Positions 1 through 64,000 of a DNA stretch of 64,000 nucleotides are shown piece by piece. A program made the translations under genes and the position numbers. Below the pieces are notes generated by a model. It saw only the letters and a program-made list of their open reading frames with translations. It did not search any database and was not told where the DNA came from. How positions within the stretch are numbered: the stretch's first letter is position 1; every line of letters starts with the position of its first letter. The stretch is from Waddlia chondrophila WSU 86-1044 (lineage in GTDB: Bacteria > Chlamydiota > Chlamydiia > Chlamydiales > CAMCWV01), in assembly GCA_945882915.1 (NCBI GenBank), contig CAMCWV010000002.1, positions 43,821-107,820 on the forward strand, given 5' to 3'.

Positions 1-7946: not shown

Positions 7947-8657
7947 TTAAACGCGGTAGGGGGCAGGAAATTCGGGATGCTCAAGCAAAAACTCCTGGAT
8001 CCCCTTATTGCGCAAAAGACAAGCAGGACACTTCAAACACCCCTGAAGAGACACTCCTTCATAACAAGTGATCGTCTCTTCCAGAAGATACCCCAAGACC
8101 CCAAGGCGGTATCCAAGCTCCATTGTCTCTTTCTTTGACATCGTGACTAAGGGAGTACGGATTTCAAATGAAGGGTCATCTAAATCAAGACGCAAAATCT
8201 CCTGCATCTTGTCCATATAACTGCGTGAACAATCACGGTATCCCGAATTTGATCCATCGACTCCTATAACGCCCATGTAAATGCTAGTAGCACCTACATG
8301 GGCAGCGAAAATTGCGCCTAACCGCGCCCACAAACCATTTCTTCCAACAACAAGTGTATTAGGTACTTTGCCTGAAGGATGGATAATCTCAAGGGAAGGA
8401 TTCATCAACGCATTATCGGTAATCGACTGCAAACAGTCAGCGTTAACAACAACGTGAGCCACTCCCCAATTTTTACAGATTTTTTCTGCTTGATGGAGCT
8501 CAGGAGCGTGTCTTTGCCCATAGGTAAACGAGAGGCCAATAACCTCGCTTTTAGAAAACTCTTCTATAGCCAATGCTAAACAAAGAGACGAGTCCATCCC
8601 ACCAGAGTGGATGACAATCGTTTTTGGCTTAACTGTGAGTTGGTTTTTAAACTTCAT
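7947..8657 (-). CDS. queC: 7-cyano-7-deazaguanine synthase
   Basis: 236 aa. PP-loop HSGGMDSS and a C-terminal Cys cluster CYEGVSLQGCLKCPAC. Confidence 0.9.
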   Translation of the reverse strand: MKFKNQLTVKPKTIVIHSGGMDSSLCLALAIEEFSKSEVIGLSFTYGQRHAPELHQAEKICKNWGVAHVVVNADCLQSITDNALMNPSLEIIHPSGKVPNTLVVGRNGLWARLGAIFAAHVGATSIYMGVIGVDGSNSGYRDCSRSYMDKMQEILRLDLDDPSFEIRTPLVTMSKKETMELGYRLGVLGYLLEETITCYEGVSLQGCLKCPACLLRNKGIQEFLLEHPEFPAPYRV

Positions 8658-8805
8658 ACAGCGAACTTAAATGCAGGGCTTCTAGGAACGGCAAAGAAAA
8701 AACAAACACAAAACAGGATAAACAGGATCCGCCTTATGGCAGGTATGATAAAAACCTGTTATACCTTTAATTCTTTGCTCCGACATTGTTGTGTAATTCT
8801 TTTGT

Positions 8806-8900
8806 CCGTTTTTTCTTTCTCTGTGTTCTCTGTGCCTCTGTGTTTCAAATGTTTTAATTTCGAATTTTGAAACACAGAGGCACAGAGAAAGAAAAAAAAC
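8806..8900. repeat. R3 variant hairpin
   Basis: ctctgtgttctctgtgcctctgtgtttcaaa ... tttgaaacacagaggcacagagaaag. Same core ctctgtgtttcaaa as the other R3 copies, but with cacg replaced by tgtg. Confidence 0.75.
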
Positions 8901-8953
8901 TTTCCTGATGTTTTCAGTGAATTATGCAATAACGCTCTTTGCGTTTAATTGCG

Positions 8954-10885
8954 TTAGACGAGGGCAGCTTCTGACTCTTCCTGCATGTACATCAGCTCCC
9001 ACATCAAACGGAAACCTGAGCATGACACAAGAAGCTCATCTTTTGTCCCTTCAGCAACCTTTCTTCCCCTTTCAACGTAAATGATCTTGTCCGCATGGGC
9101 AATTGTTGAAAGGCGGTGGGCGATTAAGATCTGCGTGACCTGCCCGTGAAGCTCCTGAATCGCCAGCTTAATCCGATTTTCGCTAACCGTATCAAGCGAT
9201 GAGGTGGCCTCATCCATAATCAAAATAGGTGCTCTCTTAACAAGGGCGCGCGCAACGGCTAGCCGCTGCTGCTGGCCTCCAGAAAGGCTCTTTCCTGTTT
9301 CGGCAAGGACAGTCTCATACTTTTCAGGCAGATGCTGAATAAACTCATCTGCATAGGCCTTTCTAGCAGCTTCCTGAACAGCTTCTGGACTAAACTTTCT
9401 TCCAAAACCAATATTCTCAGAGACTGTGTCCATAAATAAGAAAGGTCTTTGTGGAACAAAGGCAATGTTCTCACGTAAAGAGCGTTGGGTGTAGCCCGTA
9501 AGAGGGCGTCCATCTACTCGTATCTCCCCTTTCTCAATCTCGTATAAGCGAGGAATGAGCTGAACAATTGTTGACTTTCCAGCACCTGTCGGCCCCACAA
9601 TTGCAACTGTCTGCCCTTTTTTCACGCTGAAACTCAAACCTTGCAATACCCAATCTTTTTCATAGCGGAACCAAACGTTGTCAAACTCCACCTCGCCTTC
9701 AAAAGACTTGAGCTCTATTGAGCCCTCATGATCTTGAATTTGGGGCTTCAGGTTAAGAACTTCAAACATCCGTTCTGCAGCGACAACCCCTCGCTGAACT
9801 TGGGCGTTTTGATCGGCAAAGCTCTTAATCGGCTCGTAAAACATCCATAAAAGACCGCAGAAAACAATAATTTCAGAAAGCTCCATCTTGGCAACATACA
9901 TCCCATAAAGAAGGACCCCACACAAAAAGAGTGTTGCAATTGTGTGGAGGATGGGTCTAGTAGAGCTGTCGTAGCGTGAGCTCTTCTCTTCAAGCTTGGA
10001 ATTTCGGTTATTTTGCTCTTGGTACTTCTTTAAAGAGAAGTCTTCCATAGCAAAAAGCTTTACCGTCTGAATGCCGCCCAAGAAGTCAATAAGCGTCGAA
10101 GCAAAGTTTTCTTGGTTCCTCTGCATCTGCTTAGCAATACGCTTTACACGTCTAGCTAGCATGACAATAGGAAACACAAGAAGGGGTAGCCCAACAAAGA
10201 TAATCAAGGAAAGCTTCCAAGACAGGTAGAAGCAAACGCTCAACGTCGATACTACAACAAAAGGGGTGTGAAGATAACTTTGGAGTGCCGAATTAATGGC
10301 CATCGCAATAACAGAAGCATCGCCAACCGCGCGCGTTGACAAACTCCCAATGTTATGATGATTGTAAAAACTCATCGGAAGGGACTGTATATGCTCAAAG
10401 TAAGATTGCCGCAGGTCTCGACTCACACGAATGGCGACAACTTGGGTCATGTATTTACTAGTGAACAAAGAGATCCCTTTAAAAACGGCAACAAAGGTCA
10501 GGACAGCTGCTAAAAGAATAAAATTTCCTGATAAATTAACTTTGCTATCGATCCAACGCATCGCAGTGGCAAGTGGATTTCCATCGTTACGGGTAGCCAT
10601 GTAGCGCGTTGCATCTTTACGCGTAATAGCGCCGCTTTTTCCGTCATCAACTTCTTTCCAACGCTCCTGCACATCTGTTAAGGAAATAGATTCGACTCGC
10701 TCAATCTTTCCTTTGTTTTCCGGAGCAAATAAAGTAAAAAAATCAGAACCAGTATTGGATATAACCCCAAGAGCAAACATTTCCATTTGTGTAGCAAATG
10801 TAAGCCCAAGCATCCCCATAAGGGTAATAAGCATTAGCACATAATGTTTACGATTCCGAAAAGCCAGCTTAAGTAAAAGCTTCAT
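8954..10885 (-). CDS. ABC exporter, fused permease/ATPase (MsbA-like)
   Basis: 643 aa. Six-TM N-terminal half, Walker [10 protein letters not shown], signature LSGGQQQR, Walker [10 protein letters not shown]. Confidence 0.85.
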
Positions 10886-11850
10886 GAATTAGCGACCCCA
10901 TTAACTAAAAATTTACCCATCTTTCGAAACTTCATATAACGTTGCTCGACGAGGGTATTAGGAGGTACTTCTTTTAGAAGGTTCCACTGTTCAAGAATGT
11001 AGTTCTTCACGTTTTGATAAACCATTGCAGGGTTGTGATGAGCCCCACCAAGAGGCTCCTTAATGATTTCATCAATCAACCCGTTTTGTAAGAGACTTTC
11101 GGCGTTGAGCTTTAATGCTTCAGCAGCAATAGCCTTTTTGCTCACATCTTTCCAAATAATAGAAGCGCACCCTTCTGGGGTGATAACAGAATAGTAAGAA
11201 TGCTGAAGCATGCTGATGGCATCACCAACACCCATTCCTAAGGCACCTCCAGAGGCGCCCTCTCCAATCACAACAACGATAATAGGCGTTGTTAAAAGGG
11301 CCATATCTCTGAGGTTCTCGGCAATTGCCCACCCTTGGCCCCTCTCTTCTGCTGTTAAGCCTGCATAAGCGCCTGGTGTATCAAGGAGGGAGACAACAGG
11401 GAGCTTAAACTTTTCTGCAAGGCGCATTAGGCGCATAGCCTTACGGAAACCCTCGGGATGTAACATCCCAAAGTTGCGATGCATCCGGCTTTCGGTATCA
11501 CATCCCTTTTCCTGCCCAATCACCAAGAACTTCACCCCGCCAATGACAGCAAGGCCGCCGATTACAGCGTGATCATCACCAAATAGCCTGTCCCCTTTGA
11601 GCTCAACAAATTTTTCGCAGATATTTTTGGTGTAGTCAATGGAACGGGGGCGTGAAGGGTGACGGCAAATCGTCACACGCTCCCAAGCTGTTAACTGGCT
11701 ATAAACCTTTTGCTTTAGCCTCTCCAGCTTCTTTTCTAGCTGAGTTAGCTCGCTATTTGTTAGGAGGTTTCTCCCTTCATTCTGTTCTTTAAATTTCCGA
11801 ATAGTATCTTCGTATTCGTAAATTTGTTTTTCGTGTAGCAGTACTTCCAT
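10882..11850 (-). CDS. accA: acetyl-CoA carboxylase carboxyltransferase alpha subunit
   Basis: 322 aa. [29 protein letters not shown]. Confidence 0.9.
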
Positions 11851-11981
11851 AAATACAACAACCTACCAGGTGAATAAGAGAAGAAATTATAGGGGGCTTA
11901 GGGGTTGGAAGCAAATGAAATTTTAGATTGATCGCTTGCAGACCCAAAGAAAAAAGTTTTTAACGCAAAGACGAGAGAGAG

Positions 11982-12058
11982 ATATATACTCCTCGTAGTT
12001 GAAAACGGGAATTTGGACTAGCGCGAAAGCTCCCGTTTTCAGCTAAGAGGAGTATATA
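11982..12058. repeat. R1 short form
   Basis: atatatactcctcgtagttgaaaacgggaatttggactagcgcgaaagctcccgttttcagctaagaggagtatata. Confidence 0.85.
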
Positions 12059-12075
12059 AATGTTTATTCCGCCAC

Positions 12076-13128
12076 TTATTCCACCCTCTCGTTGCCAGGA
12101 ATGGTGGTGTCATGGAAATCTTTGACTAGCTCAATTGTCGTCGGCCTACTGATAATAATGCTAAAAAGCTCTTCACTATCTTCTGTCACAAGCCGAATGC
12201 ATCCATCACTTTCATACTTACCAACACTTGCCCTGTTCTCTTCAAGAGGGCCCTCAGCTCCAGAAGGAGGAACCCAAGGAGCTCCATGAATGCCAAACCC
12301 TCTAGCCCCAGCTGTCACATCACCAATCTCTTGATCAAATGGAATCCAGCGAGTTCCGAATACGCGGATCATCTCAACTTTCTGATTCTGATAGATGCCT
12401 AAGGCTCCTGGTTTGAAAACGGCAACCCTAGTCCCCAAGGTATACTTACCAAGTGGTGACAGCCCTCCTGAAGGGCGCTTGTCATCAAGGCGACCAAGCC
12501 CCACAGAATAGCGCTTAAGAAGCACTTTTTCGTTAGCTGCGGGGTCTATGTAATAGAACCACATGAGGCAGCGAGAGGTGTCGACGACAAGGTAAAATTG
12601 CAAGTCTTTATCAAGTTTCAATACATTGAAACGATCGCCTTGCTTTACCTCTTGAGTGAGGTAGTCGGCCTTATTGTTTAAACTGCGAGCGATAAAGTGG
12701 CGTGAGGTTTTGTAGTGACGAGCATAATCAGAAAGCCATGCAGCACGTCCTTTTTGCCAATCGACCTGACTTTTATAAGAAATTGTTTCAACAATTGGAA
12801 GCTTTTGACTTCCCGTTGTGAATAGTTCTTGAATGCGATCTGCATCGGGCAAATCCTCAGCGCTTAAAACTTGCTTTACCTGCTCTTGAGTCATCGCCGC
12901 GGCTTCTTTTGATCCATCAGCTTTTGATGCTTTCGCGATCTCTTGCTTGGTCTTTGCTGACCCCTGCTCTAATTGAATCACCTGAGGGCTTTTCGTTTTG
13001 GCAGGTCCACCTGCTTTTGAAGAAGCAACCTGAGCTTCAGCTGGCTTTCCACCTTTTACCCAAGCAGCAACCCCAATGGCTCCAAACAGGACAAGAGTAA
13101 CAATGATTAATAACTTAGGCAGCGACAT
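12076..13128 (-). CDS. L,D-transpeptidase (YkuD) domain protein with N-terminal membrane anchor
   Basis: 350 aa. N-terminal TM segment, then a C-terminal catalytic signature GIHGAPW ... SDGCIRL. Confidence 0.7.
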   Translation of the reverse strand: MSLPKLLIIVTLVLFGAIGVAAWVKGGKPAEAQVASSKAGGPAKTKSPQVIQLEQGSAKTKQEIAKASKADGSKEAAAMTQEQVKQVLSAEDLPDADRIQELFTTGSQKLPIVETISYKSQVDWQKGRAAWLSDYARHYKTSRHFIARSLNNKADYLTQEVKQGDRFNVLKLDKDLQFYLVVDTSRCLMWFYYIDPAANEKVLLKRYSVGLGRLDDKRPSGGLSPLGKYTLGTRVAVFKPGALGIYQNQKVEMIRVFGTRWIPFDQEIGDVTAGARGFGIHGAPWVPPSGAEGPLEENRASVGKYESDGCIRLVTEDSEELFSIIISRPTTIELVKDFHDTTIPGNERVE

Positions 13129-13180
13129 GATTCCTCAATATTTTTAACTTTTAATCATGGATTGACAGATTTTATAGTCG

Positions 13181-13281
13181 ATATATACTCCTCGTAGTTG
13201 AAAACGGGAATTTGGGCTAGCGCGAAAGCTCCCGGGGCTTTGGCGCCGTCCAAGTTCCCATTTTCAACTACGAGGAGTATA
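13181..13281. repeat. R1 long form (about 100-bp near-perfect palindrome)
   Basis: atatatactcctcgtagttgaaaacgggaatttgggctagcgcgaaagctcccggggctttggcgccgtccaagttcccattttcaactacgaggagtata. Preceded by the R5 fragment ttatagtcga. Confidence 0.9.
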
Positions 13282-13289
13282 GTTGGCAA

Positions 13290-14861
13290 CTACCCCAACG
13301 ATCCAATGGTCCAGCGATGATCCTCTAACGTGCCGCTCTCAAAAAAATAGGCAACTAGAAAATCTGCACCCCAATAGTCATCCCCGCCTGCAAGGGGAAT
13401 AACTTCCATTCTACTCCCCTCTTCAGTCCCTTCTTTCTCCCCTACAGCTTCTAAATAGAGATGCGTTTTTTCTCCCTTAAAATCAACACGGCAAGAAGCG
13501 CTTTGATAACGATCGAGGGACTGAGGAAGCAGCCTATATAGGCCATCAACAACGCAGAGTGGAGATTTAACATAAAAAACAAAAGCAAGGTTCTTTAAAT
13601 CTGCAGTTAGACTCAAGAAAGAGGCCGTAATTTCAAGTAACTTTCCCTCATACCGCTGTCTTGATTCTATCCAGGAGAGGTTAACAGCTGGATTGTGAAA
13701 GGTAATAGCAGAACAAGCTACTTCTGGAGGCATTACAAGCCGCGACTTCCCCTGCAAAGAAAACCCAGACTCCTGGCATGTGGATACAATATCAGATTCT
13801 ATAGACCGCCCTAACACAAAGCCCCGTTCAATCCCAAAGCCTCGACAGTCACCCAAAGGGAGGACTTGGGGGCCATAGCTTACAACGCCGACATCGATAC
13901 CTTGAAACGCTCCCATACCGGTATTACCACCAAAAAGTGTCGCGACAACACTGGTTTGAGAATCGCGATGGCCTACCAGTGCTGTGTGGGGATCGTAGAT
14001 TACATTGCCAAAAGAGGCAGAACCAAGAAGCGCAAAAGCTGCTGGAGTTGCTTGAACAGCGTGAATTCCCAGTTGCTCCATCCAAAACGCGCACAAAGTA
14101 AGCCAAGCAGGAATATAAATAGGAGCGTTTTCTTGAAATAGTTGCTTAAGCTGCTCTGCCTGCGCAGATGCAAAAGGAGAAGAAACAGCCATAAACAAGA
14201 GACAGTTTACAGTTAACTGCCTAGCAAGCGTGCTCGACTTCTCTTGGGCAAACAGTCCAAGCAAAGGCCTCGACCAGCCATCTAAAGTGTTTACTTGCCA
14301 CTCTGCAACACGCTGAGCGGCCAGCAAACACTCTTGGTTATCAGAGATTTTTCCAAGAAGAGCCCAGATAAGACCAAGCTCTGCATGAACGGAAGGATGC
14401 GGAAAATTTGACCAACTCCAGTCACCGTTAACTTCAACAGGAGCTGCCCCGCTGGGAAGTAACTCAGGGCGAGGCATTACAACGCTTAAGCCTAGCACAA
14501 AAGCTATAAGGGCAATCATTGCCCCGCTAAGCTGGAATCCTGGAAAATAAGAGCGCTGCCTGATCTCTTGAAACTGTGCAGCAACAGCTGCCTGGTATTT
14601 TTGAAAATCAGGAAAAAGTTTTGTCAGCAAACTTAATGCTAACAAGTGGCGCAGCTGATCTAAGTAGTGTGCTGGATAACAAGCAGGGGTTGTTTCTGAA
14701 ACATGTTCAGGTGAATCTTCAAAGCGGAAAAGAGCCTCGAGAACATGTTCTTCCAAGGACTTCCCTAAAAGGGCTTGAGCTGCAACTCTATCTACTAAAA
14801 GTGCGCCTCCCTCCTGAGCAAGTAACTGTGCTTCAAGACACTGCAACATCCCAGAATACAT
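13290..14861 (-). CDS. hypothetical protein (523 aa)
   Basis: Long ORF with no competing frame. I recognise no diagnostic motif. The helical repeat character in the N-terminal half is only an impression. Confidence 0.5.
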   Translation of the reverse strand: MYSGMLQCLEAQLLAQEGGALLVDRVAAQALLGKSLEEHVLEALFRFEDSPEHVSETTPACYPAHYLDQLRHLLALSLLTKLFPDFQKYQAAVAAQFQEIRQRSYFPGFQLSGAMIALIAFVLGLSVVMPRPELLPSGAAPVEVNGDWSWSNFPHPSVHAELGLIWALLGKISDNQECLLAAQRVAEWQVNTLDGWSRPLLGLFAQEKSSTLARQLTVNCLLFMAVSSPFASAQAEQLKQLFQENAPIYIPAWLTLCAFWMEQLGIHAVQATPAAFALLGSASFGNVIYDPHTALVGHRDSQTSVVATLFGGNTGMGAFQGIDVGVVSYGPQVLPLGDCRGFGIERGFVLGRSIESDIVSTCQESGFSLQGKSRLVMPPEVACSAITFHNPAVNLSWIESRQRYEGKLLEITASFLSLTADLKNLAFVFYVKSPLCVVDGLYRLLPQSLDRYQSASCRVDFKGEKTHLYLEAVGEKEGTEEGSRMEVIPLAGGDDYWGADFLVAYFFESGTLEDHRWTIGSLG

Positions 14862-14905
14862 CAGAAACCATCCACTCTATTAAGAGAGCTTTTTCTGTTG
14901 AACCT

Positions 14906-15225
14906 CCCCATAGCTAAAGCCAGGAGATTCCAGGTGCAGAGCTTATTGACCATTTAGGCTTATAAGTTGCAGAGGGATTATATCCCATCGAGGTTCGTTC
15001 CGAACCCACCTAGGCGATGAAAACAAGCACAAATATCACCTGGGCTTACTATACGTCGGATTGGAGCCAAACCTGGCATTCGCCAGGTTGCCTTGTGGGG
15101 CATTTACCTTGGCGCATTACCGACTGTAACTTGTTAGGTGTAAGATAGCATCATCGATCTTTTACCAGAATACTAAGATTTAATTTAATCACACGCATTG
15201 ACCCCATAGCTAAAGCTAGGGGATT
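14906..15225. repeat. 296-bp insertion-like segment bounded by 24-nt direct repeats
   Basis: ccccatagctaaagccaggagatt (14906-14929) and ccccatagctaaagctaggggatt (15202-15225). An uninterrupted version of the unit occurs at 39147-39191. Confidence 0.7.
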
Positions 15226-15581
15226 GCGTCGTGTCTTTGTTCAATAAGCTGCTTCATTTTTTTCCCAGGAGTAAACTTCACAGCATTCCGAGCAGGGATC
15301 TGAACAGGGGTTGTAGGAGCTTTTGGGTTACGGCCAACTTTTGCTTTTCTTACGACAATTTCAAATACGCCGAAATCACGAAACTCTAAACGACCCCCAT
15401 CAGACAAGCAGTCTGTTATTTTATCAAGAAAGGTCTGAATAACAATTCGCACTTGATTAGGGTGAAGATTTTGATCTTTCAACTCAGATAATATTTCGCC
15501 GACCAATTGTTTTTTAGTCACTGTGGTAGCTTTTGGGGCTATTTTCATCTCCATTACAGTTTGCTCCCTCGTTGTTAACAT
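15216..15581 (-). CDS. HU/IHF-family DNA-binding protein
   Basis: The core FGVFEIVVRKAKVGRNPKAPTTPVQIPARNAVKFTPGKKMK is the beta-arm region of the HU/IHF family. The true start may be the internal MEMKIAPK. The stop codon lies inside the 24-nt repeat hairpin. Confidence 0.8.
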   Translation of the reverse strand: MLTTREQTVMEMKIAPKATTVTKKQLVGEILSELKDQNLHPNQVRIVIQTFLDKITDCLSDGGRLEFRDFGVFEIVVRKAKVGRNPKAPTTPVQIPARNAVKFTPGKKMKQLIEQRHDAIP

Positions 15582-15689
15582 AGGCTTAGGTCCCAGCTAT
15601 ACGTTTTAAAAATAAATCCTTTGCTTTATATACGGACATATTCCTATCCCATTGATTTACAAGCAACCAAAAAAAGTCAGAACGACAAA

Positions 15690-15950
15690 AAGGGTGTCGC
15701 CGCTTAATTACCGCTGCCGCGGTTTAAAAAACAACCACCAACTCCGCGCCCCCTTCTCTTTTCTCTTGTTTTTCTCTCACGTTCTCTCACGTTCTCTCAG
15801 GCCTCTGTGTTTCAAAAAACAGATATTAAGATTTTTGAAACACAGAGGCGTGAGAGAACGTGAGAGAAAGAAAAAGGCCTAAAAATGTGGGTAATGACAA
15901 GGGCTTTGGCGCCGTCCAAATTCCCGTTTTCAACTACGAGGAGTATATAT
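15690..15950. repeat. composite: truncated R7 end + spacer + R3 hairpin + R6 terminus + R1 right arm (inverted copy of part of 3515-3700)
   Basis: R3 hairpin at 15773-15869. R6 terminus aggcctaaaaatgtgggtaatgacaagg at 15878-15900. Then gctttggcgccgtccaaattcccgttttcaactacgaggagtatatat at 15901-15950. Confidence 0.8.
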
Positions 15951-15970
15951 TCGAGAATTGCACTCAGGCC

Positions 15971-16627
15971 CTACTTATTTAGAAGCCAATCAGAAAATGT
16001 CTGAAAGCTAGGGAATGTATAGTCAGGGACCTGCTCTTTCAAAGAGCCCAAACCAACGCTTAAAAACACGCACGCCGCCCCTACAGCCTTTGCTACGGCA
16101 ATATCTGTATGGTGATCGCCAACCACCAACACCTGCTCTGAAGAGCATCCAAAGAGCTTCATAATATGATAAAGAGCGGCTGGGTCGGGCTTTTTAACTT
16201 TTAGAGTATCCGCAGCCACGACTACGCCCATTTTATCCGCCAGACCAAAATGGTCAAGAATTTTTTTAGTTGGCACCATAAGCTTGTTAGTAAGAATCGC
16301 ATAGTGACAAAGCGAAGGCCTAGAGAAAAACTCCTTCACGCCTTCATATAACGTCACACGGCGCAAGGAGTTAGCGATGTACCAGTCTACATACAACTGG
16401 CTCAGAGCAGCGTGCCGCGCAGAAGGCGTTTGGTGAAAAACACACCCGTCAAGCAGCTGCCCTACTCCCTCTCCGATATGAGAGATCACTTCACCTGTGG
16501 GTAAAGGAGATAATCCTTCATGGGCGCGGACAAAGTTAATTGCATCCGCCAAGTCCTCGCTACAATCAACGAGCGTTCCATCTAGATCAAATACAATAAG
16601 CTTGAGTGAATTATTCAATCCTAACAA
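15971..16627 (-). CDS. HAD-superfamily phosphatase (phosphoglycolate phosphatase-like)
   Basis: 218 aa. Motif I FDLDGTLVD, motif III K..PDP, motif IV VGDHHTD. Confidence 0.7.
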   Translation of the reverse strand: MLGLNNSLKLIVFDLDGTLVDCSEDLADAINFVRAHEGLSPLPTGEVISHIGEGVGQLLDGCVFHQTPSARHAALSQLYVDWYIANSLRRVTLYEGVKEFFSRPSLCHYAILTNKLMVPTKKILDHFGLADKMGVVVAADTLKVKKPDPAALYHIMKLFGCSSEQVLVVGDHHTDIAVAKAVGAACVFLSVGLGSLKEQVPDYTFPSFQTFSDWLLNK

Positions 16628-17900
16628 GCCTCTTGTTCTTTTTCCCAGAGGCTAGCAAGAGCAACTTCCCTTCAATAAGATCCGCTGAAGAGATCACATG
16701 CTCTACGTCTTTAATCTGGTAATTGTTGAGGTACGCGCCCCCATTTTGAATAAGACGTTTTGCCTCCCCTTTACTAGAGACAAGTCCTGTAGAGACAAAA
16801 AGCTCCATGAGCTTTTTGCCAACAACCTCTCCTTGGGGAAGGGTGCATTTAGGCATCTCCAGGCTCTCTAACACTTGGACATTGAGCTCTGTTACAGCCC
16901 CTGGAGCCGCGCCAGCAGTCACTCGCAAGGCCATTTCAACGCCGGCCGCTCCATGAACAATCCGGGTGATCTCTTCAGCAAGCTTTTTCTGTATTGTATT
17001 AGGAATATAATCCGAAGCGCCCATCATTGCTTCATAATGGTGGATCTCTTCCATCTCCATAAACGTCAGCATTCTCATAAGCTTTGGGACATCTGCATCA
17101 GGCGTGCGGAAAATGTACTGATAAAACTCATACGGAGAAAGCTTATCCGGAGAGAGCCAAACAGCACCACTCTCTGATTTTCCAAACTTCTTGCCGTCAC
17201 TACGTGTAATAAGGGGAAACGTGATCCCATGAGCTGTCTTACCTCGCATTTTCCGAATCAGCTCCGTGCCTGCGGTAATATTGCCCCACTGATCGCTTCC
17301 ACCCCCTTGAACAGAAACCTCATGCTGGTCAAACAAATGTAAAAAATCGTAGGCCTGAAGTACTTGGTAGCTAAATTCGGTAAAACTGAGCCCATCTTCT
17401 GAGGCTAGCCGAGTTCTAACCATCTCCTTTGAGAGCATAGGCCCGACTCTAAAAAGCTTTCCGATATCGCGGAGAAAATCAATAAAACCGATCTGTTTAA
17501 ACCAGTCATTATTGTTTAAAATCAAAGGCTTATGGGTTGAATGATTCATATCCAACACAGCTTCTAGATTCTTTCGGATTCCTTGAATATTAGATTTAAG
17601 AGTTTCGTCATCTAGAAAGGGGCGCTCAACGCTTTTGCCTGAAGGGTCCCCAATACGACCGGTTGCCCCGCCCAAAATAGCGACAGGCGTATGGCCACAA
17701 CGCTGAAACCATGCTAAAAGAACAATTCCCACGAGATTTCCAAGATGAAGGCTATCTGCTGTAGGATCAAAACCAACATATATCTTCAATGGACGGTCCG
17801 CAATTTCCTCAAATCCTTCAGTTGTCAAAGAGTCGATGAACCCCCGTTCTTTCAGGAGTTTAACTACATTTCGGCTTGCTCTAAGATGCGTGTCGGTCAT
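16611..17900 (-). CDS. tyrS: tyrosyl-tRNA synthetase
   Basis: 429 aa. HIGH-type SLHLGN, KMSKS-type KFGKS, and a C-terminal S4 domain. Confidence 0.95.
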   Translation of the reverse strand: MTDTHLRASRNVVKLLKERGFIDSLTTEGFEEIADRPLKIYVGFDPTADSLHLGNLVGIVLLAWFQRCGHTPVAILGGATGRIGDPSGKSVERPFLDDETLKSNIQGIRKNLEAVLDMNHSTHKPLILNNNDWFKQIGFIDFLRDIGKLFRVGPMLSKEMVRTRLASEDGLSFTEFSYQVLQAYDFLHLFDQHEVSVQGGGSDQWGNITAGTELIRKMRGKTAHGITFPLITRSDGKKFGKSESGAVWLSPDKLSPYEFYQYIFRTPDADVPKLMRMLTFMEMEEIHHYEAMMGASDYIPNTIQKKLAEEITRIVHGAAGVEMALRVTAGAAPGAVTELNVQVLESLEMPKCTLPQGEVVGKKLMELFVSTGLVSSKGEAKRLIQNGGAYLNNYQIKDVEHVISSADLIEGKLLLLASGKKNKRLVRIE

Positions 17901-18017
17901 AAAAGCTTTCTTAACCTATAAATATTCTTTAAGATTCCTTGTTCCAAGAAAAAGGAGTCAATGCTACAATACAATTGACTGATTTAAAAATACAATAATG
18001 ACCAGGAGGAACTTTCC

Positions 18018-18386
18018 ATGGAAGGTGCTTATCTTCAATCTCTAGGAAAACCCTACGCGCCACCAAGCGCTGCAGTCGAAGCTTTCAAAAGAAACATGCT
18101 CGACTACCAAGGAAGAAAAGAGGCTCTCTTTGAACAGACACATCCTGGAAGAGACTACGCAAGTGAGATCCTATTACGCGAATCTGACAGAAAGGCAGCA
18201 AACCGCGATAGAGTCCACGTCCCTTCAGATCTCAAACTAGACCCAACACTCCCCGCAGTAAAGCGTCAGTATAGCCAGTTGAGAGAAGAAACAACCCTCA
18301 GCCAATTTGTGCCTAGAGGCGATATGCCCCTTAGCCCAGATCTTGCTGGCCGCGTTCGCACAGAAACAACCGCTCCCGCTGCTTAA
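18018..18386 (+). CDS. hypothetical protein (122 aa)
   Basis: Strong SD (AGGAGG) 7 nt upstream of the ATG. No recognisable motif. Confidence 0.5.
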   Translation: MEGAYLQSLGKPYAPPSAAVEAFKRNMLDYQGRKEALFEQTHPGRDYASEILLRESDRKAANRDRVHVPSDLKLDPTLPAVKRQYSQLREETTLSQFVPRGDMPLSPDLAGRVRTETTAPAA

Positions 18387-18394
18387 ATTAGCTA

Positions 18395-28609: not shown

Positions 28610-28864
28610 ATGAGAAAAAGACACGCCGATACTCTAAGTGATATATTTCAGACTCCAATCCTCTCGAGCGTGAAATGGGATGACATAGAAAGTTTATTTA
28701 TCGCTTTAGACGCGAAGGTTGTTGAAGGAAAAGGTTCTCGGGTGAGAATTTTTCTAAATGATCGCATTGCCGTATTTCACAGACCGCATCCCCAGAAAGA
28801 AACAGATAAAGGCGCCTTAGTTTCAGTTCGCAGGTTCTTAGAAGAAGCAGGAGTAAAGCCATGA
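28610..28864 (+). CDS. hicA: HicA-family toxin (mRNA interferase-like)
   Basis: 84 aa. GKGSRVRIF...HRPHPQKE...VRRFLEEAGV resembles the HicA GKGSH..PHP....L...G pattern. Lies upstream of and overlaps hicB (ATGA). Confidence 0.6.
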   Translation: MRKRHADTLSDIFQTPILSSVKWDDIESLFIALDAKVVEGKGSRVRIFLNDRIAVFHRPHPQKETDKGALVSVRRFLEEAGVKP

Positions 28865-29223
28865 AATATAAAGGATACAACGGACACGTTACCTATGACG
28901 AAGAAGCCAAGCTCTTTCACGGAGAAATTGTTGGTTTAAGAGATGTCATCACCTTTCAAGGGACTTCTGTAAAAGAACTTGAGCAGGCCTTTAAAGACTC
29001 TATTGATGACTATCTAGACTTTTGCAAAAAGCTAAAAAGAACTCCTGAAAAGCCCTTTTCAGGAAAACTTGCGCTGCGACTTCCACCAGAAGTCCATGCA
29101 AAAGCAGCTTACGAAGCACAATGCAGCGGCTTAAGCTTAAACGCTTGGATTAAACAAGCTGTTGAGGAACTTCTCGGCATCTCTTCTGAACACAACAAGC
29201 CTGTATCTAAAAAACACGCCTAA
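28861..29223 (+). CDS. hicB: HicB-family antitoxin with C-terminal RHH-like DNA-binding region
   Basis: MKYKGYNGHVTYDEEAKLFHGEIVGLRDVITFQGTSVKELEQAFKDSIDDYLDFC...EKPFSGKLALRLPPEVH is the typical HicB pattern. Confidence 0.8.
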   Translation: MKYKGYNGHVTYDEEAKLFHGEIVGLRDVITFQGTSVKELEQAFKDSIDDYLDFCKKLKRTPEKPFSGKLALRLPPEVHAKAAYEAQCSGLSLNAWIKQAVEELLGISSEHNKPVSKKHA

Positions 29224-29366
29224 ATAAAACCATTTCAAGCGGGTGCAACCCCAGCAGGACATTTCACATGACCGTTCCACAATCTGCAGTTAAGTACATT
29301 CTCTTCCAAAGAACGCAATACCTCATCTGCCTGAAAAGCAGGCTGTTAAATCGTTTGGTTATCCGA

Positions 29367-29978
29367 ATGCCCTCAAAGACCTTTAACTGGGCGGTATCGG
29401 TCGAGGCTCTATTCACCAGATCCCGCGTGGAACGTCTATTTGAAGCTGATGTGAAAGCGGAATACGAAAGCATAAAGCCCTATTTGCCAGAACAAGCGGC
29501 AGCTATCTTAGATATTGGCTGCGGGGTGGCAGGCATCGACGTGAAACTTGCTGAACATTACAAGGCTTCTAAACAAGAAGTAACCCTCTCATTGCTTGAC
29601 AAGACAGAGATGCCAGAAAAAGTGTACTACGGATTTGAAAAGAAAGGGTGCTATTACAACTCTCTTGCTGTTGCAAGAGAACTTCTAGAGGCCAACGGCA
29701 TCGCCCCTAAACAAATTATGACTCAAGAGGTCGGTGCAGATGGACAGATCACCTTTACCGGGCCTTTTGACTTAGTAACCTCTCTTATTTCCTGGGGATT
29801 CCACTATCCAGTAAAGACCTACCTTGCTCAGGTCCACACCTTACTTCGGTCTGGCGGGGTCCTTATTCTCGATGTGCGTAAAGCTTCTACTGGAGTTGCT
29901 GAAATCAAAAAACAATTTGGCAATATCAAAATAATTGCCGAATTCCGCAAACACCAACGGGTTGCAGCCACCAAATAA
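29367..29978 (+). CDS. class I SAM-dependent methyltransferase
   Basis: Motif I ILDIGCGVAGID and post-I LLD. The start is uncertain (the track ORF begins at 29268; the ATG at 29367 is an alternative). Confidence 0.6.
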   Translation: MPSKTFNWAVSVEALFTRSRVERLFEADVKAEYESIKPYLPEQAAAILDIGCGVAGIDVKLAEHYKASKQEVTLSLLDKTEMPEKVYYGFEKKGCYYNSLAVARELLEANGIAPKQIMTQEVGADGQITFTGPFDLVTSLISWGFHYPVKTYLAQVHTLLRSGGVLILDVRKASTGVAEIKKQFGNIKIIAEFRKHQRVAATK

Positions 29979-30036
29979 ACCTAAATCGTTTACCGCCCCC
30001 TCAACTCTCCGCTGCTCGCATATAGCATTTTTTTTA

Positions 30037-30430
30037 AAAACCGCGTAAGCGGCAATTAAGCGGCGAAGCCGTGGCAGACGCTAGCCGTAGGTGACCAAAG
30101 GGAGCCTACGGAATTTTTAACCGGCGATTCGGAGCCACGGCAGTGGCGATACGCTAAACTACCTGTCGCCGCTGTCCGCGGCTTATGGTTTTTATATACT
30201 CCTCGTAGTTGAAAACGGGAATTTGGACTAGCGCCAAAGCCCCGTTTTCAACTACGAGGAGTATATGTCTGCATTTCCGTAGGCTCCTTTCAGTCACCTA
30301 CGGCTAACATCTGCCACGGCCTTGCCGCTTAACTACCGCTTGCGCGGTTTTCTAAAAAACAACCACCAACTCCGATCTCCCTTCTCTTCTCTCTTGTATT
30401 TCCTCTCACGCCTCTGTGTTTCAAAAAATG
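30037..30430. repeat. R7 element carrying a nested R1 short form, followed by spacer and half R3
   Basis: R7 at 30037-30352 is an inverted copy of 3683-3930, with R1 (30194-30266) inserted. 30353-30430 holds the spacer aaaaaacaaccaccaactccg... and the left arm only of R3 (ctctcacgcctctgtgtttcaaaaaa). Confidence 0.85.
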
Positions 30431-30545
30431 TTAATCTTTATTCCTTGCCCCCCCCTAGCACCCCTCATTTTGACTATGAGGTGTTGCCTTTTAGAGGGTC
30501 ATCCATGTAATATAGTACCCTTTATCGAGTTTTCTATAGGTAGTC

Positions 30546-32894
30546 ATGATTCAGCTCTTTGTGGTTCTTTTTGCCACCCTTTCAATGGTATTTAGTTCAC
30601 CTTTACAAGCACAGCAGGTCCAACAAACCTCTGAGCAAAAACGGGTGGCGAAAATTGAAATTATTGCAAACCAACTAGCTCCTGGAAGTAGCTTTGATGC
30701 GAATGCCGTACGCGCACGCCTCAAAACAAAGGTTGGTGATTTTTTTAATCAAGCAGACTTTAACATCGACCTCAAGGCACTCCATGAAGAGTACCGCATT
30801 GTCGAATCTTCTACCGAAACGATCAACCAAGAGATCTACATCACGCTTAAGGTGTGGCCAAAGCCATTAATCAAAGCTATCACCTGGGTAGGCAATGACA
30901 AGATCTCAACCGAAAAACTAGAAAAAGAGCTAGACGTCTCTGTCGGCTCCCCTTTCGATGAACAGACCTTTAACAAAGCCTTCCACAAATTAAAAGCCTA
31001 CTACGTCAAGAAGGGCTATTTCGAAGCCGAAATGAGCTTTAAACCGATCTTCGACCCAACTGTTGGCGAAGTCGACATCGAGATCACTATCAAAGAAGGG
31101 CGCTCAGGAAGAATCCGGGAGCTTGTTTTTACAGGCTTCACCTCTGACGAAGAAGATGACCTTGTTGATATGATCAACACAAAAACCTACAACATGTTCA
31201 CCAGCTGGTTTACAGACGCAGGAACCTACCAAGCAGAAGTGATGGAACGAGACAAACTCCTTGTTCTCAATTTCCTCCACGACAGAGGCTTTGCTGATGC
31301 TAGTGTAGAGATCAAAATAACAGAAGCTCCTCGCCCAGAGCGCATTGACGTTGAAATTACAGCTCAACGCGGAGAGCTCTACACCTGCGGAGAAATCACC
31401 TTCAAAGGGAATAAGATTTTCACAGACGAACAAATCGAAAAGCACTTCACCATCCGTCCCGGAAAGCCATATTCGCCAGAAAAAGTGCGCGAGACTGTTC
31501 ATGCTATTACCGATTTCTACGGAGAACGCGGCTACATCGAAACAACAGTTTCTTATGAAGCCCACCTTCAGCCAGGAACCCTTCAGTATACCCTCCAGTT
31601 CCAAATTAACGAAGGAGAGCAATTCCGAATCGGACTCTTAAAAATCTTTGGGAATAGCTACACCGAAACACGGGTCATCCTCCACGAATGTCTGATGATC
31701 CCCGGAGAAGTTTTTGATATCCGCAAACTAAAAGCTACCGAAGAAAAGCTGCAAAACATTGGCTATTTCAAACATGTGAACGTCTATGCAGTAAAATCAC
31801 CTGAAAAAAGCGTTCTTGGGTCTAACTATCGAGACGTATACATCGAAGTTGAAGAGACCAGCACCGGACACTTTAGCGTCTTCTTTGGATTCAGCACCCT
31901 CGATAGCATCTTTGGCGGCGTAGAAATCATCGAAAGAAACTTCAGTTACAAAGGTTCTAGAAACGTTCTGGACAAGGGCCCGCAAAGCCTTAGAGGTGGC
32001 GGAGAATACGCCAGGATGAGAATAAACATCGGAAGCAAGATGAGCAGCTATCTTGTCTCTTGGACCAAACCTTATTTCATGGACACACCATGGATTGTGG
32101 GCTTTGACGTTGAAAAATCATCTAATAGGCGGCAATCTAAAGACTACGAAATTGACTCCCTCGGCTTGACAACCCACGCCACGTATCCAATTAACGCCTT
32201 TTTAAGGACAGGTTGGCATTACCGTGTTCAAGATAACACAATCAGCGTCTCCCCTTCTGTAGACCCTCTAATTAGACAAGAAGCGGCAAACAGCGGTGTT
32301 GTTTCAGCAACTGGTGTTTCACTGGCCTACGACTCTACAGACCACCCCTCAAAACCAAGAAAGGGCTTCCGTTCAGAAATAGAAACTGAATTTGCTGGGC
32401 TGGGAGGAGACTTTTCTTTCTTAGGTCTGGCTTACGTTAACTCCTACTATATCCCTCTCCACAAACAAGGAATTCTCAGGTTCCGTGCAGACGCTCGCTT
32501 CATCCAGCCTCTTGGGAGCACAACAGCCCTTAACATGCCTCTTGGTGAAAAGCTCTACTTGGGCGGCGAAACAACAGTTCGCGGCTACCGTGGCTACGGC
32601 ATTGGACCTAAGTTTCCTAATGGCGATCCTCGTGGAGGCTTGACATCGGCATTGTTATCCGAAGAATATCGCCTAAGCATTACCAAGAAAATTGATGTTT
32701 TTGCCTTCCTTGATGCCGGTAGCGTTTCTGACAAAACTTACCATTTCTCAATGCTTCGCTACTCTTGTGGATTTGGCCTCTGTATCGAAATTCTTGACCG
32801 TATTCCGATCACGGTTGGGATCGGCTTCCCTCTCAATGCAGCAGACCGCAGTGATATCCGTCGCTTCTTCTTCTCGATCGGAGGCCATTTCTAA
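30546..32894 (+). CDS. bamA: outer membrane protein assembly factor BamA (Omp85)
   Basis: 782 aa. Signal peptide, POTRA repeats, C-terminal beta-barrel ending in F. Followed by skp and lpxD. Confidence 0.9.
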   Translation: MIQLFVVLFATLSMVFSSPLQAQQVQQTSEQKRVAKIEIIANQLAPGSSFDANAVRARLKTKVGDFFNQADFNIDLKALHEEYRIVESSTETINQEIYITLKVWPKPLIKAITWVGNDKISTEKLEKELDVSVGSPFDEQTFNKAFHKLKAYYVKKGYFEAEMSFKPIFDPTVGEVDIEITIKEGRSGRIRELVFTGFTSDEEDDLVDMINTKTYNMFTSWFTDAGTYQAEVMERDKLLVLNFLHDRGFADASVEIKITEAPRPERIDVEITAQRGELYTCGEITFKGNKIFTDEQIEKHFTIRPGKPYSPEKVRETVHAITDFYGERGYIETTVSYEAHLQPGTLQYTLQFQINEGEQFRIGLLKIFGNSYTETRVILHECLMIPGEVFDIRKLKATEEKLQNIGYFKHVNVYAVKSPEKSVLGSNYRDVYIEVEETSTGHFSVFFGFSTLDSIFGGVEIIERNFSYKGSRNVLDKGPQSLRGGGEYARMRINIGSKMSSYLVSWTKPYFMDTPWIVGFDVEKSSNRRQSKDYEIDSLGLTTHATYPINAFLRTGWHYRVQDNTISVSPSVDPLIRQEAANSGVVSATGVSLAYDSTDHPSKPRKGFRSEIETEFAGLGGDFSFLGLAYVNSYYIPLHKQGILRFRADARFIQPLGSTTALNMPLGEKLYLGGETTVRGYRGYGIGPKFPNGDPRGGLTSALLSEEYRLSITKKIDVFAFLDAGSVSDKTYHFSMLRYSCGFGLCIEILDRIPITVGIGFPLNAADRSDIRRFFFSIGGHF

Positions 32895-32946
32895 ATTTAA
32901 GAATAAACATAAGCAGAACATATTTTTACCCCAAAGGTCCACTCTC

Positions 32947-33546
32947 ATGAAACTTTTTTATACCTTTTTAACGCTTGCCGTTTTAATTGCACCAGGCCTT
33001 GTAGCTGCGGAGCAAGAACCCTCTACTATTGGCGTCGTTAACTTCAGAAAATGCATCGAAGAATCAGCTCTAGGAAAGAGCGAACAACAGTCTTTCGAAG
33101 CCATCAGACGCCAAATGAGCGAGGTCGTTGAGAAAACACAAAAAGAACTTAAAGACATCTCTGCAAAACTTAGCGATCACGAATTTGTAGATGGGCTCTC
33201 TCCTAAAGCTGAAGAAGAATTCAAAAACAAATTTCAGTCTCTAAACCAAGACCTTGAAAGCTACCAAGGACAGTATTACCAGATGATGAACCAGGCAAAC
33301 GGCCGCATCATCCAGACTCTAGGTGATAGCGTTGCTGAAGCCTCTAAAAAAGTAGCAAAAGTTAAAAAACTAAACATAGTTGTTAACGAAGAATCCGCTT
33401 TCTTCTACGCGTCAGAGCTAGATATCACATCTCTTGTTATTGAAGAGATGAACAAATCTTACACCAAAAACGGCGGAGCTGCTTCAGAAGACGCTTCTGG
33501 GTCTGCACCAGCAGCCACACCAGCAACTTCTACGGAGACAAGATAG
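32947..33546 (+). CDS. skp: OmpH/Skp-family periplasmic chaperone
   Basis: Start MKLFYTFLTLAVLIAPGLVAA (signal peptide), followed by a coiled-coil-rich body. The track ORF start at 32692 lies inside bamA. Confidence 0.75.
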   Translation: MKLFYTFLTLAVLIAPGLVAAEQEPSTIGVVNFRKCIEESALGKSEQQSFEAIRRQMSEVVEKTQKELKDISAKLSDHEFVDGLSPKAEEEFKNKFQSLNQDLESYQGQYYQMMNQANGRIIQTLGDSVAEASKKVAKVKKLNIVVNEESAFFYASELDITSLVIEEMNKSYTKNGGAASEDASGSAPAATPATSTETR

Positions 33547-33552
33547 TTTATT

Positions 33553-34617
33553 ATGATGTTGTCGTTTACGTTACAGCAACTTGCTGAGCTTACAGGCTCG
33601 AAATTAATAGGTAATGGCCAGCTCCAGATTACTCATGTAAGTGATCTGGAGTCAGCCTCCCCTGAGGAGGCCTCTTTTTTAGCCAACGCTCGTTATTACC
33701 AAGCGATGGCGAAATCAAAAGCTGGAGTGGTCTTTGTCCAGGAACAGGTCACCTTAGTTCCTAACAAAAATTTCCTTGTTCATTTAGACCCTTCCAGAGC
33801 CTTTCAACAGGTTATCGAACTTTTTTATCCTCCACGAAAAATTTCGGGCTTTTCTGGGATTCATTCCACAGCTGTCATTCACTCCGAAGCTATTCTTGGA
33901 CAAGACGTCTCTGTCGGCCCCCATGCTGTTATAGAAAGCGGAGCGCGAATTGGCGATAGAACCTTTATCGGCGCCGGCACCTACGTAGGCCTTGCCGCTC
34001 AAATTGGAGCAGACTGCATCATCCACCCTCATGTCACCCTTCGAGAAGGGACAATCCTTGGCGCCCGCGTGATCCTTCAACCAGGTGTCGTTCTGGGCTC
34101 TTGCGGTTTTGGCTACACTACAGATCAAAAAGGAAAGCATCACAAGCTTCAACAAGTCGGGATTGTTACTGTCGAAGATGATGTCGAAATTGGTGCCAAT
34201 ACGACCATTGACCGAGCTCGCTTCAAAACGACCCGAATTGGCCGAGGCACAAAAATCGATAACCTAACACAAATTGCTCACGCCGTCTCCATCGGAGAAG
34301 ACAATTTTATTGTCGCGCAAACAGGAGTTGCCGGCTCTTCAAAGACAGGGCGTAACGTTATCCTTGCAGGCCAGTCTGCTATAACCGGCCATGTAAGTAT
34401 TGCGGATGGAACGATCATTGCAGCGCGCGGGGGCGTCACAAAGTCAATCTTACAGGCAGGCAAATATGGAGGAAACCCCGCTATGCCGCTGCTCGAGCAT
34501 CACCGCCATGAAGTACACCTTCGCAATATCAAAAAGTATGTCAAACGAATCGAAGGGCTCGAACAGAAACTCGAAGCATTGGAAGTTCGTGAAAAACTTA
34601 TGAAGCTGCTACACTAA
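33553..34617 (+). CDS. lpxD: UDP-3-O-acylglucosamine N-acyltransferase
   Basis: 354 aa. N-terminal LpxD domain plus left-handed beta-helix hexapeptide repeats. Confidence 0.9.
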   Translation: MMLSFTLQQLAELTGSKLIGNGQLQITHVSDLESASPEEASFLANARYYQAMAKSKAGVVFVQEQVTLVPNKNFLVHLDPSRAFQQVIELFYPPRKISGFSGIHSTAVIHSEAILGQDVSVGPHAVIESGARIGDRTFIGAGTYVGLAAQIGADCIIHPHVTLREGTILGARVILQPGVVLGSCGFGYTTDQKGKHHKLQQVGIVTVEDDVEIGANTTIDRARFKTTRIGRGTKIDNLTQIAHAVSIGEDNFIVAQTGVAGSSKTGRNVILAGQSAITGHVSIADGTIIAARGGVTKSILQAGKYGGNPAMPLLEHHRHEVHLRNIKKYVKRIEGLEQKLEALEVREKLMKLLH

Positions 34618-34630
34618 TCCTAAAACCGTT

Positions 34631-34779
34631 ATATCCTCCTCTTAGCTGAAAACGGGAAAAATTATCCTAAACAAGCGCTTGCCCTTTCTAGAAGGTAACC
34701 CTTTAATCGCTACGGGCTTCTTCTCTTTTATTCTTTTGTGCGCTGCCCAAGTTCCCATTTTCAGCTACGAGGAGTATAT
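34631..34779. repeat. R1 copy whose interior is replaced by an R2-flank segment with the R2 hairpin deleted
   Basis: The left arm atatcctcctcttagctgaaaacggga runs into aaaattatcctaaacaagcgcttgccctttctagaaggtaac|cctttaatcgctacgggcttcttctc. The right arm is gttcccattttcagctacgaggagtata. Compare 63655-63957, where the full R2 is present. Confidence 0.75.
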
Positions 34780-34942
34780 ACTCCTCGTAGTTGAAAACGG
34801 GAATTTGGACTAGCGCGAAAGCTCCCGCGGCTGAACGATCGTAAGTGCCTTAGTATTAGAAATACAAAGGGTACTTGCGATCGTTCAGCCCCGGGGCTTT
34901 GGCGCCGTCCAAGTTTCCATTTTCAGCTACGAGGAGTATATA
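34776..34942. repeat. R1 longest form with R8 hairpin (34829-34890) in its centre, abutting the previous R1
   Basis: tatatactcctcgtagttgaaaacgggaatttggactagcgcgaaagctcccgc[ggctgaacgatcgtaagtgcc..gggtacttgcgatcgttcagcc]ccggggctttggcgccgtccaagtttccattttcagctacgaggagtata. Confidence 0.9.
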
Positions 34943-34956
34943 CTGCGTTAAAAATA

Positions 34957-34985
34957 TTGACATCTCCATGTCCTGCGAATATATT
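34957..34985 (+). promoter_or_regulatory. sigma-70-type promoter candidate for dnaN
   Basis: TTGACA (34957-34962), a 17-nt spacer, then TATATT (34980-34985), about 40 nt upstream of the dnaN ATG. Confidence 0.5.
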
Positions 34986-35024
34986 TTTTTAAAATTGTTT
35001 TGTTCACTATGAGGATCGGCATCC

Positions 35025-36134
35025 ATGAAATTCGTTATCTCAAAAACCGAGCTTACCAAGCTAATTGGCAACATCCAAAATATAGCAGGTAAAAACACAA
35101 CAATCCCCATCCTCTCGAATTTCCTTATCGAAGCAGCTCAAGACGAGCTAATCTTAACTGCGACAGACTTAACTGTAGGAATGCGCTGTCACGCACATGC
35201 AAAAATCTTGGAAGAGGGTGTTACGACCCTTCCTGCAAAGCGTTTCTTCCAGCTTGTTCGTGAGCTGACAACAAGTAATATCGAAGTCACTTGCGGCGAA
35301 AACCACATCACCGAGATCAAAGCAGGCTCTTCTCTTTTTAAACTCCACGGAATGAGCAAAAACGAATTCCCCACTCTCCCCGATCTCAACGAGGCAATTC
35401 AAATAAAGATCTCTTGTGCAGTGCTCAAAGAGATGTTCTACCGCACTTCGTTTGCCGTTTCTAAAGAAGAAAACCGCTACGTCCTTACAGGGGTCCTGCT
35501 CAAAGTGGCTGACGGCGCCGCAACAGTTGTTGGGACAGATGGGAAACGCCTTGCTAAGACAGACACAAAACTAGATATAGACCCAACCATCACCGGAGAT
35601 TACATCCTCCCGCTAAAGGCTGTGGACGAGATCCTTAAAATCTTAACTGATGAAGGAATGGCAACTCTCTATCTAATGGCTGATAAGGTTGCTGTTGAAG
35701 CCCACGGCTCAACTGTGATCACAAAGCTCCTTAGCGGCAGCTACCCCGACTTTACAAAAGTGATCCCCAAGAAAGATAACATCTCTCTATCACTCCACAG
35801 AGAAGAGCTTATTAGCCTTCTTAGACAAGTTTCCCTCTTCATTGATGACACGCTTAATCACGCTGCGCGCTTTATGTTTTTTAATGGAGAGTTGACTCTA
35901 TCGGCTAATCACATGGAAGTGGGAGAGGGAAAAGTGGGGATGCCAGTGAATTACAAGGGCCCGAACCTAGTGATTGCTTTTAACCCCTTCTTTTTTCTCG
36001 ATATCTTGCGTCACAGCAAGGACGAGACCGTCTCTCTTAGCCTTACCGACGCATACAACCCTGGGTTGATTACCGACTCATCATCATCGGTTTGCGTTTT
36101 GATGCCCATGCGCTTAAGCAACGAAGTCCTGTAG
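35025..36134 (+). CDS. dnaN: DNA polymerase III beta sliding clamp
   Basis: 369 aa. MKFVISKTEL... with a three-domain clamp pattern, ending ...VLMPMRL. Confidence 0.9.
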   Translation: MKFVISKTELTKLIGNIQNIAGKNTTIPILSNFLIEAAQDELILTATDLTVGMRCHAHAKILEEGVTTLPAKRFFQLVRELTTSNIEVTCGENHITEIKAGSSLFKLHGMSKNEFPTLPDLNEAIQIKISCAVLKEMFYRTSFAVSKEENRYVLTGVLLKVADGAATVVGTDGKRLAKTDTKLDIDPTITGDYILPLKAVDEILKILTDEGMATLYLMADKVAVEAHGSTVITKLLSGSYPDFTKVIPKKDNISLSLHREELISLLRQVSLFIDDTLNHAARFMFFNGELTLSANHMEVGEGKVGMPVNYKGPNLVIAFNPFFFLDILRHSKDETVSLSLTDAYNPGLITDSSSSVCVLMPMRLSNEVL

Positions 36135-36251
36135 ATCCATCCGGAGCTTGAATACTTATTTGCATTTACCAGGGGTTCTCGTGCTTCGCACTTCACCGCC
36201 TGGCTAAGTCCAGATGTCCCTCTGGGACATTTTAAATATCTCACCTCTTTT

Positions 36252-36302
36252 CGTAACAGTTCACATGCCACCGACGAAGGAGGGGGTATGTGAACTGTTA
36301 CG
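36252..36302. repeat. R4 hairpin
   Basis: cgtaacagttcacat gccaccgacgaaggaggggg tatgtgaactgttacg. Confidence 0.85.
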
Positions 36303-36473
36303 AAAAAATTTAAGTGCTGTTCGTAAGATGGGGCTTGGACTTCTAAAAAGGAATGGATCTCCTGAAAAATCGCTCACAAAGAATAGGTTTCAAGCTTTAA
36401 CCTCAACCGAGTTCCGAGAGATAATTTTGAAGGATTTCTTATAGTGCAATCGCCCTGCGATGAATAGCATCGA

Positions 36474-36522
36474 CTATACTTCGCTTGGCTAAAAACGGGA
36501 ATTTGGGCTAGCGCGAAAGCTC
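36474..36522. repeat. degenerate R1 left arm only
   Basis: ctatacttcgcttggctaaaaacgggaatttgggctagcgcgaaagctc, preceded by an R5-like end (atcgacta). Confidence 0.6.
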
Positions 36523-36530
36523 GAAGCTCT

Positions 36531-39098
36531 TTAATCAATGTGTTGGGTAATGACGATGCTCAACAGTTTATTTGGAACAAATACAACTTTTGTTATCTTG
36601 CCTTCAAGGTGCTTAGAAATGTTGGGGTGCTCACGCGCTAGAGCCAAAATGGTTTGCTCATCTTGGTTGTTAGGGAGCTCAAACTTCCCACGCAGCTTCC
36701 CATTAACTTGGACAACATAGGTCGCCATGTCATTTTGAAGATATTTGGGGTCGGCCTCTGGATAAGGGACATCGATAACGGTCCCCTTAACAGTCCCATT
36801 ACCCAAGAACTGCCACATTTCCTCGGCTAAGTGAGGGGCAAAGGGGGCGAGGACTAACGTTGCCATTTTTAATACAGGCCTAGGATATGCCGGAAGGCGA
36901 AGGAACTCGTTAAGAAACTCCATCATCTTCGCAATTGCTGTATTGAACAACATCGCCTCGATATCCTTAGTGACTCCCTCAATAAGGCGGTGCGCAAGCT
37001 TAAGGGCCTCTTCGCTCTCTTCATCTGAGGCCTTATCGGAGGTTACCATGTCATAAAAACGGGAAAGAAATCTGCGGCACCCCGAAACAGAGTCGGTATT
37101 CCACACTTTTTCTTTCTCAATCGGCCCCATGAACATCTCGTAAAGACGCAAGGAATCAGCCCCAAACTCCTGAACAATCTCATCTGGAGAGACGACGTTA
37201 AGCCTAGACTTTGACATCTTCTCCATTTGGCTAAAAAGAGACTCTCCCGTTGTTCGGTGAAAGTACTCCCCCTCTTTTTCAACAACATCCTCGGGGGAGA
37301 CCCAAGAGCGGTTCTTTGTTTGATAAGAGCGAGAAATCACCATTCCAGGGTTAACTAGCTTTTTGAACGGCTCATTTGTGTGGACCAATCCACAATCAAA
37401 GAGAACCTTGTGCCAGAAACGCGCGTAAAGAAGGTGAAGCACTGCGTGCTCTGCTCCCCCAACATAGAGATCTACAGGAGCCCAATGCTGTTCTGCCTCA
37501 GGGCTCCAAGCCTCTTTTGTGTTAAGAGGGTCACAAAAACGGAGGTAATACCAGCACGACCCAGCCCATTGGGGCATTGTATGGGTTTCTCTACGCGCTT
37601 TTCTTCCTGTTTTAGGGTCAGTGATTTCCACCCATTCACGAAGAGCCGCTAAGGGACTTTCTCCTGTTTCTGTCGGCTTGTAGGCGGTTACTTTTGGAAG
37701 CTCTAACGGAAGCTCCTTTGCATCAAGGACCCTTTTGCCCCCCTGCTCATCTTGAAAATGGAGCAAAGGCATTGGCTCTCCCCAATACCGCTGACGCGAG
37801 AAGAGCCAGTCCCGAAGCTTATAGTTAACTGCAGCCTCTCCTTTCTTTACTTTTTCTAGCCAGGTAACAATCTTCACTTTTGCTTCAGCAACAGAAAGCC
37901 CTTCTAAAGATATATCAGCCTGATGACTGTTGATTGCTTTTCCCTCACCTGTCCAGCAGTGCTTGCCAGCCAAAACCTCCTGACGGATCTCCTCGCCAGC
38001 TGCCGGGTCAATCACAGCAAGAACAGAAAGCTTGTATTGGGCAGCAAATTCAAAGTCCCGCTCGTCGTGCGCAGGAACAGCCATCACAATCCCTGTTCCA
38101 TAGGCAAGAAGTACATAATCAGCCACCCAAACAGGAATGTGCTTTCCGTTGACAGGATTAACCGCAAAGGCTCCTGTCGAAACACCTGTTTTCTCTTTTG
38201 AGAGATCTGTTCGGTCAAGGTCACTCTTGGACCCAGTTGCAAGACGATAGGCAGCAACTGCCTGTTTTTGCTGAGGCGTCGTTATTTTATCGACCACCGG
38301 ATGCTCGGGAGCAAGCACCATATAGGTCACACCAAACAATGTATTTGGGCAGGTCGTGAAAACAGTGAGCACTTCGCCTGTTTGCTTTTCGACAAAGTCA
38401 ATCTTGGCCCCTTCACTCTTGCCAATCCAGTTGATCTGCTGCCTCTTGAGATTATCGGGCCAGTCAAGATCCTTCAAATCATCCAAAAGCCTGTCCGCGT
38501 ACGCGGTAATTTTAAGCATCCACTGCTTAAGTGGGCGCCTTTCAATTGGGTGGCCCCCTTCTTTAGACTTGCCGTTGTCAATTTCTTCGTTAGCAAGAAC
38601 TGTTTTTAGCGCAGGGCAATAGTTGACAGGAACCTCCGCCTCATAAGCAAGGCCCCGCTCGTAGAGTTTTGTAAAGATCCATTGTGTCCATTTGTAATAG
38701 GTCACATCGCTTGTTGCAATCTCTCTGTCCCAATCGTAGCAAAAGCCAAGGGCCTTAAGCTGCCGGCGAAAGTTATCGGTATTGGATTTGGTGATTACTG
38801 AAGGGTGGATGCCGGTGCTGATGGCGTACTGCTCGGCAGGAAGGCCGAAGCTGTCCCACCCCATTGGATGGAGAACGTTAAACCCCTTTTGCCGCTTGTA
38901 ACGGGCTATAATATCGGTGGCTGTGTATCCAGCTGGATGCCCCACGTGGAGGCCAGCTCCTGAAGGGTAAGGGAACATATCCAAAACATAATATTTTGGT
39001 TTAGAATGGTCGATCTTAACGCTAAAGGTTTTGTTTTCTTCCCAATACTTCTGCCACTTTGTTTCAATCGGGGCGTGGCAATACTTCTGTTTTTCCAT
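36531..39098 (-). CDS. leuS: leucyl-tRNA synthetase
   Basis: 855 aa. HIGH-type HVGHPAGY, KMSKS, and a CP1 editing domain. Confidence 0.97.
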   Translation of the reverse strand: MEKQKYCHAPIETKWQKYWEENKTFSVKIDHSKPKYYVLDMFPYPSGAGLHVGHPAGYTATDIIARYKRQKGFNVLHPMGWDSFGLPAEQYAISTGIHPSVITKSNTDNFRRQLKALGFCYDWDREIATSDVTYYKWTQWIFTKLYERGLAYEAEVPVNYCPALKTVLANEEIDNGKSKEGGHPIERRPLKQWMLKITAYADRLLDDLKDLDWPDNLKRQQINWIGKSEGAKIDFVEKQTGEVLTVFTTCPNTLFGVTYMVLAPEHPVVDKITTPQQKQAVAAYRLATGSKSDLDRTDLSKEKTGVSTGAFAVNPVNGKHIPVWVADYVLLAYGTGIVMAVPAHDERDFEFAAQYKLSVLAVIDPAAGEEIRQEVLAGKHCWTGEGKAINSHQADISLEGLSVAEAKVKIVTWLEKVKKGEAAVNYKLRDWLFSRQRYWGEPMPLLHFQDEQGGKRVLDAKELPLELPKVTAYKPTETGESPLAALREWVEITDPKTGRKARRETHTMPQWAGSCWYYLRFCDPLNTKEAWSPEAEQHWAPVDLYVGGAEHAVLHLLYARFWHKVLFDCGLVHTNEPFKKLVNPGMVISRSYQTKNRSWVSPEDVVEKEGEYFHRTTGESLFSQMEKMSKSRLNVVSPDEIVQEFGADSLRLYEMFMGPIEKEKVWNTDSVSGCRRFLSRFYDMVTSDKASDEESEEALKLAHRLIEGVTKDIEAMLFNTAIAKMMEFLNEFLRLPAYPRPVLKMATLVLAPFAPHLAEEMWQFLGNGTVKGTVIDVPYPEADPKYLQNDMATYVVQVNGKLRGKFELPNNQDEQTILALAREHPNISKHLEGKITKVVFVPNKLLSIVITQHID

Positions 39099-39146
39099 AA
39101 TTTTCCATTACAAATATAAGTGTGCTAATAAGTTAGCTGTAGCAAC

Positions 39147-39246
39147 TTTGAACCTCCCCATAGCTAAAGCTGGGGGATTGCGTCGTGTCTTTATTCAGTG
39201 CTCTGCAAACCCCGCGCTAAAGGACGGGGTTTGCAGAGCACTGGAT
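39147..39246. repeat. uninterrupted copy of the 45-nt unit split at 14906-15225, followed by a perfect palindrome related to the hairpin next to the IS200 tnpA
   Basis: 39147-39191 ttgaacctccccatagctaaagctgggggattgcgtcgtgtcttt. 39196-39245 cagtgctctgcaaaccccg cgctaaagga cggggtttgcagagcactg. The reverse complement aligns with 60841-60885 ccagtgcgcggcaaaccccatcctttagggcggggtcaagagcgc. Confidence 0.75.
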
Positions 39247-39300
39247 CAACGACTAGAACGTGTTTGCTCATATCTCTTAGCGCTGTTATGCTTTCCTAAA

Positions 39301-39466
39301 CTATACTCCGCTTAGCTGAAAACGGGAATTTGGACTAACGCGAAAGCTCCCGCGGCTGAACGATCGCAAGTGCCTTAGTATTAGAAATACAAAGGGCACT
39401 TGCGATCGTTCAGCCCCGGGGCTTTGGCGCCGTCCAAGTTCCCATTTTCAGCTAAGCGGAGTATAT
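39301..39466. repeat. R1 longest form with R8 (39354-39415)
   Basis: ctatactccgcttagctgaaaacgggaatttggactaacgcgaaagctcccgc[R8]ccggggctttggcgccgtccaagttcccattttcagctaagcggagtata. Confidence 0.9.
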
Positions 39467-39528
39467 TCCTATTCGAAAAAAGCATCTTATTGTATTTCGG
39501 AATATAATTTAAACCAGAGTTACGTTAC

Positions 39529-41934
39529 ATGATCCAAAATCGCGAGCACCCATCCCGGCTCTTTCAAAGTCTTTCCAAAGTTATTCTTCAATTTTTAGGA
39601 GGACGTTCTTACGAACCCCTCGCCTCAGAGCCTCTTGCTAAGGCCCTCCATCTGCTGCCTGACCAACTCCCTGTTTTTACAGACGCCCTGAACGACCTCG
39701 TAAAACAAGGCTTTATCGAGCATGAACATGATCGTTACGGCCTAAAAACCTCTGCCGGGGCACCGGGAGTGCTTGGCATCCTGCGCGTCCACCCACGGGG
39801 ATTTGGGTTTTTGCAAGCTGATGACGCCAAGAAGTATCCGCAAGACATTTTCATTCCTAAGCACCTGACAAAAAACGCTGTCGATGGGGACCACGTAGAG
39901 GTGGCCGTCAACGAAGAATCTACCTCAGAAAAAGGCCCTGAAGGCAAAGTTGTTGCAATCCTTAAAAGAGGCCGGACACACCTTGCAGGAACAATTCTTG
40001 CAATAGAAGGAGACACCTGCATCGCCTTTGCACCTCTCCTTGGCATCACCCAAAGAATCGTCGTAAAGCCCACGAAGGAAAGAGAACTCGAGTTTGGCGA
40101 CCGGATCATTATGAAAGTGCTTGATTGGGGAGAAAAGGGGGGCGAAACTCAGTGCGAAATGTTCTATTATTTAGGGCACATTACAGACCCCTCATGCGAC
40201 GTAACGGCTGCAATTGAAGAATTCAATATCCGTTCAAAATTTAACGCACAAGCCGTTGAAGAGGCTGAAAGCTGGGGAACTCAAGTTCCTCTTGATGAAA
40301 TAAAAAAACGGGAAGACATTCGCGATGTAGAATGCTTCACAATCGACCCAGACACCGCAAAAGATTATGACGATGCCATTTCTTTAAATCTAGACGAACG
40401 AGGGCACTACCATCTGGGTGTACACATTGCAGACGTTGCCCACTACGTAAGACCAGGCTCTGCGCTTGACACCGAAGCTAAAGTGCGCTGCAACTCGACC
40501 TACTTCCCCGGAATCTGCGTTCCAATGCTTCCCCATCAACTCTCCGACAACTTATGTAGCCTTCAGCCTGGAAAAAACCGGCTTACACAGTCGGCGTTTA
40601 TGGAATTTGACGGGCAAGGAACGTTGGTGAATTATAGGATATCCCGAACGGTCATCAAGAGCGCAAAACGGTTCACCTACCGTGAAGCCAAAGAAATCAT
40701 GGATGGCAAAAAGAAAAGCAAACACGGCCCTACGATCCTTCTCATGGTTAAGCTCTGCCACCTCCTTAAAAAGAAACGGTACGAAAGAGGAAGTATTGAG
40801 TTTTGCCTCCCTGAAGCTGCCATAAAGGTCGACGAAAAGGGAGTCCCTACAGGTGTCGACTTCATAGAGTACGACATCAGCCACCAGGTTGTTGAAGAGT
40901 TCATGCTCAAGGCCAACGAAGTTGTTGCCACCCACCTCACTAAACAAGGGCTGCCACTTACCTACCGCGTCCATGAACAGCCTTCTGAAGACAGCATGAG
41001 GGAGTTTGCCTTACTTGCTGGAGCTTTTGGATATCCTCTTTCCGAAAAACCAACACCTCAAGAGCTTCAAACGCTTTTTGATGAAGTCAAAGAAATGTCT
41101 TACGCAAAACAGATCTCAACTAGCTTCATCCGAAGCATGAGGCTTGCGGTTTACTCTTCTGTTAACCTCGGCCATTACGGCCTTAGCCTTGAGTATTACT
41201 GCCACTTTACAAGTCCTATTCGCCGTTATGTCGATCTAATCACGCAGCGAGTGCTTACAGGAACGACCTATACAACCGACCAGCTCCATACTGTTTCCAC
41301 AACCTGCTCCGAGCAGGAGCGAACTAGCTCACGCGCGGAACAAAGCGTTGTCATCTTAAAGAAGCTTCGCCTTCTTGATTCGATGAAAAAAACTGAGCCC
41401 CGTAGAGAATATGAAGCTGTGGTAACAAAAGTTAAAAACTTTGGGATCTTCTTCGAAATTATCGAAACAATGATTGAAGGACAATTACACGTCTCGCAAC
41501 TCGATCAAGATTATTTTGTTTATGATGCGAAGAAGCTGCGGCTTGTTGGCAGTCACCACGGCCATTCTTTTGGGCCTGGCGACAAACTCATTGTCATGCT
41601 TCGGGATGTCAATTTCATCACCCTTGAATCACGATGGCATTTTGTTTGCAGCCTCAATGAGGAGGGTGAAGCTCCTCTAAAAGAGTTTGCCGTCCCAAGG
41701 CCTGCTTCCCTTTCAAAAAACAGAATGCCCGGAAACAGAACGCCTAAAAGCGGCAAATCTGCTAGGAGCAATTTTGCCAGAGGAAAACCAGGTCCCCGAG
41801 GCGGAAAGTCAGAAAATACCGGGACTAAAAAGAGTCAAAAAAGAAGCCCTGATAAAAAAAGCGCAGGCAAAGGGTCAAATAGGGGGTCAGGTCCGGGGCA
41901 GGGAAAGGAGCCTGGCAAAGGCAAACACCGCTAA
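39529..41934 (+). CDS. rnr: ribonuclease R (VacB)
   Basis: 801 aa. Cold-shock-like N-terminus (GFGFL), RNB catalytic domain (DPDTAKDYDDA), S1 domain, Lys/Arg/Gly-rich tail. Confidence 0.9.
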   Translation: MIQNREHPSRLFQSLSKVILQFLGGRSYEPLASEPLAKALHLLPDQLPVFTDALNDLVKQGFIEHEHDRYGLKTSAGAPGVLGILRVHPRGFGFLQADDAKKYPQDIFIPKHLTKNAVDGDHVEVAVNEESTSEKGPEGKVVAILKRGRTHLAGTILAIEGDTCIAFAPLLGITQRIVVKPTKERELEFGDRIIMKVLDWGEKGGETQCEMFYYLGHITDPSCDVTAAIEEFNIRSKFNAQAVEEAESWGTQVPLDEIKKREDIRDVECFTIDPDTAKDYDDAISLNLDERGHYHLGVHIADVAHYVRPGSALDTEAKVRCNSTYFPGICVPMLPHQLSDNLCSLQPGKNRLTQSAFMEFDGQGTLVNYRISRTVIKSAKRFTYREAKEIMDGKKKSKHGPTILLMVKLCHLLKKKRYERGSIEFCLPEAAIKVDEKGVPTGVDFIEYDISHQVVEEFMLKANEVVATHLTKQGLPLTYRVHEQPSEDSMREFALLAGAFGYPLSEKPTPQELQTLFDEVKEMSYAKQISTSFIRSMRLAVYSSVNLGHYGLSLEYYCHFTSPIRRYVDLITQRVLTGTTYTTDQLHTVSTTCSEQERTSSRAEQSVVILKKLRLLDSMKKTEPRREYEAVVTKVKNFGIFFEIIETMIEGQLHVSQLDQDYFVYDAKKLRLVGSHHGHSFGPGDKLIVMLRDVNFITLESRWHFVCSLNEEGEAPLKEFAVPRPASLSKNRMPGNRTPKSGKSARSNFARGKPGPRGGKSENTGTKKSQKRSPDKKSAGKGSNRGSGPGQGKEPGKGKHR

Positions 41935-41995
41935 AGCAAGCGTAAAACTATGCATAAAAAATCGGTTGCAGGAATAGAAGGCAATCTTTATACTT

Positions 41996-42238
41996 ATGCC
42001 CTTTACTGCCAATAGGAGCACAATCTACATGACACGCATGAGTAAAAAAGGCGAGATAAAAGGCGTTTATCCGTACAGCCACGTCGCTAAAAAATCCAAG
42101 TTTCGCCCAGAAACAGAATCAGGTAACCTCGAGCCAATCACCCGCACAGTCAAAGCTATTATGCGCGTTAAACTTGAAAACCAGGGTGCCGGCGTCTTCT
42201 TTATTCCTCAGATTAAAGATTGCTCGCACAACAGATAA
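41996..42238 (+). CDS. hypothetical small protein (start uncertain)
   Basis: 80-aa ORF between rnr and the small basic protein gene. The internal Met MSKKGEIKG is a possible alternative start. No motif recognised. Confidence 0.3.
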   Translation: MPFTANRSTIYMTRMSKKGEIKGVYPYSHVAKKSKFRPETESGNLEPITRTVKAIMRVKLENQGAGVFFIPQIKDCSHNR

Positions 42239-42275
42239 CATCTAAACGTTAATTGAATTTGAACAGGAATTCTTT

Positions 42276-42428
42276 ATGTCCCGACATACTAGCTACGGAA
42301 GCTCAAGCAAAACGACCAAAAAGTCCAGCGTATTAAGTCGTTGTGAACGAATCGCCCTTCTAATAAAGTCTGGCCAGTTTAAAGGAGCAAAGGTTACAGG
42401 TCTTCCCAAGACGCTTGTTCCTAAGTAA
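42276..42428 (+). CDS. small basic protein (50 aa; PVC-type small basic protein family, from memory)
   Basis: MSRHTSYGSSSKTTKKSSVLSRCERIALLIKSGQFKGAKVTGLPKTLVPK. Below the ORF-track size cut-off. Followed by a terminator hairpin. The pattern (S/K-rich N-terminus, R.ERI..L...G.....V.GLPKT) matches my recollection of the small basic protein family. Confidence 0.55.
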   Translation: MSRHTSYGSSSKTTKKSSVLSRCERIALLIKSGQFKGAKVTGLPKTLVPK

Positions 42429-42478
42429 CTTCCTAAAATAACTTTCCCCCTTCAACGTTTCCTTAGAATACAGTTAAG

Positions 42479-42505
42479 GCGTAGCTATTCGGCTACGTCT
42501 TTTTC
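42479..42505 (+). terminator. Rho-independent terminator
   Basis: cgtagc tattcg gctacg followed by tcttttt. Confidence 0.6.
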
Positions 42506-42544
42506 TGTTCCCAAATGCCCTTTGCAAAAACGCGCTTCGCGTCG

Positions 42545-42580
42545 TATAGTCGATTAAATCTCAAATGATAGGTTGAGACA
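42545..42580. repeat. R5 single arm
   Basis: tatagtcgattaaatctcaaatgataggttgagaca. Confidence 0.8.
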
Positions 42581-42654
42581 GATTAAGCAGTTTGCAGAAA
42601 TGAAATTCTGATTTATCGTGACCCTCCATGAATTCTGTAAAAGGGAGAGTCAGA

Positions 42655-42729
42655 ATGGTTACGCATGTACAGGTAGAGCGGTTAGATCATCTAGGCGTCA
42701 TTGCTGCTGTGAAAAAATCTATCGCCTAG
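42655..42729 (+). pseudogene. remnant of an IS4/IS1634-type transposase N-terminus
   Basis: The 24-codon ORF MVTHVQVERLDHLGVIAAVKKSIA* carries the (V/I)ERLDHLG(L/V)(I/V)A motif I associate with IS1634/IS4-family transposase N-termini. It is truncated by a stop. Confidence 0.45.
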
Positions 42730-42823
42730 ATCTTGAACCTGCTCCAACCTGTTGACAGCACAGTCTCAGTGCGAATTGCTCAATCTGGGTTAAAACACTA
42801 AAACGCTAAACCAGGATGAACGC

Positions 42824-43309
42824 GTGAGAATCGGCGTCCTTAATCAACAATCTTCTCTTCCCATTGACAAGCCCAGTGTCAGGAGTGTCGTGCGCGCTTT
42901 CCTCAAGCTTGAAGAGGTCAGCTGCAATGAAGTTTCCATCCATTTTATAGACACCAAAGAAACTTGCCGCATCCACAACGACTATTTTGGAGACCCCACT
43001 ACCACCGATTGCATGTCCTTTCCTCTCATGACCTTCCCGCTAGAAGACCAAGCTGATGCTTACCGCCTTTTAGGAGACGTCTTTGTCTGCCCAGAGACAG
43101 CACTCAACTACACCGCTGAACATGGCGGAAATCCCTACGAAGAAACCACCCTTTACATCATACATGGGATGCTTCATTTACTTGGCTATGATGACCGAAA
43201 AAAAGCTGATCTCAAAAAAATGAGAGAAGCAGAAGCCAAACACATGAAAAACCTCAAACAACACAATCTATTAATACAAAGACCCAAAGTATATACTCCT
43301 CTTAGCTGA
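42824..43309 (+). CDS. ybeY: rRNA maturation endoribonuclease YbeY
   Basis: GTG start. Zinc motif HGMLHLLGYDD. The last 6 codons and the stop (VYTPLS*) lie inside an R1 repeat. Confidence 0.85.
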   Translation: MRIGVLNQQSSLPIDKPSVRSVVRAFLKLEEVSCNEVSIHFIDTKETCRIHNDYFGDPTTTDCMSFPLMTFPLEDQADAYRLLGDVFVCPETALNYTAEHGGNPYEETTLYIIHGMLHLLGYDDRKKADLKKMREAEAKHMKNLKQHNLLIQRPKVYTPLS

Positions 43310-43362
43310 AAACGGGAATTTGGACGGCGCCAAAGCCCCGTTTTCAGCTAAGAGGAGTATAT
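43290..43362. repeat. R1 short form overlapping the ybeY 3' end
   Basis: tatatactcctcttagctgaaaacgggaatttggacggcgccaaagccccgttttcagctaagaggagtatat. Confidence 0.9.
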
Positions 43363-43372
43363 TAAATAATTT

Positions 43373-44725
43373 ATGGTCACAACTGCACTCACCTTGGCAT
43401 TGACCTGCCTTATAGCAAGCTGCTTCTTAAGCGCCATAAGAAGCGTATTTGACAGGCTCCCCAGGCACCAACTAAGACTCTGCCTAAAAGAGACCGGCCC
43501 CTCCTTTTTTTATCGCCCATTCCATGTTTTTTGTTTTCCAAAAAAAGAGATTGAAGGGCTCGCCTTCACGCTCTCCTGCGCTAAACACTTTTGCCGCTAT
43601 CTTTACGCCGCTATTAGCATGTTTTTTCTGTTTGAGCTTCATAAAGCTCTCATTTTTAGCCAAGACGTCCCCTCGTTTATCCCCTGGATATGGATCTCCT
43701 CGGCGCTGCTCTTCTTCTTCATAATGTTTCTGCTAATCAGCCACTTCCTCCCCCACTTCTGGGCTCAGCGCTCCCCAACAAATGCGGTAAAAGTCTCTGC
43801 CCCCATTGCCTCTCTTTTCTTGTTCCTCTTTGCACCGCTGACGCTTTTCCTCCTAAAGTCGTCACTTGTGCTTACTCGACTTATCGGCACAAAGCCAAAG
43901 CAAATGACAAGCGGGCAAGTAGCAGGGAAAATCATCGAGATTCTTCAGGAGGCTGAAGGCAAAGGTATCCTAACCTCTGTCGACAGAAAGCTCATCGAAT
44001 CAGTCATCACGTTTAAAGACTACATCGTACGTGAAACGATGGTCCCCAGGAGCGATATCTATGGCCTTGAGGCAACAACCTCTGTCCGCGAAGCCGCTTA
44101 CTTCTTAAATAAAAAGAGGTACAGCCGAATCCCCGTCTACGCTGACTCTATCGATGAAATCAAAGGGGTTTTGCTATTTAAAGACCTGCTTGATGTCTTT
44201 GTGCAAGCTGAAAAAGAGGGCAAAAACTCACTTCTCTTAGATGCCCCTATCGAATCATTAATTAAGCCAATCCTCTACACTCCCGAAACAAAAAAAGCAT
44301 CTGCACTGCTACAAGAATTCCGCCACAAACAAGTCCACCTGGCTATTGTTGTCGATGAATACGGCGGCACCAAAGGCTTGGTGACAATGGAGGACATCCT
44401 CGAGCAGATCGTCGGAGACATCACAGATGAGTCTGATGACGATGAAATAGAACTTTTTACAAACCAGCCTGGTGGCGGATGGGTTGTGGATGGGCGGATG
44501 TCTATTGATGACATCGAAGATCGTCTTGGGTTAAAGATCCCTCAAGAAGGAGATTACGACACCCTTGGCGGATATATCTTCTACCGAACAGGGACAATTC
44601 CTTCTGTAGGCCTGCGGATCCACCACGATGACTTCGAATTAGAAATTTTAAGTTGCACAGAGCGCTCTGTCGAGAAAGTAAAAATCACCAAAGAGCACAC
44701 AGAACACTACAAAGAAGAGCACTAG
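43373..44725 (+). CDS. DUF21-CBS-CorC_HlyC family protein (TlyC/CorC-like)
   Basis: 450 aa. N-terminal TM helices, a CBS pair, and a C-terminal CorC_HlyC domain (GGWVVDGRMSIDD...GDYDTLGGYI). Confidence 0.8.
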   Translation: MVTTALTLALTCLIASCFLSAIRSVFDRLPRHQLRLCLKETGPSFFYRPFHVFCFPKKEIEGLAFTLSCAKHFCRYLYAAISMFFLFELHKALIFSQDVPSFIPWIWISSALLFFFIMFLLISHFLPHFWAQRSPTNAVKVSAPIASLFLFLFAPLTLFLLKSSLVLTRLIGTKPKQMTSGQVAGKIIEILQEAEGKGILTSVDRKLIESVITFKDYIVRETMVPRSDIYGLEATTSVREAAYFLNKKRYSRIPVYADSIDEIKGVLLFKDLLDVFVQAEKEGKNSLLLDAPIESLIKPILYTPETKKASALLQEFRHKQVHLAIVVDEYGGTKGLVTMEDILEQIVGDITDESDDDEIELFTNQPGGGWVVDGRMSIDDIEDRLGLKIPQEGDYDTLGGYIFYRTGTIPSVGLRIHHDDFELEILSCTERSVEKVKITKEHTEHYKEEH

Positions 44726-44790
44726 TGGTCTGTCAATATTGAAATTACGGGTGTGCTAGCGCGAAAGCCCCTTCATGTGTGGGCAATCTC
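44722..44790. repeat. variant R1 arm (same as 3456-3513) plus degenerate R6-like end
   Basis: ctagtggtctgtcaatattgaaattacgggtgtgctagcgcgaaagcccc, then catgtgtgggcaatc. The shared block starts at the stop codon TAG of the upstream gene. Confidence 0.7.
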
Positions 44791-44895
44791 TTAAATGGAA
44801 GGAACCGCTTATTCTGTTAAACAAACCTTCAGCCTTGTCTGTTATCCATTTATTCTTTATCCTTTCGCCTTCATCTTCAAACCTTAAGGGTCATC

Positions 44896-46821
44896 ATGCG
44901 TCGTTCCATTTGTATTTGTGAGCCACCTGTTGCTTTGGCTGGAGAAGTCTCCAATTGGAAGTTTAGCTATACTACTGCCATCAACCTCCACAAGGGGGCT
45001 CGTTTAAAATTTGATCTTGGTAGCCCCGGAAGAGAGATCGACTGGCAAGTCCCTCAAACCAGCCTCAAAAAGAGCTCTAATGTCATTTACGTTCGCAGCG
45101 GAAAGCATGTTATTGCCGCTCACGAAGTTGCTGTCCCAGAAAGCTTTGTCCCTCATTTTGAATTTACTCTCCCAGCCGAAGTGCATGCCGGCGACATTAT
45201 CGACATTATTCTAGGAGCCTCACCAGGACACGAAAATAATGCAAAAGGAGGCAACCGGGCGCAAACAACCGTTCAAAGGCGCAGACCCTTTCTTCTCTAT
45301 ATCGACCCTAAGGGTGTCGGCAACTACAAAGATCCCGAACTTTTTTCTTTAGACATTCGCGGCAACAAGCTCGATATTATACGGATCCTCGTCCCCTCTT
45401 TTGTCTCTAAGAACAAACGTTTTGATGTTACCATCCGCTTCGAAGACGAACACGGAAACCTCACTGCAAATGCCCCTGAGGGTACTTTAATCGAACTTTC
45501 TTACGAAAATCTCCGAGAAAACCTCAACTGGAAGCTCTTCGTTCCAGAAACCGGCTTCGTTGTTCTCCCCAACCTCTACTTCAACGAAGCAGGTATATAC
45601 AGAATACAACTCACAAACTTGAAATCAGGAGAAAAGTTTCTCTCCGCTCCAATCAAGTGCTTCTCTGAAAACGAAGAGAGCCTCTTCTGGGGAACGCTTC
45701 ACGGGGAATCCGAACGCGTTGACTCTACAGAAAATATCGAAAACTGCCTGCGCCATTTTCGTGATGACAAGGGCCTGCAGTTCTACGGCGTCTCTAACTT
45801 CGAAAGCGCAGAAGAGACCTCTAACGATCTCTGGAAGCTTGTTTCTCACCACGTTGCCGACTTCAACGAAGACGATCGATTTGTTGCACTCCCAGGAATG
45901 CAGTGGGCAGGCGAAGCTGGAGAAGAAGGAATTCGCCTTCTCGTCTACTCCAAAGACCAAAAACCAATTATCCGCAAGAAAGACTCTAAAACATCAAGCT
46001 TAAGCAAAATCTATAAGAACTCCTCTCCAAAAGAGCTTTTGTCGATCCCTAGCTTTACAATGGGAAAAGGGGTTGGCTACAATTTCAACGCCTTCTCTTC
46101 CGAGTTTGAGCGCGTGGTGGAAATTTATAACGCCTGGGGCTCTTCTGAGTGTACAAAGGCTGAAGGGAACACGCGTCCAATCCACAGCTCTGGCAAAATA
46201 GGGGTTCAAGAAGATGCTCAAGGATCTATCCAGAAAGCACTTCGCAATAACCATCGTTTTGGATTTATCGCTGGTGGCTTAGATGACCGCGGGATCTACG
46301 CAGAGCTATTTGCCGGAGACCAGGTTCAATACTCACCAGGCCTCACAGCGATCGTCGCCAAAACACATTCCAGAGATGGTTTGTGGAATGCGCTACATGC
46401 ACATTCTTGCTACGCAACTACAGGAGAGCGAATCATCCTCTCCTTCAACCTTTCTGGACACGTAATGGGCATTGAGCTCTCTACAGAAACAAAGCCCGGC
46501 CTTACAGCAAACCGCCATATCTCTGGCTTTGTTGTGGGCACAACGCGCCTGAAAACAGTAGAGATCCTCCGTAATGGGGTCCCCATCAAAACCTACAAGC
46601 CTGATGGTGACAGAATGGACTACTCTTACGATGACATGGATGAGCTTGATGACGCGGCGCTCCAGTCACCTGACCAGCGCCCACCTTTTGTTTACTACTA
46701 CCTACGGGTTACTCAAGCCGATGGCCACCTAGCCTGGAGCTCCCCTATCTGGATAGATGTTGTGGGAAAACCAATGGCGCCTGTAGTAAAAAAAGCAGCA
46801 AAAGCCAGTAAAAAAAAATAA
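44896..46821 (+). CDS. hypothetical protein (641 aa); weak resemblance to DUF3604/PHP-like metallohydrolases
   Basis: Long clean ORF. The motif FWGTLHGESERVD loosely recalls the (W/F)GDLH.H(S/T) start of DUF3604/PHP-type enzymes, but the His residues are not conserved. Lys-rich C-terminus. Confidence 0.45.
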   Translation: MRRSICICEPPVALAGEVSNWKFSYTTAINLHKGARLKFDLGSPGREIDWQVPQTSLKKSSNVIYVRSGKHVIAAHEVAVPESFVPHFEFTLPAEVHAGDIIDIILGASPGHENNAKGGNRAQTTVQRRRPFLLYIDPKGVGNYKDPELFSLDIRGNKLDIIRILVPSFVSKNKRFDVTIRFEDEHGNLTANAPEGTLIELSYENLRENLNWKLFVPETGFVVLPNLYFNEAGIYRIQLTNLKSGEKFLSAPIKCFSENEESLFWGTLHGESERVDSTENIENCLRHFRDDKGLQFYGVSNFESAEETSNDLWKLVSHHVADFNEDDRFVALPGMQWAGEAGEEGIRLLVYSKDQKPIIRKKDSKTSSLSKIYKNSSPKELLSIPSFTMGKGVGYNFNAFSSEFERVVEIYNAWGSSECTKAEGNTRPIHSSGKIGVQEDAQGSIQKALRNNHRFGFIAGGLDDRGIYAELFAGDQVQYSPGLTAIVAKTHSRDGLWNALHAHSCYATTGERIILSFNLSGHVMGIELSTETKPGLTANRHISGFVVGTTRLKTVEILRNGVPIKTYKPDGDRMDYSYDDMDELDDAALQSPDQRPPFVYYYLRVTQADGHLAWSSPIWIDVVGKPMAPVVKKAAKASKKK

Positions 46822-46854
46822 GTGTTAAAAACGGATTAAGCAAGCTATCTGACT

Positions 46855-47000
46855 GAAGCGTTTGGCCTCACAGGAAGGTAACGTGGACCGTCTCGGTCTG
46901 GGATTCAGATTGAGTCCATAACAGACCTTTGTTTATGAACCAAGCAAAAGCCCAGACCGAGACGGCCCACCTTACCTTCCTGTGAGGCCAAACGCTTAAG
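46855..47000. repeat. R2 long hairpin element
   Basis: gaagcgtttggcctcacaggaaggtaacgtggaccgtctcggtctggga ... cccagaccgagacggcccaccttaccttcctgtgaggccaaacgcttaag. Confidence 0.85.
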
Positions 47001-47078
47001 TTGGATGAATTTTATTCTGCCTATCTCGTAGCTGAAAACTTAGAAAACCATTGTTAGAAAACCTCTGGAGCACTACGA

Positions 47079-48194
47079 ATGACGACTGCTTGTTCTGAAG
47101 CTGATCTCTTAATAACAAGCATGCCAACCCCTCAGCTGGAAGCAATCGCTTCAAAAGTAGTGCAGGGGCAGCGCTTAAGTCCGTCTGAAGGGCTGCACGT
47201 CATGACAACTGAACATCGCGAAGCGCTGCGCAAGCTTGCTGACTACGCAAGAAAAGTAAAAGTGGGTGATGTTGTCACTTTCACATCAACTCTCTATATC
47301 CATCCTACAAACCTTTGTGAGCTCTCTTGCCCAATGTGCTCCTACTACGCCAAACCTGGCTGGAACTCGGCATGGCTTATGACCCCCGACCAGGTCGAAT
47401 CAAAAGTAAAAGAATTCAATCCCAAGGGGATCACCGAAGTCCACATCGTGGGAGGTCTATGGAGAGGCTGTGATCTTAGTTACTACCAAGACATCTTCGC
47501 CCGCATTAAGCAAATCAATCCTAAGCTCCACATCAAAGCGCTTACGCCAGTAGAATACGACTTTCTTGCTAAGCACCACGGAATAAGCGTTGAAGAGGTC
47601 TTCCACCGAATGATCAGCTGGGGGCTTGGCTCACTACCAGGTGGCGGCGCAGAGGTTCTTGTAGAAAAGATCCGCAAACAGCTCGCTCCCCAAAAGATCT
47701 CATCCGATGAATACCTCGACATTCACCGCACAGCCCACAGGCTTGGCCTCCCCTCCAATATCACCGTTCTTTTTGGCTCTGTCGAAGAAGACGAAGACCT
47801 TGTCACTCACATGTGTAGAGTTCGTGAACTGCAAGATGAAACAAAAGGCTTTCAAGCTTTCGTCCCTTTAAAGTATCACCTCGAAAACAATGCTCTTGGC
47901 AAGCGGCAGCAGCGAATGAAGCCCAAAGACATCTTCCGCGTCTATGCCACCTCACGCCTAATGCTAGACAACGTCCCAGATCTGCGCGTTCAATGGAACT
48001 ATGTCGGCATCGAGGAGGCACAGCAAATGCTTAATTGGGGTGCCAACCACTTCTCCGCCACCTCATTCGAAGAGAAAATCATTCTCATGGCTGGCGGCAC
48101 CACAGTAAAAATGACCCATGATGGCATATGCGAGCTCATCCGCAGCATGGGACGGATCCCCAAGCAAAGCACAGGCCATGCACATCGCGCCTAA
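47079..48194 (+). CDS. radical SAM enzyme of the MqnC/MqnE (CofH-like) menaquinone-via-futalosine family
   Basis: 371 aa. CX3CX2C cluster CELSCPMC, and overall length and layout of the CofH/MqnC/MqnE group. I cannot decide by eye which of MqnC or MqnE it is. Confidence 0.7.
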   Translation: MTTACSEADLLITSMPTPQLEAIASKVVQGQRLSPSEGLHVMTTEHREALRKLADYARKVKVGDVVTFTSTLYIHPTNLCELSCPMCSYYAKPGWNSAWLMTPDQVESKVKEFNPKGITEVHIVGGLWRGCDLSYYQDIFARIKQINPKLHIKALTPVEYDFLAKHHGISVEEVFHRMISWGLGSLPGGGAEVLVEKIRKQLAPQKISSDEYLDIHRTAHRLGLPSNITVLFGSVEEDEDLVTHMCRVRELQDETKGFQAFVPLKYHLENNALGKRQQRMKPKDIFRVYATSRLMLDNVPDLRVQWNYVGIEEAQQMLNWGANHFSATSFEEKIILMAGGTTVKMTHDGICELIRSMGRIPKQSTGHAHRA

Positions 48195-48215
48195 GCACAA
48201 CTGAAAAGAAAACCT

Positions 48216-49139
48216 ATGCCTCTTAATATTATTAAATCAGAGGACGGTGGGAGCAGAGCAACAGAAGCCCGAAGAGCCCCCAGGCAAAACAGAACTGATA
48301 TTCTGCGCGCGCAAATGGATAGGCAGTGGCTGCTTGCGCCAGAAAAACTAGACCCTTCAACAGACTGCTCTGGACTCGAGCGGATTAAAAGGGCCCAGGA
48401 GATCTTAACAAGACACCTCAATCTCCATCAAAAGCGTGTCCTGGATATTGGCTGCGGCATTGGGACTCTCAGCCGATTTTTACGCGATGCAGGGTCGACA
48501 GTGACAGCTGTAGACATCTCTGCAAACGCCCTTAAGAAGCTTCATAAAGTTGATAGTAGAGACATTGAAGTCCGTCAAGACGCCCTCCCAAACACAGCCC
48601 TTCAAGACAAAGCCTACGACCTTATTGTCTGCACAGAGGTCATTGCAGAGCTCAACACAGAACACCACAGACTCACCCTCTCGGAGCTAAGACGCCTTAC
48701 CCCAAAAGAGGGGCACCTGCTCTGCTCCACAGCTGTCGACACCCACTCAGAAAATGCCGTTCAACTTTTTTTGCAACTCGTCCTCACTGAATACGACATT
48801 GTCGAGGTGCTTGCCTCACATCACCTTCTGCACCTACGTCTTAAAAACCTTTTTGGGCTACCAGCAAAATACTGTAGAGCTTGGAACGACCCCGCCTACC
48901 GCCTGCGGCAAATAGAAAAGCGCTCAGGCTTTCATCGCTGGTGGTTTAAGGTAAATAGCAGCTCAAAAACGCTTGCAAAAGGATGGAAGTTTGCCAGCTA
49001 TTGCTGCGCTCCGAGTGTGAGAGCCTTTAAGCATGGACGTGGATTGCTGCTCTTTCTAGAAAAGGTAACACGTCTTGTTTGGGGCAATAAAGGGATCACC
49101 CACATCACCCTTCTTGCCGCCCCACGCCTCATCCAGTAG
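48216..49139 (+). CDS. class I SAM-dependent methyltransferase
   Basis: 307 aa. Motif I VLDIGCGIGTLSRFL and post-I VTAVDIS. Confidence 0.65.
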   Translation: MPLNIIKSEDGGSRATEARRAPRQNRTDILRAQMDRQWLLAPEKLDPSTDCSGLERIKRAQEILTRHLNLHQKRVLDIGCGIGTLSRFLRDAGSTVTAVDISANALKKLHKVDSRDIEVRQDALPNTALQDKAYDLIVCTEVIAELNTEHHRLTLSELRRLTPKEGHLLCSTAVDTHSENAVQLFLQLVLTEYDIVEVLASHHLLHLRLKNLFGLPAKYCRAWNDPAYRLRQIEKRSGFHRWWFKVNSSSKTLAKGWKFASYCCAPSVRAFKHGRGLLLFLEKVTRLVWGNKGITHITLLAAPRLIQ

Positions 49140-49167
49140 CGCAAAAAAAACGCAGAGAGAAAAAGAA

Positions 49168-49222
49168 AAGAACAGGATGGGCAAAATAATTATCCTGCCC
49201 ATCCTGTTCTTTCTTTTTCTTG
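49168..49222 (+). terminator. Rho-independent terminator after the methyltransferase gene
   Basis: Stem gaacaggatgggca / tgcccatcctgttc followed by tttctttttctt. Confidence 0.6.
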
Positions 49223-49311
49223 TTGAGGTGTTGTCAGCCGTGGAGTTTTGTGTTGTGTGAAAGCGGGCCGGTAGCTTATAATTGCCTGATCAATCCCCGT
49301 CGGACAATCTT

Positions 49312-49412
49312 GAGCCGGGGACCTCGTGGAATGAAACGGCCCGAACCAGGTCAGGATCGGAAGGTAGCAGCCTTAAGGGTTTAGTTTTGTGCCTTGAGAT
49401 AATCTCCGGCTC
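49312..49412 (+). ncRNA. ffs: signal recognition particle RNA (4.5S, small bacterial type)
   Basis: Domain IV motif ccaggtcaggatcGGAAggtagcagcc (compare E. coli CAGGUCAGGUCCGGAAGGAAGCAGCC). The terminal helix pairs gagccgggga with tctccggctc. Followed by a T7 run at 49413-49419. Confidence 0.8.
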
Positions 49413-49421
49413 TTTTTTTCT

Positions 49422-50099
49422 TTACTTCCCACCTTCTTTTTCACTCTCTTCCTTTCGAAAAGCTCTTTCTAGCTTCGACACCCATTTTCTAAGGGCATCT
49501 TCAGCATGAAATCCGGAAGCCTTCCCTTCTCTCATCAACTTCCACAAAGCCTCGCCAAGATCCTCTTCTGAGGCAAACAAAGGCGCCTGCGGCTCTATTT
49601 TAGGCAAATACTTTGCCTTAACAAGCTTACCCATCACCTTCTCAGCTCTTGCTAATGCTGGCAGATCTTTAGGAATGCCATCCAAAGCCCTTGTCCTGTG
49701 GGCGTTGCCAGGCTCGCTGCTCTTAATCTCTTCCCAACGCTCATGAAGGGCCTGTGTTGTTGTCTCAAGCCCTACATTTTCAAAGATATGAGGATGGCGA
49801 CGGATGAGCTTTTCTTTTAAAGTATGGATTACTGCTGCTGCCTGAAAAAGCCCCTCTTTTTCACCCAATTGCGCCAGAAAAATAGCATTGTGAAGGACAT
49901 CTCCAATTTCTTCTTGAATCTTTTCCTTGTCACCAAGGTCAATTGCCTCCACAAGCTCAAACATCTCTTCAACAGCCCCGTGGCGTGTAGATGCAAGCGT
50001 TTGTTTTCGGTCCCAAGGACAGCCGTTTGGCCCCATAAGCCGGTCTAATACTCCAACTAACTGACCAAAAGCTTCAGCCATTTCTTCTACTTTACTCAT
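49422..50099 (-). CDS. mazG: nucleoside triphosphate pyrophosphohydrolase MazG
   Basis: 225 aa. CPWDRKQT, EEMFELVEAI, EIGDVL. Confidence 0.85.
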   Translation of the reverse strand: MSKVEEMAEAFGQLVGVLDRLMGPNGCPWDRKQTLASTRHGAVEEMFELVEAIDLGDKEKIQEEIGDVLHNAIFLAQLGEKEGLFQAAAVIHTLKEKLIRRHPHIFENVGLETTTQALHERWEEIKSSEPGNAHRTRALDGIPKDLPALARAEKVMGKLVKAKYLPKIEPQAPLFASEEDLGEALWKLMREGKASGFHAEDALRKWVSKLERAFRKEESEKEGGK

Positions 50100-50155
50100 C
50101 CTGCTTTCCTCTCAATCTTAAATTACACCCCGTATATCTTATGCGCGGTTGAATT

Positions 50156-50668
50156 ATGAGACAACAGTCTGCTACCATTATGCCCCACAAGAGGTTACCC
50201 ATGTCTATGCAGAAACATTTCACGGCGACTGTCTATATCATTAAAGAAGGGAAGGTTCTTCTTATCCACCACCGAAAGTTTAACAAGTGGCTCCCTCCTG
50301 GAGGCCATATAGATGAGAACGAAACGCCTACAGACGCTGCATGCCGTGAAGCAGAAGAAGAGACAGGTCTTAAAATTGAGCTCATCTCGCAAGAGAACAT
50401 CTGGATAGAACATTCGAATGCCAAAAGTCTGAAACGGCCCTATATGTGCCTGTTAGAAGAAATCCCCGCCCATGGGGGAAAGCCCGCCCACCAGCATATT
50501 GATTTTATCTACCTCGGCAGGCCAATCGGCGGAAAAGAAGCGGCTTGTCACCGAGAAATTGGGGATATGGGCTGGTTTACACTCAATGAGGTAAAAGCCT
50601 TAAAGGTAGGCGACGAAATCTTCAAAGAGACCCAAGAAAGCATCCAGGCGATTCTCTCGGTAAAATAA
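50156..50668 (+). CDS. NUDIX hydrolase
   Basis: Nudix box GGHIDENETPTDAACREAEEETGL. The true start may be the internal MSMQKHF (about 50201). Confidence 0.8.
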   Translation: MRQQSATIMPHKRLPMSMQKHFTATVYIIKEGKVLLIHHRKFNKWLPPGGHIDENETPTDAACREAEEETGLKIELISQENIWIEHSNAKSLKRPYMCLLEEIPAHGGKPAHQHIDFIYLGRPIGGKEAACHREIGDMGWFTLNEVKALKVGDEIFKETQESIQAILSVK

Positions 50669-50685
50669 TCTCCTGCAATCTATGC

Positions 50686-50860
50686 ATATATTCCTCTTAG
50701 CTGAAAACGGGAATTTGGACCGCGCGAAAGCCGCGTTTTCAGCTAAGCGGAGTGTAGGTTATGATGCTGAACAATCTGTCACGGCTTCTCCGTTTAATCG
50801 CGCGGCTTTCGCGCTATCTGAGCCTGTCATTTGAGATTTAATCGACTATAAAGAGAGCTC
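50686..50860. repeat. R1 short form (50686-50757) + R7-end fragment + R5 arm (50818-50860)
   Basis: atattcctcttagctgaaaacgggaatttggaccgcgcgaaagccgcgttttcagctaagcggagtgta. Then aacaatctgtcacggcttctccgtttaatcgcgcggctttcgcg. Then tctgagcctgtcatttgagatttaatcgactata. Confidence 0.8.
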
Positions 50861-50915
50861 TTGCTCTTTATTAACAAATATCTTTACATCGAGCTCTCTT
50901 TACTATGGAGCTTTA

Positions 50916-52088
50916 ATGACTTTTCCTCACGTGACTCTCTCCCAGTTTTTCTTATCTGCGGCACTGCTCTTTTCTCCGTTTGCACTTACAGCTCAAGATA
51001 AAGAATCTCTTGTAGATGAAAGTGCCCCCCCTAAAACGACAATCACAACCGTTCCAAAGCTCTCAACTGAGGAGACTATTTGGATTCACCTCGATAGCGA
51101 CAACTGGAAAGTAGCCCGCAGCGAAACAGGTGATGACTTTGGACTTGTCGAGCTCGTTCGTCCTTCAGAAAACATTCTTAACTGGACAGAGCTAGTCTCT
51201 ATCCACTGGTACAACAACAGCGAGATCTCTGCCTCGCAGTGGGCTTCTGCTTTCCTACAGGGAATCAAAGCCTCTGTAATGGACCAAGGCACAGAAAGGC
51301 AAAAAATATTCAAATCTAAAAAAAGCAAGAAAAGCGATTCCGTCTTCTTCCAATGGATGATCTTAGAAGACGGCTTACCAAACAACCAATTTGAGCTAGT
51401 TCGGGCGACTAAAACAGGAACAACTCTCTGGATTGCCAGCTACACGACCAAAAACACCCAGAACCTCGTCCAAACAAAAAAAACCTGGATCCCACTTCTT
51501 CAAGAACTTGCTGTAACCACTCCTGAAGCCCCCAACCCTGTTGAAGACGACCCCAGGCTTTGGTATTCCGTTTCTAACCGCAGTCCGAAGAGTGCTGATG
51601 ATAGCGAGTCGGTTTGCTCTCCTCCTGTCGGCTGGTATGGCAACGATGAAAAGGGATTTGCGATGTCTCTTCCTGAAAACTGGAAATATGTCGAGGTAGA
51701 CGATGATTTTAGAAAAGAGCTACACAATAGCACTATCGTACTACTGGCAACCCCTCATGACGAAAAGGCGCTGATCTCTATTTCTATTGTAGAGGCTCCA
51801 GCTGAAGTCACTAACCTCAAAGAACTCTATAAGCACGAGCTCTCAGAATCTCTTAAGTCGTCTGATAAAGTAACGATTGGTAAGAATGGCCAAATGACAA
51901 CCCTGCAAGGCAAGCTTTTTGACTATTATGTCGCCACAACCTCTGATGAGAACAAGACTATGACATTTGTCGCTTCGTGCCTAGAAGGACAGCGGATTTT
52001 CAGCATTCACTGTTCTTGCCCAGCAAAGGACTTTGCTGATTACGAAAGAACCTTTGAAGAAATTGCCTCTAACTTCATATTTTTTTAA
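50916..52088 (+). CDS. hypothetical secreted protein (390 aa)
   Basis: N-terminal signal-like sequence MTFPHVTLSQFFLSAALLFSPFALTAQ. No recognisable domain. Confidence 0.5.
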   Translation: MTFPHVTLSQFFLSAALLFSPFALTAQDKESLVDESAPPKTTITTVPKLSTEETIWIHLDSDNWKVARSETGDDFGLVELVRPSENILNWTELVSIHWYNNSEISASQWASAFLQGIKASVMDQGTERQKIFKSKKSKKSDSVFFQWMILEDGLPNNQFELVRATKTGTTLWIASYTTKNTQNLVQTKKTWIPLLQELAVTTPEAPNPVEDDPRLWYSVSNRSPKSADDSESVCSPPVGWYGNDEKGFAMSLPENWKYVEVDDDFRKELHNSTIVLLATPHDEKALISISIVEAPAEVTNLKELYKHELSESLKSSDKVTIGKNGQMTTLQGKLFDYYVATTSDENKTMTFVASCLEGQRIFSIHCSCPAKDFADYERTFEEIASNFIFF

Positions 52089-52089
52089 T

Positions 52090-52163
52090 TTATAGTCGAT
52101 TAAATCTCAAATGATAGGCTGAGACCGTTGTCTCAGCCTATCATTTGAGATTTAATCGACTAT
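52090..52163. repeat. R5 complete palindrome
   Basis: tatagtcgattaaatctcaaatgataggctgagac cgtt gtctcagcctatcatttgagatttaatcgactata. Sits between convergent genes. Confidence 0.9.
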
Positions 52164-52765
52164 AAAAACGGTGCTAGCTCCTCAGCAGAGATAGCTCCTT
52201 GACGTAAGATGGCCCATTTGTTTTGAGTGAAGCTCAAGACCGTGGAAGGGGTCCCTTTTCCTGTTTCGCGTCCCCCTAAGTCCAGGCCATCCAAAATAGG
52301 AAAATCATCCCCAAAAATACTTTCCACTTCGGTAGCTGTGAGCGCTGGAGGCTCTCCAGACAGATTTGCTGACGGAGCCACAAGCGGTCCTGTCTGTTCT
52401 AAAAGAGCAAGCACTGCGTCGTGGTTTGGGACGCGAAACCCCGCTGTCGAAAGGCCGGCACGAACAATCTCCAGGACAGATCCCTTTTTAACAGGCAGGG
52501 CAAGTGTTAATCCTCCTGGCCAAAAACAAGATGTAAGCTCCTTAAAATAAAGGGGCAGATCATCTGCAAATAAAGAAATTTGATCAGCGCTTGCAAGAAG
52601 AGTCACCAAAGGATTGCTGGAAGGGCGCCCTTTAATAATAAAAAGCTTCTCTACGGCAGCCTGGTCTGTTGCTAGCGCTGCAAGGCCATACACGGTATCT
52701 GTAGGGATAGCCACCACCTCACCCTGAAGAAGCAATTCAGCAGCCCTGGAAAGCGTAATAATCAT
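52160..52765 (-). CDS. tsaC: L-threonylcarbamoyladenylate synthase (YrdC/TsaC family)
   Basis: 201 aa. PTDTVYGLAA, SANLSGEP. Confidence 0.85.
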   Translation of the reverse strand: MIITLSRAAELLLQGEVVAIPTDTVYGLAALATDQAAVEKLFIIKGRPSSNPLVTLLASADQISLFADDLPLYFKELTSCFWPGGLTLALPVKKGSVLEIVRAGLSTAGFRVPNHDAVLALLEQTGPLVAPSANLSGEPPALTATEVESIFGDDFPILDGLDLGGRETGKGTPSTVLSFTQNKWAILRQGAISAEELAPFL

Positions 52766-52775
52766 GAATTAACCT

Positions 52776-52940
52776 GTACTCCTCTTAGTTGAAAATGGGG
52801 ATTTGGGCTAGCGCGAAAGCTCCCGCGGCTGAACGATCGTAAGTGCCTTAGTATCAGAAATACAAAGGGCGCTTGCGATCGTTCAGCCCCAGGGCTTTGG
52901 CGCCGTCCAAGTTCCCATTTTCAGCTAAGAGGAGTATATA
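52776..52940. repeat. R1 longest form with R8 (52827-52888)
   Basis: gtactcctcttagttgaaaatggggatttgggctagcgcgaaagctcccgc[R8]ccagggctttggcgccgtccaagttcccattttcagctaagaggagtatata. Confidence 0.9.
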
Positions 52941-52979
52941 AAAAAACAGGTGAAGCCTGCTTGGGCAAAGCCACTTTCT

Positions 52980-53255
52980 TTAGCCGCGGCAGTCGACGAG
53001 GATACCGGTGTCGCGATCTGTTAGCAAGCGATCATCACTCCCTGCTGCAGAAAAGAAAGGGGCCCCATCTTGCTTTAAGCGGGGCTGGCCTTGATTATTT
53101 TGGTAATAGAGAGAGGGGTCTCTTTGAGTGGAGTTGAAGGCTTCTTGAGTCTGCCAATAGCGCCCAGCTTTCTCTACAGGCTCCACAGTCGTTGAGCGCT
53201 GCTGGGTTATCTTTTTGACTTCGTCTGAAATATCCCCAATGACGTTAGCAGTCAT
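52980..53255 (-). CDS. hypothetical small polar protein (91 aa) immediately downstream of fliA
   Basis: The start context agaggagtatATG is identical to that of fliA. The sequence is Q/D/S/T-rich with few hydrophobic residues (disorder-like). Confidence 0.45.
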   Translation of the reverse strand: MTANVIGDISDEVKKITQQRSTTVEPVEKAGRYWQTQEAFNSTQRDPSLYYQNNQGQPRLKQDGAPFFSAAGSDDRLLTDRDTGILVDCRG

Positions 53256-53298
53256 ATACTCCTCTTTTATTACTAACTTACCTTTACTATAACTAATT

Positions 53299-54099
53299 TT
53301 ACATCATATTTGCAAACTCAGAAACAAACCACTGAAGGCGACCACGCATACGGTGGAGTGCCTTGCTGTGGATCTGAGAAACGCGGGACTCGCTAATCCC
53401 CATTAATTGACCTATCTCCTTAAGCATCAAGTTCTCGTAGTAATAAAGAACCAGAACTGTTCGTTCCTGCTCGGGCAGTTCCGTAACTGCTTTTTCCAAA
53501 AGTTGGTTAAACTCATTGCGGTCTGCCATGTCGTAACTGGTCAGCGCTTTGTCATCAGCTATGCGATCTGCCATCGAGACACTCTCTGGATCGTCAGTAA
53601 CCGTTGCATCCAAAGGAATCATCGTAGCAGGACGAACCCGGTGGTAGAGATCTTCGAGCTCTTCAGCCGAAATCCCCAAACGCTTTGAAAGCTCTCCGTC
53701 GGTCGGCTCCCTGCCCAGCTCATGCTGCAGTGCAAGCTGTGCCTTCCCTATTTGGTTAGCCTTCTGATGGACGCTGCGCGGAACCCAGTCCAAAGAGCGC
53801 ATCTCATCAATAATCGCCCCTTTAATCAATAAAATCGCGTAGGTTTCGAACTTATTCTTCATTGTAGGGTCATACTTCTCGATGGCCTTGATCAATCCCA
53901 AAACACCCGTGGAGTACATATCGTCTATCTTAACATGAGAAGGAAGACCAACAGCAAGACGACCAGCAACGTACTTTACGAGATGCAAGTACCTTGTAAT
54001 CAACTCATCGCGCAATCCTAGCACCTGAGTTTTTTTATATTCTTGCCAAAGCTCATTAGGGTGTCCGAGCTTCTTATTTTTGTCGTTTGTCTGTTTCAT
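53299..54099 (-). CDS. fliA: RNA polymerase sigma-28 factor (FliA/WhiG family)
   Basis: 266 aa. Region 2 YLHLVKYVAGRL / GVLGLIKAIEKYDP, the FliA hallmark LDWVPRS, and the region 4.2 HTH LKEIGQLMGISESRVSQIHSKAL. Confidence 0.9.
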   Translation of the reverse strand: MKQTNDKNKKLGHPNELWQEYKKTQVLGLRDELITRYLHLVKYVAGRLAVGLPSHVKIDDMYSTGVLGLIKAIEKYDPTMKNKFETYAILLIKGAIIDEMRSLDWVPRSVHQKANQIGKAQLALQHELGREPTDGELSKRLGISAEELEDLYHRVRPATMIPLDATVTDDPESVSMADRIADDKALTSYDMADRNEFNQLLEKAVTELPEQERTVLVLYYYENLMLKEIGQLMGISESRVSQIHSKALHRMRGRLQWFVSEFANMM

Positions 54100-54263
54100 A
54101 TACTCCTCTTAGCTGAAAACGGGAATTTGGACTAGTGCGAAAGCTCCCGCGGCTGAACGATCGTAAGTGCCTTATTATTAGAAATACAAAGGGCACTTGC
54201 GATCGTTCAGCCGCGCGGCTTTGGCGCCGTCCAAATTCCCGTTTTCAACTACGAGGAGTATAT
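54098..54263. repeat. R1 longest form with R8 (54151-54212), abutting the fliA start codon
   Basis: On the minus strand the element ends ...gctaagaggagtatATG, where ATG is the fliA start. Confidence 0.9.
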
Positions 54264-54288
54264 TTTCCACCAGATTTCTTAAGGTGTT

Positions 54289-54651
54289 CTAAGACGGATC
54301 AACTTTAGTCGCAGCTGCTACAGGCTTTTGTTTGCCCTCAGGGGGCATCTCCGCTGTCTTTTTCGGCTTGACTACCTGATCGATCCGTTCAATTTCTGCT
54401 ACATTAAGCTCTTTGCGGCGCTCTTCTTTTAACTTCTCGCCCTGCTTAGAATCTTCCATCGGCTTGACAATTCCAAGATAAAGATGCTTGAAAACCAACT
54501 GACTTAAAATCCCTGTCACCCACATCGTTGCAAAAGAATAAATCACCGTTGTGAGCAATGTTTGTTGTGTTAGCAAGCTAACAACAGCTACAAGCACAGT
54601 GCAAAATAGCGTGAATAGAAAAACAAGAAGAAAAACAAAACGCTTATCCAT
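54289..54651 (-). CDS. small membrane protein with two TM helices and Lys/Glu-rich tail (120 aa)
   Basis: MDKRFVFLLVFLFTLFCTVLVAVVSLL and VIYSFATMWVTGILSQLVF helices. It occupies the position between flhF and fliA. Confidence 0.5.
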   Translation of the reverse strand: MDKRFVFLLVFLFTLFCTVLVAVVSLLTQQTLLTTVIYSFATMWVTGILSQLVFKHLYLGIVKPMEDSKQGEKLKEERRKELNVAEIERIDQVVKPKKTAEMPPEGKQKPVAAATKVDPS

Positions 54652-54664
54652 TCAACCCTCCACG

Positions 54665-56542
54665 TTACGTTCTAGCCATCTTTCGCAAAGAATTTAACTC
54701 TGGCGCATTGTGCTGCACGAGCAAAGCTCTTGCGATTTCTTGCCCATCTGCAATCTTTAAGTCCTCGGGAATGCGCGTGCCAAGGGTGATATAGCTGATG
54801 GGCATCTTTGTCTTTTCACAAACATTTACAAGAATTCCGTGAGAGATCGTTTCGTCTAACTTTGTAAACACAAGGCTTTCAGGATTTAAACGAGAAAATT
54901 GCTGGACAATGCCGTAAACGTCAAGATCCTTTGTCGTCGCGCTGACAGCGAGATAAACATGAAGATCGTCTATGACTCCAAGGATGTCGCCGAGAGAGTC
55001 TATCTGTTGCCATTGATATTGATTTGTTCCTGAGGTGTCCACAAGGATCAGCTCCTTATCGCTCCAGGCAGCGATCTGAGAGCTGAGAACGTGGCCAGTA
55101 GCTGCTACCTCGCAGTCTATGCCATACTTAATGGCCAGCCCCTTAATTTGAGCTTGCCCACCCATCTTATTTACATCCAGGCTAATAATCCCGACTCTCT
55201 TTTGGAGCTGAATGGCATACTGAACAGCAAGCTTCATAAGGGTTGTCGTTTTGCCAACTCCAGAAGGCCCTACAAGCGTGGCGATGGTCGCCTGCCCGTA
55301 TTTAAGGCAAAGGGGGCCGGTTGTTTTAACACGCAGGGCAATTTCGTGCTTAAGCGCATTTAAACGTTGCGTCCGATCTTCGACCGGCGTCTCCATATCG
55401 ACTTTGCCAAAACGACTCTCTAGAACCTCTTCTATCTCAAGGGCGATTGCATGAGAAACCCCCTTAGAGACAAGAAATTCGACGCTTCTATTTAATTCGC
55501 TTCTGCTGGCTCCGCTTCTGTTAAAGCGAGATTCGTTACTCTTCTCGTTATTCCCTTCGTTATTCCCCCGCCCATTTTGAGCCTCCCTAATCTCATTTCG
55601 GATTAGCTGACGAAGCTGCTCGATTTTAGGAAGCTCTGCAGATTCTTTTGCTTCTGAAGCGCCTGTCTGAGGAGCCACTTGCGGGGCTGAAGAGCTCAAA
55701 AGATCACCTAAACGCTCTTTTAGTCGGCGCCCAAATTGAGAGACCTCTGAGTTATTGTTGTTAGAAGGAGGCTCTTGAAAGGTTCTCTGTTCTAACCTGG
55801 GCTCAGGAGCACCCGGACTTCCCTTATCTTTAAGCTGACGAAGCAACTTTGCCTCAGAGCTAATGGTGAGGCTGTCTTCTGACGAAGTCGTTGCTGTTGT
55901 CCCTGGAAAATTAGGAGATCCTCTAGCAGAAGGACTATTAGAAGAACTAGCCATTTGAGCTCTATTTTTGCTGTGGCGAGGGTCTCCATAGGTGTAGGAT
56001 GACTCGCTAATTTTGGAAGGCGCCGCTCCTAAAGGGACTTCTTTACGAGCCTCTCTGGAAACGTTCTCTCTGGAAGACTCTTCTCTGGACGGCACTGCTT
56101 TTAATGCCATTTCTTTTGCCCCCTCTTTACGCGAAGCTGCCGAAGTAAAGGCAACCTCATCTCCCGCATGCCCTAAAAGGCGTTTTAAGTCATCTAGGTT
56201 GTTTTGCAAATGCTCTAAAGAGGGTTTCTTTGTCGTCATAATCTTCAGGTTTGAAGCAGGCGTTTTTTTTGCTAAAGCAGAAGAAGGCTCATGTGAGCGC
56301 TCATTTATCTGACTTTCCCTTGCCTTCCCCTCTCTTTCTTTTTGCTTTTTCTGATTGTAAGAGCGGAGCTCTTCCTCTTCAATAGCAGCCGTTACTTCGA
56401 CCTTTTCAGAAGCAAACAGGGCCTTTAGCCCCATCTCCTTTATGTTGCGTGTTGTGAGCACCACAGCATCGGGACCAAGCTCCTGCTCAATCATCTTTTG
56501 AGCATCGTCTAGACTGTCGGCTATGTACTTCTTAATGAGCAT
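54665..56542 (-). CDS. flhF: flagellar biosynthesis GTPase FlhF-like (SRP-type GTPase) with long low-complexity linker
   Basis: N-terminus MLIKKYIADSLDDAQKMIEQELGPDAVVLTTRNI (FlhF B-domain pattern). C-terminal G domain with GPSGVGKTTT, DTSG and TKLDE. Confidence 0.8.
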   Translation of the reverse strand: MLIKKYIADSLDDAQKMIEQELGPDAVVLTTRNIKEMGLKALFASEKVEVTAAIEEEELRSYNQKKQKEREGKARESQINERSHEPSSALAKKTPASNLKIMTTKKPSLEHLQNNLDDLKRLLGHAGDEVAFTSAASRKEGAKEMALKAVPSREESSRENVSREARKEVPLGAAPSKISESSYTYGDPRHSKNRAQMASSSNSPSARGSPNFPGTTATTSSEDSLTISSEAKLLRQLKDKGSPGAPEPRLEQRTFQEPPSNNNNSEVSQFGRRLKERLGDLLSSSAPQVAPQTGASEAKESAELPKIEQLRQLIRNEIREAQNGRGNNEGNNEKSNESRFNRSGASRSELNRSVEFLVSKGVSHAIALEIEEVLESRFGKVDMETPVEDRTQRLNALKHEIALRVKTTGPLCLKYGQATIATLVGPSGVGKTTTLMKLAVQYAIQLQKRVGIISLDVNKMGGQAQIKGLAIKYGIDCEVAATGHVLSSQIAAWSDKELILVDTSGTNQYQWQQIDSLGDILGVIDDLHVYLAVSATTKDLDVYGIVQQFSRLNPESLVFTKLDETISHGILVNVCEKTKMPISYITLGTRIPEDLKIADGQEIARALLVQHNAPELNSLRKMART

Positions 56543-56628
56543 AATCTTATTTATCTCGTAGCTATTCTAACACTTTTAGAAAAAATCGGATACCGGCACG
56601 AAAGGAGCAATCTTAGAGCCGCTTCTTG

Positions 56629-58716
56629 TCACATCAATACTTCACTTGATATCACACCAACAGCTCTCAATTCCACTTCAGATACAAGTTCGTTAACTGA
56701 CAGGACAGGAAGCCTTGGAAAGCTACGTTCTATAAGCTGCCGGAAGTGGCGCCGAACAGGAGCTGAGGTGAGAACAACACTCTGCACCCCTTTTTTTGTC
56801 CCTTCATCAACAAGGCGATTTAACTCGTCTGCAATCTTACGAATAGTAGCCGGACGCAAAACAACCCGGCTGCCATAGTCGTTTTTCTGAATGCTTTCGG
56901 TAATCATCTGATCAACCTTTGAATCTAAAGTAACAACATGCACAACCTTGCCATCGCCCGCATACTGCCTGGAAATCGTACGGGCAAGGCCCTGACGGAC
57001 ATATTCGGTTAGGATGTCTGTATCTGTTGTATGAACGCTTTGATCGGCAAGAATCTCAAGAATTGTCACAATATCGCGAATAGGAAGGCGTTCTTTAAGA
57101 AGGTTTTGAAGAACCTTAACCACCTGGCCTAAGTTGAGTTGATTGGGAATGAGCTCCTCAATAACAGCTGACGCGTAAGCCTTCGCGTTTTCTATAAGAC
57201 GGGCCACTTCTTGACGGTTGAGCAGCTCAAATGCGTGCGCATGGATTACTTCTGTTAAATGAGTCGCCAGAACAGAAAGCGTGTCAACCACTGTATATCC
57301 AAAAAGCTCTGCCTGCTGCTTCTGCGCTGCAGATATCCAAACAGCCGGCAGCCCAAAGGCAGGCTCAATTGTTTTTACGCCTGCAAGAGGCTTGTCAACA
57401 TGACCTGGGTTCATGGCAAGGTAACTATCAAGATAAAGAGTCCCCGTAGCCACTTCAAGACCCTTGATCTTGATCGCATAAGCTTCTGCTGCAAGCAACA
57501 TGTTGTCTCTAATTCTTATCGGAGGGACAACAATTCCAAGCTCTGAGGCAATCTGACGGCGTATTACAGTGATGCGGCTGAGAAGGTCGCCCCCTTGCGA
57601 CTGATCGACAAGAGGAATGAGCCCATAGCCAAGCTCAATTTCCATAGGATCAACAAAAAGAACCTTTTCCACTTGCTCAGAAGGGGCTGCTGCAGAAGGG
57701 TTTGCCGTTGTCATTGCCGCGTCAAGCTTTTGTAACTCTTTGCCGCTCGTCTTCCACAAAACAAATGCGTAAATCCCCAAAGTTAATGCAATGGGGATCA
57801 TGACAAGCATTGGCATGCCCGGAACAAAACTCATTAAAACAACAATACTTGCTGTGATAAACAACACGCGGGGGTTATTAAAAACCTGCCTCTGGAGCGT
57901 ATCGCCCATGTTCTCTTTTGCAGAGGCCCGTGTCACAATAATACCGGCACCTACAGAAATGAGCAGAGCAGGAATTTGTGTTACAAGGCCATCACCCACC
58001 GTCAACACCATGTATGTATTGAGTGCTTGCTGCCATGGCATTCCCTTCATAGCCACCCCAATAACAAACCCGCCGATGATGTTCACGATGATAATGATGA
58101 TCCCGGCGATCGCATCTCCTCGAACGAACTTCGAAGCCCCATCCATAGCCCCGTAAAAGTCGGCTTCGGCAGAAATCTTTTCTCTACGAAGCTTAGCTTC
58201 GTGCTCATCGATGATCCCTGCATTCAAGTCTGCATCAATTGACATCTGTTTGCCGGGCATGGCATCCAACGTAAATCTAGCAGCAACCTCGGCAATACGC
58301 CCAGAACCCTTGGTAATAACGATGAAGTTGATGACGGTTAGAAGGATAAAGATGATCAACCCAACAGCCTGGTTTCCTCCCGTAACAAACTCCCCGAATG
58401 TTTGAATGATATTCCCTGCCTGCGCTTCAGTAAGAATCATCCTCGTTGAGGCGACGCTAACACCCAAACGGTAGAGAGTAAGAAAGAGGAGTAAAGAGGG
58501 AAAGGCGCTAAACTCAAGTACCTCCTCAACATAAAGTGTGAGGAGAAGCGTCATTACTGCCATGAGGATGCTAATGCACAAAAAGACGTCAAGAAGGATG
58601 GGGGGAACAGGGATGATCAGAAGTAGGACCATGGAGATAACAGCCACAGCCAAAATGACATCGCTATGCTTGCGAATAACGCCTAACGACTCAGAAACGG
58701 AATCGAGCATAGTCAT
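56629..58716 (-). CDS. flhA: type III export gate protein, flagellar FlhA-type
   Basis: 695 aa. [36 protein letters not shown] and [22 protein letters not shown] match the flagellar FlhA versions of these blocks as I recall them (injectisome SctV: [35 protein letters not shown]). Confidence 0.8.
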   Translation of the reverse strand: [695 protein letters not shown]

Positions 58717-58735
58717 TAGATTACAATCCTTCTAG

Positions 58736-58838
58736 ATATACTCCTCTTAGCTGAAAACTGGAATTTGGGCTAGTGCGAAAGCTCCCGGGGCTTTCGCACT
58801 AGCCCAAATTCCAGTTTTCAGCTAAGAGGAACATATAC
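58736..58838. repeat. R1 long form, essentially perfect palindrome, in the flhB-flhA spacer
   Basis: atatactcctcttagctgaaaactggaatttgggctagtgcgaaagctcccggggctttcgcactagcccaaattccagttttcagctaagaggaacatat. Confidence 0.9.
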
Positions 58839-58850
58839 CATTCAAAGGAA

Positions 58851-59975
58851 TTATTCCTCCTTCTTTGTCTTTTTTTTCGTTTGAAGCTTAGATCCCAAAG
58901 CGCGCTTCCCGATCTTCTCGTTCAACCGATAAACATAAGCCAGCACTTCTGCAATAGGATGATAAAAGTTAGCTGGCACATACGAGCCAACGTCTACCGC
59001 CTGATATAAAGGGCGCGCAAGCTCGCGATTTTCAACAACTGGGATCTTATGCTTTTCTGCCAGCTCCCTAATTGCTAGAGCCATCTTTCGCGCTCCTTTA
59101 GCAACGCAAAGTGGAGCTGCCATTTTTGTTGAGTCGTACTTCACAGCAATTGCGTAGTGAGTAGGGTTGGCAATAACGACATCAGCCCTCGGCACGTTGC
59201 TCTTCATACGCACAATTGCCATCTCGTGCATCATGCTGCGGAGCTTAGACTTAACCTGCCCATCCCCTTCTGTTTGTTTTCTTTCGTCTTTGACCTCTTG
59301 CCTTGTCATCTTCATATCTTGAAGAAACTTCCATTTCTGGAACATGTAATCTATTCCCCCCACAAGAAGAAGGAAAAATGCGATTACTATCCCAAGCCAA
59401 AATGACTTCCACGTCATAAAAGCAACAATCTGCCTGGCGTTTGCCTCCATAAGCCTGGAAATATCGGGCATCACCGCAAAAATCAAGACATAGGCCACGA
59501 CACCGATGACCGCCAGCTTTGAAAGACCTATAAACAACCGGGCAAAAGCTTGGATGTTAAAAAACTTTTTATAATTAGAAATGTCAAAGAAATTAAGACG
59601 CTCCCAATTGGGGGCCAACGAGGTAACCGAAAGAACAAACCCCACCTGATAAATATTAATGCCCAAACTCACCAAAAACAATCCGAGAAAGAAAGGGCCA
59701 AGGAGCGAAGCTACAAAAAAGACTCCTTCTTTTAACCAAAACACCACCGACTCAGGGCCGTCAAAAGGCTCCTGAAGGTGCTGGAACGTGCCAATCATAA
59801 GACTTGCTAGCTTCTCATAAATGGTTGCCGAGAAAAAGAAGAGCATCAGCATGCCTGAAAGGAGCAACGTTCCTGACACAAGCTCTTGAGACTTGGCAAC
59901 CCTCCCCTTTTCACGCCCTTCCTGCAGCTTCTTTTCAGTTGGCTGTTCGGTTCTGTCTTGAAAGTCTTCAGCCAC
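58851..59975 (-). CDS. flhB: type III export switch protein, FlhB/SctU family (FlhB favoured by context)
   Basis: 374 aa. N-terminus MAEDFQDRTEQPTEKKLQEGREKGRVAKSQEL, four TM segments, autocleavage motif NPTH (VIANPTHYAIAV). FlhB versus SctU cannot be settled by eye. Confidence 0.65.
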   Translation of the reverse strand: MAEDFQDRTEQPTEKKLQEGREKGRVAKSQELVSGTLLLSGMLMLFFFSATIYEKLASLMIGTFQHLQEPFDGPESVVFWLKEGVFFVASLLGPFFLGLFLVSLGINIYQVGFVLSVTSLAPNWERLNFFDISNYKKFFNIQAFARLFIGLSKLAVIGVVAYVLIFAVMPDISRLMEANARQIVAFMTWKSFWLGIVIAFFLLLVGGIDYMFQKWKFLQDMKMTRQEVKDERKQTEGDGQVKSKLRSMMHEMAIVRMKSNVPRADVVIANPTHYAIAVKYDSTKMAAPLCVAKGARKMALAIRELAEKHKIPVVENRELARPLYQAVDVGSYVPANFYHPIAEVLAYVYRLNEKIGKRALGSKLQTKKKTKKEE

Positions 59976-60003
59976 TCTAGCCTCTTTATTCTACCGCTGG
60001 TTG

Positions 60004-60103
60004 TATATACTCCTCGTAGTTGAAAACGGGAATTTGGACTAGCGCGAAAGCTCCCGGGGCTTTGGCGCCGTCCAAGTTCCCATTTTCAGCTAAGAGGCGT
60101 ATA
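60004..60103. repeat. R1 long form
   Basis: tatatactcctcgtagttgaaaacgggaatttggactagcgcgaaagctcccggggctttggcgccgtccaagttcccattttcagctaagaggcgtata. Confidence 0.9.
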
Positions 60104-60206
60104 GTTAAAAAACAGGGTGAGTTGCAAGAATTTTCTGTACACTTCCACAGCAAAAAGAAAGTATTAAAGATTTTCACCACAGAGACGTGGGAGAACACAG
60201 AGAGAA

Positions 60207-60610
60207 ATATACTCCGCTTAACTGAAAACGGGAATTTGGGCTAGCGCGAAAGCTCCCGCGGCTGAACGATCGCAAGTGCCTTATTATTAGAAATACAAAG
60301 GGCACTTGCGATCGTTCCGCCCCGGGGCTTTGGCCTTGTCATTACCCACATCTTAAAACAACCAATTTGCCCTAAACAAGCGGTTGTCCTCTCCAGAAGG
60401 TAACGTGGACCGCCTAAGGTCTGGGATCTAACCTGTTACCAAACGAACGTTTGTTGTAGACTCAATCTGGAATCCCAGACCTTAGGCGGCCCACGTTACC
60501 TTGCTGCATAAGGCAGTCATGTTTTTGAGCAAATCGGCTATCCCAAAATGTGGGTAATGACAAGGGCTTTCGCGCAGTCCAAATTCCCGTTTTTAGCTAA
60601 GCGGAGTATA
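60207..60610. repeat. composite: R1 with R8 (60260-60321) and an R6 element (60334-60565, itself containing R2 at 60389-60503) inserted in its right half
   Basis: ...cccggggctttgg|ccttgtcattacccacat ... atgtgggtaatgacaagg|gctttcgcgcagtccaaattcccgtttttagctaagcggagtata. Confidence 0.85.
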
Positions 60611-60620
60611 GAGAGAGAGG

Positions 60621-60655
60621 AAAGCGGGAAATGCCACTTCAATCGTAAGGCTGCC
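60621..60655. repeat. R9 motif (inverted copy of 22685-22720)
   Basis: The reverse complement of aaagcgggaaatgccacttcaatcgtaaggctgcc is ggcagccttacgattgaagtggcatttcccgcttt. Compare 22685 ggcagccttacgattgaagtggcattgcccgctttc. Confidence 0.8.
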
Positions 60656-60899
60656 TAAACGAAACTGCTTTACGCTGTACTAGCCGCAGGTTGGGGTGTA
60701 AACTTTGTGCTGTTTTTTATCCTAACAGCCGAAGGCTGATCCTGCCTATCTTGTTCTTGCATTTCTCTCACTCCTCTTGCTTCTCTGCTTGCTCATTTTA
60801 TAAAGAAAATGGTACCATTTAACACTTATAACTTGCTGATCCAGTGCGCGGCAAACCCCATCCTTTAGGGCGGGGTCAAGAGCGCATTACGCGGCTAGA

Positions 60900-61315
60900 C
60901 TAGTGAGGGGTTTGTTGCTGTTCAATGTACTGACGAATAAGTGCAATTGGGGCTCCACCGCAACTACCAGCAAAATAACTGGGTGACCACAAAGCATTGC
61001 CCACAACTTATTGCGAATACTAAGGTATTTCTTTTTTCGAATTAAGTGACTTGACACACCCTTTAAACTGTTTACTAATTTAGAAACAGCTGCTTTAGGA
61101 GGGTAATTCACTAGCAAATGGACGTGGTCGTCTTCTCCATCGAATTCTATAAGTTGAGCTCCAAAGTCTGAGCAAACACTAGAAAAGATTGGATGCATTG
61201 TGTCTAGAATTTCTCTTGTAAAAACTTCTCGGCGGTATTTTGTAACAAAGACCATGTGAACATGCATTAGAAAAACACAATGTCTACCATGCCTAATATC
61301 GTTGTTTTTTTTCAT
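60900..61315 (-). mobile_element. tnpA: IS200/IS605-family Y1 transposase gene tnpA, disrupted by a 1-nt frameshift
   Basis: HGRHCVFLMHVHMVFVTKYRREVF and DDHVHLLV (HUH) motifs. After ...RNKLW the annotated frame reads AMLCGHPVILL, but the +2 frame reads GNALWSPSYFAGSCGGAPIALIRQYIEQQQTPH* (the canonical C-terminus with the catalytic Tyr region), ending at 60900. The frameshift is near 60999-61003. A hairpin lies at 60841-60885. Confidence 0.8.
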
Positions 61316-61351
61316 AATGTGACCGATGCAAAAGGTTTAAACGAGGTTTAA

Positions 61352-61936
61352 ATGTCTCTATTCTCTATCACCATTACGCTGTTTCTGCTAATGGACCCCT
61401 TTGGGAACGTGCCCATTTTCATGTCACACCTTCACAGGCTAGACCCCAAAAGACAGCGAAAAGTCATTTGCCGCGAGCTGCTCTTTGCCCTCGGGATCAT
61501 GTTTATATTCCTCTATTTAGGCGAAATGACTTTAGAGCTCCTCGATGTCTCTCGCTCATCAGTACAAGTTGCCGGAGGGCTCATCCTCTTCCTCATTGCT
61601 CTAAAAATGATCTTCCCACCGAAAGAAGAGCCTGCTACAGACGCTCCTTACAGAGAGCCATTCATCGTTCCTCTTGCCGTCCCTTTTGTCGCAGGCCCGG
61701 GCGCACTTACAGCCATCATGTTGTATGCAGGGCAATCAACACCTTACTATCTTGTCATTAGCGCAATCGTTTTAGCTTGGCTTTTTACAACACTTTTACT
61801 ACTTGGCGCCCCCTATATTCAACGTGTGTTAGGGGAAAAAGGAATGAAGGCGTGTGAGATTCTTATGGGTCTTATCCTAACTCTAATGGCCGTGCAAATG
61901 TTTCTAGCCGGCATTAAGTCTTTCATGATGGAGTAG
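61352..61936 (+). CDS. MarC-family (UPF0056) integral membrane protein
   Basis: 194 aa, six hydrophobic segments, LLMDPFGNVPIF N-terminal motif. Confidence 0.8.
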   Translation: MSLFSITITLFLLMDPFGNVPIFMSHLHRLDPKRQRKVICRELLFALGIMFIFLYLGEMTLELLDVSRSSVQVAGGLILFLIALKMIFPPKEEPATDAPYREPFIVPLAVPFVAGPGALTAIMLYAGQSTPYYLVISAIVLAWLFTTLLLLGAPYIQRVLGEKGMKACEILMGLILTLMAVQMFLAGIKSFMME

Positions 61937-61945
61937 TGCCCCCGA

Positions 61946-62734
61946 ATGGCTTTGCAAGAAAACAATATAAATCACAAAAATATCAAGCTCACCATCGCCT
62001 ACGATGGGACTAACTACCTCGGGTGGCAAAAAACAATCACCGGTCCCAGTATTGAAGAGTCTCTACAAATAGTCCTTGAAAGGATTTTACAAAAAGCCGC
62101 GCCTTTGCAAGCCGCCAGCAGAACAGATGCGGGCGTTCACGCCGTAGGCCAGGTAGTCAATTTTTTTACAGAAAAAAACTCGTTAGACTTAAAAAGGCTC
62201 CGCCTCGCCTTAAACGGGCTGCTTCCCAAAGATATTGTAGTGCTCAGCGCCGAAGAAGCCCCCCATAAGTTCCACCCAACACTTGATTGCTCTGGCAAAA
62301 CCTATACTTATTTTGTCTGCACCAATGAAGTGCAATTCCCAGAGCATCGCAACTTTTCCTGGCACTGCCCACATGTTTTGAATATTGAAGCCATAAAAGA
62401 GGCCGCAACTCACCTCATAGGAACGCGCGACTTTGCAGCCCTTTGCAACGAGCTCAGCACGCGAGACTATACCCATACAATCCGAACTGTTAAAAGTATT
62501 AACATCACAATGTTCGGAAAGGGACGCCTTCGTTTTGAAATTACAGGAGACCACTTTCTTTACAAAATGGCGCGCAATATCACAGGTCTGCTAATCTATG
62601 TAGGCAACAACAAGATCGATGCCAAGCAAGTCCCAAGTATTCTACTTGGGCGGGAGCGAAAAGAAGCGGGCATCACCGCCCCGGCCCACGGCCTTGCTCT
62701 TGAACAGGTACACTACCTGCCAATTGGAGTTTAA
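61946..62734 (+). CDS. truA: tRNA pseudouridine(38-40) synthase
   Basis: 262 aa. YDGTNYLGWQ, and RTDAGVHA with the catalytic Asp. Confidence 0.9.
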   Translation: MALQENNINHKNIKLTIAYDGTNYLGWQKTITGPSIEESLQIVLERILQKAAPLQAASRTDAGVHAVGQVVNFFTEKNSLDLKRLRLALNGLLPKDIVVLSAEEAPHKFHPTLDCSGKTYTYFVCTNEVQFPEHRNFSWHCPHVLNIEAIKEAATHLIGTRDFAALCNELSTRDYTHTIRTVKSINITMFGKGRLRFEITGDHFLYKMARNITGLLIYVGNNKIDAKQVPSILLGRERKEAGITAPAHGLALEQVHYLPIGV

Positions 62735-62738
62735 ATTT

Positions 62739-64000: not shown

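What the first reader, a model, noticed from the sequence alone, without database searches (positions are those of the whole stretch)
14906..15225. 296-bp structured segment inserted at the IHF-like gene terminator, flanked by 24-nt direct repeats, with an empty-site-like copy elsewhere
The hairpin-containing string CCCCATAGCTAAAGC(C/T)(A/G)GG(A/G)GATT occurs at 14906-14929 and 15202-15225, 296 bp apart. At 39147-39191 a single copy is flanked on the left by the left flank of the first repeat (ttgaacct) and on the right by the right flank of the second (gcgtcgtgtcttt). That right flank at locus 1 encodes the last residues of the IHF-like protein. Locus 2 therefore looks like the uninterrupted unit, and locus 1 looks like the same unit split by an insertion with duplication of the hairpin.

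The inserted 270 bp has no ORF but is rich in nested helices, for example gtcgg..gccaa[acctggc attc gccaggt]..ttggc..ccgac at 15055-15124 and ggttcg-ttc-cgaacc at 14992-15006. It lies in the 5' leader of the 523-aa gene. Candidates are a small non-coding RNA gene, a cis-regulatory leader, or a non-autonomous element using a hairpin-specific (IS200/IS605-like or integron-like) mechanism.
Basis: seen in the sequence. Interest (0 to 1): 0.6.

Follow-up and report, generated by a model that had tools for sequence, protein, structure and literature searches.

The report
Gene-less IS605 transposon with guide-RNA relic
The 296-bp "structured insert" is an ordinary, gene-less remnant of an IS200/IS605-type jumping gene: its two 24-nt "direct repeats" are the element's own left-end and right-end hairpins, and its folded interior descends from the guide RNA (omega RNA) region of a lost TnpB gene.

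Summary
The motif occurs at 14906, 15202 and 39156, with 0 expected by chance. The reading "unit split by an insertion with hairpin duplication" is wrong.

On the minus strand the motif is AATCCCCTAGCTTTAGCTATGGGG. It is the subterminal hairpin found at both ends of a widespread IS200/IS605 group. In public contigs it sits upstream of tnpA/tnpB as TGAA|..-hairpin-TCAA. It sits just after tnpB as hairpin-AGGTTCAA| or ..GTCAA|.

The window carries a 342-bp ORF-less element (14898-15239, minus strand) with a left end (copy B) and a right end (copy A). It lies after TTGAA in the last conserved codons (Ile-Glu) of the IHF/HU gene. Removing it gives ...IEQKKLS* about 18 nt before the next gene; distant relatives have 0-58 nt there.

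Covariance models built only from TnpB-linked right ends hit 14898-15013 (52 bits) and 14898-15076 (60 bits, E about 1e-16). The interior is therefore an omega-RNA-type scaffold with an internal deletion.

Copy C (39148-39193) is a one-hairpin derivative, left-end half plus right-end half.

No tnpB lies in the window. The only tnpA (60887-61315) is frameshifted.

[quoted passage not shown] It is a new member of a known kind.

The parts
14898..15239 (-). Whole ORF-less IS200/IS605-type element (PATE), 342 bp, boundaries +/-1 nt. The top strand is the window minus strand.
   Evidence: LE and RE assigned by comparison with full-length elements. Excising it restores ATT GAA CAG AAA AAG CTC TCT TAA and an 18-nt spacer to the next ATG. 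Relatives have a 0-58 nt spacer.
15240..15244 (-). Transposon-adjacent target motif, TTGAA on the top strand. It lies within the Ile-Glu codons of the IHF/HU gene.
   Evidence: [T/C/G]TGAA[C/T] precedes every LE-type copy: L028, L030, L031, L033, L036, L039, and window copies B and C. It also precedes the one-hairpin copy in L022. E114 is the last invariant IHF residue.
15190..15239 (-). Left end. Layout: C-AAAGACACGACGC-AAT-[hairpin B, 15202-15225]-TCAA-TGCGTGTG. The outer stem pairs 15223-15235 with 15190-15197.
   Evidence: About 96% identical over 47-48 nt to the LE-type copy in L033. The same layout lies directly upstream of tnpB in L039 and L028, and of tnpA+tnpB in L030. The fold shows the extended hairpin.
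15216..15581 (-). IHF/HU-like gene. Its last 7 codons (QRHDAIP) and its stop codon are supplied by the element's left end.
   Evidence: ORF. Pfam families HU-HIG and Bac_DNA_binding are recorded for the same gene in L001. In the alignment of 27 homologues, tails after ...IE are unrelated.
14898..15076 (-). Omega-RNA-type scaffold, the relic of the tnpB 3' region plus the right end. Parts: GUAAG motif, long helix P2 (GCCCAGGUGAU/AUCGCCUAGGU), stem X, a variable stem, the terminal hairpin, and TTCAA.
   Evidence: CM R2 was built from five TnpB-linked sequences without the window. It hits at 60.2 bits, E = 9e-17, over the full model length. CM R1 gives 52.1 bits, E = 1.9e-11, for 14898-15013.
14992..15007 (-). 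Stem X, GGGUUCG-GAA-CGAACC on the top strand. The middle pair is U-A where relatives have G-C or C-G.
   Evidence: Alignment with L041, L059, L050, L039 and L042. Pair counts show covariation at 3 of 6 pairs. The stem is perfect in the CM alignment.
14898..14929 (-). Right-end terminus: hairpin A (14906-14929, AATCTCCTGGCTTTAGCTATGGGG), then AGG, then the transposon-end motif TTCAA (14898-14902).
   Evidence: GCTTTAGCTATGGGGAGGTTCA occurs in 22 metagenome contigs, several just after TnpB-like ORFs. L039's RE ends ...GGGGAGGTTCAA.
15077..15189 (-). Remaining interior. It comprises an AT-rich stretch and the 5' part of the multibranch fold. No homologue was found and its origin is unresolved.
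   Evidence: No match in the window, the fetched loci, plasmids or phages. A 20-mer from the adjacent part of the core (15073-15092) found nothing related in the genome or viral collections. No protein relic was detected.
39148..39193 (-). One-hairpin derivative of the same element lineage. Layout: TGAA|T-AAAGACACGACGC-AAT-hairpin C-AGGTTCAA|. The target TGAA is at 39194-39197.
   Evidence: The left half is identical to B's LE and the right half to A's RE. CM R1 gives 35.9 bits from the hairpin and end motif only. L022 has a one-hairpin copy with the same layout.
60887..61315 (-). Frameshifted IS200/IS605 Y1 transposase gene (tnpA). It is the only candidate trans-mobiliser in the window. Whether it is cognate to this element is untested.
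   Evidence: tblastn with L030 TnpA gives E = 5e-13, with a second alignment piece in another frame. After adding one G, Pfam Y1_Tnp scores 3e-42 and NCBIfam transpos_IS200 scores 146 bits. The same 142-aa frameshifted product is on 4 contigs.

Best explanation
The segment between the two repeats, together with both repeats, is one non-autonomous IS200/IS605-family element. [quoted passage not shown]

Copy B is the left-end hairpin and copy A is the right-end hairpin. In this family the two ends carry near-identical hairpins in direct orientation.

Inferred mechanism, by analogy with IS608. A Y1 transposase (TnpA) binds the two hairpins on single-stranded top-strand DNA. It cuts 3' of the target motif TTGAA at the left end and 3' of TTCAA at the right end. 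It then moves the strand as a circle and pastes it 3' of another TGAA, without target duplication.

Here the element landed just after the last conserved codons (ATT GAA) of the IHF/HU gene. The left end now supplies a new 7-residue tail and the stop codon. It also pushes the next gene about 340 bp away.

The right-hand 179 nt of the element descend from the tnpB 3' end and its overlapping guide-RNA (omega RNA) scaffold. The coding capacity is gone, but the main helices remain.

Whether the element arrived short or shrank in place is not resolved.

Copy C at 39148-39193 is a second insertion of the same lineage. It collapsed to one hairpin, most simply by recombination or slippage between its two direct hairpins.

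The element is probably now immobile and without a dedicated function. No tnpB lies in the window, and the only tnpA is frameshifted.

Shown: the identity of the ends, the omega-RNA homology, the absence of the segment in distant relatives, and the tidy reconstructed empty site. Inferred: the transposition chemistry, the direction of the C deletion, and the present inactivity.
For: (1) The 24-nt motif occurs in 24 viral contigs, far above chance.

(2) On the motif's AATCCCC..GGGG strand, ORFs ending at or in the hairpin carry Pfam OrfB_IS605 and Cas12f1-like_TNB. Four were scanned (L018, L019, L029, L034); L037 and L040 hold close copies. L039's ORF is NCBIfam guided_TnpB.

(3) LE-type copies (TGAAC-RAAA-N8-GC-AAT-hairpin-TCAA-N8') lie directly upstream of tnpB in L039 and L028. 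One lies upstream of tnpA(Y1)+tnpB in L030. The same elements end in RE-type hairpins followed by AGGTTCAA or AGTAGTCAA.

(4) Window copy B has the LE layout, and copy A has the RE layout (GGGG-AGGTTCAA).

(5) A second ORF-less LE+RE pair, about 145 bp, exists in L036.

(6) CMs built without the window hit 14898-15013 (52.1 bits) and 14898-15076 (60.2 bits, E = 9e-17). Copy C scores 29-36 bits and copy B 18-23 bits, from the hairpin alone. An independent right end in L022 scores 80 bits.

(7) In distant relatives (the flanking protein is 28-36% identical) the IHF gene abuts the homologue of the 523-aa gene, with a 0-58 nt gap.

(8) IHF conservation ends at ...IE. Excision restores ...IEQKKLS* and an 18-nt spacer. 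There is no flank duplication.

(9) The + strand has negative GC skew throughout. Both insertions therefore have their top strand on the G-rich strand, which is the lagging-strand template. That fits the known bias of this family (my knowledge: Ton-Hoang et al. 2010).

(10) PATEs, and PATE-borne omega RNAs, are described in the literature (PMC10055086). The IS608 end geometry is comparable (PMC3201880).
Against: No empty-site allele was found. The nearest other IHF in the protein database is only 63-73% identical.

Only two copies of the lineage were seen in 64 kb, so copy number and mobility in this genome are unknown.

About 110 nt of the interior (15077-15189) has no detectable homologue.

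No protein-level tnpB relic is detectable. The omega-RNA assignment therefore rests on the CM hits and on a helix (P2) whose sequence differs entirely from the relatives.

The window's tnpA is only about 30% identical to the tnpA linked to this hairpin in L030, and it carries a different hairpin next to it. A cognate transposase has not been identified.
Confidence: 0.88

Rival explanations
1. A 45-50 bp hairpin unit (as at locus 2) pre-existed downstream of the IHF gene, and a 270-bp segment inserted into it, duplicating the 24-nt hairpin as a target-site duplication.
For: C carries A's left flank and B's right flank. The two hairpins are direct repeats 296 bp apart.
Against: Direct LE and RE hairpins are the native architecture of full-length relatives (L039, L030) and of another PATE (L036).

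B is followed by TCAA directly, while A and C are followed by AGGTTCAA. B is therefore not a copy of the C-type unit.

The inserted piece would have to start with TCAA and end inside a hairpin. That matches no boundary of this family.

The 'host' flank gcgtcgtgtcttt is element sequence found in unrelated contigs.
Confidence: 0.03
2. The omega-RNA-like RNA is still functional. It would be an orphan guide RNA used in trans by a TnpB or TldR-like protein encoded elsewhere in the genome, or an exapted structured RNA acting on the IHF / 523-aa gene transcript.
For: The scaffold helices are intact although coding is lost. P2 keeps 10 of 11 pairs with a wholly different sequence, and stem X is perfect with a compensatory U-A pair.

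The two substitutions in hairpin A both give G-U wobble pairs on the top strand.

The sequence is identical apart from one SNP across six contigs. PATE-borne omega RNAs used in trans are proposed in PMC10055086.
Against: There is no tnpB in the window. The two inner hairpins of P2 are deleted and the stem Y region is doubled in length. There are no expression data. The six identical contigs are one species, so they say nothing about constraint. Transitions give wobble pairs by default.
Confidence: 0.1
3. An independent small-RNA gene or riboswitch-like 5' leader of the 523-aa gene that merely sits between two terminator-like hairpins.
For: Strong predicted structure. Position upstream of the 523-aa gene on the same strand.
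Against: No Rfam family matches, even at E up to 10. Relatives have the same gene pair with no spacer. The hairpins and 179 nt of the interior are homologous to transposon ends and omega RNA. No sigma-70-type promoter or terminator pattern fits.
Confidence: 0.03
4. An IStron-like element: a self-splicing group I intron fused to IS605 ends, which would splice out of the IHF mRNA and restore ...IEQKKLS*.
For: The element lies in a coding region in the sense orientation. IStrons and an IStron-ended PATE are known (bioRxiv 10.1101/2023.11.20.567912).
Against: No group I intron match in Rfam at E up to 10. The target motif ends in A, not the U used at group I 5' splice sites, and the element ends in ..CAA, not G (my knowledge of group I introns). 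The element's own in-frame stop already gives a viable IHF tail.
Confidence: 0.02

Closest known systems
Palindrome-associated transposable elements (PATEs) of the IS200/IS605 family. Described in Haloquadratum walsbyi (PMC3119063), Geobacillus stearothermophilus (PMC10055086) and C. difficile IStron-ended PATEs (bioRxiv 10.1101/2023.11.20.567912).
   Same: It has no ORF. It keeps family-typical LE and RE hairpins in direct orientation. It lies 3' of a short target motif with no target duplication. It carries an omega-RNA-like region next to the RE.
   Different: The host is an uncultured Chlamydiae lineage. Only two copies were seen. The insertion is fused in frame to the 3' end of an essential-type nucleoid gene. 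The omega-RNA scaffold has an internal deletion. No active partner transposase was seen.
IS608 of Helicobacter pylori, the mechanistic prototype (PMC3201880)
   Same: Both have subterminal imperfect palindromes at both ends on the top strand. The left cleavage/target motif lies upstream of the LE hairpin: 16 nt here, 19 nt in IS608. The right cleavage motif ends in TCAA a few nt after the RE hairpin: 7 nt here, up to about 10 nt in related copies, and 10 nt in IS608.
   Different: The target is TTGAA rather than TTAC. The hairpin sequence is different. IS608 carries tnpA and tnpB, and this element carries neither.
TnpB omega RNA (reRNA) of IS605/IS1341 elements. Here that means the clade represented by L039, L041, L059, L022 and L042.
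   Same: The GUAAG motif, long helix P2, stem X (GGGNNNG-GAA-CNNNCCC), the terminal hairpin and the ..GGTTCAA end are all shared. CM scores are 52-60 bits.
   Different: It does not overlap any tnpB ORF. The two hairpins enclosed by P2 are missing. The stem Y region is about twice as long. Training sequences score 77-93 bits on R1 against 52 here.
REP elements with RAYT transposases, and classical MITEs
   Same: These are also small, ORF-less, hairpin-bearing intergenic repeats mobilised in trans. REP/RAYT likewise derives from Y1 (HUH) transposition.
   Different: The window's Y1 protein is an IS200-type transposase (146 bits), not a RAYT (23 bits against a cutoff of 80). The element has no terminal inverted repeats and no target-site duplication, unlike MITEs.

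Membership tests
IS200/IS605-family element (PATE subtype) | Near-identical subterminal hairpins at both ends, in direct orientation on one strand, rather than terminal inverted repeats | tested here: met
   B (15202-15225) and A (14906-14929) share 21 of 24 nt on the same strand. The same arrangement holds in full-length L039 and L030.
IS200/IS605-family element (PATE subtype) | The ends are homologous to ends that flank tnpA(Y1) and/or tnpB in autonomous or tnpB-only relatives | tested here: met
   LE type lies upstream of tnpB (L039, L028) and of tnpA+tnpB (L030). RE type lies after tnpB (L018, L019, L029, L034, L037, L040, L041, L059).
IS200/IS605-family element (PATE subtype) | Insertion 3' of a short specific target motif, without target-site duplication; the right end finishes with a conserved cleavage motif | tested here: met
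   TTGAA| precedes the LE at B, and TGAA| at C, as in all LE-type public copies. TTCAA| ends the RE. The flanks are not duplicated.
IS200/IS605-family element (PATE subtype) | No protein-coding gene inside the element | tested here: met
   The longest internal ORFs are 41-43 aa. There is no TnpB or TnpA similarity by tblastn or HMM.
IS200/IS605-family element (PATE subtype) | Insertion polymorphism, or multiple copies, showing mobility in this genome | tested here: inconclusive
   A second copy of the lineage exists (C), but as a one-hairpin form. No empty-site allele was found: all contigs of the species carry the element, and there is no close relative. The source genome is not in genome contigs, and its copies did not appear in the metagenome scan.
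IS200/IS605-family element (PATE subtype) | A cognate Y1 transposase available in trans | tested here: inconclusive
   One IS200-type tnpA lies at 60887-61315. It is frameshifted in every assembly seen, and it is associated with a different hairpin. The rest of the genome could not be searched.
TnpB omega RNA (reRNA) | Structured scaffold ending in the RE terminal hairpin, immediately followed by flank-derived guide sequence | tested here: met
   CM R1 scores 52.1 bits and CM R2 scores 60.2 bits, both over the full model length and ending at the element boundary 14898.
TnpB omega RNA (reRNA) | Complete scaffold as in TnpB-linked relatives | tested here: not met
   52 model positions (the two hairpins inside P2) are replaced by 16 nt. 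The stem Y region is 48 nt instead of 24.
TnpB omega RNA (reRNA) | Overlap with, or adjacency to, a tnpB gene; expression; binding by TnpB | not testable with these tools
   No tnpB lies in the window. No transcript or binding data are available.
IStron (group I intron fused to IS605/IS607 ends) | A group I intron core spanning the element | tested here: not met
   No Intron_gpI or other ribozyme match at E up to 10 in 14700-15400.
Known Rfam RNA families | Match to any curated covariance model | tested here: not met
   At gathering scores the window matches only tRNA-Asn and SRP RNA. Permissive matches in the region are chance-level, at E 6.5 and 8.8. TnpB-linked loci also have no Rfam hit at their right ends.

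The most novel reading that the evidence does not exclude
The element is an orphan, PATE-borne omega RNA kept under selection after loss of tnpB. Its helices are preserved by compensatory change. It would be transcribed with, or downstream of, the IHF gene and end in a guide matching its own insertion site. It would then be used in trans by a TnpB or TldR-type protein encoded elsewhere in this Chlamydiae genome, or act as a structured RNA between the two genes.
Probability: 0.08. Interest if true: 0.55.

Novelty: new member of a known kind. Interest (0 to 1): 0.3.

Why it matters
It explains a puzzling "structured insert with 24-nt direct repeats" as ordinary transposon anatomy. Such repeats at gene ends should be checked against IS200/IS605 end hairpins before new RNA genes or new insertion mechanisms are proposed.

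It adds three minor points:
- This hairpin group is spread across many phage-like contigs and reaches an environmental Chlamydiae lineage.
- A PATE can rewrite the C-terminus of a conserved nucleoid protein without destroying it.
- An omega-RNA-type fold can outlast its nuclease gene.

None of these changes current understanding.

Tried and rejected
- Rfam at gathering and permissive thresholds found nothing at the locus and nothing at the TnpB-linked right ends.
- tRNA/tmRNA scan: only tRNA-Asn elsewhere in the window.
- Promoter and terminator patterns gave nothing convincing.
- Searches for the core elsewhere all failed. I tried the window and fetched loci by blastn and nhmmer, plasmids and phages by distant blastn, two core patterns in viral contigs, and one 20-mer in genome contigs. 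That 20-mer gave six unrelated hairpin matches, and the source species was absent.
- An early idea that B and C mark the att sites of a 24-kb island, or that C is a cDNA-like copy of the IHF mRNA 3' end, was dropped once the flank proved to be transposon LE sequence.
- An early idea that the IHF tail QRHDAIP is ancestral was rejected by the 27-sequence alignment.
- A protein-level tnpB relic in the core was not significant by tblastn or by a C-terminal HMM on three frames. Only a faint C.V....DV..A pattern appears.
- RAYT/REP identity of the window's Y1 gene was rejected by NCBIfam.
- A column-wise covariation count for the LE outer stem was not attempted, because the stem register differs between copies. 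It is described qualitatively only.

Full report
**1. Observation**

The string CCCCATAGCTAAAGCYRGGRGATT occurs three times, all on the + strand: A at 14906-14929, B at 15202-15225 and C at 39156-39179. None is expected in shuffles.

C shares A's left flank (ttgaacct) and B's right flank (gcgtcgtgtcttt[a/g]ttca).

B overlaps the stop codon of an IHF/HU-like ORF at 15216-15581(-). A 523-aa ORF at 13290-14861(-) follows on the same strand.

The 270-bp interior has no ORF longer than 43 aa. It folds better than shuffles on both strands (z about -3.1 to -3.2).

The source is an uncultured Chlamydiae lineage. The only hit that carries an organism name, at 28% identity, is labelled Chlamydiae bacterium, and the IHF homologues are named Chlamydiales/Parachlamydiales. 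Identical proteins occur on contigs of GCA_947446165.1 and several ENA assemblies. The spacer is identical apart from one SNP in five other contigs.

**2. What the 24-nt motif is**

Rfam finds nothing at the locus. A scan of viral contigs for the motif unexpectedly gave 24 hits.

Read on the window's minus strand, the motif is AATCCCCTAGCTTTAGCTATGGGG. Its flanks fall into two layouts.

- **Right-end layout.** An ORF runs up to or into the hairpin, which is followed by 3-6 nt and then (G/T)TCAA. Six such ORFs are TnpB-like. The four that were scanned carry Pfam OrfB_IS605 and Cas12f1-like_TNB.
- **Left-end layout.** The order is [T/C/G]TGAA[C/T], RAAA, about 8 variable nt, GC-AAT, the hairpin, then TCAA. 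In most copies a stretch complementary to the variable nt follows. This layout lies directly upstream of tnpB in L039 and L028, and upstream of a Y1 tnpA plus tnpB in L030.

The same full-length elements end in a right-end hairpin. L039 ends ...AATCCCCTGCCTTCAGGCATGGGG-AGGTTCAA. L030 ends ...GGGG-AGTAGTCAA.

So the motif is the subterminal hairpin that an IS200/IS605 group carries at both ends in direct orientation. This is the arrangement described for IS608, where the left cleavage/target site lies 19 nt 5' of the left hairpin and TCAA lies 10 nt 3' of the right hairpin (PMC3201880).

A metagenome scan for GCTTTAGCTATGGGGAGGTTCA found 22 more right ends, several just after TnpB-like ORFs.

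**3. The window element**

On the minus strand the locus reads as follows:

...CTT ATT GAA | C AAAGACACGACGC AAT [hairpin B] TCAA TGCGTGTG ... interior ... CACCTGG AAT [hairpin A] AGG TTCAA | CAGAAAAAGCTCTCTTAATAG...ATG (523-aa gene).

B has the left-end layout. It is about 96% identical over 47-48 nt to the left-end copy in L033. A has the right-end layout of L039.

The element is therefore 14898-15239 (342 bp, +/-1 nt), and it has no ORF. That makes it a PATE, a class already described (PMC3119063, PMC10055086). Another small ORF-less pair of left and right ends (about 145 bp) is present in L036.

**4. Evidence that it is an insertion**

In three distant relatives the IHF gene abuts the homologue of the 523-aa gene, with a gap of 0, 0 or 58 nt. 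The flanking protein in those relatives is only 28-36% identical.

In an alignment of 27 IHF homologues, conservation stops exactly at ...IE (E114 is invariant), and the tails after it are unrelated. The codons ATT GAA contain the target motif TTGAA.

The last seven residues (QRHDAIP) and the stop codon are therefore transposon left-end sequence. The 'host flank' that B shares with C is element sequence.

Removing 14898-15239 gives ...KKMKQLIEQKKLS*, followed by 18 nt and then the ATG of the next gene. There is no flank duplication.

No true empty-site allele could be found. All contigs of the species carry the element, and the next-closest IHF is 63-73% identical.

GC skew is negative on the + strand across the window. 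Both insertions therefore have their top strand on the G-rich strand, which is the lagging-strand template. This agrees with what is known for this family (my knowledge).

**5. The interior**

The interior has no DNA homologue by sequence search in the fetched loci, plasmids or phages. Two short core patterns scanned against the viral collection, and one against the genome collection, found nothing related. It has no significant protein relic of TnpB.

An alignment of right-end-proximal regions showed a shared stem-loop. Relatives have GGGGTCGGAAYGNCCC-TCGA, and the window has GGGTTCGGAACGAACC-TCGA.

- **Model R1.** It was built from six TnpB-linked right ends, without the window. Of its cells, 96.7% are paired, and five pairs show changes on both sides. 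It hits 14898-15013(-) at 52.1 bits, E = 1.9e-11. C scores 35.9 bits and B 23.0 bits, from the hairpin alone. An independent right end in L022 scores 80 bits.
- **Model R2.** This 199-position model comes from five 190-nt TnpB 3'/omega-RNA regions (RNAalifold: 62 pairs, 18 with compensatory changes). It hits 14898-15076(-) at 60.2 bits, E = 9e-17.

The window keeps the GUAAG motif, the long helix P2 (10 of 11 pairs, with an unrelated sequence), a perfect stem X, the terminal hairpin and the GAA/UUC outer pairs. It lacks the two hairpins enclosed by P2, and its stem Y region is doubled in length.

The right-hand 179 nt are thus an omega-RNA-type scaffold, the relic of a tnpB 3' end. The remaining roughly 110 nt (15077-15189) are unexplained.

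The literature notes that PATEs often encode omega RNAs that would need a TnpB in trans (PMC10055086).

**6. Copy C**

On the minus strand C reads ...CACTGAA | T AAAGACACGACGC AAT [hairpin] AGGTTCAA | AGTTGC...

Its left half matches B's left end and its right half matches A's right end. Its hairpin is closer to B, with 1 difference against 3 to A.

The simplest history is a second insertion of the same lineage after a TGAA, followed by deletion between the two direct hairpins. It is not an empty site.

A one-hairpin copy with the same layout is in L022.

**7. Mobility now**

No tnpB lies in the window.

A Y1 transposase gene is present at 60887-61315(-). It is a full-length IS200-type TnpA only after one G is added (Pfam 3e-42; NCBIfam 146 bits; not a RAYT). 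As sequenced, the frame breaks before the C-terminal SYFAGSCGGAP...YIEQQ segment. The same 142-aa product is on four contigs.

The gene is followed by a different hairpin (60851-60877), which has a homologue at 39208-39234, right beside C. Whether this TnpA ever served the PATE is unknown.

The element is most likely an inert relic.

**8. Verdict**

- This is a new member of a known kind, of modest interest.

Noticed in passing
window 60887-61315 (-), hairpin 60851-60877; homologous hairpin 39208-39234 (+): An IS200/IS605 Y1 transposase gene carries a 1-nt frameshift before its C-terminal catalytic region. The same frameshifted product is on 4 contigs. There is no room for a left end, because the neighbouring gene starts only 36 nt upstream. 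The hairpin downstream of it (GACCCCGCCCTAAAGGATGGGGTTTGC) has one other copy in the window, directly beside mini-element C.
   Followed up: partly
window, e.g. 11983-12085, 13182-13284, 34772-34941, 39297-39466, 52770-52939, 54094-54263, 60004-60372: A very dense family of long palindromic intergenic repeats, with units of about 70-170 nt such as TATATACTCCTCGTAGTTGAAAACGGGAATTTGGAC...GTCCAAGTTCCCATTTTCAGCTAAGAGGAGTATA. There are 12-16 copies in 64 kb. They look like MITE/REP-type elements and are unrelated in sequence to the IS605 hairpin.
   Followed up: no
window 3515-3682 vs 15725-15902; also 22712-22826 and 30380-30444: A second repeat family (TTCTCTCACGTTCTCTCACGCCTCTGTGTTTCAAAAA...) is present as 99%-complementary inverted copies 12 kb apart. 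One copy lies just upstream of the IHF gene.
   Followed up: no
window 3633-3941 vs 30029-30402: Long inverted repeats (141-166 nt, 87-93% complementary) lie 26 kb apart. Each is itself internally palindromic.
   Followed up: no
window 23084-23158: A short tandem array of a 15-nt unit (AAACGCCTCACGGAA), about 4-5 copies.
   Followed up: no
window 15971-16627 (-): In this genome a HAD-family hydrolase gene and repeat elements sit between tyrS and the IHF gene. In relatives L006 and L007, tyrS is followed directly by the IHF gene.
   Followed up: no
L059, minus strand, about 8031-8184: Two right-end modules lie in tandem 61 nt apart after one tnpB (...GGGGAGGTTCAG then ...GTCGTGGGGAGGTTCAA). This may be a nested or abortive insertion into the guide region.
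   Followed up: no
L021 (whole 4272-nt viral contig): The right-end hairpin, with an identical 21-nt outward flank, occurs at both contig ends in inverted orientation. This could be an assembly artefact or a real inverted-terminal structure.
   Followed up: no
L022 5242-5307 (+) next to tnpA 5210-4788 (-) and tnpB 4782-3751 (-): A one-hairpin unit with a left-end left half and a right-end right half, like window copy C. It lies 66 nt upstream of, and in opposite orientation to, a complete tnpA-tnpB element whose own right end scores 80 bits.
   Followed up: partly
window 28330-28403 and 49314-49413: tRNA-Asn(GTT) and bacterial small SRP RNA. These are the only Rfam matches at gathering scores in the window.
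   Followed up: no

Follow-up and report, generated by a model that had tools for sequence, protein, structure and literature searches.

The IS630/Tc1-mariner-derived miniature transposable elements with inverted repeats (MITEs) of bacteria include Correia/NEMIS in Neisseria and RUP in Streptococcus pneumoniae. IS630 targets CTAG and duplicates TA. Nested small dispersed repeats, with one MITE inside another, have been described for cyanobacteria. Chlamydiae are usually regarded as repeat-poor. Some other small repeats are tied to Y1 transposases. In REPIN/RAYT systems hairpin-forming REP doublets owe their mobility to REP-associated tyrosine transposases (Bertels and Rainey 2011; Nunvar 2010, PMC2817692). 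In TIRYTs, or TIRtrons, long terminal inverted repeats enclose a Y1 transposase (Di Nocera 2013, PMC3733652, where MITEs are listed as a class; subclass 2.1, Quentin 2018, PMC6006769). TIRYT repeats carry GGGG[AT][CG]A[CG], and in most of the TIRYT proteins a helix-turn-helix extends the C-terminus (PMC6006769).

Here we describe a locus in which a short palindrome, R1, lies inside one of two copies of a longer repeat, R7, in a chlamydial genome. The window, which is the whole 64,000-nucleotide stretch of DNA analysed, encodes GroEL, BamA-OmpH-LpxD, the type III secretion proteins SctV and SctU, CsrA and a HicAB pair. The best named relatives of GroEL belong to Chlamydiota, Chlamydiales and Parachlamydia (74–78% identity). 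The locus was also found in several metagenome assemblies and in the NCBI MAG GCA_947446165.1. Our reading of the whole, which we hold at a probability of roughly 0.7, is that R1 is a MITE inserted at a TA in the spacer of R7 copy B by an IS630/Tc1-type DDE enzyme acting in trans, and that R7 is a REPIN-like, Y1-linked doublet with one arm probably disabled.

Filled and empty copies of R7

R7 copy B, which is filled by R1, occupies positions 30026-30362 (337 nt) and consists of two inverted units of ~126 nt placed tail to tail, with R1 within the second unit. The empty copy A lies in inverted orientation relative to it at 3673-3940 (268 nt). Both sets of limits were drawn with a covariance model. 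When 30000-30420(+) was aligned with 3620-3970(-) using MAFFT, the copies were collinear at 87–93% identity with a single large gap of 69 columns, and this gap coincides with the R1 element. A repeat search divided the similarity into two halves that abut the gap, one of 166 nt at 87% identity (3771-3936 and 30030-30195) and one of 141 nt at 93% identity (3633-3773 and 30262-30402). Since the BLAST E-values of the halves are ~1e-53 and ~1e-62, their similarity is beyond chance. Homology continues past R7 for ~65–75 nt on one side only (30363-30427 against 3672-3598). This flank (30363-30427(+), ...CTCTCACGCCTCTGTGTTTCAAAAA) is part of another repeat family (D9, D10, D12) and is common to both R7 copies and a locus at 15.7 kb.

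Subtraction of 69 nt (67 + 2) from copy B leaves the 23-nt string ggtttttATATgtctgcatttcc, and the corresponding 23 nt of copy A are ggtttttATTTgtcggcatttcc. The two differ by two substitutions and zero indels. At the empty site the sequence ggtttttatttgtcggcatttcc corresponds to 3757-3779 read as the reverse complement. Copy A is an imperfect stand-in for the pre-insertion site: the homologue of the insertion site, at 3769-3772(-), reads ATTT on the strand of copy B, that is AT[T]T against the AT[A]T of copy B before insertion.

An initial annotation of this DNA had described the two R7 copies as collinear save for one difference and had proposed that R1 moved as a discrete unit. The alignment, with its one large gap of 69 columns, agrees with the former. 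The latter is supported as well, because the gap ends are the termini of a family defined independently by 34 ends and removal of 69 nt restores the length of copy A. The limits first given for R7 (3683-3930 and 30037-30352) were right to within a few bases and slightly narrow against the covariance model. The empty site had been placed at about 3761-3783; its sequence was correct and its coordinates were off by ~4 nt. The 73 bp assigned to R1 applies when both ATAT flanks are counted. The difference from copy to copy is 69 nt, one ATAT-equivalent (ATTT) being present in the empty copy.

The R1 family and its target site

R1 proper spans 30197-30263 (67 bp, T-ACTCCTCGTAGTTGAAAACGGG...CCCGTTTTCAACTACGAGGAGT-A) and is the short form of its family. 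The core ACTCC...GGAGT lies at 30198-30262, and with ATAT on both sides the element covers 30194-30266 (73 nt). Folded as DNA, 30197-30263 forms a hairpin with a 22-bp stem (-29.8 kcal/mol). With the outer 22 nt of the repeat as query and at most four mismatches allowed, 34 R1 ends were found in the window, of which 14 pairs form complete elements. All copies in the window are intergenic, their density is about one per 3.7 kb, and R1 occurs at at least 17 other sites unrelated to R7. Further copies are present in flanking contigs of the same organism.

The elements fall into three size classes, all of them perfect hairpins. The class of ~67 nt has five copies, namely the one in R7 and those with approximate limits 5357-5426, 11985-12056, 43292-43361 and 50687-50756. 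Copies of ~94 nt lie at 13184-13281, 23475-23570, 58737-58835 and 60006-60103. Those of ~166 nt (family D3; 39302-39465, 34777-34940, 52775-52938 and 54099-54262) have an additional palindrome at the apex. In the long forms the terminal inverted repeats measure ~31 nt (ACTCCTCNTAGNTGAAAACGGGAATTTGGAC). A length of 67–166 nt, many copies and no ORF are the characters of a small non-coding MITE. The ORFs at 5021-5434 and 59986-60244 run through R1 copies and are false. Contigs of this organism break or change synteny within R1 copies (34752-34941 and 54169).

No presence/absence polymorphism of R1, the mark of recent mobility, was found: every copy covered by other assemblies (98–100% identical strains) is present in each. 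Among the same strains no orthologous empty site was found for any R1 copy, and the sole "empty" site is the paralogue with a substitution in the target core. Neither the 64-kb window nor a further ~60 kb of this organism's sequence yielded a transposase with R1-type ends. Pfam annotations of the genes in the window, and likewise the ~60 kb of additional contigs, yielded no DDE transposase of any kind. R1 ends had zero matches in the viral contigs scanned.

To define the target, the bases outside ACTCC were compiled over the 34 ends, a collection that the initial annotation had suggested as a test for TA. T is present at -3 in 34/34, A at -2 in 33/34 and T at -1 in 32/34, so that TA is invariant, standing beside 33 of the 34 ends. 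The -4 base varies between A (26) and C (8), and -5 has background composition. At least six paired copies are discordant at -4, where one side has A and the opposite side C. A 4-bp ATAT duplication and a 3-bp duplication (TAT or ATA) are both ruled out by this discordance, because either would need repeated mutation at exactly the outermost base and a 2-bp TA duplication needs none. At R7 the left and right copies of the putative TA target-site duplication are 30195-30196 and 30264-30265. With TA beside 33/34 ends, an outer base that is independent on each side and a net gain of 69 = 67 + 2, the pattern is that of a TA duplication, and blunt insertion within T^A would give the identical sequence. 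The flanks indicate that the target is probably TA in an (A/C)TA(T/G) context, and that a 67-bp element (T-ACTCC...GGAGT-A) would generate a 2-bp duplication, as IS630/Tc1-type MITEs do. The TA-type duplication proposed at the outset thus gains the support of the flank statistics, and this definition of the target goes further than the accompanying view, that it could not be resolved, allowed. Because R1 combines inverted repeats with TA, we lean slightly towards an IS630/Tc1-like DDE transposase as the enzyme that would have moved it.

Three models yield the same string: a duplicated TA with a 67-bp element, a 69-bp element inserted bluntly within T^A, and insertion by a single-strand transposase 3' of (A/C)TAT. 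Another kind of mechanism, single-strand (Y1/HUH, IS200/IS605-like) or otherwise non-DDE, may accordingly have moved the palindrome into T^A or to the 3' side of (A/C)TAT with no target duplication, the terminal ATAT being partly element sequence. We consider this improbable. The comparison of filled and empty sites fits a 69-nt element without duplication equally well, the entire R1 is one hairpin, and Y1 transposases are clearly active in the clade. The window also holds a frameshifted IS200-type TnpA (60887-61315), but this is a pseudogene. Two near-identical long copies, at 13183 and 60005, share asymmetric flanks (ATAT left, ATAGTT right), and this common right flank suits a mechanism without duplication; under the TA model it has to be coincidence or local target reuse. 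Against such a mechanism, IS200/IS605 elements have dissimilar, imperfect subterminal hairpins and a conserved flank on the left only, whereas R1 has symmetric 31-bp repeats and symmetric flanks. Furthermore, the outermost conserved flank base (A/C) varies independently on each side, as is expected of target DNA and not of element ends. These points favour insertion with duplication of TA.

The R7 unit, the direction of the event and the Y1 transposase

R7 had initially been described as a long inverted-repeat element. The inverted repeat stands; beyond that, R7 pairs two copies of a conserved, structured unit that is tied to a Y1 transposase family. Each arm is one modular unit of ~126 nt, and the doublet joins two of them tail to tail. 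The unit consists of an A/T-rich lead, hairpin 1, hairpin 2, a linker (CAGA.G.TAG), hairpin 3 (CCGTAGG-TGAC...GGAA-CCTACGG), a spacer, hairpin 4 (GCCNN...NNGGC) and a GACA tail. A covariance model built from 20 units gave 40 matches in the window and the loci compared. Unit B1 (30026-30152(+), 114 bits) has hairpins 1 and 2, the linker CAGACGCTAG, hairpin 3 (CCGTAGG..CCTACGG), a 22-nt spacer, hairpin 4 (GCCACGGCAGTGGC) and a GATAC tail. In unit B2 (30163-30362(-), hairpin 4 at 30168-30182) the spacer is 94 nt long owing to R1, and the match of the model (30245-30362(-), 89 bits) is truncated by R1. Copy A is composed of units A2 (3673-3803(+)) and A1 (3814-3940(-)), which score 108 and 123 bits. 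The arm pairs A1/B1 and A2/B2 are orthologous (87% and 93% identical). A remnant at 15644-15737(-), with hairpin 1 and part of hairpin 2 only, gave a weak match of 17.7 bits. The two doublets and this remnant are the R7 copies in ~125 kb of this organism. No further unit was found with the covariance model in the ~60 kb of extra sequence, and scans of genome and metagenome contigs with the arm motif for further copies of this species returned other species only.

Paired cells amount to 96.9% within the units, compared with 84.6% in shuffles and 25–49% in slid controls, figures that are flattered by an alignment fitted to the model. In the same model-fitted alignment 12 of 22 pairs have changes on both sides (87 cells). 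The raw unit sequences themselves clearly show compensatory changes in hairpins 1, 2 and 4. The hairpins of the unit are well supported by covariation. GTAG is present only within the stem of hairpin 3, and several units have GTGG together with a compensatory change. The single-stranded DNA fold of R7-B is one long hairpin (-127 kcal/mol, z = -21) in which R1 forms an apical branch of its own; that of R7-A has -105 kcal/mol (z = -18). Only a tRNA and SRP RNA passed an Rfam search of the whole window, and R7 itself gave only sub-threshold chance matches of the hairpin type. A plain intrinsic terminator was considered for R7 and rejected, the single terminator-like match being weak and located at hairpin 4.

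The conserved arm motif CAGANGNTAGCCGTAGGTGAC matched three other Chlamydiae MAGs among species-representative genomes, and more contigs were found in JGI metagenomes. Two of the loci compared contain tail-to-tail doublets with a 10–12-nt gap, an architecture identical to that of R7 copies A and B. Between hairpins 3 and 4 the spacer is variable in sequence and constrained in length. It measures 21–25 nt in all 24 units measured, which come from the window and other chlamydial MAGs (at least 12 contigs), and 94 nt only in the filled B2. In A2 it is 25 nt, the same length that B2 has once R1 is removed. Because related units have a spacer of 21–25 nt and none of the other-species loci examined has R1 ends, the 69-nt block is a derived insertion in copy B. 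We regard it as very probable that R1 inserted at a TA as a discrete unit and that the filled state is the derived one.

The reverse history, in which R7 originally contained the 69–73-nt segment and copy A lost it by deletion, had been named in the initial annotation as the scenario that would overturn the insertion. Deletions at palindrome centres do occur in this population: copy A is a 24-nt remnant in one locus, and the 62-nt centre of another palindrome is absent from GCA_947446165.1. The R1 forms of 166, 94 and 67 nt also resemble a deletion series. The comparison of R7 copies nevertheless rejects this history, since the 24 units with their short spacers, including those of other MAGs, bear no trace of R1. 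The segment is moreover a complete member of a family that occupies sites unrelated to R7, and its ends are the exact family termini. A deletion would have had to be precise to the base and to leave exactly the 25-nt spacer, and we judge it highly improbable.

That the difference between copies is an assembly artefact, or a product of recombination or gene conversion between repeats, is scarcely credible: the breaks and synteny changes within R1 copies do show that these repeats disturb assembly or recombine, but the filled site recurs at 99.4–100% identity in all four independent assemblies of this organism that span it (from different samples, an NCBI MAG among them) and copy A is present at 99.5% in GCA_947446165.1, so the nested structure is not an assembly accident; unique, collinear R7 sequence continues to either side of R1, and no other R7-R1 junction is available as a donor. 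Insertion of R1 into an existing R7 copy remains the preferred reading.

The association of the unit with a transposase rests on related MAGs. In four independent contigs recovered by DNA-motif search, a unit adjoins an ORF of 148–150 aa with a Y1_Tnp domain (Pfam E = 2e-20). Two of these are canonical. Locus L017 has a unit at 7315-7439(+), the gene at 7502-7945 and a second unit at 7948-8066(-). In L022 the order is the same, with units at 515-645(+) and 1154-1286(-) around a gene at 687-1130. The hairpin-4 tails point toward the gene in both. The other two contigs (L014 and L013) have a Y1 gene adjoining a unit in a partial arrangement. A protein-first search found 101 Y1 homologues, most of them on only one or two contigs. 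Names among them include "transposase [Chlamydiia bacterium]" and, for several in JGI, "REP element-mobilizing transposase RayT". A unit match lay beside the gene in 4/4 contexts examined from the protein side, L046 being among the flanked loci. The clearest case is L043, in which two strong inverted units (3800-3929(+) and 4454-4580(-)) flank the gene (4001-4453).

The Y1 protein scored 54–56 bits with the NCBIfam model IS200 (cutoff 55) and 17–23 bits with REP_Tyr_transpos (RAYT; cutoff 80). Its best PDB matches are the ISDra2 and IS608 TnpA proteins (E ~4e-5), and none among the matches is labelled REP-associated. A Y1 transposase of the R7 type was not found in ~125 kb of this organism, and the R7 copies have ~10 nt between units at the place of the gene. 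Because the unit flanks the 150-aa Y1 (IS200-like, RayT-like) gene in inverted orientation in other Chlamydiota MAGs, R7 is a REPIN-like doublet made of the repeats that belong to a Y1-transposase element, without the gene. Its membership in the REPIN/RAYT family is only partial.

Proposed history and comparison with known systems

The following sequence of events would account for the locus. The R7 doublet, together with ~70 nt of the adjoining repeat, would first have been duplicated. After this duplication the short form of R1, a putative non-autonomous MITE without coding capacity, would have integrated at the TA of ATAT (...TTTTTA-TA-TGTC...) in the AT-rich spacer between hairpins 3 and 4 of B2. 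A DDE transposase of the IS630/Tc1-mariner type may have acted in trans, binding the inverted repeats, excising the element and integrating it at TA with a 2-bp stagger. Integration would duplicate TA and so produce the observed net gain of 69 nt. Finally, the insertion would have reached fixation in the population sampled. Spacer length is conserved throughout the unit family and here rises from 25 to 94 nt, so that the insertion has probably disabled the B2 arm as a transposase substrate.

A nested MITE with a filled and an empty site is classical, textbook-type evidence of mobility and is unsurprising. Less expected are so dense a population of small nested palindromic elements in a chlamydial genome and a conserved, four-hairpin, REPIN-like module that is tied to a divergent Y1 clade across environmental Chlamydiota. 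We propose, tentatively, that the R7 unit and the 150-aa Y1 transposase may form a previously undescribed REPIN-RAYT-like system, widespread in environmental Chlamydiota, with a 126-nt four-hairpin module and a fixed 21–25-nt spacer as substrate in place of a single REP hairpin. As part of the same tentative proposal, this system would be invaded by dense, lineage-restricted, TA-targeting MITEs, copies of which lie at synteny breakpoints between strains. With a MITE about every 3.7 kb, a REPIN-like system and inversions associated with repeats, this genome offers a useful counter-example to the view of Chlamydiae as poor in repeats. For annotation, exact ends, size classes and a target are now available for a MITE family that fills most intergenic regions, and they help to avoid false ORFs. 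The four-hairpin unit with its fixed spacer is a concrete, testable substrate model for the divergent Y1 clade.

Searches of the literature found neither an account of MITEs or RAYTs in Chlamydiae nor any paper with the R1 or R7 sequences. Compared with IS630/Tc1 MITEs, R1 is alike in its size of 67–166 bp, its lack of an ORF, its long terminal inverted repeats that fold as a hairpin, its high copy number and its intergenic positions. It also lies at TA with an apparent TA duplication and ends in TATA..., and the (A/C)TA(T/G) context fits the CTAG of IS630. R1 differs in having no sequence similarity to any named element found and no cognate transposase found in the window and the ~60 kb of additional contigs, in its chlamydial host, and in forming a nested palindrome series (67, 94 and 166 nt).

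R7 resembles REPIN/RAYT systems in that two inverted units ~10 nt apart fold into one long hairpin and in that the unit flanks a small Y1 (HUH) gene in inverted orientation in related genomes. The Y1 gene is also present on only one or two contigs per protein cluster. As in BIMEs, dimers of the unit are both head-to-head and tail-to-tail. In contrast to a REP, which is a single palindrome of 20–40 nt, the R7 unit has ~126 nt, four hairpins and a length-constrained spacer. Its GTAG lies inside the stem of hairpin 3, is not an end tag and is lost by compensatory change in some units. The chlamydial protein stands at the IS200 threshold (54–56 against 55 bits) and far under the RAYT model (17–23 against 80), and the copy number of R7 is low, with two doublets in ~125 kb. 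Like TIRYTs, the chlamydial elements have a Y1 gene between long inverted repeats, some of them "double palindromic", which are also single, dimeric or grouped elsewhere in the genome. Unlike TIRYTs, the protein has only ~150 aa and the unit core is CAGANGNTAGCCGTAGGTGAC instead. Finally, although the organisms are other ones and the sequences are unrelated, this locus is like the nested repeats of cyanobacteria in that a filled and empty pair of host repeats defines both the ends and the target of the guest.

Nested palindromes in the R1 family

R1 is a family of palindromic MITEs that target TA and occur in the window in forms of about 67, 94 and 166 nt. The 166-nt forms carry an extra 66-nt palindrome (CTGAACGATCGCAAGTGCC...GGCACTTGCGATCGTTCAG) at the hairpin apex, located at window positions 34835-34900, 39355-39420, 52830-52895 and 54155-54220. 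The forms of the R1 family are therefore nested in a series, like "Russian dolls". The short forms seem to derive from different long subtypes, on at least two occasions. At 3500-4095 and 60207-60611 there is a longer R1 variant, which contains an inner palindrome (CCTTGTCATTACCCACATTTT / AAAATGTGGGTAATGACAAGG). At both places, further TA-flanked insertions interrupt it. The insert at 3500-4095 includes another palindromic repeat and the entire empty copy of R7 (copy A), a tail-to-tail doublet of a unit of about 126 nt. Because this insert contains all of copy A, R7 copy A is itself nested within an R1-type element. It is almost certain that neither of two mechanically called ORFs that cross R1 copies (5021-5434 and 59986-60244) is a gene.

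Variation between strains

At window positions 3712-3917, a 24-nt remnant, GCCGCTTAATTGCCGCTTACGCGG, stands in place of R7 copy A in assembly ERZ27280263 (L028 19190-19225), with unchanged flanks. R7 itself is thus polymorphic among strains. Its sequence is identical, in reverse complement, to the opposite arm's first 24 nt. It could be the product of a palindrome-centre deletion or of a strand switch, or else it could represent the pre-insertion state. A second case of palindrome-centre loss is found at 7761-7911, where the middle ~62 nt of another palindromic element, whose arms are 53 nt long, are missing from the NCBI MAG GCA_947446165.1 (L030 ~8019-8026).

In the 15-nt tandem repeat at 23084-23158 (AAAAACGCCTCACGG), L001, an assembly of the same organism, and contig L047 are one unit shorter, and copy number therefore differs between strains. 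Downstream of the tRNA at 28331-28402, GCA_947446165.1 and one ENA assembly carry an island (L047 5506-9835 and L004 1-1000) that replaces the HicAB region of the window. The island encodes a large serine recombinase, a MerR-type HTH protein and a primase/AAA_25 protein, and is an integrative element at this tRNA.

Inversion and synteny breaks at repeats

A segment of about 12 kb lies in opposite orientation in the window and GCA_947446165.1. It is bounded by a pair of composite repeats in inverted orientation (121 nt, 99% complementary) at window positions 3515-3700 and 15700-15900. In the MAG (L030 12111-13803), the genes after YbjN are those for the HAD hydrolase and TyrRS. Synteny between the window and contigs of other assemblies breaks off precisely within 166-nt R1 copies (34752-34941 and ~54169). 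L001 and L002 stop at 34941; L036 and L037 begin at 34752 and L053 at 54169. Either MITE copies have recombined with each other or assemblies have been joined at repeats, and the window could be chimeric at 34752-34941 and ~54169.

Transposase genes and unit arrangements

A classic IS200/IS605 TnpA (NCBIfam, 107 bits) is encoded at 60887-61315 on the minus strand, and its C-terminus looks frameshifted past about residue 105. The gene lies in a 3.3-kb segment that has 99-nt inverted repeats at its ends (60382-60480 and 63779-63877) and also holds the housekeeping genes MarC, TruA and Map.

In a metagenome contig of 1287 nt (L022), the R7 unit is found in the same orientation at both ends (1-126 and 1154-1286), with a Y1 transposase gene and a third unit between them. 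This contig may represent the element in tandem or as a circle, or its repeats may have been collapsed in assembly. In the MAG CAWBNS01 (L014 3400-3950; L011 1895-5049), the 3' ends of the Y1 transposase gene and of ruvX are duplicated and inverted around unit doublets. The duplications form perfect palindromes several hundred bases long, which could be long-read assembly artefacts or genuine inverted duplications.

Follow-up and report, generated by a model that had tools for sequence, protein, structure and literature searches.

A chlamydial flhB-flhA-flhF-fliA locus of flagellar type with a conserved 2-TM protein in the flhG position

The six-ORF cluster described here is best explained as a chlamydial flhB-flhA-flhF-(2-TM)-fliA operon, which would have descended vertically from a flagellated chlamydial ancestor and would be orthologous to the locus of marine chlamydiae. 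We give this explanation a probability of roughly 0.55. The cluster lies in what we call the window, the whole 64-kb stretch of DNA that was analyzed. Flagellar gene sets of environmental chlamydiae have been in the literature since 2017 (PMC5604735, PMC8242063, PMC9816063), and AB-751-O23 has 28 flagellar genes, a near-complete set (Collingro 2017, PMC5604735).

The role of the few cryptic flagellar genes in pathogenic Chlamydia, one of which is an flhA beside a sigma-28 gene, is still debated. The fuller flagellar loci of environmental chlamydiae show the source of these relics, and the window adds one more species with the ancestral flhB-flhA-flhF-x-fliA operon. The current picture, in which flagella were ancestral in Chlamydiae and were then differentially lost, is unchanged. 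What is sharpened is that the chlamydial operon is without flhG and has instead a conserved 2-TM protein that, in our searches, was confined to chlamydial loci; that the conserved G2 arginine is lost from chlamydial FlhF; and that a canonical sigma-28-type promoter stands before flagellin in three chlamydial lineages.

Layout of the locus

The cluster consists of six co-directional minus-strand ORFs at positions 52980-59975 (Table 1). A sequence-only reading of this DNA had described such a six-gene cluster, and all of its ORFs were recovered with matching coordinates. The translations contain every motif quoted in it (NPTH, DTSG, TKLDE, and DWVPRS). Pfam assigns the products to Bac_export_2 (E-value 8e-115), FHIPEP (5e-263), SRP54 GTPase (5e-32), and sigma-70 regions 2, 3, and 4. 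The four long ORFs are all intact, and cluster and remaining window have the same GC content. The source species, chlamydia-like and uncultured (46% GC; NCBI MAG GCA_947446165.1), occurs in several ENA samples, and its contigs gave matches to PseudoU_synth_1 and to SEC-C plus Peptidase_M24, which represent the truA and map anchors. Taken as a whole, the sequence-only reading held for the flagellar type of the genes and for a locus fuller than the Chlamydiaceae relic, and it was not borne out where it proposed the erosion of a larger locus.

Table 1. Positions of the cluster, its flanking genes, and the repeats in and around it (numbering of the window)
Feature	Position	Strand	Remarks
flhB, export-gate switch protein, 374 aa	58851..59975	-	GTG start; AAAGAGG ribosome-binding site before start
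flhA, flagellar export-gate protein, 695 aa	56629..58716	-	
flhF-like SRP-type GTPase, 625 aa	54665..56542	-	N-terminal segment, long disordered linker, NG domain ~350-610
Conserved 2-TM protein, 120 aa	54289..54651	-	No Pfam/NCBIfam family
fliA, sigma-28 (FliA/WhiG family), 266 aa	53299..54099	-	
Polar ORF, 91 aa	52980..53255	-	Doubtful or species-specific
Sua5/YciO/YrdC-family gene	52160..52765	-	Non-flagellar downstream synteny anchor; Pfam PF01300, E=1.6e-49
marC, truA, map	61352..63614	+	Upstream synteny anchors, divergent from flhB; MarC by Pfam
Palindromic dispersed repeat, flhB-flhA spacer	58735..58837		Families D1, D2, D4
170-nt dispersed repeat, 2-TM gene/fliA spacer	54094..54263		Family D3
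170-nt dispersed repeat, between 91-aa ORF and Sua5/YrdC gene	52770..52939		Family D3
Region upstream of flhB	59976..61351		Dispersed repeats and tnpA pseudogene
Repeats upstream of flhB	60004-60106, 60203-60372, 60364-60412, 60545-60610		
IS200-type tnpA pseudogene	60887-61315	-	Y1_Tnp match limited to profile 1-92 of 121

Export-gate proteins

On their family scores, the first two genes are assigned to flagellar FlhB and FlhA and not to injectisome SctU and SctV, in agreement with what had been proposed for the 374-aa and 695-aa proteins. The FlhB product passes its flagellar model (TIGR00328, 362.9 bits against a cut-off of 349.25) and fails the SctU model (TIGR01404, 297.7 bits, cut-off 358). 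The ranking of PDB chains is concordant; FlhB chains score 186-211 bits and SpaS 94 bits, with YscU and EscU also below FlhB. The protein is full length, since the Bac_export_2 profile (1-335 of 335) spans residues 6-348. Its C-terminal domain carries the NPTH site within ...VIANPTHYAIAV..., where autocleavage is predicted.

The FlhA product passes TIGR01398 (844.9 bits, cut-off 772.1) and fails the SctV model TIGR01399 (638.4 bits, cut-off 692.25). To the Chlamydiaceae-type FlhA model PRK05910 it scores just 305 bits, with a cut-off of 670. The PDB ranking is again concordant, with B. subtilis FlhA-C matching the C-terminal domain at 346 bits, 6wa6 at 116 bits, and other SctV chains at 50-105 bits. 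Chain 6wa6 is annotated as 'Low calcium response locus protein D' and is presumably chlamydial CdsV. The positions that we take to form the chaperone-binding dimple are E, F, and T in the window protein, and B. subtilis FlhA is identical at the first two. The nearest homologues (66-72% identical) come from Chlamydiales SAGs and MAGs, AB-751-O23 among them (67%), and the nearest non-chlamydial ones (53-55%) from Firmicutes and Calditrichaeota. In published trees, the FlhA of AB-751-O23 groups with the FlhA of flagellated bacteria (PMC5604735).

We also considered whether the flagellar label is wrong and the cluster is the sctU/sctV pair of the organism's injectisome (its non-flagellar T3SS), accompanied by an FtsY-like GTPase. 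An injectisome is present in all known chlamydiae (PMC8242063), homology links FlhB with SctU and FlhA with SctV, and the window proteins still score high to the SctU and SctV models (298 and 638 bits). Both scores fall short of the cut-offs, however, whereas the cut-offs of the FlhB and FlhA models are exceeded, and the preference of the FlhA C-terminal domain for B. subtilis FlhA over 6wa6 (346 against 116 bits) points the same way. The 625-aa protein scores twice as high to FlhF structures as to FtsY or SRP54, synteny joins the locus to the flagellar one of AB-751-O23, and flhB-flhA-flhF-fliA is the flagellar gene order in about 40 other bacteria. The injectisome explanation is thus already contradicted by the family scores, and we consider it barely credible.

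FlhF, FliA, and sigma-28-type promoters

The 625-aa protein, which had been read as FlhF and not as FtsY or Ffh, has FlhF as its top NCBIfam match (TIGR03499, 145.9 bits, under the cut-off of 174.15), followed by FtsY (63.7 bits) and Ffh (50.6 bits). Against the PDB it scores 90.3 bits to FlhF 8r9r and 83.8 bits to FlhF 2px0, compared with about 41 bits for the best FtsY and about 40 bits for the best SRP54, which favors the same identification. Because it is below the TIGR03499 cut-off and yet has FlhF as its best-scoring family, we name it a divergent FlhF-like orthologue, closest to FlhF and not FtsY/Ffh, rather than a model-passing member. Its N-terminal segment and NG domain both align to FlhFs of other phyla, and flhF directly follows flhA, an arrangement shared with about 40 loci of other bacteria. 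The N-terminal pattern M.IKKY.A...ELGP.A.ILTTR, G1 (GPSGVGKTT), G3 (DTSG), and G4 (TKLDE) are kept among chlamydial orthologues. G2 is DVNK here and DTYR in B. subtilis, a change of Arg to Lys, and is variable among the chlamydial orthologues. This change and the score under the curated cut-off are observations that speak against the explanation favored here.

The 266-aa protein passes the FliA_WhiG model TIGR02479 (254.8 bits, cut-off 189.6) and has sigma-70 regions 2, 3, and 4 by Pfam, consistent with the sigma-28 FliA first seen in it. Among single models it scores highest to PRK05911, titled 'RNA polymerase sigma factor sigma-28' (292.9 bits, below the cut-off of 378), which we take to be a Chlamydia-derived model. 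Chlamydial relatives have a sigma-28-type promoter before the flagellin gene: TCAAGTT-N13-CCGA[AT]A is present upstream of fliC in all three chlamydial flagellin loci and is the sole perfect match in each. With up to one mismatch allowed, no promoter of this type was found in the window and its same-species flanks (about 84 kb).

The 2-TM protein and the 91-aa ORF

A MinD/ParA ATPase (FlhG) with a DQAxxLR motif follows flhF in 10 of the 10 non-chlamydial loci sampled. In chlamydial loci, a 2-TM protein of about 100-135 aa occupies the slot held by FlhG elsewhere, with orthologues at the matching position in the relatives L002, L005, L007, and L018 and in AB-751-O23. The family has conserved motifs, matched no Pfam or NCBIfam family, and is represented by only 33 clusters, all of 63-138 aa, among 1.84 billion representatives. 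By tblastn, the gene is absent from about 45 loci of other bacteria and was found here only in chlamydial loci. There is no flhG in the window, and the ParA-like gene past its left edge is Mrp/ApbC-like.

The 91-aa ORF has no match in Pfam or NCBIfam even at E<=10 and does not resemble the 109-aa ORF that L002 has at the equivalent position; L005 and L007 are without an ORF at this position. Within the species it shows no synonymous and two non-synonymous changes and one in-frame 3-bp indel. It lacks conservation, and its status as a gene is doubtful.

Synteny, flanking regions, and origin

The order map/marC, flhB-flhA-SRP54 GTPase-small ORF-sigma factor-Sua5 recurs, complete or partial, in other chlamydiae (AB-751-O23, a TARA Waddliaceae MAG, a relative with a 2.86-Mb contig, and two further chlamydial genomes). 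The Sua5 gene follows fliA in L002, L005, and L007. Because order and flanks recur in chlamydiae including AB-751-O23, the locus is, as judged from its sequence, a vertically inherited and already described chlamydial flagellar locus, and represents another example rather than a new kind of system. Published trees place chlamydial flagellar proteins as monophyletic and ancestral (PMC5604735, PMC9816063). Only flhA-flhF is kept in the relative L008 (2.26-Mb contig), and partial states therefore exist; this known partial state is a further observation against the favored explanation.

The region upstream of flhB holds dispersed palindromic repeats and a frameshifted tnpA, so that the repeats and dead IS200 described earlier are indeed there. 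In tnpA a 1-nt deletion shifts the segment with the catalytic Tyr out of frame, and WSPSYFAGSCGGAPIALIRQYIEQQ is readable in another frame past the G-run near 61000. The insertion is common to same-species contigs. The window has 30 copies of GAAAACGGGAATTTGG, the core of the repeat in the flhB-flhA spacer, where 0.09 would be expected. In the assembly L011 from the same species, identity to the window is lost at 54169, inside the repeat between the 2-TM gene and fliA. JGI metagenomes contained no copy of the species-specific repeat, and a genome scan yielded only two relatives. The sequence-only reading had expected fliPQR upstream of flhB and took this region for the remains of an eroded larger locus. 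We compared the relatives whose contig extends beyond flhB and retains the junction (L002, L005, L006, and AB-751-O23). In all of these flhB is preceded by map with marC and/or truA. As such housekeeping genes stand before flhB in relatives including AB-751-O23, the junction is ancestral. No relative examined, the SAG AB-751-O23 with its near-complete flagellar set included, has fliPQR upstream of flhB, and the idea of an eroded larger locus is therefore unsupported. The repeats are part of a genome-wide family and not a sign of decay of the locus.

The same IS200 copy and mobile-looking repeats adjoining flhB might suggest a recent horizontal acquisition from a flagellated bacterium, with no chlamydial history, and even the nearest non-chlamydial FlhA is still 53-55% identical. 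The cluster does not, however, differ in GC content from the rest of the window, and its housekeeping flanks are shared by chlamydial lineages in which FlhA is only 66-72% identical. The 2-TM gene was found only in chlamydial loci (0 of about 45 loci of other bacteria), the repeats are not specific to the locus, and the published trees (PMC5604735, PMC9816063) have the chlamydial proteins as monophyletic and ancestral. Horizontal transfer is thus already contradicted by the conserved synteny, and we regard it as very improbable.

Selection, missing genes, and possible function

SNPs within the species comprise three synonymous and no non-synonymous changes in flhB, and five synonymous and one non-synonymous change in flhA. 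Pooled, these are 8 synonymous versus 1 non-synonymous (P about 1e-4 under neutrality), and they indicate purifying selection on both genes. FlhF shows three amino-acid changes, all in the disordered linker, and fliA shows no changes.

Pfam scans of 41 other window ORFs (the IS200 ORF and those with 150 aa or more) turned up housekeeping genes only and no flagellar families. The same holds for flagellar families among the Pfam-labelled called genes of same-species contigs up to 10 kb past each window edge. No part of the window was hit by tblastn with 116 flagellin homologues, chlamydial ones included, or with the conserved PLD gene that neighbours flagellin in relatives. All three scans being empty, the earlier remark that no structural flagellar genes lie nearby stands. 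That no other flagellar gene is present in the 64-kb window or 10 kb to either side is also an observation against the favored explanation. The relatives L002 and L007 carry a PLD-flagellin pair 2-6 kb beyond Sua5, and the corresponding position in the window has none. About 27 chlamydial-type flagellins were found in databases by a word-index search, which may miss a divergent flagellin. None of them was tied to the window species, both candidates looked up being from other lineages, and none had the multi-sample footprint of this species.

If the families keep their established roles, the flagellar type III export gate would include FlhB and FlhA among its membrane subunits, with FlhA as the docking ring for substrate and chaperone and FlhB as an autocleaving specificity switch. 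FlhF would be the SRP-type GTPase that marks the site of flagellum assembly, and FliA the sigma-28 that turns on late genes such as flagellin. The genes for fliPQR, fliI, fliF, rod, hook, filament, and motor would be encoded elsewhere in the genome, because chlamydial flagellar genes are dispersed. We infer that the genes are expressed and assembled into a working export apparatus in the window species. On balance, we think it slightly more likely than not that the cluster serves a complete flagellum.

Alternatively, the locus may be a reduced relic, in which the filament and other structural genes were lost, and FlhB, FlhA, FlhF, the 2-TM protein, and sigma-28 were kept for a use other than motility, for example as an alternative secretion gate or in developmental regulation. 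It would then be an intermediate toward the Chlamydiaceae state with flhA beside fliA. We hold this to be possible and put it forward tentatively. Relatives carry PLD-fliC just past Sua5, and yet about 84 kb of this species gave no flagellin, PLD gene, or other flagellar gene; the same stretch has no sigma-28-type promoter, and no database flagellin shares the footprint of the species. The flhA-flhF-only state of L008 is more reduced still. In C. trachomatis, CT060 (flhA) and CT061 (fliA) are consecutive and are treated as T3SS and regulatory genes (PMC10597470), and Collingro 2017 argues that Chlamydiaceae FlhA acts outside the flagellum (PMC5604735). However, switching from hook to filament (FlhB) and placing the flagellum (FlhF) are known roles specific to the flagellum and both proteins are intact, flhB polymorphism is synonymous only, and FlhA is of the canonical flagellar type rather than the divergent Chlamydiaceae type (305 bits to PRK05910). 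The absence from 84 kb is weak evidence because of the dispersal of chlamydial flagellar genes, and the flagellin search may have missed a divergent one.

A more specific proposal, which we consider rather unlikely, is that the species itself is a living intermediate, partway through the evolutionary reduction of the flagellum in chlamydiae. FlhB, FlhA, an FlhG-independent FlhF with altered catalytic G2 motif, a 2-TM partner specific to chlamydiae, and sigma-28 would be kept under purifying selection, with flagellin and filament lost. If true, a flagellar type III core would have been repurposed for non-motility secretion or polarity, and the puzzling flhA-fliA pair found in pathogenic Chlamydia would be accounted for.

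Comparison with known systems

The injectisome proteins SctU/SctV (chlamydial CdsU/CdsV) resemble the window pair as homologous membrane proteins of the same fold, with NPTH shared in the U subunit. The window proteins differ in being under both family cut-offs and in a C-terminal domain three times more FlhA-like than 6wa6-like. The usual neighbours of cdsU/cdsV include copN and scc; the window pair is linked to flhF and fliA and not to genes of this type.

The flhB-flhA-flhF-flhG-fliA order is that of polar flagellates and of the Bacillus fla/che operon. About 40 metagenomic loci of flagellated bacteria share with the window the families and order of FlhB, FlhA, FlhF, and FliA, in accord with the canonical order recognized at the outset. 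In contrast to these, the chlamydial locus lacks flhG, has the 2-TM protein instead, and has no fliPQR upstream, and the window FlhF has Lys for Arg in G2 and a much longer linker.

The cryptic homologues of Chlamydiaceae are CT060 flhA, CT061 fliA, CT717 fliI, and CT719 fliF (C. trachomatis). There, as in the window, flhA and the sigma-28 gene are close together, and the window FliA is best matched by PRK05911. The window adds flhB, flhF, and the 2-TM gene, and its FlhA is canonical and full length (TIGR01398 passed), whereas the Chlamydiaceae type is short and divergent. The locus is thus fuller than the relic, flhA (CT060) beside fliA (CT061), as had been claimed (PMC10597470).

The nearest known system is the flagellar set of marine and environmental chlamydiae (AB-751-O23, AG-110-M15, AG-110-P3; PMC5604735, PMC8242063, 10.1101/577767). 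The window differs from it in being from another species, in having an IS200 pseudogene and palindromic repeats peculiar to that species inserted in and about the cluster, and in having no flagellin nearby. FlhA is orthologous to that of AB-751-O23 (67%), order and flanks are identical (map-marC, flhB-flhA-SRP54 GTPase-~130-aa ORF-sigma factor), and the interpretation is the same, namely an ancestral chlamydial flagellar locus.

Composition of the cluster and of the surrounding window

Translation recovered all six co-directional ORFs on the minus strand at the positions given for them (52980-59975), together with the motifs pointed out in the sequence-only reading. Two of the products are matched over their full length by Pfam families (FlhB by Bac_export_2, E=8e-115; FlhA by FHIPEP, E=5e-263). 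The 625-aa protein (54665-56542) carries an SRP54-type GTPase domain at residues 420-608, and sigma-70 regions 2, 3 and 4 are present in the 266-aa protein. The 120-aa and 91-aa ORFs have no Pfam match. In GC content (46-47%) the cluster does not differ from the remainder of the window, where the other ORFs scanned by Pfam have housekeeping functions only (serS, tyrS, groES/EL, bamA, ompH, lpxD, dnaN, leuS, rnr, ybeY, menaquinone genes, Sua5, marC, truA and map). Pfam scans, tblastn and the 10-kb flanks bear out the claim that structural flagellar genes are missing nearby. Neither flagellin (116 homologues) nor the flagellin-linked phospholipase-D-family (PLD) gene gave a tblastn match within the window, and same-species contigs hold no flagellar genes in the 10 kb past each window edge.

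Coordinates of other features are collected in the table. Directly beside a YbjN-family gene lies csrA, whose product is 91 aa long counted from MLVLTRK; the same-species contig L009 gives the Pfam match to CsrA. Elsewhere, the partner of CsrA in flagellar and T3SS regulation is FliW or CesT; by analogy, a regulatory role is possible for csrA and the YbjN-family gene. FliW was not seen. Two tandem paralogous genes give weak DUF3419 matches and have a 300-nt stretch in common at 71% identity. The gene for the bacterial small SRP RNA, at 49.7 bits, is above the gathering score of 40.

FlhB and FlhA are of the flagellar type

The distinction between flagellar and injectisome proteins rests on curated NCBIfam equivalog models and on the ranking of solved structures. 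Both support the flagellar assignment, proposed earlier for FlhA from its conserved blocks. FlhB scored 362.9 bits with the FlhB model (cut-off 349) versus 297.7 with the SctU model (cut-off 358). FlhA scored 844.9 bits with its flagellar model (cut-off 772) versus 638.4 with the SctV model (cut-off 692). PRK05910, whose description reads only 'type III secretion system protein', gave only 305 on the window FlhA; we take it to be a model of the short Chlamydiaceae FlhA. Among PDB entries, full-length FlhA structures reached 560, 519 and 477 bits versus 445 and 364 for SctV, and FlhB chains reached 186-211 bits versus 94 for SpaS. The C-domain of FlhA matched that of B. subtilis FlhA with 346 bits. 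It matched the 6wa6 'Low calcium response locus protein D' chain, presumably chlamydial CdsV, with 116 bits, and YscV, EscV, InvA, SsaV and MxiA with 50-105 bits. At D456, F459 and T490 of Salmonella FlhA, which we take to be the chaperone-docking dimple, the window protein carries E, F and T, the first two of which it shares with B. subtilis FlhA.

A divergent FlhF-like protein, sigma-28 and the small ORFs

For the 625-aa protein, the top NCBIfam model is FlhF with 145.9 bits, which is under the cut-off of 174; FtsY and Ffh gave 63.7 and 50.6. Against solved structures it reached 90 and 84 bits with FlhF, about 41 with FtsY and 40 with SRP54. In dozens of non-chlamydial loci an FlhF is encoded next after flhA, and both the N-terminal segment and the NG domain of the 625-aa protein can be aligned with these FlhFs. 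The N-terminal motif, G1, G3 and G4 are invariant across the aligned chlamydial orthologues. The G2 motif (residues about 455-460) is DTYR in B. subtilis versus DVNK here, and is variable in relatives (D-SKR, DNSK, VNSPH). Because the best scores are to FlhF yet below cut-off, both aligned parts match FlhFs and G2 varies, the protein is best described as a divergent FlhF-like orthologue and not as FtsY or Ffh, in line with the earlier FlhF call. In these alignments the conserved G2 arginine appears to be lost from chlamydial FlhF. No flhG was found in any chlamydial locus examined; a ParA-like gene to the left of the window was considered as FlhG and rejected, its sequence being Mrp/ApbC-like. 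Loss of the arginine and absence of flhG suggest that chlamydial FlhF may have an FlhG-independent or slow GTPase cycle.

The 266-aa protein lies above the cut-off of the FliA/WhiG model (254.8 versus 189.6). Its highest-scoring model is the sigma-28 model PRK05911, which we assume to be Chlamydia-derived. The 120-aa 2-TM protein has a small family: 33 clusters in a set of 1.84 billion representatives, with lengths of 63-138 aa throughout. The family is characterised by two TM helices and by the conserved motifs IVKP.E and NL.EVE.ID. The protein could not be placed in a known family, the Pfam matches being spurious and TM-type only. Its gene lies between flhF and fliA in all examined chlamydial loci that extend that far. 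Outside the chlamydiae, the gene in this slot encodes a MinD/ParA ATPase that shows the motifs typical of FlhG, DQAxxLR and GKGGVGK (10/10 sampled loci). The 91-aa ORF is doubtful as a gene. It does not resemble the ORF in the same place of L002, a related chlamydial locus, and two others (L005 and L007) have no ORF there; its within-species changes are non-synonymous only, plus an in-frame indel. FlgM, the anti-sigma-28 factor, is unsupported as its identity (no Pfam match even at E<=10).

Repeats and within-species variation

Contigs of the same species, from NCBI GCA_947446165.1 and from several ENA assemblies, match the window at 99.7-100% identity. SNPs in flhB are 3 synonymous and 0 non-synonymous; those in flhA are 5 and 1. 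The combined pattern has P of about 1e-4 under neutrality. Three amino-acid changes occur in FlhF, all in the disordered linker.

The window abounds in palindromic repeats, 72-170 nt long and intergenic; their core GAAAACGGGAATTTGG gives 30 matches versus 0.09 expected. The repeats occupy about 20 sites throughout, including the region upstream of flhB and three spacers within the cluster. The repeat is absent from the relatives' loci checked and has 0 matches in JGI metagenomes; the family appears species-specific. Same-species metagenome assemblies break at these repeats (L011 at window position 54169, L015 at 60108). Loss of fliA in L011 and an altered flhB upstream region in L015 were rejected as real rearrangements, since both assemblies stop matching the window within dispersed repeats; these discontinuities are probably assembly joins. 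A second, unrelated palindromic family (TTCTCTCACGTTCTCTCACGCCTCTGTGTTTCAAAAA...) has three to four intergenic copies.

In the IS200-type tnpA, one nucleotide is missing from a G-run near 61000. The resulting frameshift displaces the WSPSYFAGSCGG... segment, which holds the catalytic Tyr, from the reading frame, and other assemblies of the species carry the identical lesion.

Features in the window and in related chlamydial loci
Feature	Sequence	Coordinates (strand)
YbjN-family gene	window	4119-4643 (-)
csrA	window	about 4673-4948 (-)
Tandem paralogous genes	window	20567-21532, 21493-22527 (+)
tRNA-Asn gene	window	28331-28402 (+)
Small SRP RNA gene	window	49314-49413 (+)
IS200-type tnpA	window	60887-61315 (-)
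Palindromic repeat, core GAAAACGGGAATTTGG (examples)	window	5356-5427, 13182-13284, 34772-34941, 39297-39466, 43291-43362, 52770-52939, 54094-54263, 58735-58837, 60004-60106
Second palindromic family	window	3549-3641, 15782-15874, 22734-22826
PLD-flagellin pair	L002	20306-22085
PLD-flagellin pair	L007	16419-19281
PLD-flagellin pair	L017	504-3409
PLD-flagellin pair	L068	4448-7384
Sigma-28-type promoter, TCAAGTT[CTG]-N12-[TA]CCGA[TA]A	L002	21316-21343
Sigma-28-type promoter, same pattern	L007	17529-17556
Sigma-28-type promoter, same pattern	L017	1674-1701
flhA-flhF	L008 (2.26-Mb contig, presumed chlamydial)	10001-14402

Synteny with other chlamydial loci

The nearest FlhA proteins, 66-72% identical, come from Chlamydiales SAGs and MAGs (SAG AH-315-G07, mislabelled "Simkania negevensis"; a TARA Waddliaceae MAG; SAG AB-751-O23). 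In those lineages the order flhB-flhA-flhF-small TM-fliA-Sua5, bordered by map/marC, is found again, whole or partial. The missing fliPQR and, upstream, the repeats and a dead IS200 had been taken to suggest erosion or rearrangement. This reading is not supported, because in relatives, too, map with marC and/or truA stands before flhB; lack of fliPQR here is the ancestral arrangement. In the more distant, presumed chlamydial lineage of L008 (FlhA 59-60% identical), flhA-flhF alone are kept at the locus, with none of flhB, the 2-TM gene, fliA or flagellin adjacent, which makes it a still more reduced state.

Flagellin, promoters and the role of the cluster

The flagellin gene of relatives is found 2-6 kb past Sua5 together with a PLD gene, and the two are divergently adjacent in four chlamydial lineages. 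The PLD gene abuts flhF in L008, without flagellin, and stands at the locus end in AB-751-O23. A search for sigma-28 promoters, as had been proposed, was positive in relatives only. The strict TAAAGTTT-N11-12-GCCGATAA scan gave near-chance matches. A relaxed scan (TCAAGTT/TAAAGTT-N-CCGAWA) recovered the relatives' flagellin promoters and nothing in the window or its flanks. TCAAGTT-N13-CCGA[AT]A stands 40-90 nt upstream of fliC in 3/3 chlamydial fliC loci examined, from different lineages, and is the sole perfect match to the sigma-28-type pattern in each. These promoters fit a working FliA-to-flagellin link in those relatives.

Our preferred reading, at a probability of about 0.55, is that the species has a complete flagellum, with its genes dispersed, and that the cluster serves it. 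A reduced, repurposed core is a weaker but serious candidate. About 84 kb of the species' sequence lacks flagellin, PLD gene and sigma-28-type promoter alike, and a homologue search with chlamydial flagellin tied no database flagellin to the species; the flhA-flhF-only L008 shows that there are reduced states. The two candidate flagellins whose footprint was the most plausible, P0137 and P0157, belong to other lineages (GC 55% and 37%, both without the palindromic repeat).

For AB-751-O23, 28 flagellar genes were reported and flagella were proposed as an ancestral chlamydial trait (Collingro et al., PMC5604735). Semi-complete to complete sets are described in further chlamydial lineages, and a motile ancestor was reconstructed (PMC8242063 supplement; PMC9816063; 10.1101/577767). 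The C. trachomatis genes flhA (CT060) and fliA (CT061) lie side by side (PMC10597470). This pair looks like the end-point of the same reduction as in L008. The observed cluster is confirmed, and its assignment to the flagellar type is supported. Judged by its order and flanks, which are those of the published flagellar lineages, the cluster is a further species' copy of an already published chlamydial locus: the kind of locus is known, and the copy in this species is new.
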